Positions 1 through 64,000 of a stretch of DNA of 64,000 nt are shown here, in pieces. Both the position numbers and the translations under genes were made by a program. Each line of letters begins with the position of its first letter. Position 1 is the stretch's first letter. The notes under the pieces were generated by a model. That model had not been told where the DNA came from. It worked only from the letters and a program-made list of their open reading frames with translations, and did not search any database. Source of the DNA: Podarcis tiliguerta (Eukaryota); assembly GCA_965153285.1 (NCBI GenBank), contig OZ229111.1; one strand, 5' to 3'.

Positions 1-114
1 TGGGCTCTGTCAGCAGTTACCAATTATTTGTTGACAGCCTTATGATCCACTAAAGTAGAATTTGATCTCCTGTGACACATAAATACTCATAAACTGTTTC
101 AGATGTAGCTGAGA

Positions 115-550
115 CAGTGCTGGTGCCAGGCTATTTTGTGCCCTAGGCAAGGCTAACTATTTGCACGTACACACACACACCAATTGTTAACTTCAGTTTT
201 CAAAAAACGGGGGGAATGAAAAGCACAAAACTTGAAACTGCTAAATTTATTTTAAATTGCAAGAATAATGCAACCATCTTTGATTATCTTTCTCAAATAC
301 AAAAAGTGTTTTAGCACACAAATCATTGTGAATAATTTTGTGAATTTTATTGTTAAAATTTTAAGTCTCTTAAAAGTTTCAAGCTTGTGTGCCTTTTCCT
401 CTCCAAAGTTTGTTACCAATTCCTTCAGGTCAAGTGCAGGTGATGCTTGGGCATGTTCAGTTGATATAGTTGCCAAGCCAACCAGCTTCTTTTGCAATTT
501 CTTTTGCTTTTTTGGTCTGTTTTGACAGCACTAACTAGGCAGGCTAGTGT
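115..550 (-). mobile_element. Degenerate hAT (Tip100/ZMYM1-like) DNA transposon end with a transposase C-terminal remnant
   Basis: Minus-strand ORF 252-497 reads QKKLVGLATISTEHAQ...LDLKELVTNFGEEKAHK, resembling the hAT C-terminal dimerisation region (RLxGLAxISIE...LDLxxLVxxFAxxKARK). A CAGTGCTGGTGCCAGG terminus lies at 115. Confidence 0.6.
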
Positions 551-3545
551 TTTCAATAGCAAGTAGGTTTTCTGTAAAAAAGAAAAAAAAATGTAGCAGT
601 CTGCAGAAAACTGTAAATATATATATCATCACAACTGGATCAGAGAGTTGAAGGCTAATGGAAGTTCCTAGGTTTATCACTTCAACTCCCAAACATTAAC
701 TCTCACTCAAAGTCTTATTGCCAAATAGTGAAAATCATTTCTCTACTTCCTGTTATGAGTTACAAACACTTTAGACTGCTTTTGTAAATGGTAAGAACTG
801 AAACTATTAACCTGGGCTCTTAACTTGTAAACATAGATGTGAATTTATTGGCTGATCTTCATGTTATCTTAATGGCCATGGAATAGAAATACAGGGGTTT
901 GTTTTGAGAGGGGATAATTTTTCTCTGCCTATACAACCGTAGATATCTTATAAAACCAGAATAATTTAAGACGTTTCTCTTTCCTCTCTCATACACAATA
1001 AACAGCATGAGAGTCTCTTCCCCCAAGCTTATCATACATTTTTGTGTCCTCTTCAGATTGTTCAGGTATTGTTGCTTTGTGTGTTTCTTAATAAGCAACT
1101 CCCTCTCAAAATTCAATTAACATTTGTCTGAATGTAATAATTCACTGGCAAGCTCAGTTAAAACTACAGCTCCATTTGACCCCCAACCCATTCTTTTTGA
1201 ATTTCTTCTGTGCATAGAAATGTGCAATTCTGGTGCACTTGGACTGATTCTTACGTAATGGATGTCAGTGGAAATGCTTCAGTATGATGAAGCGTAGTCC
1301 ACTTCACAGCTATAATATGTGACTGTTCTTTAACCTTGTTAAAGTACTCTAGTAGTACTCTTGGTGCCGTAATGTATCTAGTGGTATTCATTTGGTGGCT
1401 GTAATGTAAGAACCAACCCTCTGGTTCACATAGGCAACTTTTAGGTCTTGTAACCCTTTTAAAAAAGCTACTGTATTCCAAAGTGCAAAACGTATTAGCT
1501 GTAAGCTTGTTACAGTAGCTATACGTGTAGGATTACAAAGTAGCATGTACTGATTACAATTACTTGTATTAATGTTTCCTTTAAAAAAGATTATTCAACT
1601 ACAACGGTCTTCTTCAACCTTGGGTCCCCAGTTGGTGCTGCGCTACAATTCCCATCATCACTGACAGCTGGCTAAGTTAGCTGAGGGTAATGAGGGTTGT
1701 AGTGGTTCAGCATTTGGATACGAGGTTGAAGAACATTGGATTAAAATACCTTTTGAATTTTATGTTGTGATTAGAGTAGTATCTTCATTCCTGGACTGCA
1801 AGCTGATATTCGTTGTCAGTGCCAGAGTTTTGAGTGCTCAGTAGATCAGGTTCTGTAAGCTCCTTTGAAGGTGTGTGTATGATACTTGATAAACAACTGA
1901 GCAGTTGCTAGTGTAGGTAGTGACATGTAGAAAATGCCGGTGCCAAATGACCCCCTCATCCCTGTTGCCACTTATTTTGTAAATGTGCTTATTGACTCGT
2001 TCATTCACTGTTCCATATCAGTCATATGAAGATATTTCACCAACGGACAGCCAGCTAAAAACTGGTACACATATAGCTTGTAACATTTTGATTGTTGGAG
2101 AAAGCTAAAAATGGCAAACAAACCACTATTGTTAAACTTTGGAGGTTAAGCCTACCTCATAATATTGGTCAGTAGTCATTCACATAGTGAGCTAAGTAGA
2201 TGGATGAAATGTGAAGCTATGGGAGCTTTTTCATCACATACTCGAAAGGAGCCTCTTTTGGGGGAAGGGAGCATTTAAGTGCTAGCCAACCACGTGAGTC
2301 TGAAAAATGGGACAGGCCTTACATACGTCCCTCTTCATTTGCTTTAACAAGTTCCCTACCTGGCAACGAGGGAAGAGGGACATATCTATGTTTGCAGAAT
2401 GCAAACTGTGTCCAGTAGCTTAATATAAGCCATAGATAAACAGAACAGCTATCACAAGTGCATCCTCGCCTGAGGCCATGAGACTTTCCAAAGTAGTGCC
2501 CTTACTAATCGGCTTTACACAAGATCACTGGCCAAATTAGAGCTCTGCAGAAGCCACCAATCTGTTTGGCAGTTAGACTAGACTGAAATCATTTTTGTCT
2601 ACCTCAGTCATCTTCTATTTTAGCCTCCTGTTGAAATATCAAAAGCATGTCCTTACTGTGAAAGGGGAGAGGAAGCATGCACCTCTCAGGGCAACTTTGG
2701 GGCACAGTTGGCTCAATCTGTTTTGTAAAAAGCGGGGGACTTTCAAAAATTATATCAGAAGCTTGTCAAAAACATACTCATGAAATTCATATTATAAACC
2801 AAGGCTTGAGAGGCAGTTTGCAAGCTCCTTGCTCTTCTGTGTTTATGCTTTGCTTGTTAGTAGCAAATGGTAGACCTAAAACATTGACCTTTCCCCTTCT
2901 CCTCATGACTAATTAGTGTTTCCCTGATCACATCACCTAACATGCAACAGTTGCGTCTTCAGTGATGAAAGCCTACTTTTTATTTTGAAACGCCTTTTCT
3001 TCCAGTTATTCAATGAACCTTTTTCTACAACTTAACTGTCAGTTCAACATTTACGTGAATTGAAGGATGCTTTATTGGGGACAAGTACATGAGATGGCTC
3101 AAACGGAAGGCATGGGATGTTGTTGAACTAATTCCTTGCTGGCATAGAGGAGTAATGCTTTAAGTAAAGGATGGGCTTACCTTATTAAAAGATCTAGATT
3201 GCTCTGAATAGCTGGTAGGTCATTGCTCTTTCTCGGTTTTGGTCACAAACCTCTTAAGAAATTATTGTCTTGTCAAGATCATTGATAAAATACAGAAGTG
3301 TGTAAAAAGAGTACTGCATGTGTGTGTCTGTGTATAACTCATAGCTACATGGTAGACTTTGTACTGGGGCTGATGCAAGTGACCACTGGCTAAGTTTTAT
3401 GCAATATTCTCTGTTTTGCAGACCATTGGCACATGCTTTCTTACTAAGACATCTGAGTGGTAGAGATTTTGCTCCTTGAGAAACTCCTCCTTCCACCCCA
3501 TGCAGCTCACCCCCAGCTCCAAGTGTGCGACTGGTGCCCTACGCA

Positions 3546-3768
3546 ATGTGTGTTTGTCAAACCATGGAGGTGGGGAAGCATGGCAAGAACGCATCCCACA
3601 CAGGAGGCCGAGGGGTCCTTCTGGAGCCTTTCATCCATCAGGTGGGCGGCCACAGCAGCATGATGCGCTACGATGACCACACTGTGTGCAAGCCTCTCAT
3701 CACCAGAGAACAGCGCTTCTATGAGTCCCTGCCTCCAGAAATGAAGGAATTCACACCTGAGTACAAAG
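3546..3768 (+). CDS. IP6K1: IP6K1 first coding exon (exon starts at 3422 with 5' UTR)
   Basis: Acceptor ttttgcag|3422, ATG at 3546, donor AAAG|gtaagc at 3769; MCVCQ...PEYKG. Confidence 0.96.
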
Positions 3769-6306
3769 GTAAGCTCCTTAAAATCTCATTTAAATCCAGA
3801 GCATTTTAGTGTATCTGGAGGGCACTCTTCTATCAATAATAATAATAATAATAATAATAATAATTTATTTCTACCCCGCCCATCTGGCTGGGTTTTCTCA
3901 GCCACTCGGGCAGCTTTCAGTAGAGCCTTAAAAACAAAATAAAACTTCAAACATTAAAAACTTCAACTGTTCTGTGAATGTATACATAGGGTGGTGTCCT
4001 ACAAATTAGTTCTGTTAGTGCAAGTACTTCTGGCTGCACAACAGAAAAGTCCCCTCTTCTTCCCGCATGCCTCATAAAACTATCCTGAAGGCTCCCCCAA
4101 TCTGATCTGAGGGTGTGCAGGGAGAGAAGAGGGAGGGAAGTTCCGTTGCACAAATTGAAATCTAATGGAACTATTTCATTACATAATATCCATAAGATCA
4201 CTGTGAAACTTTCCCATGTATTTTCAGACAATGCATGGATGAGAACAATTTGTTTATATGCTTAGGCAGTCGTAAAATCTTATTAATGGCATTGCTGGCT
4301 GGCAGTACTTCTAAAGCCCAGTTGGGTTTAGTTTCAAAGTCAAATAAGCCCTACATAGTTCACTTGGACTTACTTCCCGGTGACTGTGCTCAGGGTTCTA
4401 GTCTTAAGTCTGGCTTATATCCTTTGAATCTCATAGTGGAGTGGTCCAGTGACCATCGTTTCCTGAAGAAAGTGACATATGAGGCACTAAGACCATGCTG
4501 CTTTCTGGTGGAAATTTGTGCAAGTATGGCAACTAAAAAACAAGACTTTGAGGCAATGTGCATTTTCCCCTCCCTGTAATTTTGGACACAAAGCTGTTCT
4601 GCATGGAGGATTCTGATGTTTATTAACTGAGCCTTACTTGTGTAGTTTCAAATGAGTCTTAAGAGAGAAATTTCTTTTTCACATCACCTCTTTTGCCATA
4701 TATTGAAAGAGTTAATTTTCTAACTTTAAAACGTAAGCATTCCATCTTGGTAAGTTTTCCTTGTAGCTGCCACTTGGAGCTTAGGCCTTTCTAGAGTTTT
4801 TTCCACCTGGGACACCATATTGGCTACTCCTGCTATTAGCAAGTCTAGATCTCCCACAATAGGACTGAACCTGTCAGGTTGGGCTTTAGGGCCCTGTCAG
4901 TTGTCAAGGCAGATGCAGCACTGTGAAGTGCAAATAAATCCCATGGTGCATTGCAGCATGTTTGTCCTGCCTTTGAGAAAGTCTTACATGCATCTGATAT
5001 TGCTCCCAACCTTGCCGATTTCTCTTGAGCACCTTCTTTTATTCCCGCCCCCCTTCTTTTGTATATGTGTCTATAATCTTATCTGTTTTCACTTGTGTTT
5101 CTGCCTCTGTTTTGGCTGTCTGGTTCTTTAAAGCTACTTAGCCCTGAGAACATCTTGCACAGCCTTATGGTACTATCCTGTACATATCTACTCCAAGTCA
5201 CTCCATTGATTTATGTGGAATTTACAGGTAATGCTTTATAGGATTGCAGCTGTGATAACTAACACCAAGCATTTGTTATTTGCAAAAGTTGTGAGGGCTT
5301 GGAAATGGTGTTTGGAAGGTGGGGCAATTGTAGTAGTCTGCTGCTGTATTTTTAATGCAGAGACTATAAAGCTGTTGATACTAAAAAAAATTCTGTGTTT
5401 AATAAAGCTAAAGTAGAAAGAATTAATGTTCTTAAATTCATACAGAAAGCAGATGGGCTGTTATGAATAGGCACATCATTCTTTATAAATGAAGCTGTAC
5501 AGAAAAAGCCTGTCACAGAAGAAAGCAATCTGCCCCATGTTATAGCAAAGGAGGGTGACTCTTTAATAATAAGTTACTCTTGAATGGATCAGAAGATCAT
5601 GCACATTTTTCTATTGGGAAAATGTGACAAGGAAAGCCAGTCTTAATTTCAATTCACGTACAACAAAATTCAATTTATACTGAAATAGCCTTTCTCACAA
5701 GAGAAAATAGGTTGCATCTCAACCTGGAGTCATTCCAGTTAATATTAAGAAGCTGTGCCAGAAAATGGACAAGAGTGACTTATGAATGCACTCTTTGGGC
5801 ACAGACTATGCAGATAATGGCTAGAGCTAAGCCTATACTAGATGTGCTTAAATACTTAATGTGCCTTCATGGGACAAACTCTTGACTCCAAAATACATTT
5901 CACAGTTATTTTTATTTACCATCAGAATGTCATTTCTACCCTGTATTTCTCCTTTTTGAAATGGAGGTGGTCTGAAAAGGGCACCTTCGAAAGCCTGTAA
6001 TTTGAAACCGAGTGCTTTCAAGATACTATACCCTGCTCATTTTATTTACCTGTGTAGTAAACTTTTAGTTATAGAAACTATTGCTGTTGCACCAAGTAGA
6101 CCAGAGACAGTCATATATTCTCAAGGGCCACTCTGTTACATACATGTTGCATGCAAAATCCAAAAGAGCTGTAACTTTATAAAGTGTATAATTTTTCTTT
6201 CTTGCACATAATTCCCCCCCCCCCCAGCGCATCTGGCCAATTCCTCCTGCCCAAACACCATAATTGATCCATCTTCTGGATACACCGTTGATGTGACAAT
6301 AGCTGC

Positions 6307-6354
<48 letters not shown>

Positions 6355-9300
6355 CCATCTTATAGTTTCATTTTGTTTTTCTCCCTTACATGGTCCTTGG
6401 CAACAACCTCTTAGAGTGCTAGTTTTTGTGGCTGTTACCTAGCTACTAAGAAATTTCATGTGAGGAATGCCACATGTGGCTTGTGTCTGGCAGGTGTGGT
6501 GTCTGTCTGTTTTGAGGGAGACAGTGATGGCTACATTAACCTGGTAGCATACCCCTACGTGGAGAGTGAAGCCTTGGAGCAGGAAGATGTTCCAGAGAGG
6601 GACCAGCCGCGTCGCAAACACTCTCGCAGAAGCCTCAACAGGTCTGGCAGTGGCAGTGAGCACAAAGAGGAGAGAGCTGGACTGGCCAGTGACACATCAG
6701 AAAGGTACCATGTATTTCAGTTGTTTTTCCTTAGTTCAGACATAGCTTTTCAGAAGTTGCTTCCCTTAAACAACATTTCACTCCCTTTTTTGGCAAAATG
6801 TTCCCCAGTAAAGATACTGTAATCTTGTACATGCTCGCTGGACATCGATTTGCTGAGACCCTAACAATTATGCAAAGAAGGCTCTCATACTGCAAGTATG
6901 AGAAAGGTGCAGAATGTCCCCCTCTCCTACAGAATTACTCTTGCAAAGCAACTAAATTTAGTAGCCCAAATGCTAATCTCTGTTGTAATCTAATTCCCAG
7001 CAAAGCTCTTATTTGTGATACCATACTGTGCCAACAGCTTCCAGGACACGAAGAGCCTCAAGAGCTGGCATTCAGATGTTCCATTTCAGATGCTAGATGG
7101 AAATAGCAGCGTGAGTTCTGAAAAGATCACATTTAACCCGTGGAGTCTGCGTTGCCACAAGCAACAGTTGAGCCGCATGCGCTCAGAGTCCAAGGAACGT
7201 AAGCTCTACAGTATCCTCCCAAAGGCATAGTGTATACTGACTGCATGCTCACAAGGTCTTTGTTGGGGACTAAGAGGGGTGGCTGACTGCCACTGTCATC
7301 TGTTTGTTTTGGGAGGCAGTGGAAGAGTGCGCCTTCGGGGTGACTGACACCCTGCCAGTAAACCCGGCTTGGAGCATTTTCATCTTTAAAAGACCTACCC
7401 TGCCCTGGTAGGCTGGATTGTGAGTCGGCATAACTAGTGTTTTTCTGTGGCCTTCAGTCTATGGTTACCAGATTTTTTTCAATGAATCTGAGGACACCTT
7501 TTTGCAGCAGCCAAGGGGTTAAAAAACAGTAGCATCCGGATTATTAGTAGGGAGCATCATTTTGTAAACATATGTAGTTTCCATGGCAACCAGAGCCAGG
7601 TTCCTTGGTTATGGATGGAGGGTGGGGGGGGGCAAAGTTCAGCCCAAGTGCCTATCAGCTGCTCCGGGAGGCTGTGAGTGACCAGGGGGCGGGGTGCAAG
7701 CGTAGTTTGGGCGCGTGCTGCTTGCTGCCTGGGGCTCGCCATGCGCACATAGACATTGTCAAAGCTGCCGACGCTGTAACAGCCGCCACTCTCTGGGCAT
7801 AAATCGGGGGACCTTAATTAGAATCCAGGGTCATTCCGGAGACAGATTGGTGAATCCAGGGACATCTGGTAACCCTACTTCAGTCACTGTTTTCTTGTTT
7901 GGCCACCTCCTGTAGCCCAGCACCAGGACCCAAATATCAGTTCTGGAGTGGAAAGTCTGCTCTTGCTTTAAAAACAGGAACTTTTCTTCTTATGGTATTA
8001 AACTAGGCTTTCTCTTCCTTGGCTTGTCCCCTGCCCCTGAAGATGAAATGCTTGTTTATTCCTTTTATCATTGGGGTTGGAGGTTTCATATATTTGTTTT
8101 TGTTCTTCCTGTCTTGTTCTTTTTTTTTTGTCAGAGTTAAGATCTTTACCAGTGCATTTTCTAGAATGAGAGGGGTCTTAGAATTTTTGTTGAAACCAAT
8201 CAAAGCAGTTCTAGGAATGCTGAGTTTAAAGAAACAAATTTACCTTTACTGGCTCCTTAGAATTCCTTTTACTGGAGAACGTGGTACACCATTTCAAATT
8301 TCCCTGTGTGCTTGACTTGAAAATGGGGACCAGGCAGCACGGGGATGATGCATCTGAGGAGAAAGCTGCTCGGCAGATGAAGAAGTGTGCCCAGAGCACC
8401 TCGTCCACACTAGGCGTACGGGTTTGTGGAATGCAGGTACCGTATAAGCTGCTAGCAAAACTTCTGTTGCATGATTGATAGCCAGGGCTGATACCTTCCT
8501 GTGCAAGGGGGCGTGTAATAGTATTTGGCAACTGCTTAGAATGCAGAGAATCTCTGCTTCCTTTTTAAAAAAGCTGTGTGTGTAATTTATAATAATATAG
8601 TCTCTCTCCCATAAATGCACATTTCTAGTCTTCATAGAGAGGTTTGAAAACTTTCCAGCACTGACTGCAAAATGCTTCAATATCTGCCCATCTGTGACAT
8701 TATCCCCCATGTTCAGGTATGCAATTAAGCGGGGGGCGGGGCGGGGAGAGAGTGGAGCAATGTTTAGCAGTCATTAGCATAAAGTGATTTACAATGCACT
8801 CCTATGCAGATCTACTCAGAAGTAAATCCCATTGATTTTAATGAGGTTTATTGCAATATAAGTGGGTATAGGACTGCTGTCTTACTTCCCAGTTAGCATA
8901 GGGCTGCCCCTCGGTGTGTGGAGTTGGTGGCAAATATTACCAGCAGCTTAATAGTAAACAATCTCCATGTGTCATAGTGAGCTTCCTTAGCTTTGAACTG
9001 TGGTTAACATAGGCAACTCACCTGGTAGTTCTTACATGCTAGTGAATGGAATAGCGCTCCTTGGGGTGTAAGACTTACTCTGAGTTTATTAACCTCTGAT
9101 CCTTGAGGAACCAAGGTAGTAGAAGGCTTGGACATAGGAAAATATCTCTTTTTCTCAGATACATATATATTTGAAAACCACTAATGGGCAAGGAGAGGGA
9201 CACGGGTGGCGCTGTGGGTTAAACCAGAGAGCCTAGGACTTGCTGATCAGAAGGTCAACGGTTCGAATCCCCGCGATGGGGTGAGCTCCTGTTGCTCAGT

Positions 9301-11050
9301 ACCTGCTCCTGCCAACCTAGCAGTTTGAAAGCACGTCAAAGTGCAAGTAGATAAATAGGTACCACTCCGGCGGGAAGGTAAACGGTGTTTCCGTGCGCTG
9401 CTCTGGTTTGCCAGAAGCAGCTTAGTCATGCTGGCCACATGACCCGGAAGCTGTATGCCGGCTCCCTTGACCAATAAAGCGAGATGAGCGCCGCAACCCC
9501 AGAGTCGGCCACGACTGGACCTAATGGTCAGGGGTCCCTTTACCTTTACCTTAATGGGCAAGGATGAACAGAAGTTTCAACAATCTTGAAACCGTATGGG
9601 GCTCTCTTGTTCAAAACGGGTGGTGACACCTTGCACAAAGAAAGCACAGAACATCTGCATTGGTCAGGGTGTCAGTTAGGTGTCCCTTGCTTTGAGTGTT
9701 GTAAATACTCTCCTGTTGGTTTAGCATGCCTTCATAGCATGGATGCTGGTGCCCCCTGCTGGATGGTGGTCATTTGAAATACGTATCTTGCTTTTATTAA
9801 AATATCCTACTAATTTTACTGACAGCCATGATTCTGCATCAAGCTGCATTTGGACTTATTTTGAAGGAAATGTTGATTTCTGTGACTTGAGCCACCTTGA
9901 GTCCCATCAGGAAAAAAAGGCGGGGTATAAATAAATGTAATATTAATTATAATTTTGCTCAGGGTGTTTTATTCAACTACAAGGGTGCTCCAAACAATTA
10001 TTGTTTAACATGAGGCATTTAGCCAGCCTCGAATTTTCTTTTGGGCTACTTTATCCAGCAGGGTGTTATACAGTGTCCAGTTATACTGTATCATATTTAG
10101 GAAGGAAGTTGAAGAGACTTTTCTCTTATATGGGAGTACCCAAGCTTCCACCCATATCTTAACACCTTGCCAGCATAATGTACAATATTTCAGAATTCTT
10201 TGAGGATACAACAAAGGTATACTGCTGAAGTTTGCCATTTTTACTTTGGCTGCTAGTCCACTTTTTCCTCTTTAAGTGTGCTTGAGTCCTGCTCCACTTT
10301 GGTTGTTCTGACTCTGGAATGTGTCCTAACCTATGGAGAACCGAGTCCTTGTAATGTTTTAATTTGGCACAGCAGGGACTAGAACTAGTTTGATGCTTCT
10401 TTTTTTAACAATTCTCATGACGATGCAAAGGCTTCCATGAGCTACTGCAGAAAAGCATAGCTGATCATTACTGCTTTGTAGCTTCATGCAGTACACGTTT
10501 GACTGTTCTTTGTAGACTAATACATGACTTTTTTCTATCATAGGTATATCAGCTGGATACAGGCCATTATTTGTGCAGGAATAAATACTACGGCAGAGGT
10601 CTTTCCATTGAGGGTTTTCGCAATGCCCTCTACCAGTATCTGCACAATGGAGTAGAGCTACGAAAGGACCTGTTTGAGCCCATCCTTAGCAAACTGCAAA
10701 GCCTGAAGTCTGTCCTGGAGAGGCAGGCCTCCTATCGCTTCTACTCCAGCTCCTTGCTCATCATCTATGATGGGAAGGACAACCGGTCGGAGACATATAT
10801 GGAGCGCAGGGCAGAGATGCGCCTGAAACAAGTGGACATCTCTCTCCCAGAGAGCCTACAAGATGCCAGCAGCACAGAGGCAGTCAGTTTCCAGCCCAAG
10901 GTAGATGTACGTATGATAGACTTTGCACACAGCACATTCAAAGGCTTTCGAGATGATCCCACTGTACATGATGGCCCTGACATGGGGTATGTGTTTGGAC
11001 TAGAGAGCCTTATCAACATAATGGAACAGATGCGGGATGAGAACCAGTAG
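3546..11050 (+). CDS. IP6K1: Inositol hexakisphosphate kinase 1, join(3546..3768,6494..6704,7038..7210,8261..8436,10544..11050), 1290 nt, 429 aa
   Basis: N-terminus [17 protein letters not shown]...[25 protein letters not shown] (PxxxDxKxG), SSLL and MIDFAH kinase motifs, C-terminus EQMRDENQ*. Exon lengths 223+211+173+176+507 join in frame with GT-AG boundaries. The non-coding first exon was not identified and is probably upstream of the window. Confidence 0.97.
3835..3863. repeat. (AAT)n microsatellite
   Basis: About 9-10 AAT units, followed by a LINE/SINE-tail-like sequence. Confidence 0.9.
6310..6350. repeat. (AC)n microsatellite
   Basis: About 20 AC units. Confidence 0.95.
6494..6704 (+). 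CDS. IP6K1: IP6K1 coding exon 2
   Basis: ggcag|GTGTGGTG; [21 protein letters not shown]...DTSE; donor gtacca at 6705. Confidence 0.96.
7038..7210 (+). CDS. IP6K1: IP6K1 coding exon 3
   Basis: caacag|CTTCCAG; FQDTKS...[25 protein letters not shown]; donor gtatcctc at 7211. Confidence 0.94.
7211..8260 (+). other. IP6K1: U12-type (minor spliceosome) GT-AG intron of IP6K1
   Basis: Donor GTATCCTC (U12 consensus RTATCCTT). Branch-like CCTTTAC at 8243-8249 with the A about 12-13 nt from the acceptor TAG. No long polypyrimidine tract. Joining gives the in-frame LY-K-FLLLEN. Confidence 0.8.
7460..7877. mobile_element. Non-autonomous hAT (Blackjack/Tip100-like) DNA transposon
   Basis: TIRs TATGGTTACCAGAT ... 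ATCTGGTAACCCTA with an exact 8-bp TSD CTTCAGTC at 7452-7459 and 7878-7885. Confidence 0.85.
8261..8436 (+). CDS. IP6K1: IP6K1 coding exon 4
   Basis: [30 protein letters not shown]...GVRVCGMQ; donor gtaccg at 8437. Confidence 0.96.
9197..9551 (+). mobile_element. Sauria SINE, full length
   Basis: tRNA-derived head (GGTGGCGCTGTGG A-box, GGTTCGAATCC B-box), GTGCAAGTAGATAAATAGGTACC body, (ACCTTT)n tail; 13-bp TSD TAATGGGCAAGGA at 9182-9194 and 9552-9564. Confidence 0.92.
10544..11050 (+). CDS. IP6K1: IP6K1 last coding exon
   Basis: atcatag|GTATATCAG; [18 protein letters not shown]...DENQ*. Confidence 0.97.
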   Translation, partial: VYQLDTGHYLCRNKYYGRGLSIEGFRNALYQYLHNGVELRKDLFEPILSKLQSLKSVLERQASYRFYSSSLLIIYDGKDNRSETYMERRAEMRLKQVDISLPESLQDASSTEAVSFQPKVDVRMIDFAHSTFKGFRDDPTVHDGPDMGYVFGLESLINIMEQMRDENQ

Positions 11051-14000
11051 CCTTGGGCTGGGCTCCTCAAGTTTGTCCCTCATTGATAGAAACAGACAGG
11101 ACCACCACCCCTACAGAAAAAGCAGACTGCTGCTTTGAAAATATTCTGTTGCTCCAGTGTGTTTAACATCAAAGGACAAGATATCCTGGACGATCCTGGC
11201 AAAATGGCTTTGACTATCCTGGCCTGGACTTCTTGCAGGAGAAACAAACCCCATGGACCCCAGTATTGGGCATTTATATCTAGGGCGTTGCATTTGTTCA
11301 GTACAGCCCTGTGATCATGTCTGTTAGGAATGTGGAGACTGACCCCATGGGAAAGAAGAGGGGTGATGGTCTAGTGGTGTAGATTTTGGGATTCCAGTGT
11401 CCCTCTTCCTTGTCAGCCTTCCATCAAGAACCAGTGGTTTGAACCTCTCTTCTTTCGTTTGGAAAGGGCATTCAGATACAAGCTAACATTACTTATGGGG
11501 CTGATCGAGGCACATGATTTGCACATACTCCTCTCTGCTGTTGCTGCCCCTGAGCAGATGTGAGAGACTCTTCTAGAGGGTACAGATGATACTTCATTTA
11601 TCTTCTCCAATCTGGGCATTATCAGATCATCCCAAATGGGGAAATAAATGACCAAAGGAAAACTAGTGCAGTGCTTTAATGGTTTTGCTTTGCACCCCAT
11701 TGATGAAGCTGGCCTACCTCCCTTCACCATTTCCTGCACATTGATAGAAACTCTCCAAATTCCAGAAAGGCCCAGTCAGGTGTTCACAATGCTGTCTTGG
11801 TCAAGAACTTCATGGGAGAGTTCAGCTGGCTAAGGATAGTGTTAATAGCACATTCATGTTGATCCCTTGCTGCTTTTGTGAAACTAATGATGCTTATCAG
11901 GTGCCAACTCCCCCTCACCTCACCCATGCGTCTTTCCATTTTGTAGATAAAATAAGTCTCTTTTCTGACCTCGTTCAGATACAAGCACCATATTTTGTTG
12001 CAGTTTCCCTTTCTTCTTCCTTCCAGGGAGGCTTCCTAGCAAGACAGCACACTTCCATACATGTTCCGCCCACAATAATAAAATACTTGTGTGGGGTAAT
12101 TGATGAGAAAAGTAGGCGTCTTTATTTTCAGAAACTGTCCTGATTTGTGGAGGGAAGCGTCTGTCTGGCTTATAATGTAGTGCCACCTGTGCTTGTTTTC
12201 ACCTCAGGGAGTTGGTGTTTCCAGCCTTGTTCCTCCACTTTGTGACGGGTTGAATGCAGCTGTGCCACGTTCTGGCCCCACATACGTATATGGGATTCTG
12301 TTGCGTGGGCTGAGGTGTTGGTGGCTTGTAGCATTAATCTTGACAGCATTAGTTCACTGCGTGATTAATCACAATTTGCAGCTCTTGGTGGCAGTGGTGG
12401 CCCTAAGTGCTGTTCTGTGGACCTTGGAGGCTAGTTGCTCTAATTAGGACCAGGCCTAGTATACACAAATGCACTAGACTTCTTGGGCATGCACTTTGTT
12501 GGGGAGGCGATTTACTACCATAGGGAACTAATGGCAAGGCATTAAAGTTGACCACAATTGTCGTAAACCTCTACTACTAGATGCTCTTGTAATGGGGTAG
12601 CATTTGCCCCAAAGCTCCTGTGCTGAATCTGTGCCTCCCTTTTGGGCGAGTATGAACTTCACTGGTTTGTCTTGAAAGTATTGGTTCTTTCATCAAGGAG
12701 CTGCTGATGTGCCAGCAGGTATTTGCAGTTGACTCAGTGCTGAATGTTCTGAAGGGCAGGTGGGGGAGCAACCGTTGTGCATTGACCAATTTAGAAATTA
12801 GTATTAGATATTGCCTCTGTAATGAGAGGCATTTTCACAGAGAAAAGAGCAACGCCATTTCCCCAATGTTATCTTTGATTCCCAGAATTTAAGGGAACGG
12901 GTTTGCTTTCTGTTGAGCCTAGCTTTTGAAGTCTTCAGAATGGTTTTGAGGCATCAAAATTTTGGTATTGTTTTGGATAAACAGGATTTTTCAATATTGT
13001 CTACCAGCTACTTAAGTAACACTGAAAATACAGAAAATCACTCTAAAGAGTCGTCTTCTTCCTGTTCTAATGATTGCACCATTTTGATATTTTTTTTCAT
13101 TTAAAAAAAATCTGGACCATTCTGAACTTCTCATCATAAGTTCCAGAGCTTGTAAATAGCATTTCTCCTTCCTGTTGCCAGGTTTTGTTTTCATGTTGCT
13201 AATAACTGTTTGCTCCGTAAGGAACCAAAAATATTAAAGGACTTGGTTTTGTTGGTATTTTAGCATTGTGGTTAGTTTTCAGACAGCGTAACTGCAAAGC
13301 ACAGTCTTGTTCAATAGCAATAAGCTTTCCAAGTTCATTTCTTTAACTTCAAGTTAAGCAACGGGACGTGGATGTGACTGTTCTTCATACTTGAGCACCT
13401 TGCATGTCTGAAGGGATTTGCCTTTTCCTAGTAGAGGTCTGCTTGCCACCAGCTCAGAGTACAAATGGAACTAATTTGACTAACATGCTCCTCTATTTGA
13501 TGCAAGCCTGTATGTTGCCTCTTGCAGGGCTGTTTGTGCCTGCATGTGCACACACGTGCTTGTGTGTAGTCTGTTGGTATTAGAGTAGCTGAAACTGAGA
13601 TGTACTGGCAAAACTCTGTACGGAAGCATCTAGAGGGTTTGTTAGAGAAGTACCCATGCTGTCAGGGCAGATAAATTTAAATGGATTTCCTTGCAGAGAG
13701 TTATTTCTAAGCAATCCCTTTGGGCGTGCAGCAAAAATCAGTTTCTGCAGCTTGACATTTGCTTTCGATTGAAAGCAACTCTGTAGAGTAAAAGTGCCTT
13801 CTAAAAGGCACCAAGAAAAACATGACAGAGCAGAAGGTATGAACTAGAATATTTGCCTTCAGCAGCTCTCCTTCCAACTGTTTGGTTAACTGTTTGTTCA
13901 AACTTGCATCTTGCCAGAGAAAAAGGTCTCAGGCAAGCAGGTCACACATGTTTGAGTGCATCCCCTTTGCCCTCTTCTGCCCTGAAACAAAAGGAATTGA

Positions 14001-16140
14001 ATCTACCCAAAACAAGCTAGTTTGTCTAATGGTTTTTGTACAGTACATTGTCCCAGTACATTTTGATATATAAATGGGGCAATGTATTTACAGAGGTAGA
14101 CCCAGCATTTGTTGTTACACTGCAGCCATTCACCTTGCCATAAAGGCACATGTCATTGGACACAATCGTGCAAACATGCCACTTCCCTGTTCTACCTCAT
14201 TATCTGTAAAATCCTTCAAGATAATTAGGCTTATTATTTCATTTTAGGGGTGTTGTTACAGAACTGGAAGCTATATTGCAAGTGTCATGAAGTTCTCTAG
14301 AATAATTTTGCAAAATAAAATAGCTGAAGAGGACATGGGGTTAGCTTTGAGGAACTAAACATAAAACAACTTGACTCCTTTCACCTGTAGTTTCAGACTG
14401 GGATGTTGCTTTTTAGTAGTTTTTAGCTCATTAAAATGCCTAGACAAGGGTGAGTGGTGAGAGACTGAGCATATGGCTTTTGTAAAGCAGGTGCTGCTCT
14501 GGACGCTGGGTCCAACAAAGCCATTTTGTATGCATTGTATACATTCAGGTCCTCCTGGACACTCATGTAAATAATCCTTCCAGTCTGTTCCTCCTGGAGC
14601 AGCACATCCTGTTTGTTGCCCTTACAGCTTGCTGACACTTTATGTCCAGTAGTGTTGATTCCTTTAGCAGGACTTTGCACGTACTGTGTAGTTGCCTTCA
14701 TGTAGATGATGAATCAGCTTTTCAGCCTTCTGGAATACATAGCCAGCTATCTCTCTAGCAATACATAGGAACTGCTAGCGTTGGTGAATGCACACTGTAA
14801 GGGGTTCCTTTTCATTAAGGGCCAAATGAGAGTTCACCAGATAAGCACTTGGATTTATTTTGTATTGGCGGCAGCTGCTGCCTTGAAAGTGTCTCTTCCT
14901 CCTCACCTAGAGGTTATTACTGCACTGTGCTTTTTGTCAATAACTGATCTTGCCCTTTCAGTTGGAATAGGAGCCACCTTCTCTTTACTAGCACCTTTGT
15001 AGCCTGGACCTGCTGCATGACATTTCAGAAATATTGGCTCAGATATTTCCCTATGAATGATGGAGAGTTGCACTTTGGATAATGTTCAGTCTAGATGACC
15101 CCAAAGAAGGCCCACTGTGTGTCACGCGGGGAAGGTATTCAACTCTTAACCATATCTGTTCCTGCACCTGAAGGAAGTCTGTGGAAGAAATGTAGCCGGG
15201 CTTCTGTTGAAAGAGGCTGGATGTCAGTTTCAATTTCCCTAGCCTAACACACGTGCAGCTATGTTTCCATATCAATCCTGCCCCTCTTCAGAGGACCAAA
15301 CCACAAATCAGACCAGATCACATTTGCCTGCCTACCTGCTGCTTACAGGTTGGGTTTGATGGTGTAGTTTTAGGTCAGAAATACTAGTTTCTGCTGGGGG
15401 CGGGGGGGAGATGCTTTAGCTAGCCAGTTATCTCACTGAGAGTTACACCAGCAACTTGCCATGAACCCTTGGAGTGCACCTGAATACACATTTTGCTGCT
15501 ATTGGTATAAAAATGTGGAGGTGCAACCTGGGGGCATATGCTGCTCTGCACAAGTGCAAGGGAACCTGCTTTTATTGCTTGCTGTGAAAGGGTCACCACA
15601 GAATATTATGACCATTTGGGTTTAAAAGGAGAGACAAGCTTTGGTGGTTTCATGGACTGTTTTTGACTGTGGGGAGAGAGACTATAGGCCTATGTATTTT
15701 GCTTGTTTTACAGCAAGTCTGGAAAGAGTCATCCAAGTCAGGTTCAGACTTTGGTTGGTTGTATTTGTACTTACTATTGCATGCTTATCTCAGGAGCAAA
15801 ATGTTGTTTTTTATACTTTGAAAAGTCTAGGTGCAGAATGGTCTCTATGAGAACTGCCAGAAAGGGAAGAAATGTTACTATGAGAGCAGGGAGCAGTACT
15901 GCACCCTACAGGAATGGTTCCTATCTGTTCATTTGGACTTGTCTGGGAGGGACGCAGTATTGCATTACAAACTTCTTGTATATTTTTCATAGTCTATTCC
16001 AGTGCCATTTTGTTGGGCCAAGTCAAGCTTTTGGGCATGAGAAATAACAGTATCTGTACTCCATACACTGCATCCCTAGCTCTCCTGTTGTGTATAAAAA
16101 GTCCTATGTGTATATAAATAAACTGCTAGACATTTAGCTG
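11051..16140 (+). other. IP6K1: Probable IP6K1 3' UTR ending near AATAAA at 16117-16122
   Basis: Repeat-poor stretch after the stop. TGTATATA (Pumilio element) at 16109-16116 abuts AATAAA, and a GT-rich element follows at ~16150. Other AATAAA hexamers near 12077, 14314 and 16703 are alternatives. Confidence 0.55.
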
Positions 16141-17102
16141 AGGGACAAGTGTCTTTTATGGGTCTTTTTCACTCCACTGGGCTTAATAACCTAGTTCACA
16201 TTATTAGTTGAATTTATATACCACCCTATACCCGGAGGTCTCAGGGCGGTTCACAGAATAAAATCAAAATGTAAAACCACAAAATACATAATCAAGTGCA
16301 TAGCCATCCCAGTATGGCTGGGTCCAGGGAGAACGGGTGCAAGATGGATGCGAATTTGACTGCCTAGAGAAGTGCATGAGATTACACACAACCATGAAAT
16401 CTCTGGCTGGCTTTCTTTCACTTTAACATATTTTCTGTTTCTTCCTCCAGTTTTGTAAGACTTAAGGAGATTACTTCTAGGCACTAGTACTTGTTATTTT
16501 GCCCTTGGGGAAAAATGTTATTTTAGTGGGGCTCATCTCACACAAAGCTGAGTTAAAAATGGTTCACAAATGTCAGTTGCTTAATGTAAATATTTAGTCC
16601 ATGTTCAACTGCAAATCCAGCCTTACTAAACTGAAGTTATGTTCGAGCAGTTCCCATTATTATTTCAAAACCTTTTTAAAAAGTTAGTCTGGAAACAAGC
16701 TTAATAAATGCATTTATTTAGCAACTCACACCATTAACATTCCTTTCTACTTTTGTGGCTGCACCAAGAGAAAGTGCTTTCAAATTAGGAGGAGAAAAGA
16801 ACAAAGGATGTGACTAAAGGATGGAAGACGTGGGATAAATCAGCTAATGTTGAGCTATTCTGTGAAGCTGGACGCATTTCTCTGCTGTAGTAAGGGACCT
16901 TATGGAACTGCAAAAGCATATCCAGAAGAGTAGTCAGAAAGAGTTCAGCTGATGAAACCCCAGAAAGGAACATAAAATACAACTCATTCTTTTCTTGCAC
17001 TAAATTTCAAATGGCAAGGTCCTCCAGATCCACTGGATGAGGCTACATCTAGCAGCTCTAAAAGGGGAAGGAAACCAACATGGATGGATTCCTCATCTTT
17101 TT

Positions 17103-17222
17103 CTAGTAGCATCTTTGCACCAATCTGCATACAACAGTGCTATTCCTAAGAAATGTGCCAGGTTCTAATGCTTGGAAAACGTGTGTGTAGGAGAAGAGGC
17201 TACTATAATAACAGCCATCCAC
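17103..17222 (-). pseudogene. NICN1: NICN1 exon 6; ancestral stop absent, with a 26-aa extension
   Basis: tttcag|VDGCYYSSLFSYT-HVFQALEPGTFLRNSTVVCRLVQRCY*. Confidence 0.8.
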
Positions 17223-17476
17223 CTGAAACAAAAACACAAACAGTAGTCAGTTTCTGCCAAAAACACTGCACTCGCTCAAGTTTAAAGAGTAGGAGCTGAG
17301 CATTCTCCCTTTCCCTTTGTGAATCTTTCCTTATAGTGATTCCTAGGAAGCTCAGTGACGTATTTTACAGCTATCCATGTTGCAACTTAAATCCCAGCCA
17401 ACATCAGAAATCCCTTCAATGAATACCTGCTGCACTTTACTTTTCTGGTAGAAAATAGAAACAGTTGTCAACTAAC

Positions 17477-17577
17477 ATTGAAATGCCTGATCTGCACTGC
17501 TGGCTGGTTTGAAGTATCTCCGCTAGCACCCACATTTACTGGACTTCTGAAAACTCTTGGTTAGCATTGGGGAACTC
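17477..17577 (-). pseudogene. NICN1: NICN1 exon 5 with TAA and a frameshift
   Basis: tttcag|EFPNANQEFSEVQ*MWVLAEILQ, then the frame shifts to QPAVQIRHFN|gttagt; recalled human GLPDPSRVSSEVQQMWALTEMIRASHTSARIGRFD. Confidence 0.85.
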
Positions 17578-18349
17578 CTGAAAGGAAGAGACTGTTGTTG
17601 AGAAGGGCAGCAATTTATCTCCTACCTGGTTCAACCACCACCCCAACAGTTGATGTGTCTCACATTACTGCTATGATTCTGTGTGAATATAGCATGTCAC
17701 ATGGGATGCAGTGTTCAGCTTCCTGAGAATGTTTTTTTTTTTCTCTTATAAGAGCAAATTTCCAAGATATACTCTGAAAGTGTGAGGGCAATGCTTGCAA
17801 AAATCTCAGAACTCAAGATTTCCAGTAGCTACAGGTTAAGGTTCCAGTAGATTGTGTGGTTCCTTAGCCTACTTACAAAGTCAGGATACATTATGCAAAA
17901 TAGAAAATATAAAGCAACATTTGAAAAATAAAATTTCATGCAAATATACATATTTTATGCAGGTTTTAGTGCAGAGTACTCACAGGCCTGCACACCATGC
18001 AGCCCATCAATAATGGTCAAGTCCAGACTAACAACTGAGCTATATGGCACACAGTTTTTTCTGGTCTTTCTACAGCTGGGGTCTCCAATTTGGTGCCCAT
18101 GCCCCCCATATATTAAATAAGGGGTTTTTGCATTTTTGTTGTGAGGCCTGTTTTGTCTTATGTTCATCTGGGGACTGTGTAGGCTTTTTGCCTATTGCTG
18201 GGGGAGAAGTTTCTGAGCATTGCATGTTCTTCCACGCAATGGACATTTTGTGCTCACAAGTTTTTTAGATTTCCAACTACATCCCTGGGTCCAGACATTT
18301 TGGGACCTCTTTTCTAAGCTAAGTGTCCTATTTTACTGACTCTACTTAC

Positions 18350-18421
18350 CAAACAAAGGTTTCCTGGCCAGACTTTGGGTGATGGATGTGGGAGTCAGAC
18401 AGAGAAACCTTTCTGCAAGTT
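18350..18421 (-). pseudogene. NICN1: NICN1 exon 4 with in-frame TGA
   Basis: ctgtag|NLQKGFSV*LPHPSPKVWPGNLCL|gtaagt; 72 nt. The stop aligns with W of the recalled human FPKWLSHP. Confidence 0.75.
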
Positions 18422-18639
18422 CTACAGTGGGTTAAAAGACAAAACAAAGTTGGGGGGGAAAGCCGCTTCTCCCCCTGCCCCTCGCCCTGGGTAGGTCAAC
18501 AAACTACTGCCAATCTTCATCTTGCAGACCAGCTTGCCTGCATGGGAAAGGGATTTCCACACATGTGTCAAACAAAATATGAACCTAATTTATGTATGTG
18601 CCCCTAAGATCAATGAGGGCTGCTTTGGAAATGATTTTG

Positions 18640-18707
18640 TAGAATCACAGAGTTGGAAGGGACCTCAAATACCAAGAAATCCAGCTTCCTTCTGATGCAG
18701 GAAATCT
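18640..18707 (-). mobile_element. CR1 LINE 3' end fragment
   Basis: TAGAATCACAGAGTTGGAAGGGACC is the reverse complement of the CR1 3' terminus. Confidence 0.6.
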
Positions 18708-18723
18708 ACAAGTTTCCACTCGC

Positions 18724-18752
18724 AGACAGACAGACAGACAGACAGACAGACA
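18724..18752. repeat. (CAGA)n microsatellite
   Basis: About 7 CAGA units. Confidence 0.9.
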
Positions 18753-19098
18753 CATACCTCCAAACCGCTTTCTTGTCTTTCCTAGTATCACAAATACATA
18801 GAAGTGGTATTGCTGGGTGCTCTGATGTAGCTGCTTGATGTTCCTGATGCCACTGCAAATCTTTGCTGATGCCATCCAGTGTGGGTAAAAGAGAGAGTTG
18901 GCCTGGCAACCATGGATCACAGCTAGGGATCTAGGTGTTGCAGAGAGAGACTAACATCAGCTAACCATCTTGGCTCCCTCTGAAGAATATTATATTTAGT
19001 CCCAGCCTCTGCTGTTAGTTCATTTGTCGTAAGACACAAGGAACACTGGCCCTGTGGATCTGGGAAAGAGGGCCTGAAGGAGATGGCAATGTACACAC

Positions 19099-19212
19099 CT
19101 CTTGGTCTCCAGGCCAGAGCTGTAGCTCTTCAATACTGAAATGCAGCCATGTTGGAGAAGGCTGCCGCAGAATCAGCCGCATGGCAATCGCCCGATCCAC
19201 ACTGCAAAGCAT
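19099..19212 (-). CDS. NICN1: NICN1 exon 3 (open, 38 aa)
   Basis: cttttag|MLCSVDRAIAMRLILRQPSPTWLHFSIEELQLWPGDQE|gtgtgt. Confidence 0.92.
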
Positions 19213-19336
19213 CTAAAAGAATTAATGTATGCTGTTAAAAAAATGAACATCTGCAACTACTGCTGACAAGACACTTGAAACAAGATGAATGTATTGAGTC
19301 ATTGCAGGTGCTGGAGTTCCTTCTGTCCATTTATGA

Positions 19337-19460
19337 AGTGGTAAGAGTGCTGGACTAGGACTGGTCAAATCTGTACTCAGCCATGAGACTCACTGGGTTA
19401 CCTTGGGAGAATGACTATTTCTCAGCATCCTCTACATCACAGGGCTGTTGTGAGGATGGA
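19337..19460 (+). mobile_element. MIR-like / Squam tRNA-SINE fragment
   Basis: GTGGTAAGAGTGCTGGACTAGGAC...CTCAGCCATG...CACTGGGTTACCTTGGG...AGGGCTGTTGTGAGGAT. Confidence 0.6.
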
Positions 19461-20255
19461 GAGAATGTCTGGCTTTATTAGCTGCCCTAAGAGCACTTAT
19501 GCTGGGGTGCAGTAAGAATCACTTCATAAATAAATAGATGCATGGATAAGCTTTCAGTTGACCAGTGCATAGTCCTGAGAGCTGTATCAGAAACCAACTG
19601 GCCTAATAAGTTACAAATGGTTGGCATTAATGGACAATATATTGTTCAAGAACAGAACTGGAAAACATTTTCAAGGGAGAAGCTCTTGCTGTAAGTTGTA
19701 TCTTCACCATTCCCTCAGAAGTTCTTAAAGCTAAAGGGATGTAGGAGTAGCTACTAATGGCACTGGCAGTCCCCATCTACTAAGTAGTGTGGGGGAGGAG
19801 AGTGGGAAATCTGGACATAAACATTGCACTTATCCCACATTAATAATTAAACTGGTACTTTTTTGAGGATGTTTAACATACAGTTCCTATAAGTGTGGGG
19901 AACTAGAGCCAGCTGTAGTGAAAAGTACAAAGGAACACAGGTTCAGAATAAAAGCTGCTTGGTAAGTAGTGCTCAAGGGGCTCAACTTTGCACTTTGCAA
20001 TGAGCACGTGCTCCCAACTGCTCCACCTCTGTAACAGCCACAGCTGAGGCATCCTCCGGTAAAAGCACTGTCTTGAAAAGGGAGCTTCGTCAGATTTTAG
20101 ATCTTGCATTTCAAGTGCAATATCAGTTACCACAGAGATTGCTCCCTAGAGAAAAAGACTGCAGTCTGCCAAGTGAGCTGTTTATAAATGAATAGAAAGG
20201 AAGCAATACACTGGCCTTTCACCTCCAGCTCCCAGGGGAGCCCGGTTATCCTAAC

Positions 20256-20444
20256 CTGATTCCTAGAGAAACAGAAGTAATCCTGGGAGCCTTCCTCTGT
20301 GTGGGGGTTGGGCATCAGGCAATAATTACGTAGGCAGGTGACCCAGCTGGAGCGGCTTTTCCTTCCCTTCTTTGTGAAGTTTTGTTGCTGCATCCGCACA
20401 GTCAAGAAAGCTGTGTAATAATTCCTGAACACAATTTCCTGTAA
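20256..20444 (-). CDS. NICN1: NICN1 exon 2 (open, 63 aa)
   Basis: ttttcag|LQEIVFRNYYTAFLTVR...WVTCLRNYCLMPNPHTEEGSQDYFCFSRNQ|gttagg. Confidence 0.92.
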
Positions 20445-21999
20445 CTGAAAACAAGGCTGTCAGTTAATTACACAGCTCCCTCTGCATAAAATAATTATTA
20501 ACAAGCAAGCAGCCTGTGCCTTACATTTGGAAAATCAAAATCAAAACAGCAACCAACTGTGCGAAACAGTAACAGCAGAACTTGATGGAAATGCTTTTCT
20601 GCTGTAACTTCCATTCTACTGGGCTTAAAATGGTGAAAACCTGGGGAGCAGGTGCTAGAGCAGAAATATCCACCCTCCAGTCACCCCAAACATTCTTTCC
20701 AGGACTTGTACCTTCGAGAGAAAAGATGGAGGGTAAGCAGTAAGAGAACACAAGGTCAGTGTTCTCAGTGTTCTACCTGAGGGCTTTTTGCTGCTGAAGC
20801 AATTTCAGAAAAATGTCGCTTGACAATTCTTAATGCTTATGTTGATAGCTGTTCAACTGAACCAGACAACTCTATGGAAGAGGACATTCTTGGGTCTACT
20901 GTTTCAGGTAGGTTGGGTAATCTTTGCTGCATTCACAAGCCAGTAGCTGTAGTGGGTAAACTGTTTTTCTTAGGACAGGAGTGGCTAATCTTCATTTTCC
21001 CATAGGAGCTAAATTTACCCTTGGCTAACCCTCTGGCTGTTGGCCAGTGGTGGGTGTCATGAAAAGTAGATGTAGCCACCCCATAGTCTTGTACACATAC
21101 TCTAGCATGCACACACACATTATACTAACAGACAGCCCCAGCCGATCCATGCAGCTCAACTGAGATAGGACACTATTGAAACCTCTCTGCAGATTAAATA
21201 ACAGATCTGATGACCAGGAAGATAGTAAAAAGTTCTGCAGGTCAGGGCAGTGGGTTAATTGTGGAGCTCGGTCATCCAGTTCTGCTTTGGAAAATAACCT
21301 GAAATATGTGGTCATTTGATTTTGAAGTTCAATATCCTGCTAATATCCTTTATCTTCTTATAGGCAAGTAAGTTTATCCACAACTGAATGATGGGTTGGA
21401 GATGGTTCTGAGAGATCAGCCTCTTGCATGAGATGTGTTATAAAGGGGGGGGGGATGAAGTAGTAGTAGTAATAATAGTAATAATTAATAATTGCCAAAA
21501 GTGTGACTTGTCATTGTACCAACACTACTCTGCCAACCGACTAGGTGGCGGTGGGGAGACATGTTCTCAGTAATACTTCCTGTGCTTTGCTTATCTAATG
21601 TACACCCAACTGCTGTTTTCCCCCTGAACTTTAGCAGTGGAGTCACTGGGGGTGGGGGTCTTGTGCAAATTCAGTGTCTCAGCATCAATTCCACATCTAC
21701 ACTGCGAAAGGCAGGGACCAATTTCACAGGCTTATTAGGAAAATAAGGAGTGACAGGTATCACTCCTGAACATGAAGTCAGATTGAGTGCTATGAAGAAG
21801 GGAGGATGGAAGCATCTCAGTGTCCCTGAGGGCCTTCCTAAGTCATTTACTGTACAATACATCTGTTATGACATTTGCTCCACTCGCACTCCCCTGCCTG
21901 TATGATGTTGTTTTTTTAAATGACATTTCTCCCTTAATATTTTGTCACTGGGAAAATGAGGTTTTCTCTTCCTCTACTATCACCATTGAGTGCTGTGTA

Positions 22000-22800
22000 A
22001 TATGCGGCGGGTGAGGTGGGTGGGCTGCTAAGACGAACAGGGCCGTAAGCTTGATGAAAAAGAGCGAGAGAGACCACGTTTTGGACGCAGAAGATCCAGG
22101 ATCCACCGGAATCTCCAACGGAAAACAACTTCAGCTTCTCGCTCCCTACTCAGGGACACGAGGGAAAGGTCGGACCAAGATGGGACTTCGGGAGGCTGAA
22201 GGCGTCCCTCGCACTTACGAAGAAGGGCCGGTGGGGAGGCAGCAGCACGTCGATCACTGACGCTCCAGATCGCCAGGACCACATTTGCCCGTCCACCTGC
22301 GCGGCGACCGCGTTTCTGACCGTGCACTGAGCAGCCTCGCGCGCCATGTCCCCTGCGAAGACCGCCTCGGCCCCGCTTCCTTCCTTCCTTCCCTCCCGCC
22401 TCGCCGCCTACACGGCCAAAATGGCGGCAGCGGGCGCGCCTGCCCACCCAGTGGCCTCTTTGGATGGGGGGGCTGCGTCCTTAAAACCCCTTCACTTAGG
22501 GGGTTGGGGGGGAGCGTTCTGGGAGCGCGCGAAACTCTCGTCCACAAACGAGCCCTGATCTGGGAAAGGAGGACGTGACGCGAAGGCGTTCGAAATCTCC
22601 ATGGAAACGACCGCGGTTCGGTCCTTTGTCCGGGAAGGGAGAGTAGGCCGGAAAGGCTATTGGAGGTTGCGGGGAATTCCCGCCCGCCTATCACGTTGCG
22701 GTGTTCGAAGTGCGCATAAAAGTGCGGAAGCGCGAGCCGGCGCTCCTTTTACCTGGCGGGAGGGGGAATAGGCGGAAGGATACAGCGCTATTCGAATTCT
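22000..22800. promoter_or_regulatory. CpG island / NICN1 promoter
   Basis: High GC and dense CpG. YY1-type GCCGCCATTTT on the minus strand at ~22398-22408, E2F-like GCGCGAAA at ~22527-22534, TGACG at 22576, RFX X-box-like ATCTCCATGGAAAC at 22595-22608, ETS CGGAAG sites. Confidence 0.85.
22219..22347 (-). CDS. NICN1: NICN1 exon 1 (open, 43 aa)
   Basis: gacATGg context; MAREAAQCTVRNAVAAQV...SVIDVLLPPHRPFF; donor gtaagt. Confidence 0.85.
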
Positions 22801-23689
22801 CAGTACAGTACAGTAAATACGGCTTGAATTGCGCTCTTTGAAGCGGCATTTTATGAGGACAGTTTATTCGTTTACTCAGGAGAATGTATAAACCGCTTAA
22901 TAATAATATAAACCCTATAAGCGGTGGACATAAAAACAAAAAGACTGTTATCAATGAAAAACAGATAAAATAAGCAAATGTTCACACACATACACACATA
23001 CATATACAGTATATATGTGCTTGGATAGGCTTTCACATATTAGCGTATGTTACACAGTTACTAAGTTCAGTGCTGGGGTAATTTATTTTGGAAGGTGGCT
23101 TTTGGGGGAAGATTTTAGTCACACAAAACAACCCTCACTCTCAAATCTTGCCCCACCCCATTCTAACTGGGCAATGGCAGGTTCTGCTCCTGCACACAGG
23201 TTTTTTGTGTGCTTTCCTGACTGCTAAAGGATCCTTGAGAATCCTCTGCTTGAGACTGTGGAAAGCTATGCAGAACGAACAGTTTTGGACAGCAGACCAA
23301 TGGCCTGAATGAGCATAAAGACAGCTTTATAGAAAGTAGGGTTATGCCACAATCTGTCAACCTTTAACATGGTGCAAAACTCACTACTGTTGCTGCTTTG
23401 GTGCCACTAACACGGCTACTGGAGTGCGTCACTGAAGTACTGTGGACTGTTCTTTCAATCCCAGGAAAGGCTGGCAGTGAAGCTGAATCAAGAGGAGGAG
23501 GAAGGAAGGCATGTTAAGTATTTGTGTAGGAGGAGGGAAAAAGAACTTCCCAGAGATGTCTGCTTTGTTAAAGGCCAACTAGACATTGCAGTCCTTCAGC
23601 TGGCACAGTAATTTGCACCTCTGAAACCCAAAGCACCCTGTTTCAAAGATGATGAGATACATTAGACTACTGCAATGCACTTTGCATGG

Positions 23690-24080
23690 GGCTACACTCG
23701 AAAAAGTGTCTGGAAACAACTTTAGCGCAGATTGCCACTGCCTGGCTGTTGTATGGAATAGTAAGTGGGGAATCGTATCAACCCCATTCTCAGAGCTGGC
23801 TGTTGGTTAAAGGGATCATGACTAGTGTACAACGCTCTACATTACTTGGGACTAAAGTACTTGAAGGAGTAAAATCCAGCCCAGAGTTTGCAATCCGAGG
23901 AAGAGGCCCTGTTCAATATCCCATCTGTGAGAGTGACAAGGAGGATAGCAGAATGAGCAGGGTGCTCCTGATGGCGATGTCCTGTTTATGGAACCCCCTC
24001 CCAGGGGAAACCAGGCAAGCCCACACTCTGGTCACAATCACATGAATTTTAAAAACTCTTTTTATTTGCCCAGACCTTTC
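23690..24080 (+). mobile_element. Degraded L2-type LINE 3' fragment
   Basis: Degenerate RT C-terminal motifs (..TTATGGAACCCCCTCCC..GGAAACCAGGCAAGC..TTTAAAAACTCTTTTTATTT) followed by a T-rich tail. Confidence 0.45.
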
Positions 24081-24973
24081 AGAGGTAGTTTTATGATACA
24101 TTTTTGCATTGAAAGTATTAACAGATGTCGTTTAATGCTGTTTTGATTTTTGTTTTAACTTTTATTATGATTCATATTTTTATGCCATTAGTTGTCTTGG
24201 GCTCCCTTTTGGGAGGAAGAACTGACTATAAATTTGATGAAGTAAAATTACACTTCATTCCCAGTTAACGAAACACTACTTATTAGAACATCATATGTAA
24301 TAAATGGGGACCCTGTTCCATCTAGGACAGGGTTGAAGAACCCCAGGAGCAGAACATGGCCCTCTAAGCCTGTCTGGTCCTTGTGATTCTCCTAAGGCTA
24401 CAACCCCTTCCCAGCCACAACTGTGCCAGCTTTGCATCCCCATTGAGTGGTTTTGCTTGGCTGGAATGTGTCCTTGAACTCGTGATGATCATGAGCACAA
24501 CCAGGATTTTTGTTAGGGGGGCAGACTTTTGTTAGGTGGCACAACCTCATATTTTTATTGAATTGTAGTGATCGGGGCAACTGCGCCCCCTTCCCCCCTT
24601 GGCTATGACCATGCTGATAACGCATCTTGCTCGCTTAGATGGAAGACAGAAGTGTGTGTGTATGATTGTGCGTAGAAACTAGCCTGTGGTAAAAAGACTA
24701 TGTTTACATTCATTGCTCTACCCCATTTGCCTCTGCCCCTCATCTAGCACTGTTGTGTGTGCCCCTGCCCTGCCAAGTTTCCCAGAAGGGAACGTGCCTC
24801 TGCAGCTGAAAATGGTTCTCCGCCTCTGATCTAGGAGTTGATGGTTTTAAGAAGCATCATTTACCGCAGTTTTGCCAAGCGGGTGAGAAATGGGTGCCAT
24901 GTGCACAAGTTCCCATGCTGATTTAGCAGCCAGGGCTTTTTTCTTGTTTTCTTTTGAAGCTGACAAAAAAAAT

Positions 24974-25578
24974 TGTCCTGAACCCCTGGCCTACCTGGCA
25001 GCAAGTCAGTATGTCAAGCCCAAGGTCCAGAGGTCAGGAAATGCAGTCCAAGGCCAATCCAAGTAGGCCAAGTCTGAAGTCCAGCAGTCAGGATACAGTC
25101 CAGAGTCAAAGCACAATCCCAGAGGCCCATCAACATGGGCAGCTGAGCAGACACAACACTTCGGCTCTGCTTGCTTTTTGTACTTTACATGCTGATTGCA
25201 GCATCTGGCTTGATGAGGCATACGACCCTCACCTGTTCCAAGCCTATTCCAACTGATGAATAACAAACCTCCTCCCAGAGCTAGCGAGCCCCACCTGGCA
25301 GCCCTTGCCTGCCTCAGCCTCCTGGAGTGCCACTCCTGCTGCTCCCTATGCCTCAGAGCCCACCGTGTTCGTGGAGACTGGAGCCCCTCTGGCTTTGGCA
25401 ATGGGTTCTGCTGCTCTGGTTCCTGTGCATTGACTTCCATGCCTTCAGCATCCTCCATCACCCTGTGAGTACTTACTTACTTACTTCCCCATCCCCTGCT
25501 TGCCCTGGTGTGTCCCAGCCCCAGCTACATCCCTTACCAGGATCCTCTTCTTCCGCCTTGTCCTGCCAGTTTATGACA
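24974..25578. mobile_element. Solo LTR (Gypsy-like)
   Basis: Termini TGTCCTGAAC...GTTTATGACA (imperfect inverted repeat), 5-bp TSD AAAAT at 24969-24973 and 25579-25583, internal AGTCCA-rich repeats. Confidence 0.6.
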
Positions 25579-27836
25579 AAAATGTTCAAAAGGGGGTGTG
25601 AGGGCTAACTTTAGTCCCCTTCCTTACCAAACCAGCTCTGCAGCTCCCCCCCCCCCTTTTAAAGGAAACTGTTGGAATAGAACTCATTTCTTAAATAAGC
25701 TTAAAAACATGCTGAATGGATGGTGACTGTGGTTGATGGCAACCACTAGGTTAAAGATGTTGCTGTAAATTTTCAAAGTGCTTACCCTTCTACTGTAGGC
25801 ACATTTCAGTCCAGTAGTCAAATCAGTTATTTATGGAGGCTCTGAAGGGTGGAATGGAAGGGAGTGTAGCCTGTTCTTATACTTTCTGGGTGGCATGAAC
25901 TGTCATTAGTGTGAGATGATGATGATGATTTTATTTATTATTATTTATATTAAATTTATATCCTGCCTGTCCTCCCAAACGAACCCAGGATGGCAAACAA
26001 CAAGTGATAAAACAGTAAGAATGTTTTCAAAACAATTCCAGTACAGATGCAGACTGGGAAAGACCTCCACTTAAAGGCTTGTTGAAAAAGGAAAGTCAGG
26101 CACCAAAGAGACAACAATGACTACACCTGTCTAATAACCAAGGGGAAGGAATTCCAGTGGGAGTTGAATTTGATTGCTAAGTGCAGTACCAGGCTTTCTC
26201 AAAAGAGGTCACCCTTTTACCAAAGATGTCACTGCAGGGATTAATTCCAGAGGTGCTAAGTCTGTTGCAGCAAAAACAGCAAAGAGTTTTCTGGCACTGT
26301 GAAAACTAACAAATGTATATTGGTGCAAGTGTGTATGGGCCAAAGCCCAGTTCCTCAGATGTATAACCTCATTGGATAGGTAGGTTTCCTCAAACAGCAA
26401 GTGGAGATACAAAGTGAGACCCAAGTGCTAACCTCTCTTCTCTCTTTGATGATTACTGGTAGCGGAGTAAGATAGTCTTCCATGAACAGTCTTAACAGTG
26501 AATCCGTAAGTGACTGTGGAGGCCAGTTCTGGATCCACATGTCCTTCCACAGTGGGGACATAGGTTTCCGGGCAGGAGTTGATCATGCTGAGAGTTTGCC
26601 AAATATGCCTTCCTCTTAGCTTGTTTCTCCTTTTCGTCCTGAGTTCGGGCTTCTTCAAAGCCCACAATACCTTTGGTAAAGGCTGTTCTCCAGTTGAAGC
26701 ACTCACAGGCAAGTGTTTCCCAGCTATCAGTGCTTATACTACATTCTCTCCCCCCCCCCCCAAATTTGCCTTGAGAGCATCTTTAAACCTCTTTTGTTGT
26801 CCATCAGTATTTCGCTTCCCATTCTTAAGTTGGGTAGAGTAGTTGCTTTGGAACATGATAATCAGGCATCTGAAAAACTTTCATCTGGTTTATGAATAGA
26901 CAAAGCTGTATCATTAGTGTGCAGAAATACCAAAAGAGTGACAATTACTTTCTGAAGTGAGCTAAATCACTCCTGTTCTTGTGCTAGGAGTAAGCCTACT
27001 TTCATAAAGACTTCCATATATCCAAAAACTTGACGTTGGTGGCAGTGCAGGGCATCTACTTACTTCTGGGTGCAAATTGCTTCCCATATGCAAAGGAATA
27101 CACATGGGTATAGCCTTACTTTTTTGCAGTTCAGTGATTTTTCAGTTTGGCAGTTAGTAGCTTTCCAATAATTCGTGTCTATCACGTCATTTTATTGTTT
27201 TATTTGGTTACAATGTGGCCTGTGATGTTATTCACCTTGATATTGTACTGTTGGATAAAGTTTATTTCCCCACCTGCACTTGAACAAAGCCAGCTCACAC
27301 ATGCATGTATCTATCATGTGACTGATTAGCATTCAGCCAATCACAGTTTAATATATCAACTGACTCTACTGAAAAGCAGTGTGTTTGAAGAAATGTAAAG
27401 TGGTATGAAAGTCCTGTCTGTGGCGATTGATCTATAATGACTCATGCATACATGCCAAATAGTCTGAAGCTGTTGTTGAGCAAAGAAGATTCATGTGTGA
27501 AGTACATTTTAAGCTTAATATTTAGCTTTTGTTAATTTGGTCGTATCCACTTTAGAACACTTATCATCCTGATTCAGCTATCCTCCTCTTCTTGTGGTAG
27601 GGCACGAGTGGGGAATCTGTGGTTGAATTTACACCCATAAGCCACAGCCAGCAGGAATGGTCAAGGATGATGGGAGTTGTAGTCCAACAACATTATGAGA
27701 GCCATTGTGCTCCAGATGTTGTTGGACTGCAACTCCCATCACCCCTGACCATTGGGCCATGCTCCTGGAGCTGCTGGGAGTTGGAGGTCAACAATATAGT
27801 ACTACAGTTTTCCCATTCCTCACTTAAAGGATCCTG

Positions 27837-27841
27837 ATACA

Positions 27842-27875
<34 letters not shown>

Positions 27876-27903
27876 CATACATACATACATACATACATAC
27901 ATA
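27837..27903. repeat. (ATAC)n microsatellite
   Basis: About 16 ATAC units ending at the TA target site of the adjacent MITE. Confidence 0.95.
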
Positions 27904-28145
27904 CAGTGGTACCTCGGGTTAAGTACTTAATTCGTTCCGGAGGTCTGTACTTAACCTGAAACTGTTCTTAACCTGAAGCACCACTTTAGCTAATGGGGCC
28001 TCCTGCCGCCGCCGCGCCGCTGGAGCACGATTTCTGTTCTCATCCTGAAGCAAAGTTCTTAACCTGAAGCACTATTTCTGGGTTAGCGGAGTCTGTAACC
28101 TGAAGTGTATGTAACCTGAAGCGTATGTATCCCGAGGTACCACTG
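27904..28145. mobile_element. Tc1/mariner (Tigger/pogo-like) MITE
   Basis: TIRs CAGTGGTACCTCGGG...CCCGAGGTACCACTG, TA TSDs, internal TAACCTGAAG repeats. Confidence 0.9.
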
Positions 28146-29740
28146 TACAAAAAAAGAGCAAATCCACATTCAGTGCATAGAAAATAGTACAGGATTCCTC
28201 TTTGTGCAGATTAAAGAAATGCCATGCAAACCAACAGAGTGGATTTATAGATCTGTTATCATATTTCATGGTGTCATGTGTGCAGAAACAGACATGCTGT
28301 TATTTAGCTTCTCTCAAAACAGCCACCCATATGTTAATGCACATTAAAGTATTTTTTTTTCTTCACTTTTCTTAAAAACAATTTTTATGTGTTGTATTTA
28401 ATTTTTTAAAAAGCATCCTAGGCAGTGCATTTGGTTTAAGCCTAGTCTTGTAGGCCCATTAACCACATTCTCCCCATATGAAGCTGCCCTATTCTGTCAG
28501 GCCATTGGTCTACTTAGCACTGTTTACTTTGCTTAGCAGCGGCTCTCCACATCCCATGCAGCATTCTTCCCTCCCCTCTGATTCCTGCTAGGAGAGATAC
28601 TTTAACTGGATATGGTGGGCATTGTTCCTGGGATGTTCTGCATGAAAAGCATTTGCTCTCCTGCTGAGCTATGCCTCCTCACTTATTATTGGAGTGGATC
28701 TGCGGGAAATGTAACCGTCCAGAATCAAGTGGTAAAAGTCCTCTGGCATCTTCAGCAAAGCTTTAGTCATTGATTTTCATTGGGAAAGATCTCCAATATC
28801 ACGACTGAGAAAGACCTCTGCCCAAGATGTTCCGAGTCAGAGTAAAGAGAATGCTTCTAGATGGCCCAATGAACCATTTCATTAGAAGCCAACTTTGTAT
28901 GTTTATATTGATTACAGAGTTCTTTGTAAAAGTGCATCTGTCTTTCACTGCCTAATTGAAACATCCCTATAGTCAACCAGAAAATTAAATTAAATGAGAG
29001 AGGACTAGGCTTTTCAGACCTGGAAAATATATCTTACACACTACAGCGGTCCAGAGATCTAAAAGGTAACCAAACAGTAGTTTTATTAAGAATGCAATGA
29101 AACAGCTTCCTTGTCTGAAAATGGAAGGAGCTTAAGTGCAGAAGAATATGTGGTAGTGCAAAGCATTATACAGTATTCATTCTGCCATTGCTCCATATTA
29201 ATCCTTCAAACTGTCCTATATTTAGAACAACTCTAAACTTAACAACAATTCTAGATAAATTATGGCTCGCTTCTATTGCATGTAAGTGTAATATCTGATT
29301 TGTTACTATGCCTCTTGAAGAGTAAGCCTCTCCTTGTCACTTTGGGGTATTCATCTGCCATCTCTGGTTTGTACATGTTAAGAGATCTGACTAGAAATGT
29401 TCTTCTCCTGGTCTCTAATTTTTATCATTAGTCCTGTTGATTTAAATTATTTGGAGGAAACCAATCCATTCTTATAACTTGTGCTCTTTCAAGATTTGCA
29501 GCACCTATACAGGTCTACCCAGAAAAGACCTGTTGTTTTCAATAGGGCTTATTCCCAGGTAAATAAATATAGGATTTCAACTTTAGGCTGTAATCTTATA
29601 CATTCATCTGGGAGTAAACCCCATTTAATTTAATGGGATAAATTTCTGAGTAGACATAGAAGTGTGCTGATCATCTAGTTGCAAACTCTGTTGGAATTAT
29701 TGACAGCTGAGATGTTATAAAATAGTTCAGCGATGGCAAT

Positions 29741-29819
29741 TCATAGAATCATAGAACTGTAGAGTTAGAAGGGATCCTGGGGGTAATCTAGTGTAACCCC
29801 TTGCAATGTAGGAATCTCA
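29741..29819 (-). mobile_element. CR1 LINE 3' end fragment
   Basis: CATAGAATCATAGAA..AGAGTTAGAAGGGATCC; reads as the (ATTCTATG)n CR1 tail on the minus strand. Confidence 0.7.
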
Positions 29820-31376
29820 ACACACGGTCCTCCCATCCAATTTGACACCATACCAGGCCCTGCTTAGCTTTGCAAATGTGCTAGCAAGTTTATTGCTGCA
29901 CCAAATGAAGATTCTGGATCAGGCCAGATGAGCAAAGAAGGTTACAAGAGGGTGCACATCCAGCACCCAGAATTGCCCATTTATCAATCTGGACCTTAGA
30001 CATACTGCCAGACATATAGTCTGTGACATCAGCTGTCATACCACCTATCATCACTTGAATGAGCTCAGGTGCTGTGTTTCTGCCTTAGTAGGTAAACAAT
30101 TTTGAACCCAGCCTTCTATAGGTTTTGGGTTACAACGCCCAGCCAGCACAGCCAATGGGCAGGGATGATGGGAGTTGTAGTTCAAAACCTTTGGAGGGTA
30201 CCAGGTTGCAGAAGGCTGGTCTAAGCTCATATAGGGGCCATGAGTTTGGCATAATTTTTTACACTCAATAGCCACTGTGCAGCCTGCTACTGTGTACAGG
30301 CTGTGTTAGACCAAGGCCAGACCCTCTTGTTTTTCTACTGTACAAATCTTCATCTCTTACTTTTCTAAATAAATAAATAAATGGTTGGATTGGAGCATGT
30401 ATGTCCATTAGGTTCAACGTGGAGCTAAACATCTCTTTCATATAATTCGACAGGGCCTAAATTTGCTTAACTTTGTTTGGTTCATGCCCCTTGTTAGTGC
30501 AGGGGTAAGATGCATACAAAGAGTAGACTGGGGGCTTGGCAGAGCTGTTGGGAATTGGCACTGGATTGCAACAGCTGCTGTGTAGGATTCTGGCCTGATT
30601 TGCAGAAAGAGCTTAGGGGAAAGACATACTTGTTAGGAACCCCTTGCTTGTCTTTCCAAGCCCATTCATTGGAGCAGTGTTTGCAACAAATGTTGGGTTC
30701 CCAATGCCAGAGGGTAATCCTTTCCCACCAAGCTCAGAGCTTCCCAGAGATGGATCTCAGACACAGCTCTGTTGTCAGGGATCAGCTGGAGAACAGCTGC
30801 CCGTAGAACAATCTTCTCAGTGTGGGTAGCAGACAGCAGGCCAAACGGGTAAACCCAGGAGGAGACCCACCCCAGAAAACCTGGCCAGGAGCCTTGACTG
30901 CAATGCTATCTTTCCATTCCCGCTCATCACCCTGCCGAACTTCCCATACAATATGGCCTCTCCTGACACACCCATGTCTTTTCTAAATTGCCACTTGCCA
31001 GATCCAGCTCATCAAAGATAGCCTCTCTACTGGACTGTTACACCAAATTGAAAGGCTGAACACCCGTCATTCCCACACACCATCCTATCACTCCTCCATT
31101 GAGGCCCTGATCAACGGGGGAAGGACCTGTTGCCCCAGGTGTTGCTGGTCTCGGGTCCCCACTTTGGCTAAGCTGGCTGGGGCTGTTGGGAGTTGTAACC
31201 CATCAACTGTTAATCAATGATACCTTTTTGTTGTTGGCATTTATGGAGCAGAATTAAGGTAGCCTATAGCCTATCATACTTCTACCATAAAGCTCATGTC
31301 ATCCATAGCAATGTTAAGCATTGTGTACTGCAGCTGTATGGAGAAAACTGGCCTGAATGACATTCACATAGACATA

Positions 31377-31606
31377 AGTGGTACCTTGGGTTAAGAATGG
31401 AGGTCCATTCTTAACCTGAAACTGTTTTTAACCTGAGACACCACTTTAGCTAATGGGGCCTCCCGCTGCTGCCATACCGCCACCAAGCAATTTCTGTTCT
31501 CATCCTGAAGCAAAGTTCTTAACCTGAGGTACTATTTATGGGTTAGTGGAGTCTGTAACCTGAAGTTGTCTGTAACCTGAAGCGCCTGTAACCCAAGGTA
31601 CCACTG
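31377..31606. mobile_element. Second, more diverged copy of the 27904 MITE family
   Basis: AGTGGTACCTTGGGTT...AACCCAAGGTACCACTG-TA; internal sequence aligns by eye with 27904-28145. Confidence 0.88.
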
Positions 31607-34600
31607 TATTTGAATAATGTGTGAGATGACTTCTGTGAAGTATGGTGTTGCTTTATGGTGCACAGACTACCATGGAAGGATATCCTGGGCTTGATAACCA
31701 AAGAAAACGGAGGCTAAGTATGGAACATGCATGATGTCCATTCATATGAAAATATGTGTAATGATGTGATGGCTGCTGTGGCTGCTCCTCATTGGTTTTC
31801 AGCAGTGTAGTTTCCTGAAAAATACTAGACTCATCATTTAACATAAATAGAAATTGTGTCTGGGAAATCTTTTTTAAAAGTTAAAAACAAAACCAGTCTT
31901 GGCTTATTCAAAAGAATATTGTGAGGATGTATGACTAGCAGATTACTTAACCCTGAAAGCAGATTGCTAGTCAGCTTGGTGAAAAAAGGAAATGGATCCA
32001 AGGGAGAGATACTATAGCTGAACAGAAAGAAACATACTGTACTTCCTTTAAGAATGAGATTTCTACCTATTGGACTCATATTAAATAGGCTAACAGTGTT
32101 TAATTCTAAGGTGTAGAACTGAGACACACTATAGGAATCTCTATTATGATCCTAACTTGATGACACATAGTTCAACTTGACACTTAGAAATACACAGTGA
32201 GTGAAACGTTTCTGCCTTTTACTGTGCATTAAGCCCACATTCCTACACACACTTACCTGGGAGTCTCATCAAATGCATTGGGAATTAGTTCAGAGTAGAC
32301 ATTCACAGGATTACACAGTCAGGCTTGTTGATCATAAGATTTCTGATACTTACTTGAGAGTAGGCCATTTTTCTCAGTGGGGTTTACTGCCAAGTAAATG
32401 TGCATAATACTGGGCTGCATGCAGAACAGTTGATCAACTACAGTCTTAAAGACTAGCCATGTACAAACCTTCACTTCAAGGTAATGACTGTAAAAATGGT
32501 TTCCTCAGCAAGGCTGCGTTTAGTCCAGTGCTCCTGACAAAGCAGGCCATGATGGAGATCACCTGCCCCTTCTCATATGGCCCCAGCAGTTGGTAGCCAA
32601 AAGATATGCTGCCTTTGGATGTGGAATATGGGGACATCCATTGTGGGACAGATCTACCCACTATGAATTTGCCAAATACTTTTTAAAAAGTCACTCAGTT
32701 TTACTGTTCTTGAGTAAGTAGCAGAAGTTTAATCTATTGACTCAGCTCCTTCCTATGCAGCCAGCAATTCTGTGCTCCTAATTCTTCCTAAACTCCTAGT
32801 TTAACTGTTGGCATCATGGGCCACTCCCTGCCCGACTCCTCTTGCACCTGCCCTTTATCCAGGCTCTGCTTGGCAATTTGCTGTCTGGCTTGTGCCTCTT
32901 TTATAGCTACACTCTAAGGAGTGGGGAAGCCAAGATGGGGAGAGTGGGGGCGGGGGCAGAGAGGGAAAAGACAGGAACTTGGCTCTGCTTCAGTTGTGTG
33001 GTTCAAAGGCAAATATTTCTGCTGGGCAAGGGAAGCCTCTTCTGCTCTTGAAGAATGCCGACAAGGCGGGGGGGGGGGGGAATACCCAGGCCTTTCACAA
33101 CAAAGCAGCTCAGGCTGCTCCTCTGTGCCCTTGCAGTCACGGCAGGAGGCAGAGTTTTTAAAAGGTCTGCCACTGAACTTTGGAGAGAGGCTCGGATGGA
33201 ACCAAAAATAGGGAAGGCCTAACAGTGACCGTGATGGGCATACAGAGCTGTTGAGCTGCCATCCCATAATCTTGCAGAAAGCTCCCGAGGGAGTTGGTAA
33301 TTTCCCTGCACCCCCTTTGCCTGATCATGAGAGACAGGTAGAGCACAAGCTGACTGTTCTCCCAGTATTCATAATCACATCAAGGAAGTAGGTTAGTGGA
33401 AGCTGTCACTGGCTGCAGAGACACAATTTGGGATGACATGTACAGAGCGGCAGATGCGGCAGGGAAGCGAACAGGCGTCCGCAGCACACGGGAGGTCAAC
33501 ACTGCCTTATCAGACCACAGGAGAGGGATCGTCAGCCAACAGCAGCTCAGGGCAAAAGCGCTCCAGAAAAACTCCCCAAGGCCACGCTTGAACTTCCTGG
33601 GAAGCAATGCTCCCCCAAGGAAGGCAGAGCTCAGTGTGATGGCGGAGGCAGCGAAGCAAAACCCAGCACTGAAGCCTTCTGTGCCTCGCCCTCGAATTAC
33701 AGCAAATGCTGCTGGAGTCAAGTTACAAAATATAAAATTTGCTCCACCCACGAAGGCTAAAAATTGCTTGTTTGTCCCCAGCGAGTTTGGGGCAGGCTTG
33801 ATGCTGGGCCTCTCAAATGAAATATGTATTATTATTATTTTTAAAAAGAAGAAATAATGAGTGGCCTGGGGTGAGGTGAGGAGCTCCTGAGCAAGTTTCC
33901 CTTTAAATGTAGCTAGTCTGGATAAGGGAGGGAGCCATGTGATGTGGGTAAACTTCTGCTGTTCAGAGAGCCATAAATAGGGAAGGCCTTTTACAGAACC
34001 TTCCCTTCTCCCATCCTGGCAGAGTTTAAAATAGATGGGATGGGCTTAATGACTGCTTGTAAGCTTGCCAAAGCGAGGCCTGGAGCAAAAAAGCTTTGGA
34101 GCAGCAACAGGGACTGGGAGGGAGGGAGGGAGCACACAGCCTAGCCGTGCTTTCCTGGCCTTCTGCAGCAGGAAAGCTAACAAGGCTGGGCTGGGAATCT
34201 TATCAGAGGCGCCATGTGCTCCCCTTTCTCTTTCTGCAGGCACGCACATACACAAGACTAGCAAACGGCACAGACTCCCAAAGAAAGAAGGGGGGGGGGA
34301 GAAGCTGCTCTGACAGTAGTGGGTACGGCTGGCGGTGGAACACATGGAGGCCTGCCACTCAGCCTCTTCAGAGGAGATGCTAGAAAGCTTTTAAGCATCC
34401 ATTTTCTCATTCTCTCCACATTCTCCTTCTGAATGCGGCCTGATTAACACACGGCTGAACAATCCAATTCATAGCCTTAGGGTGCAGCAGGAGCCACACA
34501 CCAAAAATAGCAGCAGGAAAGTTTCAAACTTGCAATTGCTGAATGCAAGAAGGCAGCAGCTGCACTGGGCTGCCAATTACCCACCTTGACAGAGGCCGAT

Positions 34601-34824
34601 TTGCCTTCCAGAAAGAGAAGACAAACCACAGGCTCCATTCTATACTTCATGTCAATCAGTTGCCCAAAAGATGCATGCAAACCATCCTGGGCTTGCAACA
34701 TGCCCTAAGGTAGGACCTGTGAGTCTGCACTGCTGGAGTTAAAACAAGGCTTGTGGCAAGTTCAAGGTGAATCAATCTGTTGTTTCCAGGTGTGCGTTTT
34801 TTTCTCTGCAAGAGCCTAATGCAC

Positions 34825-34920
34825 AACAAAGAGTCTTGTGGCACCTTAAATACGTAATGTCAAATGCAATGTGGCAGATGCTTTTGTGGACTAGAGTCCA
34901 TCCACTTCATTGAATGCATG
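34825..34920 (-). mobile_element. Possible Penelope-like retroelement terminal fragment
   Basis: Minus strand reads GACTCTAGTCCACAAAAGCATC...TTAAGGTGCCACAAGACTCTTTG, recalled as typical of squamate Penelope ends. Confidence 0.35.
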
Positions 34921-35637
34921 AAGATTTTCCTGAGTGGCTGGTATAGGCACATGTTTTAACTGATTTCAAGCTTGTATTTTTCTCTTGCTGTAACCTGCCC
35001 TGGGACTTTGTGGTGAAGGGAGGATAACATACATTCTTTTTGGGGTAGTGATGATGGTAAATGATGAGGTCAGAGGAAATGCAACGCAAAGAAGTGCAAT
35101 AGTCATTCCATTACTAACAGTGATAAATCACAAAGATTGTGTAGTCCAATCTTCAATTTGTGAAGATAGTAAACATAGCCTTAAAAATGTAAATATTAAA
35201 AACTTAATTTTGTCCTACTTATGATGAAAATGGAAAAAGGATGTAGAAAATTGGAAAAATGTGACATTACATGGCTGGTCAGAATAGCAGTAAGAAAAGA
35301 AAATATCACACCCAACGGTCATGAAGATGAAAACCCCACAGACTCACTGGCCTGGGCTCCCCAGGAGGGAAGATGGAATCCTGTGTGTTCTATATAGCAG
35401 CCTTCACCAACCTGGTGCCCTCCAGGTAGGTTTGGACTACAATTCCCATAACCCCCCGTCAGCACAAGCTAGCTGTGGCTGATGGGAGTTGAAGTCCAAA
35501 TATGCCTGGAGGGCACTAGGCTGACAAAGGCCAATCTACAACATAATTGTAGAATCAATTCTGAACATTCTTCCAGACACTTAACGTGATAAAGAAATGC
35601 CTTCAGATCCATTCTCGCAGTAAGAGGGATCCTTGTG

Positions 35638-35790
35638 TGGAGAGCCAGTGAGGAGGAGTGGGAAGTGCTGGACTAGGATCTGGGAGATCAAGATTCAAAT
35701 CCCTACTCAGGGTTGTTGTGAGGACAGAATGGAGATGGGGAGAAGTGTGTACCCCACCTGGAGCGCCTTGGAGGAAAGGTGGAATATAGA
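35638..35790 (+). mobile_element. MIR-like / Squam SINE fragment
   Basis: GTGCTGGACTAGGATCTGGGAGATC..GATTCAAATCCC B-box, GGGTTGTTGTGAGGA, ..GAGCGCCTTGGAGGAAAGGTGG tail. Confidence 0.6.
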
Positions 35791-37611
35791 AATAAAAATC
35801 ATAATGATAAAACATTCCTGGTGTGTGGGTGAAGAATTTTTCAGCCCAAGGGTTGCATTCCCTTGTGGGGCTTCATGCCAGTGGTGGGTGGGAACAAAGG
35901 CAAAAAAGCAGTTAGTGCACTGGACACTTGAGGTCAGGATGAATCAGAGGTTTGCATGTACCGAGATTTCCAGTCAGGGAACAAAGAGGCACAGTCACAG
36001 TTCAAGGCACATTCCAGTCAGGCAAAGGCGATCAGGGGAGGGTATGGAGGAGCAGGATTGGAGACAAGTATGGCCTGAGGACAAGTGTGTCCAAGGAAGA
36101 GCCCAAAGACCAGACAGAGATGCCTCATTTGGCCTCCAGGCCTGAGGTGTCTCCACTCATCCCTTGCGTCTCTGTGAGCAGAGCAGACTGCAGAGATGTG
36201 CTCTATCCAGGGAGGATCTTTATAATATGCAAGCACCCACCCTCCCTGCCTATACCCATTATTGTGACAGGCATTTTACTAGTTAATAAATCATGGCTAA
36301 CTTTAAAAAAACATACACCAAAAACCAGATACATTTTAGGAAGATAGCAACACAGTAAGCAGAGTAGCTAACAATACATAAGCAAACCTCCAATAGTAAC
36401 TTAGAAGGAACTTCTGAATCATTCCTTGTATGTTGCAGTCCAGTCTGGCATATCCAGGGCCTTGCAAGGACACGTAACACAGTAGACTGTAGCACTAGAT
36501 TCACTTCAATCCAGCAAGCCAATAAAGTTTACCAGTTTCCAGAACAGTGCTTGAAAGCAAGATGCACACAGAATCAATAAAATGTCAATCTTGCTGACTT
36601 GCAAGTCCATACCTACTACACATAAAATGTATAAATCATCACAGCTTTTTGCTCTATCACCAGCTGAGCATTTGAAATTTAAGCTGCAAGCTGAGTTCTG
36701 GTCACATGGTATTGTTTCAGGTTCCTCTGAGGATGAGCAATGTTTGAACCAATATGAATTTTGCATTTGTGAGCAAAGGAACGGCAATGCCTACCAATTA
36801 GGTTAAATGTCACAGAGAGATTTGCAGAAACTGATTTAACTTGCACGGTGTGCAAACCAGCGATGGAAATGGATTGCACATCTTGCCAGAATTCCCTCAT
36901 CTTTTGCTGGTATGCTTAAACTCATTGATTGATGTGGTTAAAATGTTTTGGGAGTACTCTGCACCTGGCTAACCATGCCAGCTTTCACCACTGGTTTAAA
37001 AACTAGTACAAATAAGGCAGGTTCTTGGTTCAAAAAAGATGAAATAAAAAATGCCTTGAGACGAGGTTGGTGACTTTTAACAACAACTGTGCATTAAGTT
37101 TTGTGGATAAATAGTAAGAGCTAGTGCTGCCATGAATCATTTCATGCTGCAGTCTTTTTAGAGGTGGTTAAGTTGAATGGCTAGTGTGCAACTGCTGTCA
37201 CACAGGAACACCTCCATAACTGACCTTTGGCTCATTTCTGTGACTGCTTTACTATGGCCATTAAATCATTTCAGAGTCCTACCTGTTCTATGTGTTGTTG
37301 GTCCTCAAGGATAAACATATCTGAAAAACCATCTGAGTACAAGCTAATTTCTTCATCACTTGTCCTGTTGGTGTTGTTCATTTTAAAATTATGAGCATGT
37401 TTAAATCTCATTCAGGGTCAAAGAAGTAGGTTGGTGTTGTGTGGATCAAAACTGGAAGCACAGGAGGGAGAGGGTTAACCCTTGCCTGCCACACCATGCT
37501 GCCCTCCCCTTTCCTCCAAATATAGTGCTTGGCATCCCCCTAGGCATGATCACCTCCACACCTGCCCTTTAAAGTGTGTGTGTCTGTAGGACAAGCATGC
37601 AAAACCAAGCA

Positions 37612-37845
37612 ATGGGTTGTATCCAAAGTAGAGCTATGGGACTTGTTTTGTCAGTGCAAGGATTTCTGCTTGCACAATTAAACTTTCCCCTCTCTTTTGC
37701 CCACCATGCCTCTGCTAAATCTGTTCTAAGGGTTCTCCCAACCCTCCAGAACAGATGTGGAGAGGGCACACATGGGGAAGAAGTGAAGGAGTTCCACCAT
37801 GCAAGCAGAAATCCTTGTACTGACGGAACAAGTGCACTGGATACT
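37612..37845. mobile_element. Foldback/MITE-like element with ~34-bp inverted arms
   Basis: ACTTGTTTTGTCAGTGCAAGGATTTCTGCTTGCA (37641-37674) is the near reverse complement of 37800-37833; outer TGTATCCA / TGGATAC. Confidence 0.6.
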
Positions 37846-39784
37846 GTTCTATGGGTTGTATCTAACTCAGAGAATTGAAATTAATGGTCCCAAGTTAGCC
37901 ATGTCCATTGATTTCAATGGGTTTCCTTGGAGTGTGGCTAATGTTAGTTACAGCTTGGAAGCTAAAGGAGAATGAAAAGCACGGAAGCTGAGATCAGTGA
38001 AATTGTTTTGGATGTAACCAACAACGCCACTAGCTCCAGAACATAAATGGATTGTGCATTATAACCTTGCACACCCTGATCCTATGCATTTACTCATAAG
38101 TAAATCCCACAAAGGGTTTAATTAGATTTGCTTCCAAGTGAGCGAGTATATACGGTAATTTTAACCAAGCAGCATATACATATTTAAGAACATAAGAAGC
38201 TGCTCAATGTCCGTCCACCTGTTCTCACCATGGCCAACTAGACTCTGCAGCAACAGGTATTCAGAAGCAAACTGCTGCCACCCATAGAGGCAAAGCATAG
38301 CCACCATGGCTAGCAGTCACTGATAAGGCAGATTCATGCATGATTAAGCTAATTGTTTTTTAAAGTCATCCAAGTTGGTGGCTATCACTGCTTTGTTTTT
38401 TTAATCTTCTAAGGGACTTACTCTTTAATAAGTGAAATCTGGTCTGCAGCCATAGTGTGTTCCTGTGTACTCAGTTTCACTTTGTTCAATGAAACTTACT
38501 CCGCAATAAGGCATGAAGCCTTAACAATGTAGAAAAATATTAGCTAGTGCAGGTAAAAACCCACTAAAACCAAATACAAACAGCTAAGTGTTGGTGACTT
38601 TTATGTGCAGGGAGACCACTTTCCTATAGAATTGAAACTGTGGTATGTTAATACTCTAGTACATCTCATTTTATTGATATTTATTACTCTAGCTCAGTAA
38701 TTTTAGGGTATAAAACAGCAATTGAGATGTTAAAGAAATGGATAGATGTTTCAGACGTGTTCCCAGTCTGAATTATAGAAAGGGAACAGGAAAACTGTAA
38801 ACCTTGAATCAAAGGAGTGACAGTTTAAATGTTCACTATGAAGCAATATAAATTAAAAAGGTGGCTATGAAGTCCAATTCTCTCCTACCCTATACCTTCT
38901 CCTAAGCCAGCATCTTGCAGATCTCTACTAAGGTTGTTGCTCTAGTCATCGGCAGGGAGAAGCCCATTCTTCCACTGCTAAGAGGGCAGAAAGCAAGCAA
39001 AGGTATGAGGCCATAAACAAAAACACCATCCAGTATTGCTTTTACACAGTACAGTTGTCCTTTGATGACTTGGGACTCTTACTGGACTAAGAGATTTAAA
39101 TTCATGTTCAGCCAAGAACACACTGGGTTGTCTTGATTAAGGGCTGCAATCTTATACCCACCTAACTAGGAGTAAGCCCCATTGTACTTATCATGTACAT
39201 CACCATACCTCTATTTCTCATCTGTAAAATGGAACCTAGTGAGCTACAAAATAGGGTTGTTATGAGGATGCATAAGAATTGAGACGCACTTGACAAAACA
39301 ACATAACATATATTTGTAACGTATATGGAGAATGGTGCCTTGATATTTGAAGGCTGCGACTCCAGGAATCTTTTATTGGTTTGACACTCAAAATAATTCC
39401 TTCCAGTAACGCAACCTTTGTACTACTTGTCAACTTCACTCTGACCTTTTTCTTTTAAAAAAAAAAATGGAGAAATAAATCTTTCTTTCATCACCGGGGA
39501 GGATTTAAGCAGATATCATTGTGCTTTGTTTCTCACATCTCCTAAACTGTAAAATCTTTAAGCCAGGAATGAGTATACAGTCTTGAATTATGCAAAGCAG
39601 AATGGAGCTCACTTACCGCACTCAACAGAGCACCCTCCAGATCAATGGGATTCTGCTCCTGCACTTTCTACAGCTTCTTTTCCAGTCTGAGCTTTCTATG
39701 TTATGGGAATATTGTGTGCTGGGAACCCAGAGGGGTCTAACGGAAGAGCTCACTAGCCTCTGCGTTTGTAGTAAAGTACACTGG

Positions 39785-39790
39785 TTTATT
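39785..39790 (-). terminator. DAG1: Probable distal DAG1 polyadenylation signal AATAAA
   Basis: TTTATT on + at the end of a repeat-free ~2.6 kb stretch downstream of the DAG1 stop. Confidence 0.65.
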
Positions 39791-42410
39791 TAGTTGATAT
39801 GTTTCTTTACAGAATGCAGAAAACACATTTTTAAAATAATTATATAAGGACATAAAAACACATCAGTGGTTGGTGAACACTTTTAATACAAGATTTTCTC
39901 CCACCATTACAGTGTCTAGTGGCATAAATAAACAGCACTGGTGCTTAGGGGGAAGGCGGCTGATGAGAATGCCATTGTTATTATTCTGTTCACTGCCCCT
40001 TCGCCTCCAGTTTCTATGGTGACAGGTAGGCCCAGGCCTGAAACCGTTTGCGCTTGCGCATGACCATTATAAAGTGGCATCAGTTGCTAGGGACAACGGC
40101 ACTGTTTGGAAGGCCCTTCTAACTTGCAGCATTTGGGCTTAGGAGGCTGTGTGTGTTGATAACTTGGAGACATCTGAAATGCAGGCCTGCCAGTATAGAT
40201 TTTGGCACTGTGCTGCCATGGTCGCTAGCTTGTGGGGGGAGGCATTCTTACAAACGTATTTCTAGTGTCTGTTCAAAAGCAGTCTGCCCTAAGTGGTGCC
40301 ACTTAATCCCTTTCCCTTCAACCAGCTCTCCTGTGTCTGGAGCGGAATCCATCGCTTCTCCTCATCTGAGACACACACCAACTTTCAAGCACTGAAGGGA
40401 TAGAGGAGAGGTGTGTTGTTGTTTTTTTAAGGGAAAAAAAACTTTGTAGGGCAAATCTATACCTGTCAAACTAGACAAAGGCTAAACCTGAAGCATTCTT
40501 TACAGTCACCCTCACTTCAACACAAACCCCTCCAGCCCACCTCAGGGGGCAGAAGCAGAGTGCAGAACTATATGGGGCCATAGTCAAATTAACAATTGTT
40601 TTAATAGACAAAATCCTATTCAAGTAGTCAAAAAAAGGCTTGATGGGAAATGCCACCCTAGCAAGTTCAGAGGTGAAGGCCATTTTAGCCATTCATCCAC
40701 TCGTGTGTTAACTGGCCATGTCAGCACACCATCATACTTTGCAAAACAGTCAATATGGCTTAAAAGTGTCTGCTTTGTGTGCAAAGTCAGCCAGAGGCTG
40801 CCCAGCCCCCAGCCAGGGGATGGACTAATTATTGCAAAGGGCTTTTCCTCCCTCTAATGTACCAAAAATAGTCTCAAATGGACAAGAAAAATTAATAACT
40901 CATGCTTAAAATCATTTTGTTGAAAGGGGGGGAGAAAGGCATGGGGGTGACCTTGACAGTCACTCCAACTTCCCAGGAGAGACATGTGGAAGTTCATTTT
41001 TTTAAAAAGGCAAGAAACCTAGACATGGCTCTACTATTTAAAAACAATGACTATGAGAGACCAAAAAGAAAGGGGAAAAAACCCAAAATGAGCAAAGCAG
41101 TCAGTCCCGTTGAATTGATACTAAGAAGCTAAGCTCATACAAACTGCTGGCAGCATTACCATTTTTAATCACTTTTTTTTAATAAAACAATTTGAGGCTG
41201 TATCAAAAATTTAGTAAAAAATTAGAGCTGAGAGTTCACTGATTTTCGCTATGAACTATTTCTGGCGCGCACGTGTTTTTTATTTTATTTTGCCAACCGC
41301 CAGACAGCTACTATTGCGTCTGTGTGTGTGTGCAGAGGACAGCAGTGAGTGATTGGGGGGGAAGAGGGACTGTTCCAATACTGTGGTCCAGGAGGAGTCT
41401 TGATGTGAGGAAACTGCATTACACTACATAAAAATATTGCATCTTCACCAAAATATCTCAAGAGTGTTTCGAAAGCCAAAGGATGCCTTCCAGATGAAAA
41501 ATCTCAGCACAGCACCATGACCCTTGCAGCCTGCAGCTACCACTGTTGGGGCCCCAGTTTCCGAAAGGCAGCAAATGCTGCTACATAGCTAGATTCAACC
41601 CTCTCTCTCGCTTCTTTTTTCTTTTTGGTAATTGCAAAGAGCTCTCCAAACTCCATCCCTTTTTCAGAAACCTACGGCTATCGGCCTGAAATCGGTCCAG
41701 CAACGGCAGGCTGGAGCAACAAGAGCTCGCTCTACAGTTTGCAAAAAGGACCCCAGCTGATGACTGAACTGTATAATGTGTGAAAAAATAGGATTCCTTT
41801 GATTAAAAAAGACGGTCCCTCAGCCTGACTGGCATTGGAAACACCCCTGGAGCTTATTTGTAGTAAAGCATTTCCCCTCCCCCTCCCCATTCTATACATA
41901 CAAGTTTAGGTAACAGCAATTAAATGTAAAAACTTAACATTGACCTCAGAAAGTCCTCCGGTTTTAATTTTTTAGGCTACATTTCATGTTATGCCCTGTA
42001 GCTAGACACACGTGAAATAGAAAAAACAGTACAGTTAGTTTTAAAGGCAAACAGCAGAGACCCAGCGTGCCACCCCTAGCGCTGCCTGCATGTCCAGCCA
42101 TTCTCCCTTTGCACAAGATGCTTCGAGACGCCTGCTGTCAGAAATACTTTTTGAGCCAAGTAGATCCCCCCCCCCTCTATGAATAAACAAAACAAAAGCT
42201 GTTAGGCAAAAATAAAATCAGTGTCCCGAAAATTCCACAAGCACTGTGGTGTAGCAAACGCATTCGGAGAGAGGGCCTGCCGGGACCGGGCTACGTTTGA
42301 GCTTATGTATGTTGGTTTCCTAATTGGTAACGGATTCGCAGGCCACCGACCCCTACAGACAACACTGGTGTGGAACTATAGGCCCCATCTCCGCAAGCGC
42401 CTCTTGTTCA

Positions 42411-44798
42411 TTAAGGGGGGACGTAGGGAGGTGGAGACCTGTATGGGGTCATGTTCTTCGGACGGGAGCCTTTGCCCTCCATGGGTGCTGTAAAGGGAGG
42501 GGGTGGCTGGTAGGGCGGTGCGTTGGGGTCTTCGTCTCGCAGTGGCGTGTACTCTCCTATGGTGTCTTGGTTGAGCGGGGTGGTTTCTGGCATATTCTGA
42601 TTTGGGTACTCTGGGGGCGGGAGAGGGGCTTTCTCCTCCTGTAGAATCAGCGGCATGCTGGAGGAAGGGGGAGGCTTGGAGTCATCCAGCTCATCGGCAA
42701 AGATGATGGGCACTCCCTTCTTGATAAAGGTGGCTTGGTCTTCTATGGTGAGCTTGCCTTTTCTCTTCTTGCGATAGCAAATCATAGCAATGATCCCAGC
42801 AATCAGCAGGATTGCTGCCACCACCACAGCGGGGATGACCGTGTGGAGGTACACATCGTCTTCGCTCGTCTTTTCTGGATCCCGCGGAAGCACAACTGTA
42901 GGCGGTGCCGGTGTAGGAAGTCCTTCTCTATAGAAAGGAATAAACTGAATGCGTCCGCAGCTACCAGCACCAATAACGGAAATATTCTTAGCCGGGAACT
43001 CTGGCGCTAAGGCATTCTTGAAAGCGTGGCTTGGCTTCCCAGAATTATCAGCAATTTTTCTGCTCATGGTGCGAATCATCTCTTTGGGGCATGGATCCAA
43101 AGGCAGAGTATTGTTTGTCCATTCAACCACAATGGAGCCGTTGACAATGTTTTCTATGGTAATAGTGCTACTGTTTCTGTCTCCGAGGGCAAAAGCCAAC
43201 TTCTTCACCAACAAAATTTTCTTATGAATGTCATTGACAACTGTAGTATAGTCTCCCTCTAATGCGGCTTTAAATTTAACGGGAGGCACCTCGTCGGCTC
43301 CAAGACCATGGACAAATATTTCAAATGCATCCACTGTTGAAAGGCCCCCTTTGTCTGTGGCATGCATGAAAAATTCATGCCTGCCTGAGTGTGTGCGATT
43401 GGGTAGTCCATACATTAGCTGACTAGTGCTATTGAACTGCACCCACGAGTTTTCTTCCAACGGCTTCTCATCTTCTAGTTTCATGGTCAACTGCAGTTTA
43501 TCAGTGGTGGTATCTTCCTTGTCATAGAAAGTGTCTGAAGGTATCTTGAGTTCAAAGTAAGTGCCCACCCACGCATCCACCCTGTCAATGTGGTTTTTCA
43601 GTTCTGGCGGATCATTGGGCACACGGGGAGTTCCAACTGTAGTGGTGCGTATGCGAGTTGGTGGCGAAACTCTTTCTGGTGGAATGAAAGGCGATTTAGT
43701 AGTCCCGGGAGTCTTTGGAGGTCGAGGAATTTTGGTGGGTCTGGGAGTTCTTCGTGTCGTGCTCGTATCGGTGGTTGATGGTGTGGACGGTTTTGGCGTG
43801 GTTCTTTTTGGTTTCTTTGTTGTGGGCGGTGTAACTGCTGCAGTAGGTTCAACTTGCCCAGTCACTGTTGGCCGGATCTGGACAGGGGTAGTAGAAACTG
43901 CTTCTATCATTCTGGTTGGCTGAATTGGTCCAAGGGTTGGTGTCTGAACAATGGCACCTCTTGTTCTCATTGTAGCTGTGGGTTTCCTAGGCAATGGAAC
44001 AGGCTCTCTTACTGGAGGAGCTGTTGTTTCAGTGGGAGGTGCAATGGCTGGGGAGGTGGGTGTAGGAACAATTCTAATTGGCGGTTCTTGGAGGGCTGTT
44101 GTCGGAGGTCCAACAGCAGTCACAGGGGTTGGTGTAGCATTAATCTGCCGCCTTATTCTCTTTGGAAGATTAGGCTTCTTGTTCGCAATGTGCCAGCCAA
44201 CCACGGGGTAGCCAAGATGAGCAGACATTGTACCTTCCTTAGCTGGAGATTCAACATTGCTTATGTTTGGGACACTATTCTGGCTCAAAGAACAGCCTAG
44301 TTTCCAAGATAGTAAGGCTCCATTTTCCACCACTTTCTTTGCGTTCCCTGGGCCAGCCATGAAGGCTGACATGTCAAAGAGTCTATTATTTACAACGGGA
44401 ACCAATTTCATGTTATAAAGTTCCACTTCTGAGAAGGTTTTCATTCGGTTTAAAAGTTCAATCCTCTGCTTTGGTGTCATTTTTGTTAAGTCAGCATCCA
44501 AAATCACAGTCAAAATAGTGACTGGTTCCTCTGCGCTACACACAAACGGTGCTACTTCATTCACATCTTGTGAAGCCACCCGTACCGACTGAGGTTCATT
44601 ATGATCTTCTGGGTGAACCTCAATGGAAAAGACATTGGTGGTTTGGGGCACATAGCTTCCATTAGATACCAGATGCATTGAATTCACTGAGATATAATGA
44701 ATGCCTTTATCTGTATCAAGCGGGAGACCTTCCAAGGTGCTACTCTCTGGTTCCCAATGCAACCAAGAAGGCAAAGTTTCTTTCCCAGCTTCGGTAAT
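42411..44798 (-). CDS. DAG1: DAG1 large last coding exon
   Basis: tctctttcacag|[15 protein letters not shown]...PPPYVPP*; 2388 nt. Confidence 0.99.
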
Positions 44799-47700
44799 CT
44801 GTGAAAGAGAAAGAAAGAAAGAGTCACAGGTAGTTACAACATTCGTTAGAAATAAGTATAACAGTAAACTCTGGTCTTTAAAGTTTGTGCAGCAGGCGTT
44901 TAAGAACCCCTCCAGCAAGTACACATGGAATGTAAATCTTGAGCAGTAGCTCAGCTTAGGTCAAAGAGAAAGAAAACAACCAAGTTAATAAATTAAAACA
45001 GGATTGAAAATGGACACTCACTTGGTTGCCTAGGGCCTAGGCTGAGCCCAAGTCACGTACAGGTGACTAGGTAGAGAAACTTTTGTTAAAGGTAATGCTG
45101 GCTCTTTTTGCTTTTTGACTCAATAATTTTATTGATTGATTGATTATATTCAAAGGAGCCCAGGGTGGTAAAACAAGTGATAAAACCATAAAAACATCTT
45201 CAAAACAATTTCAAGACAGATGCAGATGGGTAAAAAATTAACTGAAAAGGCTTGTTGAAAGGGGACGGTCAAATAGGTACCAAAAGGTTTTTCCTAATAA
45301 AAAGAAAACACATAATTGAAACTCTTCAACTATCAAATTTGAAAGTGGTACTTAAGTCATGCACTCAGTGTGTCTAGTGTGTTCCAATGTAGACAGAGGA
45401 CCCTGATTTTTCACTGCTTCTTTACAGTATGCCCAGCCATTTTCATTGGGGCAACATGAGCGAACACAAAGTTCTACCAGAAAAGTGGAAAGATACGTTC
45501 TGTGCCAAAGGGCCACCAGGAGCCAGAAAGAACAAGCAAGAGTCCCCTTTTAAGCTTCCTGCTGGTGGTTCTGTTAGACCAACTTTATTGCTTCAAATAT
45601 ACATAATTGAAACACTCTAGAAAAAGTTTTTGCAGAAACTTAAGGACACCAGTTAAGGATTCAAGTGTACTAAGGTCTCCTGAGACATTTGTATTCAGGA
45701 ACAGAACACTTGATTATATACTTTCTCATAAGTAACTCTGTTGCATGACATGCAGCAGTGGCTAGTTCTCAGAGTCCAATTACATATATGAATGTATGCT
45801 CAAAATCCTCTGGCCTACTTTAGGAAGTGGAAACTTTATGTAAGAAAAAAAGAAAAGAAAAAAGCCCTCCCATATGTCAAAAAAGGATCTTATTAGAAGT
45901 CACTGCACCTAGTTCCTCCTCTTTGATTTCTGTTCCTTATTTCTTCCATTTCCCCTCAATTATATAGCTTTCAGTTATAATCCTGCATTTCTTGGTGTTG
46001 TGGATAGGAAGGAAGGAAGGAAAAGAGGCATGGATGAAACCTGTATACTTTTGTTGGTTTCATGGGAAGCCATGGGACCCAAAATATCAGTTAGCAGACT
46101 GTATGTTTACTGGGATCTTGCTTTTTCTATAGCCATTTGTTATCAGAGTAACTATGTGATAGCATGCCAAGCTGAGTTTTCCTTCTTCAAAATAGATGGG
46201 AAAGCTATATAAAATCTATTTCTGTGCGAATTCCTGTATGCTTTGAAACCAAGAGAGTCCCAGCAACCATCCTGCCTAGCAGGAGGAGGAGGCACCATTT
46301 TGGTTCCATTTCAGGCAGCAAAACATTTTATGACTGCTCTATCTGTGATCTTTACAGTGTATGGTGCACCTTCAGTATTAAAATAATATTTTAAAATAAG
46401 TAGCAATGTTGATTTGGTGTCTAGAAACCGTATCCAACAACAGGGTCATCTTATTTTATTGAGGTTTGGTTTTTTTGCATTCCAATGTATTTTTTTTTTA
46501 TTGGGGTTTTGTTTTTTGCATTACAAGGTATTCTGAGCCCATGAGTAGAATCTGGGTCTTTCTAGGTACAGTTCCAAATGACTTTGCTGCAGTCTAGTGC
46601 ACAGCTGTGATTAAGCTCTCAGAGTTTTTCTAAAGGTCTGTAGAATTCATATATATTTCATGATTTGCCAAAACTCAAATTTATACTTTGCCGCCATACA
46701 GCAAAAATGGATCCATTGCATATGTACTGTACCTCCCTCCTCTTTAAAAAAAAAAAGAAAGCAAAAGGGGAAACATAATAGGTGAACAGAAAAAATAGGT
46801 GAACAAAATAATAATAATACTACTCCCATAACAGATAGATATCCCAATCCCAACATGTTTCAGACTATGCAGTCATTTACTGGGGAAATATTCAATGTAA
46901 ATAATAGTAACTCAGTTGTATCTGCCTTAAGATGGTTCACATTTAACTAATGTGATACATGCAAACTGAGCCTAAATTATGAAAATACTCTCTCATTCTG
47001 GCAAATTGCAAGTATTGTTTAGCCCTCAGAACAGCTAAAGTTGAGGAAACAATTACATTTCAATATCAACAACATTATACAACACACAAACACATTTTAC
47101 AAAAGGAACAATTAAATACTTTTTTTGGAGAAAAATTACATGAATCACTACAATAGATAATGGTTTAGATTTAATTTAGATAAGCTGATTGCGACCAGCA
47201 GTTTTGATTTTATTTTTGGTAAGATGAATACCACAGATAGGTGAATGGAAAAGTTCGTTTTCTCAGAAAACTTACAGTGCAATCCTTTATGTGTCTACCC
47301 AGAAGAAAGCCATTTTCATTTTACTCTATAAAAGCAGGTTGCAGCCTGAGTGTAACACTTTTGTCCCACTGACATCAATGGGAAAATTAAGCAAATGCTA
47401 AAATTCATGAGTTAAAAAATGTTTACTTCTGGCCAGATCATTCCCTGTTTTTCTACAAATACTGCCAACCACCTGAAGGTGCAAACATCTCAGTAAGCAA
47501 AATGCTATCTATGCTAGCTCCTTCTGTCTTGGGTCCTTGATATTAACAGCTTTCTCTTGAGTAGTTAAAAGTGTTTGTGAACATTCTGGGATATCACAGC
47601 AAGGCAGCCCCACTGAGAACATCTTCAGTCAGGGGACAGTATCTGCTAAGTGCTGAATATACTGCTCCCTTTTGAGGATTCATGTTTTTTTAAAAAAATC

Positions 47701-50700
47701 CATTTTAAGAAATGCCTTTAAAATTATTATTGTTATTGTTATTATTACTCACAACCACTATTAACATGAATTTTTAAGTAAGGAGAAATTTCGAAGTGTG
47801 TGCCCAATTCAACAGCAGTGATCTGAGTGAGGCCAACTAGTGAATTGCTGAGGCAAAGTCTTCCCAGTGCATAGCTTACATCCTTAGATCTGAAACTCTC
47901 CATTGCCGCTGGAGCTCTACTCTGCCTTTTATCTGTGACAGACTTCGGGAAACAGAAGCAAGAAAGCCAATGAAAGCTGTCAGAGTGCCCTGTGGGCACT
48001 AAAGCTGAATACAGTGCTGCCCCGCAAGGCGAAAGAGTTTTCCGTTTTCTGAGTTGCTTCACAAGACGGATTTCCCTATGGGCTTGCTTCGCAAGACGAA
48101 ATGTCTTGCGCCTTTTTTTTTTTAACCGCCAATGCATTCCTATGGGAAACCGTCAATACACATTGGTGCTTCGCAAGACGAAAAAACTCGTAGAACGAAA
48201 AGACTCGCAGAACGAATTAATTTCGTCTTACGGGGCACCACTGTACTAGGAGAATGAATCCCCCATGGTTTCCAAGTATTAACATTATCACTTGAGGGGT
48301 GCAAATGATTTTTTTTTGGGGGGAAGCACTTTGGTACTAACTCAGCCCAATACAATAGTTAAGAACAAGAAAGGAACTATGATTTGCAGGTATCTAGTGT
48401 TACATGTGAACTGGATCAAAGACAGATACACACCTTCAATTTCTAATTGATTAATAAAGCCAATAAATAAATAAATGACAACAAAAACAACAACATACTA
48501 TTTCTGCTTCAGCTGATTAGTACTATTTTCAAGAAGTATTCAAATCTGAGGGACAAAGATGAGTAATATTTGCCGCCCATCTACTTGTCACTCTGTGCTT
48601 CAGATGCATCTGTGTGTCAAGGGACTAATTTTCTTTATGCCGATTTCCACAAACAAACAAATCCCATATACAGTAATTGCATCCTCACACATAGTAAACT
48701 TTGCAAGCAGTCAGACTATGGCTTTGACAGCCACACTATTTTTACTAAGATTTCACATACAAATATAAACCCAAGAAACACTTTTCTAGTCATACCGCAT
48801 ATATTGGCCAGAATATGTAGTGGAATCTAGAAGAAATCCCATGGTTAAAGCCTCACTTCGCTGTGTACAGACAAGTGGCTACATTAATTCCTAAAAAGTG
48901 CATAGCTGTGTTTGTGATATTGCCTCCCCATGCTATCTTAGCAGAATAGAAAGATATTCAAGCCTAAGATGACTACAGATGGATAGATGAAAGAAGGCAG
49001 AAAGAGAAAAGAAGCTAAAAGGCAGAGAGTCAGGTCACTAAAACCTAGGCAGATTGCATGATTCTCAGATTATCATATCAAGACTCCTATACAGCTGGCT
49101 ACTTTTAAGAAAGAACTTTTACCGCTAATTTTGTTTTTCTGAAAACTTATAGCTCTGAACACAAACTAATAAGGGTTTGTTTTTGAAGGATACAGTCCTC
49201 TCAAAACAAGAAAGGAGAGGCTTTGAAAAGCGTGCTATTTGCATATTTGAAAGCTATTGAAGAACTACCGTATTTTTCGCCCTATAGGATGCACTTTTCC
49301 CCCTCCAAAAATGAAGGGGAAATGTGTGTGCGTCCTATGGGGCGAATGCAGGCTTTCGCTGAAGCCTGGGGAGCGAGAGGGGTCGGTGCGCACCGACCCC
49401 TCTCGCTCTCCAGGCTTCACGCACCTCTCCGCAAGCAGCAGGAGCCCAGCGCTGGGCTCCTGCCGCTTGCGGAGAGTTGCCTGCATGCTGAAGCCTGCGC
49501 GCGCTGAGCTCAGCGCGTCCAGGCTTCGCGCACCTCTCCGCAAGCAGTGGGAGCCCGGCGCTGGGCTCCTGCAGCTTGCGGAGAGTTGCCTGCATGCTGA
49601 AGCTCAGCGCGTCCAGGCTTCGTGCACCTCTCTGCAAGCAGCGGGAGCCCGGCGCTGGGCTCCCATGGCTTGCAGAGAGCTGCCTGTTCTGGGGGCTGGG
49701 GTCGGGGGAAGCTCGGGCCCCGTGCCTGGGGAAAAAATATTTTTTTCCCCTTTATTTCCCCCACAAAAAAACTAGGTGCGCCTTATGGGACGGTACGTCC
49801 TATAGGGTGAAAAATACGGTAACTGAAAAATTGCAATGTTCACCATGCAAGAGAATCAGGTTAGTCAGTTACACCAGAAAAAGCCAAGCATTTTTGTCTC
49901 TCTCAGTCACCATTCTGCTTTCATCCATTCAGTTGTCTAGTGAAGTCACCAAACCTACATCTTCCTCCTCAAGACATTGTTTCTGCCACACACTGAAATG
50001 ACATGCAGACAAACTTGTTCAACTGTTAACAAGCATATTGCCTCCCTGCTTTTGATTGCATAAAAAGCCCTAGATACAGTAAGCAACAAGACTTAGGGAA
50101 TCTATTATACCAGCTTTGGAACAGCAGCATTGGCTACAGGCCCTATCCAAGCACAATTCAAAGTAGACATCCCCAGAGACCATCCTCTTGAGCATGAGCT
50201 ATTCAGAAATGCCTCAGCGACCCGACTCCATGTTCCCTGCCAAGTGAAGTAAGGAAAGTGGTAACCTGAGACACTCAAACCTTGTTACGGAGGTCCCTTC
50301 CAAAGAGGTTTGCTTGGTGCTGCCTTTTTATTTTTGGCACCAAGTGCATACTTTAAGAAGGTCTGGGCAAGGGACATTGTAAGAAACCTTTCATATATTT
50401 TGTTCTGATTTACTGGTTTTACTGCTCAAGTGACTGCTATTTTTATTGATCTAGGTTTGTATTGGTTTCATGTAAAGCTACATGTAAGGGATGCGGGTGG
50501 CGCTGTGGTCTAAACCACTGAGCCTCTTGGGCTTGCCAATCAGAAGGCTGGCAGTTCAAATCCGCACAACGGGGTGAGCTCCTGTTGCTCTGTCCCAGCT
50601 CGTGCCTACCTAGCAGTTTGAAAGCACACCAGTGCAAGTAGATAAATAGGTACCGCTGTGGCAGGAAGGTAAATGGCGTTTCCGTGCACTCTGGCTTCCA

Positions 50701-53700
50701 TCATGGTGTTCCGTTGTGCCAGAAGCGGTTTTAGTCATGCTGGCCACATGACCCAGAAAGCTGTCTGTGGACAAACGCCCGCTCCCACAGCCTGAAAGCG
50801 AGATGAGCGCTACAACCCCAGTTGCCTTTGACTGGACTTAACCATCCAGGGGTCCTTTACCTTTTACCTTTTTACCATGTAAGTTACTCTAGGAGTAAAA
50901 CAAACAAACAATAGGAGGGACATATTAGTTCTTCCTTTAAGTATTATTTCTTCCACGCCATTAAGACGGCATAGAGAGAGGGTAGGGATGTGCATGCTGA
51001 GCCTGCTCATCTATGCTCCACCCCCCCATCCATGCAATGGGGAGCTTGTCTGTATAGGGGAAACCTACTGAACATATGCTGGCTCTATTCGTGATTGGGA
51101 ACCCTGCACTCACACCCACTCTCTCTATGAGACCTTAAATAGAGGAAATAGTGGGCTACTTGCTATTGTAAAGGGTAAGCCCCTAGAACAGTACAATGTA
51201 ACCCAAATAAATGAAATTAATTACTGAATGCAAGCGTCTTAGTTCATAAAAGTGATCAATTTTCTTGGGAAAGGGTTGAATAGATGTGTGTATTGAAAAC
51301 TCACACTCCCTCTCCCCCACAGCTTTGGTGCTGCTGGAGTTCGACTTCTGGGAGGTGCTTATTCCTAGATCTTAACAACTGAAGCCACCACAAAGCAGAA
51401 CATGGAAGCAGTTGCAGGGAAGGTCTGATACAGAAGAGCGGCTATGTGAAGCCAGAAGCAGGAATGTCAGTGTGCAGATGCAGCAGTAAGTGTTTAGGGT
51501 GTTTGGACTCAAATATACCCCCAAAGTAACTTCTTTGGTTATCACATATTAATGCCATCCTGTATTTCAAACCCTCAAGCAATTCAATTTGAGAAGCAGT
51601 TATGTTCAGCGCTGCCTGCCCACTATCATCAGCACGTCTGTGAACTCTGCCATTTTATGCAAGACAGAAATATCTCCTTGGATGCTAAGAAAAAGCCTGC
51701 TTTTGTTTCCAATTATTACAAACAAGCATATCTCAAGCAGCTTTCATGGAAGATGATCTTGTTCCTATGACTCATGGCAAAAAAGTAATTTGTACTCCAA
51801 ATGGAACAACAGTGATTTAGAACAATTTAGATTTCTAAAATTGCCATCAAGCTATTTATGAGGTAATGCCTAGTGTCAACAAATGCTTGAAAGTAGATTA
51901 ATACCCTAATCACAGACCACCTTCACCCCTGCCATCTATAAAACTCAACGCCAACTTCTTGCTTCTGGAATGGATTTGATCTTGTCAGTTTTTGGGATCC
52001 ACAGCACATCTGTTACTTCCTTTCAGTGCACTGCCCAATTTACTAATTTGTACTCCATCTCTGGGGCTTACATTCATGCTGAAATCCATTATTTACAAGC
52101 CCCACACCCAGTATCCTGGATACTACCGCTATAATTTAATATTTCCCCTCAGAATAATTTTTTAATTCCTGAAGATTTTCAGAAGATTTTTGTCTCGACT
52201 GCAGATGCCTCACCCTGACTGGATTTAGCTGAAAAACGGATGTAGTGAGGTGGCCAAGTTTGCTGATGATACTCAATTGTTCAGTCATTAAAAGAAAAGG
52301 ACCTCGCCAAACTGAGTGAATGCGCAGTAAAATGGAAAATGTACGGAAAGCCTACTTAAGTATGTTTTATAATTTCCAGGAAATGTTTGGGTTTTGATTT
52401 GATTGACCTACAGATCATGGGTAGGCAAACTAAGGCCCGGGGGGCCGGATCCGGCCCAATCACCTTCTAGATCCAGCCCGCGGACGGTCCAGGAATCAGC
52501 GTGTTTTTACATGAATAGAATGTGTGCTTTTATTTAAAATGCATCTCTGGGTTATTTGTGGGGCCTGCCTGGTGTTTTTACATGAGTAGAATGTGTGCTT
52601 TTATTTAAAATGCATCTCTGGGTTATTTGTGGGACATAGGAATTCGTTCATTTTTTTCCTCCAAAATATAGTCCAGCCCACCACATGGTCTGAGAGATGG
52701 TGGACCAGCCCACAGCTGAAAAAGGTTGCTGACCCCTGCTCTAAGCAAAGGGTCAAGCTATGTCTCCATCTTCCCCCAAACAATGGAGGCAACTGAAACA
52801 AGCAATGTTCAGTTGAAAATTTGACCATCTGAACAAGCTTGAATGCTGAAGCCATGTTGGTTTTGACTTCTCAGCATAACAAGGAATAGTCAGTGAATGA
52901 AAAGCAGATTGGAAACTTTGCAAGAACTCATGAAGATTGTTTCAATTCTAAATTTAGGAGCAAAAGAACTCCCTTGCTGGGTAAGATCAAAAGTCTACAT
53001 GGCCCAGCACTCTTTCTAACACTGGCTAACCAAATGCTCAAGATACTCACTCCAAGGGCATGATGCAATTAACCATCCACCATTTGTCCAAGCATCTGGC
53101 AATCAGATAAACTACTTTTGAATATGGAAGCTCTAATATTGATTGGGAAATCTATTCTCCATGTGTTTATATATTCCCTTTTTAAAATTAAAATAAACCT
53201 AAACCAGAAGCCACAACTACATTTTGTAGCGATCAATTCATTATTATACTTTGAATTAGAATTCCCTTGCATCTGTTCAAGACCTAAATGCAACATACTT
53301 CAAGCCATCTGGGACCTATTAGTCACAGCTGTATTTTATTGATCATGAATTTTAAGAGAGTCAGATTCAAAGGTCAGAAATTTAAGAAGAAAAGATGCGC
53401 TATGATTGTTATCCTGGAAAATAAGGACAAAAGCTGCATAAAACCAAATGCTGACCTCGAGAAAGCTATTTTTGATATGCAGTGAACATTCTGCAGTATG
53501 CCTTCTTCTGGGACCACCCAGGAACACCAGTCAAGCATCTGAACCTCTAGACGTCCAATGTAACCACTAGAGGGAACTACGAGGCTCACTCAAGAATACT
53601 AACTAAGTAGTACTGACAACTAGGTGTGTTACGATAAAATGAAAAAAAAGTAAGGAACATGCCTGGTTATAGTATAACAGTGGAACTGCATCCCAGATGC

Positions 53701-56700
53701 TAAATCGAAGGCACATTTTTTAATTTCTTGTTTCAAAACATTCAGTATATTCATCTGGAGAAAATGGAAACACTGAATAATCAGTGGGCAATTAGAATAT
53801 TTCCACTATGCATACCAGACATTTAACCATACCCCGGCAAGATCCATTTTAAAGATGTGGAAATGACCCGTATTTGAAGTGGCATTTGTCTTTGGTGTCT
53901 GTAATAAACAACCTCTCTATGAGATCACATTGTTCAAAACTCAGCAAAGTTCTGAACAGCTGCTCCATCTAATACCATTCTGCCACTCCCACTGTAACGC
54001 CTTCCATTTCCAGATGTGCCCATATTTATTATAAAGGAACTATTCAGAGGACAACTCATTTCCTCTCTCATATGACAAGAGGGCATGCCAGTAATTTCAC
54101 TGGGTGGTCAGTGCAAAACATTGACTGTCCGATGAAATGCTGCCGGTCTGAAAACATTTCATTTAATCTAGAGTCTAGCAGGGTGCTCAAACAAGGGACC
54201 TGTTGCCTGAATCCTGCTCTCCGTTTTGTTGCTCACAGTCCAGAATGCCAAATTTTGAAAGAGGGCACTTCTCCACACATGACCTTTTTGCAAGCAAAAG
54301 GCCAAAGGAAAAAGAATCTATGATACAACATTTGCACCAGATGCTAAGCGCATATTGATGCTTTGGACTCCCAACTAATCACCACTTGCTGCTATTTCCC
54401 CAGCCAGCAGATATCCTGATGGCTGAATTGGCAGGAGGATTAAAACTTCTGCTAGTGACCTTCATCCAAGCCACGCAGACCATGTATACAATTACTTACT
54501 GGTTATCTTCTCCTTCTTTAAAATTCAATGCTAGAGGACACTATTCAGGAGGGGCAACGTCGAGAGACAAGGAACTGTCAGTGTGAAACGTTTGTTTGTA
54601 ATTAGACTGAGTCATATCTTCCAAGTGTGGAACCCACTGTTGGAATCTAAAAGGCCAAAATCCGTCACAATGGGAGGCATACATGACTGCACCAGTGAAA
54701 AACTGGACAAGATCTTCTTTGAGTCTCTTAGCACACGCCTCTGTGACAATCCCTTTATATCCTGGGAGTCCACAGGTGTTACTGCAACTATGTACGGCAA
54801 ACAGCATTAGGTTCCCACAGACCCAGGCATGCACAATTCTCAACCCATTAGTTAGCAGGCAGCCTGCCAAGTGCTCCCACTGCATTAGCTTGAAGCTTTC
54901 ACGGAAAGTGCTCTTTGCACCACATTGACCCTAATCTTGAGTTCATGTTCAGTTAGAAATCCATGTGTTAATCTTCTTAACAGAAGGCCAGGAGAGAAAA
55001 ATGCAGCATAGATGGCAACTCCTTGCTACATCCAAATGCCTCAGAAGAATGTCTCTCACAGTGCAGCTATTGCATTAATAGGGACAGAGCCCTGCCCATG
55101 TGACCCCACTCACAGCTGATAATGAGCCTGTTTGGTTTCAGGCTCAGATCCTGTTTGTGGGACGAAATCTCCTTAATATCCAATAAGAATAAACCTGTTA
55201 AATAAACCTGTTAAATAAAAGCCTCTCCAGCAGATGGTGATAGTTATTGGACTTGTGAAAAGAAGTCTCCAGACCGCACAAGCAAAGCAGCTTTGCATAG
55301 CTTTATTGCCAACTAGTCCGTCAGTCACAGAAAACACCATTTAAATGGAGTCAACAATTAACCAAAGATTAAATGGATTTGGTTTTGCTCTTGACAATTC
55401 ACTGACATAGCACCATCTGTGCATCAGTTATGTGTATGTACAGCACTGCAGAGAGGTTGAAAGGAAGGAGATTCCATCTCCAAAGGAAATACTTTCCCGT
55501 ACTTCCATTTTGTTGGAGGTCACAGAACCTAACTATTGTAGCTTCCAAGGCAGATCCAGATTGGTCCTTCATTCGATTGCTACAGAAACACCTGCTGCCA
55601 AATGTTTATCTATTCCTGAGCATGGTTTTTTTGGGAGGGGGATTCCATTTAAGAGTGTTCAACGAAAGTGATCACCACCAACATACCCAATAATTGTCTC
55701 TTCTGTTTAGTGGGAACCTACTTTGCTCTGCAGAATATTTGTTGAGATTTTACTCAGCAGTGTGACCAGAGAAAAAGGTAGAGTAATTATTTGCTAATTA
55801 TTGTTGGTCCCTTAAGTATTACACTGCACCCTTTTGGCAAGAAGACTAACACAGTTCTTAAAGCTCATGTAGGGTAAGAAACTATTTTAAAATGGCATTG
55901 TGACCTTGATGGCAAAACAATACAGGCTTGAAAACAGACATTTATCTGACCTGCAGTTAGTAAGAGTCTCCTCCAGGTGACAAAGGAGAGAAGCTTTTGT
56001 AAAGCAAAGAGAAGTGCTGATTATTTTCTCTTCCTTTCATACCTCTGGTATTGTATTCTGGTAGCATACAATTAATACCACATGGATGGGGCAAAGAGGC
56101 TACAAGAAATTGTTATGGGCAAGTAATTTCTGTATATTTGCTTAAAGATCTAAGGTAACAAATCCAATTTGAAGGTTCACATGTCTAAAAAACAAACACT
56201 GAAAATACTATCCCAGAAAAGTGTGGAGAGCTCAACATGTCAGAACTTCCCAAAAGGTTTAGATGTCATAAGACTGTGGGGATTAAGTATATTCATGCAT
56301 TCAAAGTGTTCGGCACTAAAGAGCTAATCTACCATATTTTTCATTCTATAAGACGCACTTTTCCCCTCGTAAAAAGTAAGGGGAAATGTGTGTGCATCTT
56401 ATGGGGCGAATGCAGGCGGGAGGTCTGCTCAGTGCTCCCTTTAAAGAGCCCCGTGGAGCGTGTGTGCAGCTCTTGGGGGCTTTTCCCCGAGGAGGGAAAA
56501 GCCCCCAAGAGCCGCACACATGCTCCGCGCGCTCTTTAAAGGGAGGGCGGCTCTTGGGGGAGCCTTCCTCCCGCTGCCCAGGAGAGACTGTGCGCAGCTA
56601 TCCCAGAAGCCAGATCCCTCTTGCTGTTCTGGCTTCTGGGGTTCAGAATATATTTTTTTCTTGTTTTCCTCCTCCAAAAACTAGGTGCGTCTTATAGAGA

Positions 56701-59700
56701 GAAAAATACGGTAGGTGAGGCACATATCAGGTCACGGATATCAGAAATAAGACTGCAAAATTAGGCATAAACTTGGGCATGGGGCTGATTAACCAAAAAT
56801 GGAAATAGTTTGGGAGGTTTTTTACCCCCTGATTTTAAGTGAAAAGCAGTCTTTTGTAAAATAGAAGAGCAGATTATGCTGATTACTAATTCCATTACTG
56901 AGTAAATTTCAATGGCCTGTATTATACAGATTACAGGCCATAACTTATTAGTCCTCCTGGTTTTTAAATCCTATGGATGCTGCATAAAGCAAGGTGAATA
57001 AAATAATTCCGCACGTTTCCAAGCATAGGTTGGCCGTTTAGCACAGTCAGCATAGCAAGTTTGGGCAGGATATGATTTCTTCTTTTGAGAAGATGTCAGG
57101 CTGCCTTTATCCTGCCCTGAAATTCAGCCTGTAGTTCTGTGGGTCTTGTGAATCCTCTGAGGTTGTCCAAGCTTAACACACCTCTGGCATTGCCTAAAAT
57201 AAGTTGCATCTCAAGATCTCTGAGCATCTTAGTGATTAAAACTAAATATCCTAAAAGGGAAGCAGGACTACAACTGCTCTTACAGTTTGGGAACTACTTA
57301 ACAGATTACAAGCAGATTCTTGCCCCTTACTTTCAGTTATCAGTACCTATCACTTTCTCTTGACCTTCAAGCTCTGTAAGGCAACACCCATCTGGCTTTC
57401 TATGAATGTACCATGTCAACAATGTTGCTAGCAAAGCACTAGTTTCAGCACAGGATAGCAAAGCAGTTCTTGCACAAAAACTTGCACAAAAACTGAGAAT
57501 GAAGCCTCAGTAACTAAGCTACACGTCTTTCAAGATATAAAAGAATGAGCATGGGTATGAATGATATCTCTTTTTGCCAGCCCATGTTGAGGCCTGGCAA
57601 CCAGACAGTTGACTACATGCCAATAACCTTTTTTAAAGCACAGGGCACAAAAAAAGTTATGATCACCTCTGAATTATCTCTGAGAGGTTCCAGCAAGGGA
57701 GACTCTACATCTTTGACTAACCCTTTAACTAACACTTTCTGCATACTCTCCACAATCCCAGTGCAGTCAATTACTCATATATGCCTTGTTTCCTTCCTCC
57801 ACCCAAAGACAGAGGCTCTTTCAACCCAAAGACAAGCAAGTGACAAGATGGTCCAAACCTCCCTTTGGGGGAATGCTTTTGGGCAATAAACGGTTGTTCC
57901 CTTTCTGGGACAAATTGCTGTAGTCGTTTTTTCCTGTGCTGTTTTGTGTGGCTCTTTCACTGCTTTTATTGCATTTATATGTTGTTGTTTTTAATAGAAA
58001 TAAAAAAGTGGTTCCTTAACTAAAAACAAGGAAGAAGGGGTAGGAAGGAGTGCAAAGTCAGCAAGTACTTCCTGATTATTTACAGGCCTTGTATCCCATA
58101 AATGATTCTAGCTACTTTCTAATACAGCCTCAACTTTTTGGCTGAAAAGCTTTTGGTCAGGCTGGCTGACTAGTGGCAGAATTTATGTCTTCGGGCACTG
58201 CAACACTTTCCCCCAGAACAGCAAGTTTCACATCATTACCACAGCTACCTCTCCAATTGGAGAAATGATACATTATTTGTCTGTAACATTTGAATTGTGA
58301 CAGGCCATGCAAGCCCTGGACTCAGTGGTGGGCTAGGTGAGGGTCAATAAACTGACTCTTTCAAGATGGAGGCCCTGTGTGAGAGCAGTTCCAAGTCTGG
58401 ATAACTGATTAATTGCTTGCTTTGAATGGGGCTATACAGAAGGAGCAGGTTTATAGTCTGGATGTCTCTCTATTGCTAGAGGCCCAGGTGACCTGGATGG
58501 TTAACAGAGCCTTTTATCAGGTTTGACTGATAGATAGACTGACTTAGAAGCTGCAGCTGGTGCAGAATGGCTTGACTGCTCACCAGGGCAGAATATTATG
58601 CCGGTGCTGAAAGAATTAAACAGCCTGCCAGTTATCTACTAGGCTAAGTTCAAGCTGCTGGTATGGGTGTACAAAGCCTCACATAGCATGCAAAGTTTTA
58701 GAAGTTTTTAAGCAGGGGTTGGATGTCCATCTATCATGTGTGAATTGGTTGAGATTCCTGCATGCCAGTTGTTTGGATTAGATGACCCTTGGAACCCCTT
58801 CCAACTCTACAATTCTATGATTCCTCTTTCAATAAGCCTTCTGAAATCTTTATCTCGGTTTTTGAATTGGTTTGATATATAGTGGTACCTGGTTTACAAC
58901 CACAATACGTTCTGTAGGTCCGGTTGTAAACCAAAACAGGTTGTAACCCAAGGCACGCTTTTGCCAATGGGGCCTCCCAAAAAAATTGGTTGTAATCCCC
59001 CCAAAATGGTTTGTAATCCAAAAAAAGGGACACGCATTTCCAGGTTTGACATGGTTGTAACCCAAAACGGTTGTAATCCAAAGTGGTTGCAAACCAAGGT
59101 ACCACTGTGTGTGCTGTTGCTTTTTAAACTGTCCTTATAAAAATAATTGTTTTAAAGTTGTTTTTGTGTGTGTGTGTTTTGCACATGTTTTTATTATATT
59201 GCAAATTGCCTTGGGGTGTCTCATGGAAAGCGATTCATAAATAAACAATAAGATTACATTTAAAAATAAAGTGTTAATAAAAAATATCAATATGCAATAA
59301 TGAAATAATTATAATACAACTAATAAATTAAAGCTGGGTCTGGCAGGCTCTGTAGCATCCTAAGGCCAGGAAAGTACATCATGGCTGCCTGTTCCTACCA
59401 AAGTCAGAAGAGGAATGCAAAAATTTTATGCCTAGGAAAGTGATTATGCTTGGAGCGTGTTTATGACAAGTTCTCTTCCCCTGGCATCAAGTTTCAAATT
59501 CCATGAAAAGTCAACCGAGATTTCAAAATAGGATCACGTTAGACAAATTAGTATAGTAGATACTTATCCTGATCTTAGTCTCTGTGACATTTGGATGTAA
59601 AAGTCAATTTCTAAGCACACCCATTGAGGAGAGAGAGAAGACAAAGACTAGTAAGATAGAAGTAAATACACAGCAGGCGGTATTACAGCCCCAAGTTCTC

Positions 59701-59981
59701 ACCTGGATAATTTCGCCATTAGAGGCTATTAGTTCTGTTGGGATGGTGACTCTGAAGGAACGACCCACTACAGCAGAGCTGTCAGGAATCCCCACCACCG
59801 CTGGCACATTCTCTCGGAGATCCGAAAGCACCGAATGCATGGAGGCCTCTAACTGGTTTTCCCAGTCCCGTACAACTTCTGAGGCCTCACTAGGCCAATG
59901 GCACTTAACTGTAGTAGTCACCATCAGCACTAGCAAAGTCCTCCCCAGTATTGGGGACAGCTGTATAAATCCAAGAGTCAT
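42411..59981 (-). CDS. DAG1: Dystroglycan precursor (alpha/beta), join(59981..59703,44798..42411), 888 aa
   Basis: Signal peptide plus [23 protein letters not shown], furin site RIRR, mucin region, G/SIVVEW autoproteolysis site, TM segment, RKKRKGK, terminal PPPYVPP*. Two coding exons as in other vertebrates. Confidence 0.99.
48012..48243. mobile_element. Tc1/mariner (Tigger-like) MITE
   Basis: TA-CAGTGCTGCCCCGCAAG...CTTACGGGGCACCACTG-TA; internal CTTCGCAAGACGAA repeats. Confidence 0.85.
49268..49819. mobile_element. Tc2-like non-autonomous DNA transposon with an internal palindromic tandem array
   Basis: TIRs CCGTATTTTTCGCCCTATAGGA...TCCTATAGGGTGAAAAATACGG, TA TSDs, CpG-rich interior. Confidence 0.88.
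50488..50875 (+). mobile_element. Sauria SINE, full length (different subfamily or older than the 9197 copy)
   Basis: Same head, body and ACCTTT tail; TSD CATGTAAG at 50481-50488 and 50876-50883. Confidence 0.92.
52416..52738. mobile_element. hAT (Charlie-like) non-autonomous element with an internal ~62-bp duplication
   Basis: CATGGGTAGGCAAAC..GGCCCGGGGGCCGGATCCGGCCC...GGTTGCTGACCCCTG; duplicated segment 52501-52562 / 52572-52633; TSD not recognisable. Confidence 0.75.
56332..56711. mobile_element. Tc2-like non-autonomous element related to the 49268 copy
   Basis: TA-CCATATTTTTCATTCTATAAGACGCAC...GTGCGTCTTATAGAGAGAAAAATACGG-TA; shares GGGGAAATGTGTGTG..TATGGGGCGAATGCAGGC with 49268. Confidence 0.85.
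58490..58680 (+). mobile_element. L2-type LINE RT 3' fragment
   Basis: ..CTGCAGCTGGTGCAGAAT..GCCGGTGCTGAAAGAATTA..CTGCCAGTT..TTCAAGCTGCTGG..TACAAAGCC (LQLVQN..PVLKEL..LPV..FKLL..YKA). Confidence 0.6.
58705..58822 (+). mobile_element. CR1 LINE 3' end
   Basis: GGATTAGATGACCCTTGGAACCCCTTCCAACTCTACAATTCTATGATTC. Confidence 0.75.
58880..59107. mobile_element. Tigger-like MITE related to the 27904 family
   Basis: AGTGGTACCTGGTTT...AAACCAAGGTACCACTG; internal GGTTGTAA repeats; shared AATGGGGCCTCC. Confidence 0.8.
59703..59981 (-). CDS. DAG1: DAG1 first coding exon (exon begins at 60103)
   Basis: Acceptor cttacag|60103, ATG at 59981 (MTLGFIQ...), donor CAG|gtgaga. Confidence 0.95.
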
Positions 59982-62900
59982 TCTCTCAGCACGTGCCAAG
60001 TACTCCGTTGTAGCCAGAAAAGAGATCCAGGGCCCAGCAAGCTAAACAGAGCCGTGCAGTCACCAATCCTTCACACCAGATTCATTGTTGCTAGTCTTGG
60101 TACCTGTAAGAGAAACACACACAGAGTCAATGAGCAGGTGACAACAAACTTCATGATGACCCTTTGACTAAGGTTCTGTCATCTGGCTAGTGCATGAAGC
60201 CTTTCAGAAGCTTGAAGCCCAATTGCCCAAAGAACTCTCCCTCTACTTTCAAAATTCTCCAGTTTCTGCCCCAGTCCAGTTCAATCTTTCTGTCAAGGCT
60301 TTTGTTGACCCTCCCACATCCACAATGTCTTCATCATTTTTAGATTTTACATGGAGCTCCCAGGGGCCTCCCATCCAATTTTCTGCAACAGTTTATAACT
60401 TCCTGGCTTCAGTAGCGCTGCAGCATTAAATGTTTCCAGGTTTTTTTACTCCCCATACCCTATATCTTTACTGAGTCATAAAAGTATGTGAACAAAGGAA
60501 GAAATCCAACGATGTATCATCATAGAGCGGGGCAATCTTTCAAGAAAACAGTAGTAAGTTTGAACAGGCAGTTTGCACTTTAATTATCAGAACATAAGAG
60601 CCATTAGTGGAAGATGTTGCATGCCATTCAGTTCCGCTACTTTGAGCTCAACTCCACACTACAGTTTTTCTAGCCCCAATTTGGAATGTTACAAACAAGT
60701 AATCTAAAGATGACAGCTGTTTTACATAGGTCACTGCTACCCAGACATTGGTTCTGTGTAGGAAATTCCATACAAACACCATGTTGCTTGGGAGAATTGT
60801 GTCTATATATTCTGAGAGGTGTGTATGCTGCAAGAACTATTTGCAAAATAGGCTTCCTGCTGCATGGTCGAGAGACAAAAATGCCTAAACATATCTGGGT
60901 ACATGAAACTTCCTGCAGAAGAGCAACAGAATTCCATCCTGCGTGAAGACATTCGCTCTGTATTCCTTATTAGGCAGGTGAATATCTCTACCCACAAGTT
61001 ATCTGACTGGAATCCCCTCTTGATATGAGACCCTCCCCGCCTCCACGCTTCTCACTTTTGTATTGCAGAAATTTCAAATATATTTTCCAATTTCAGAAGT
61101 TGCAACACAGAGATAAATGGGATCCTTTATTAGCTCTATCCATATTTATCTACTGTACACAGACGACCTTTTCATTAGGTAGCAGACATTTTCAATACTA
61201 CTGCTTTTAATAATGGGAAAGTATCAAATGTAATAGCTTTGTTGGGTGTTGACACATCATGCAAGCTTGTCTTTCACCAGCTAAAAAGAATCTACACTGA
61301 CGAGCAATGTCTTTATAGTTCATACAAACACTTTGCTCCATGTACACTTGTAAAAAGCACAGGCCCAGAACTGCTCAGACAATACGTAAATAATAAACTA
61401 GACTAGCATTTGCTCTGATAAAACCATTAAAGGAAAGATCTTCAAGGTCAATGAGTAATAGAAGGCTTCCTTAAAGCTCAAGAACCAAAGTGATGATGTG
61501 ATTACAACAACTCCCAGTTAGGCACACCTTCTCTAGTGAACGGAAACATTCCTCCCATGCACTAAGTTGTGTTAGAACAAGTTCTGACCCAATTTGGAAG
61601 AATACTGATCTGCGGGTTAACATTTCATGTGTGCATTCCAATGCACAATAAAGTGCCTGGACCAATAGCTTAGACAATATTTGAATGCATGAATGTGCTT
61701 CTTACTACATTTTGGTAGCCTTGGGGCAGTAGTAATTTCTGTCTGGAGTGTGGAGAAAAGGGAGACAACACAGGAAGGAGCATCACGGTGTCAGTGTGTG
61801 CAGACTATGAGGCTAAAAGACAGCAACTCTGGAGGTAGCTTCAGCCACATTAGTGCAAATGCACACCCAATGCATTAATGTCTTTTGCTTTGGGCAGAAG
61901 CTCCACCCCCACTGTGTGGCAACTGCACCATATGCTAATATGGAAAGACTCCACTTTGTGGGTGGGGCAGAAATGTCAGCTACCCAACTTCCCCCTTCAA
62001 GCCACCAGTGTCTTCAAACAGCTGGGAAGGCCTCTTCACAGGTGCAGGGAGGGGGGGGCCTCTTCCCCACAACTATGCCATTTGATGCATCTATCTTGGA
62101 AACAAATGAGTAATTATGTACATTGAAATGAGCAGGCCCAGTCTTAAAAGCTACCTGGATAGAGAATCTGGGAACTACGCTTACGTCACTGAGTTCTTTT
62201 GAAGACTAATGGGTTAGAGCAGTGAAAAAATATACTTATAGAATATAACTGGATTTGACTTTGTCTAGTCAGAGGGACCTCAGAGCTTCTTTGCACGGCT
62301 CAGCTGAGCATTAAACGGCTCCCACTCCACAGCTGAGAGAGCTAGGGCAGAAGCAGTTTAAAGAAGTCGAGGGAGGAAGAAGCTGTATCGGGCCCGGTGA
62401 TACAGCTTGCTCCTCTCTCTGCAGTATAAGGGGCTTCACCCAGCAGTATATCGTGGGTGAAACCATCGCTGCTCCTGAGTCCCTCTGCTACCAGCAGCTC
62501 AATGCTGAAAGTGGCACTGGTAGCAGAGGGACTCAGAAGCAGTGTCAGTTTCACTTGTGATATACTGCTGGTTGGAGCTGCTATACATCACCCAGGCCCA
62601 GTTGAAACACCTCCTACTAGGAGTGTCTCTGTTCAGGTTTCCTACCAAACCAGCCAGCCAGGCCCTTCTCCAATATACTATAGCTGTAAAGGAATTTAAG
62701 CAAGGCATTCTATTCTTCTCTCCTTCTGGTCCTCATGGTTCCCCACAGTATGTCAGTAGCTGCCTCTTATTTGTGAGTGGCTCTGTTTTGACGCCATTTA
62801 TGACAGCACTCACAACATGAGTTTGTTATCGGAGGGAGCAAATACTGAATGTGTTAATGGTTCCTTTGGACGAACTACTTACTATAAGATCAGCAAAGCT

Positions 62901-63384
62901 GCCTTGCAAATCAGGCACCTAGTCCTTTACACATTGCAGGACTAAAGATTGTGCGGAGGTTTCTGAAATGAACAGGAAAATAATCTAAAACAAACAACGT
63001 ATACCTTTATTCAAAGTCCAAACATCAAAGAAAGCCGGTCACTTCAGTGCTCCATGGATCTTTGAAAAACAAAAAAACTGAACACTTGGCAATGTAGGCA
63101 CTGCCTTTCCACCAGCTCGTATGTTTAGATAATGTGCTGCCCACCTGGACTTGGGAGCAAACACCTAGAGGCTCCATTTATCAAAATGTGCTTACTTTAA
63201 TTGGAAAAATATGATCCAGGAGTGCTTTGTTGCTGTTGGCCAGAACCACATTAGAGCACATAACATTAGTCTTTATGAACAAAAACACCAACTGCAAACA
63301 GCAACTGCTTGTGACAGAATGCATAAATCTTCATACAACAACTGCAAACAGCAAACAGAACAAAACATTGGCCTCCAAAACCAA

Positions 63385-63800
63385 ATAAGGGAAGCCCTGA
63401 AAGCCCCTCAATACCTTAAGGACCGCCTCTCATACAAAGTAACCTGGACCCTGTGTTTGTCATCTGATGCCATTCTCTGTGTCCCTCCTCCTTGATGGGT
63501 TCAGAGAGTGACCCCCCCCCCCAACTGTGGAATGCTCTCCCCAGAGAAGCTCACCTGGTGCCATCATTACATTAGGCACCAGGCAAAAGCATTCTTCTTT
63601 AGCCAGGCCTTCAGCCACTGAATGGCCTGTTAAAGCTTTTTTTTGGGGGGGAGCCAGGTCAGTTGACTGTTGTTATTATGATTAGTTTATTATTATGCTG
63701 ACAGTTATTGTGCTTTTTATTATGTTTTTATTATCAGTGGTTCATAAAATGTGTTATTAATGCTGTACACAACCCTGGGAGCTTTTGATAAAGGGCGGGA
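63385..63800 (+). mobile_element. L2-type LINE 3' fragment with tail
   Basis: AAGCCCTG..CAATACCTTAAGGACCGCCTC (KAL..PQYLKDRL), TGTGGAATGCTCTCCCCAGAGAAGCT, T-rich tail, AAAGGGCGGGATATAAA. Confidence 0.65.
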
Positions 63801-64000
63801 TATAAACAGAACAAATAATAATTATAATAAAGCAGCTTCCAAAATTATGTAAAAACTTATACCATTTTGTAAGGCCAGATAATGCATATTATACAAGTCA
63901 TCAATCCCACAGCAGGAAGAAATCATATCAAAGCCTTCTAGAAAAACTGCTCTGTTACATTTCTACCCATATGAGATTTACTACCAACATTTCAAGATAC

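What the first reader, a model, noticed from the sequence alone, without database searches (positions are those of the whole stretch)
17103..22347. NICN1 with an open 5' half and a disabled 3' half: unitary loss, decaying duplicate or truncated isoform
Seen: exons 1-3 are open (144 aa). Exon 4 has TGA where human has Trp (18397-18395), exon 5 has TAA where human has Gln (17538-17536) plus a frameshift (101 nt vs 105 expected), and exon 6 lacks the ancestral stop. All ten splice sites are canonical. Known: NICN1 is a conserved subunit of the TTLL1 tubulin polyglutamylase complex. Inference: several independent lesions argue against a single sequencing error, and their restriction to exons 4-6 suggests selection may still act on the N-terminal domain. 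Full splicing would give a 152-aa product and an NMD substrate.
Basis: partly seen in the sequence, partly recalled or inferred. Interest (0 to 1): 0.8.

Follow-up and report, generated by a model that had tools for sequence, protein, structure and literature searches.

The report
Lizard-specific NICN1 duplicate with rewritten tail
This is not the lizard's only NICN1 gene breaking down. It is an extra, lacertid-specific copy that kept the folded front half of the protein, lost the original tail, and is now spliced through a new exon so the old tail exons are read in a different frame.

Summary
Exons 1-3 are open. Exon 4 has TGA at 18397-18395. Exon 5 has TAA at 17538-17536 and is 101 nt long. 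The ancestral stop is gone, and all ten splice sites are canonical. A second individual's contigs carry the same letters.

The interpretation needs changing. The gene is the lacertid paralogue that RefSeq calls "nicolin-1-like". It is annotated in five lacertid species, and each also has an intact 220-aa nicolin-1 on the same chromosome. Unitary loss is therefore refuted.

Spliced contigs from two related species join exon 3 to an unnoticed 173-nt exon (18930-18758), and exon 4 directly to exon 6. That shifts the frame. Exons 4 and 6 are read at +1, both stops are bypassed, and the window encodes an open 244-aa product.

Exons 1-3 encode the whole beta-sandwich domain. They keep 49 of 57 conserved NICN1 columns (p=2.5e-5). 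The old tail shows no such bias.

Whether the protein still functions is unresolved. dN/dS could not be computed.

The parts
22000..23000 (.). CpG island over exon 1 and the promoter
   Evidence: GC is 0.62-0.64 and CpG observed/expected is 0.9-1.3, against 0.05-0.25 along the rest of the gene and 0.26 for the whole window.
22219..22347 (-). Exon 1, 43 codons from the ATG at 22347
   Evidence: Open frame with a GT donor. It is 91-93% identical to the Lacerta and Podarcis nicolin-1-like proteins.
20256..20444 (-). Exon 2, 63 codons, core of the beta-sandwich
   Evidence: Open frame with AG/GT sites. It is 95% identical to Zootoca nicolin-1-like (E=2.6e-34) and 71% identical to lacertid nicolin-1.
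19099..19212 (-). Exon 3, 38 codons, end of the beta-sandwich
   Evidence: Open frame. It is 79% identical to lacertid nicolin-1. The e2>e3 joint 20256|19212 is seen in X15.
18758..18930 (-). Exon 3b, 173 nt (57 codons plus 2 nt). It is new relative to NICN1 and shifts the frame.
   Evidence: The translation is identical to residues 145-201 of P. muralis nicolin-1-like. It has an AG acceptor and a GT donor. The e3>e3b joint 19099|18930 with GT..AG ends is seen in two runs of organism B.
18350..18421 (-). Exon 4. The ancestral frame is closed by TGA at 18397-18395. It is now read in the +1 frame (TCRKVSLSDSHIHHPKSGQETFV).
   Evidence: It is 96-100% identical to the annotated lacertid proteins in the +1 frame. 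It is identical in the second individual, X2.
17477..17577 (-). Exon 5, 101 nt. The ancestral frame has TAA at 17538-17536 and a 4-nt deletion near 17503-17500. The exon is skipped in the main form. When included, it is read at +1 to TAG at 17525-17523.
   Evidence: The e4>e6 joint 18350|17222 skips it in organisms B and C. Isoforms ending ...SSKCGC are annotated in P. muralis, P. lilfordi and Zootoca.
17165..17222 (-). Exon 6 coding part in the +1 frame (WMAVIIVASSPTHTFSKH, stop TAG at 17167-17165). In the ancestral frame the stop after SYT is lost and the frame runs on to 17103.
   Evidence: It is 94% identical to the P. muralis nicolin-1-like C-terminus.
18723..18752 (.). (CAGA)7.5 microsatellite just downstream of the exon 3b donor
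   Evidence: read laying skipped this repeat, which is why the e3b>e4 joint could not be seen.

Best explanation
The locus is the lacertid-lizard paralogue of NICN1 that RefSeq names 'nicolin-1-like'. It is an intron-containing DNA duplicate of the tubulin polyglutamylase complex subunit nicolin-1. The intact parent gene sits elsewhere on the same chromosome.

After duplication the copy kept exons 1-3. These encode the complete galactose-binding-like beta-sandwich, and selection preserved its conserved residues. The ancestral C-terminal tail (exons 4-6) was released from constraint. It picked up a TGA, a TAA, a 4-nt deletion and loss of the stop.

The gene is still transcribed from a CpG-island promoter. 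It is spliced through a new 173-nt exon (3b) between exons 3 and 4. Because 173 is not a multiple of three, exon 4 is read in the +1 frame and the TGA is bypassed. Exon 5 is usually skipped. Exon 6 is read at +1 to a stop in the last exon. In this window that gives a 244-aa open reading frame: the NICN1 domain plus a roughly 100-residue, lineage-specific, probably disordered tail.

Shown:
- It is a paralogue.
- The lesions are real.
- The splice joints exist in relatives.
- The frame is open.
- The N-terminal domain was under long-term constraint.

Inferred:
- The protein is made.
- The domain still binds a partner in the polyglutamylase complex without the ancestral tail. TBC1D19 is predicted to contact NICN1.
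For: Identity as the paralogue:
- The best hit of exon 2 is Zootoca 'nicolin-1-like' at 95% identity.
- The 90% cluster holds nicolin-1-like models of five lacertids. A separate cluster holds their intact 220-aa nicolin-1, on contigs of the same length.
- The window holds only this one NICN1-related locus.
- A note from this scan places AMT 123 kb before the window.

Lesions are real:
- Contigs of the second sample, X2, are identical over exons 4-6.

Splicing:
- Joints 20256|19212, 19099|18930 and 18350|17222, all with GT..AG ends, occur in RNA-type runs of two related species.
- They match the RefSeq isoforms.

Open new frame in the window:
- Verified exon by exon.

Selection on the domain:
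- 49 of 57 conserved NICN1 columns are kept, against 42 of 81 variable ones (p=2.5e-5).
- The old tail keeps 17 of 32 against 19 of 34 (p=1).
- N-terminal versus C-terminal retention at conserved columns differs at p=0.001.
- There are 0 disabling lesions in 144 codons, against 3-4 in 73.

Domain boundary:
- AlphaFold models place the whole beta-sandwich in exons 1-3 (pLDDT 85-93). Both tails have low confidence.
- The fold matches the XRCC1 N-terminal domain and other galactose-binding-like domains.

Promoter:
- A CpG island lies over exon 1.

Open-frame chance:
- The chance that e3b and e4 (+1) are both open is about 1.5%.
Against: - No dN/dS could be computed, because no DNA of the relatives was available.
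- Among the six lacertid sequences, the N-terminal domain varies about as much as the new tail: 15 of 133 against 11 of 82 variable columns.
- Avoidance of conserved columns within lacertids is not significant (4 of 56 against 11 of 77, p=0.27). Present-day constraint is therefore unproven.
- The end of the tail is not conserved. The TAG stop is present in Podarcis and the window but absent in Lacerta and Zootoca, and there are indels nearby.
- The RNA label of the runs is a guess. Their contigs also carry much intron, so many transcripts are unspliced.
- The e1>e2 and e3b>e4 joints were not seen.
- No RNA run of the window's own species was available.
- Two of the three frames of exon 3b are open, which weakens the open-frame argument.
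- RefSeq open reading frames are chosen as the longest possible.
- There is no peptide evidence.
Confidence: 0.65

Rival explanations
1. Transcribed but functionless duplicate. The copy was kept by selection for a long time after duplication, which explains the intact domain. It is now a neutrally drifting, still-transcribed pseudogene. Its 244-aa frame is a by-product of one cryptic exon plus the annotation pipeline's choice of the longest frame.
For: - Crown-lacertid variation is the same in the domain and the tail, and conserved columns are not significantly spared.
- The tail end differs between genera.
- The tail is predicted to be disordered, with pLDDT 26-44, and has no relatives.
- Many contigs retain introns.
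- The paralogue evolves far faster than the parent. Lacertid nicolin-1 proteins are nearly identical, while the nicolin-1-like proteins differ at about 4-8% of residues.
Against: - Across six species there is no stop or frameshift in the 144 domain codons. The only indel is one in-frame codon in Zootoca.
- All splice sites are intact.
- The CpG island is retained.
- The stop of both isoforms lies where nonsense-mediated decay is avoided.
- e3b and e4 (+1) are open in all six species, against a 1.5% chance of both being open.
Confidence: 0.28
2. Unitary loss of NICN1 in this lizard. The only NICN1 gene of the genome is being disabled from its 3' half.
For: The lesions are real. The whole assembly could not be searched here.
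Against: - All five annotated lacertids have a separate intact nicolin-1.
- The window gene is only about 62-66% identical to it, but 92-100% identical per exon to the nicolin-1-like proteins of Podarcis muralis.
- It forms its own clade (100/100 support) on a 0.6 substitutions-per-site stem.
- AMT, the usual neighbour of NICN1, lies 123 kb away and not beside this gene.
Confidence: 0.03
3. Assembly or sequencing artefact. The stops and the 101-nt exon 5 are errors in an otherwise intact gene.
For: None found.
Against: - An independent sample's contigs are identical over exons 4, 5 and 6.
- Annotated proteins of five other species read exon 4 in the +1 frame. That frame has Asp where an intact Trp codon would give Gly, so the ancestral TGG is gone there too.
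- Podarcis also lacks the ancestral stop.
Confidence: 0.01

Closest known systems
RefSeq 'nicolin-1-like' genes of lacertids: Podarcis muralis LOC114591484 (XP_028574406-10), P. raffonei XP_053233309, Lacerta agilis XP_032997750, Zootoca vivipara XP_034961813-15, and the P. lilfordi CAI5766985-87 models
   Same: This is the same gene, an orthologue. Per-exon identity to the Podarcis muralis model is 92-100%. The exon set is the same, including exon 3b, the +1 reading of exons 4 and 6, and the alternative ending in exon 5.
   Different: The window species has its own substitutions: PPHRP in exon 1, Lys in FTKK, and His and Trp in exon 3. It shares the early TAG stop with Podarcis, not the longer Lacerta and Zootoca tail. 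These models are automatic predictions. The full-text search found no paper describing the gene.
NICN1 (nicolin-1), subunit of the TTLL1 tubulin polyglutamylase complex (PMC13376646; bioRxiv 10.1101/2024.10.01.615885)
   Same: The six ancestral exons keep the same lengths and order. The N-terminal beta-sandwich retains 86% of its conserved columns, including the FxNYYTAF, CLMPNPHTEEGSQDY and LILRQPSPxW motifs.
   Different: The conserved tail is destroyed in its own frame and replaced. That tail comprises FPxWLS, the VSSEVQQMWVLTEM helix, and the RIGRFDVDGxYDxNLLSYT end. The gene is not the one-to-one orthologue. It evolves much faster, and it is not beside AMT.
Gene duplicates that gain a new C-terminus by frameshift or exonisation (a general phenomenon, cited from memory and not checked here)
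   Same: The duplicate keeps a folded domain. Its 3' exons are reused in another frame after the insertion of an exon whose length is not a multiple of three.
   Different: Here the frame change happens at the RNA level, through a new exon. It is not a frameshift mutation in the coding DNA. The old-frame lesions are still visible beside it.

Membership tests
NICN1 one-to-one orthologue (TPGC subunit nicolin-1) | N-terminal beta-sandwich domain with the family's conserved residues | tested here: met
   41 of 47 columns that are at least 90% conserved are kept. The domain is modelled confidently. Hits to NICN1 across vertebrates have E-values down to 1e-45.
NICN1 one-to-one orthologue (TPGC subunit nicolin-1) | Conserved C-terminal tail ending ...RIGRFDVDGxYDxNLLSYT-stop, readable in frame | tested here: not met
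   TGA, TAA, a 4-nt deletion and loss of the stop. Only 14 of 24 conserved tail columns are kept, no better than variable ones.
NICN1 one-to-one orthologue (TPGC subunit nicolin-1) | Single copy per genome; groups with the NICN1 of its closest relatives | tested here: not met
   Five lacertids carry a separate intact nicolin-1. The window gene's clade is separate (100/100 support) with a 0.6 stem.
NICN1 one-to-one orthologue (TPGC subunit nicolin-1) | Physical association with TTLL1, TPGS1/2, LRRC49 and TBC1D19 | not testable with these tools
   This needs co-purification.
Lacertid nicolin-1-like (LOC114591484 group) | At least 90% identity and the same exon structure, including exon 3b and the +1 reading of exons 4 and 6 | tested here: met
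Lacertid nicolin-1-like (LOC114591484 group) | Spliced transcripts with e3>e3b and e4>e6 junctions | tested here: met
   The junctions are seen in contigs of RNA-type runs of organisms B and C. They were not tested in the window's own species, for which no RNA run was listed.
Unitary pseudogene | No intact copy elsewhere in the genome | tested here: inconclusive
   This is not met in five related species. This assembly could not be searched as a whole. AMT lies 123 kb upstream according to a note from this scan.
Processed (retro)pseudogene | No introns, poly(A) tract | tested here: not met
   All five ancestral introns are present with canonical sites.

The most novel reading that the evidence does not exclude
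The paralogue is a working, lizard-specific variant subunit or decoy of the tubulin polyglutamylase complex. Its NICN1 beta-sandwich would still dock onto the complex, for example on TBC1D19. The ancestral partner-binding tail has been swapped for a de novo tail, built from a newly exonised intron segment and out-of-frame reuse of old exons. That would change or damp polyglutamylation in the tissues where it is expressed. It would be a dated, comparatively young example of a de novo coding sequence grafted onto an old domain.
Probability: 0.3. Interest if true: 0.6.

Novelty: new member of a known kind. Interest (0 to 1): 0.4.

Why it matters
The report removes a false lead. Lacertids have not lost NICN1, a conserved subunit of the tubulin polyglutamylase complex.

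What remains is a tidy natural experiment in how a duplicate is remodelled. The folded domain is kept under selection. The old tail is visibly dead in its own frame. A new exon shifts the reading frame so that the same DNA now encodes an unrelated tail.

Both the fossil frame and the new frame are readable in one locus, across several sequenced lacertids. That makes the locus a good case for testing whether de novo tails acquire constraint. If the protein binds the complex, it could also help separate the roles of the NICN1 domain and its tail.

The gene is already predicted automatically in related genomes, so the locus itself is not new.

Tried and rejected
Searches that gave nothing:
- Pfam scans of exons 1-3 and a PDB sequence search of exon 2 gave no hits. 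NICN1 has no Pfam model and no solved structure by sequence.
- The word-index protein search with exon 2 alone found nothing, because of its length window. The all-against-all representative search was used instead.
- The full-text paper search found no paper on nicolin-1-like.

Tools not available:
No genomic DNA of the Zootoca, Podarcis or Lacerta loci, or of the true NICN1, could be fetched.
- As a result, dN/dS and the origin of exon 3b (is it homologous to NICN1 intron 3?) were not tested.

Tests that did not resolve the question:
- A crown-lacertid constraint test on protein variation was underpowered (p=0.27).
- AU tests could not date the duplication. A lacertid-specific origin gave p=0.27 and a pre-crown-squamate origin gave p=0.32; neither is rejected.

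Rejected outright:
- Assembly error, unitary loss and processed pseudogene (see rival explanations).

Handling of the spliced model:
- Exons were searched and translated one by one by reference.
- The annotated orthologues (P0239, P0234 and others) stood in for the full-length protein.
- In one script, per-exon pieces were laid side by side only to count variable columns.


Full report
**1.

| Exon | Coordinates | Length |
|---|---|---|
| e1 | 22347-22219 | 129 nt |
| e2 | 20444-20256 | 189 nt |
| e3 | 19212-19099 | 114 nt |
| e4 | 18421-18350 | 72 nt |
| e5 | 17577-17477 | 101 nt |
| e6 | 17222-17103 | 120 nt |

- Exons 1-3 give 144 open codons.
- In the ancestral frame, exon 4 has TGA at 18397-18395.
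- Exon 5 has TAA at 17538-17536 and is 4 nt short. tblastn with a real nicolin-1 splits it into two hits in different frames.
- Exon 6 reads ...SYT-His and runs on to 17103 instead of stopping.
- All ten splice sites are AG/GT.

The lesions are not assembly errors. Logan contigs of a second sample of the same species (X2) cover exon 6, exon 5 and exon 4. Their only differences lie in introns or downstream (records 22-24).

**2. It is a paralogue, not the lizard's NICN1**

Pfam, the PDB sequence search and the word-index search gave nothing for single exons. Exon 2 was therefore sent to the exhaustive representative search.

- The top hit, at 95% identity, is a 250-aa protein. NCBI names it 'nicolin-1-like isoform X2 [Zootoca vivipara]'.
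- A follow-up search and cluster look-up showed two separate gene families in lacertids.
- The 'nicolin-1-like' models come from Podarcis muralis (LOC114591484), P. raffonei, P. lilfordi, Lacerta agilis and Zootoca vivipara.
- The same five species also have an intact 220-aa 'nicolin-1', on contigs of the same length.
- The intact proteins are almost identical between genera and end in the canonical ...RIGRFDVNGSYDLNLLSYT.
- The window's exons are 92-100% identical to the Podarcis muralis nicolin-1-like model, and somewhat less to Lacerta and Zootoca. They are only 43-79% identical to lacertid nicolin-1.
- The window holds no second NICN1-related locus.
- A note from this scan places AMT exons 123 kb before the window start in the same genome (untested here). 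AMT is NICN1's usual neighbour.

In this window the gene lies between IP6K-type kinase exons on the plus strand (8.2-11 kb) and the 3' end of DAG1, whose large exon is at 42414-44960 on the minus strand.

Unitary loss is therefore refuted for the family, and almost certainly for this species. The whole assembly could not be searched here.

**3. How the gene is actually read**

The RefSeq models do not use the ancestral frame.

- After exon 3 they insert an extra exon (IPSCDPWLPGQ...KKAVW).
- They then read exon 4 as TCRKVSLSDSHIHHPKSGQETFV and exon 6 as WMAVIIVASS....

The same reading is possible in the window.

- Exon 3b is 18930-18758: 173 nt, AG acceptor, GT donor.
- Its 57 codons are identical to the P. 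muralis protein.
- Because 173 = 3n+2, exon 4 is read at +1. The TGA is no longer in frame.
- With exon 5 skipped, exon 6 is read at +1 and stops at TAG 17167-17165.
- Counting exon by exon, with the two split codons AG|A = Arg and TG|G = Trp, this gives 244 codons. That is the length of the Podarcis protein.
- If exon 5 is included, it is read at +1 and ends ...SSKCGC-TAG at 17525-17523. This matches other annotated isoforms.
- Both stops lie in the last exon, or fewer than 50 nt before the last junction. Neither form should trigger nonsense-mediated decay. This is an inference from the usual rule.

**4. RNA evidence**

No RNA run of the window's species was listed. Small, transcriptome-sized runs of two related species (organisms B and C, about 2.5-3% diverged in introns) were laid on the locus. 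Three joints appear, all with GT..AG ends at the exact exon borders:

| Joint | Exons joined | Runs |
|---|---|---|
| 20256\|19212 | e2>e3 | X15 |
| 19099\|18930 | e3>e3b | X15 and X19 |
| 18350\|17222 | e4>e6, skipping exon 5 | X15 and X17 |

Caveats:
- The 'RNA' label is the tool's guess.
- The same runs hold many intron-containing contigs, so much of the RNA is unspliced.
- The e1>e2 and e3b>e4 joints were not seen. The latter abuts a (CAGA)n repeat that the tool skips.

A strong CpG island covers exon 1 and the promoter. CpG observed/expected is 0.9-1.3, against about 0.1-0.2 in the gene body. This fits continued promoter activity.

**5. Selection**

*Structure.* AlphaFold models place the whole eight-strand beta-sandwich within exons 1-3. 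pLDDT is 85-93 in both nicolin-1 and nicolin-1-like. The ancestral tail (one helix) and the new tail are both of low confidence. The domain resembles the XRCC1 N-terminal domain and other galactose-binding-like modules such as APC10 and IFT25.

*Conserved-column test.* The test uses 55 vertebrate nicolin-1 sequences (alignment A1). Each window exon was aligned separately to lacertid nicolin-1.

| Region | Conserved columns kept (at least 80% conserved) | Variable columns kept | Fisher p |
|---|---|---|---|
| N-terminal (exons 1-3) | 49 of 57 | 42 of 81 | 2.5e-5 |
| Ancestral-frame tail (exons 4-6) | 17 of 32 | 19 of 34 | 1 |

- At conserved columns, the domain and the tail differ (p=0.001).
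- At variable columns they do not (p=0.84).
- The unconstrained sites of the domain have therefore drifted about as far as the dead tail, while its key residues were held. The old tail seems to have been released early.

*Lesion count.* There are 0 disabling lesions in 144 domain codons, against 3-4 in 73 tail codons. In all six lacertid sequences the domain has no stop or frameshift. Its only indel is one in-frame codon in Zootoca.

*Present-day constraint.* This is not shown.
- Among the six sequences, 15 of 133 domain columns vary, against 11 of 82 columns of exon 3b plus exon 4 (+1).
- Conserved columns are spared only non-significantly (4 of 56 against 11 of 77, p=0.27).

*The new tail.*
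- It has no relatives outside these lacertid proteins.
- The chance that exon 3b and exon 4 (+1) are both open is about 1.5% by shuffling. Two of the three frames of exon 3b are open, however.
- Its end differs between Podarcis and the window on one side, and Lacerta and Zootoca on the other.

**6. Age**

- A maximum-likelihood tree of the domain puts the paralogue clade (100/100 support) inside squamates (98/96 support) on a very long stem: 0.6 substitutions per site, against 0.03 for lacertid nicolin-1.
- Its position within squamates is unresolved. AU tests reject neither a lacertid-specific origin (p=0.27) nor a pre-crown-squamate origin (p=0.32).
- Copies are annotated only in lacertids. 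This favours an origin on the lacertid stem, followed by fast early divergence.
- The frame change predates the Podarcis-Lacerta-Zootoca split, because all five species are annotated in the shifted frame.
- In all five, the +1 frame has Asp at the spot where an intact ancestral TGG would give Gly. The Trp codon is therefore gone throughout.
- Whether the TAA and the 4-nt deletion are shared could not be read from proteins.

**7. Verdict**

Of its three readings, only 'duplicate' survives, and with a twist. The N-terminal domain was kept by selection, and the gene is expressed with a recoded C-terminus rather than as a 152-aa truncation.

The parent protein is a subunit of the TTLL1 polyglutamylase complex (PMC13376646). 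Interactome modelling predicts that TBC1D19 contacts NICN1 (bioRxiv 10.1101/2024.10.01.615885).

A tail-swapped copy could act as a variant subunit or a decoy, but that is speculation. The main rival is a still-transcribed duplicate that has recently lost function.

The full-text search found no paper on the gene, but it is already predicted automatically in five related genomes. Interest is moderate.

Noticed in passing
window 42414-44960 (minus): This is the large coding exon of dystroglycan DAG1: 849 open codons, Pfam DAG1 E=3e-149 and the alpha-DG N2 domain. Its 3' end faces the 5' end of the nicolin-1-like gene. From memory, human NICN1 and DAG1 lie head to head.
   Followed up: partly
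window 8230-8475 and 10544-11047 (plus): Two exons of an inositol polyphosphate or hexakisphosphate kinase (Pfam IPK, E=1e-25 and 6e-36) lie downstream of the nicolin-1-like gene. Which IP6K paralogue this is was not determined.
   Followed up: partly
window about 18473-18669 and 19261-19457: High-copy interspersed repeats lie in the introns. Summed contig depth in X2 is about 11658 and 524, against about 90 elsewhere, with many loose ends at 18634-18683 and 19365-19407.
   Followed up: no
window 18723-18752: A perfect (CAGA)7.5 microsatellite, (TCTG)n on the gene strand, starts 5 nt downstream of the exon 3b donor site. It may influence use of that donor. It also blocked detection of the e3b>e4 joint.
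   Followed up: no
window 19142 and 19165 (exon 3): These sites are polymorphic within the window's species. About half of the X2 depth carries T>C at 19142 (His>Arg, the state of all other lacertids) and C>G at 19165 (synonymous).
   Followed up: partly
window 22348-22600 (minus): Newer P. muralis RefSeq models ('uncharacterized protein LOC114591484') extend the frame 86 residues upstream of the ATG. In the window that upstream frame is closed by a TAG at about 22410-22408, so the extension is not conserved.
   Followed up: partly
window 49200-50000 and 56200-56700: Several long overlapping open stretches with similar peptide content (…GKCVC.LWGECR…, …[18 protein letters not shown]…) occur on both strands at two places. 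They suggest copies of one repeat family inside the presumed DAG1 intron.
   Followed up: no
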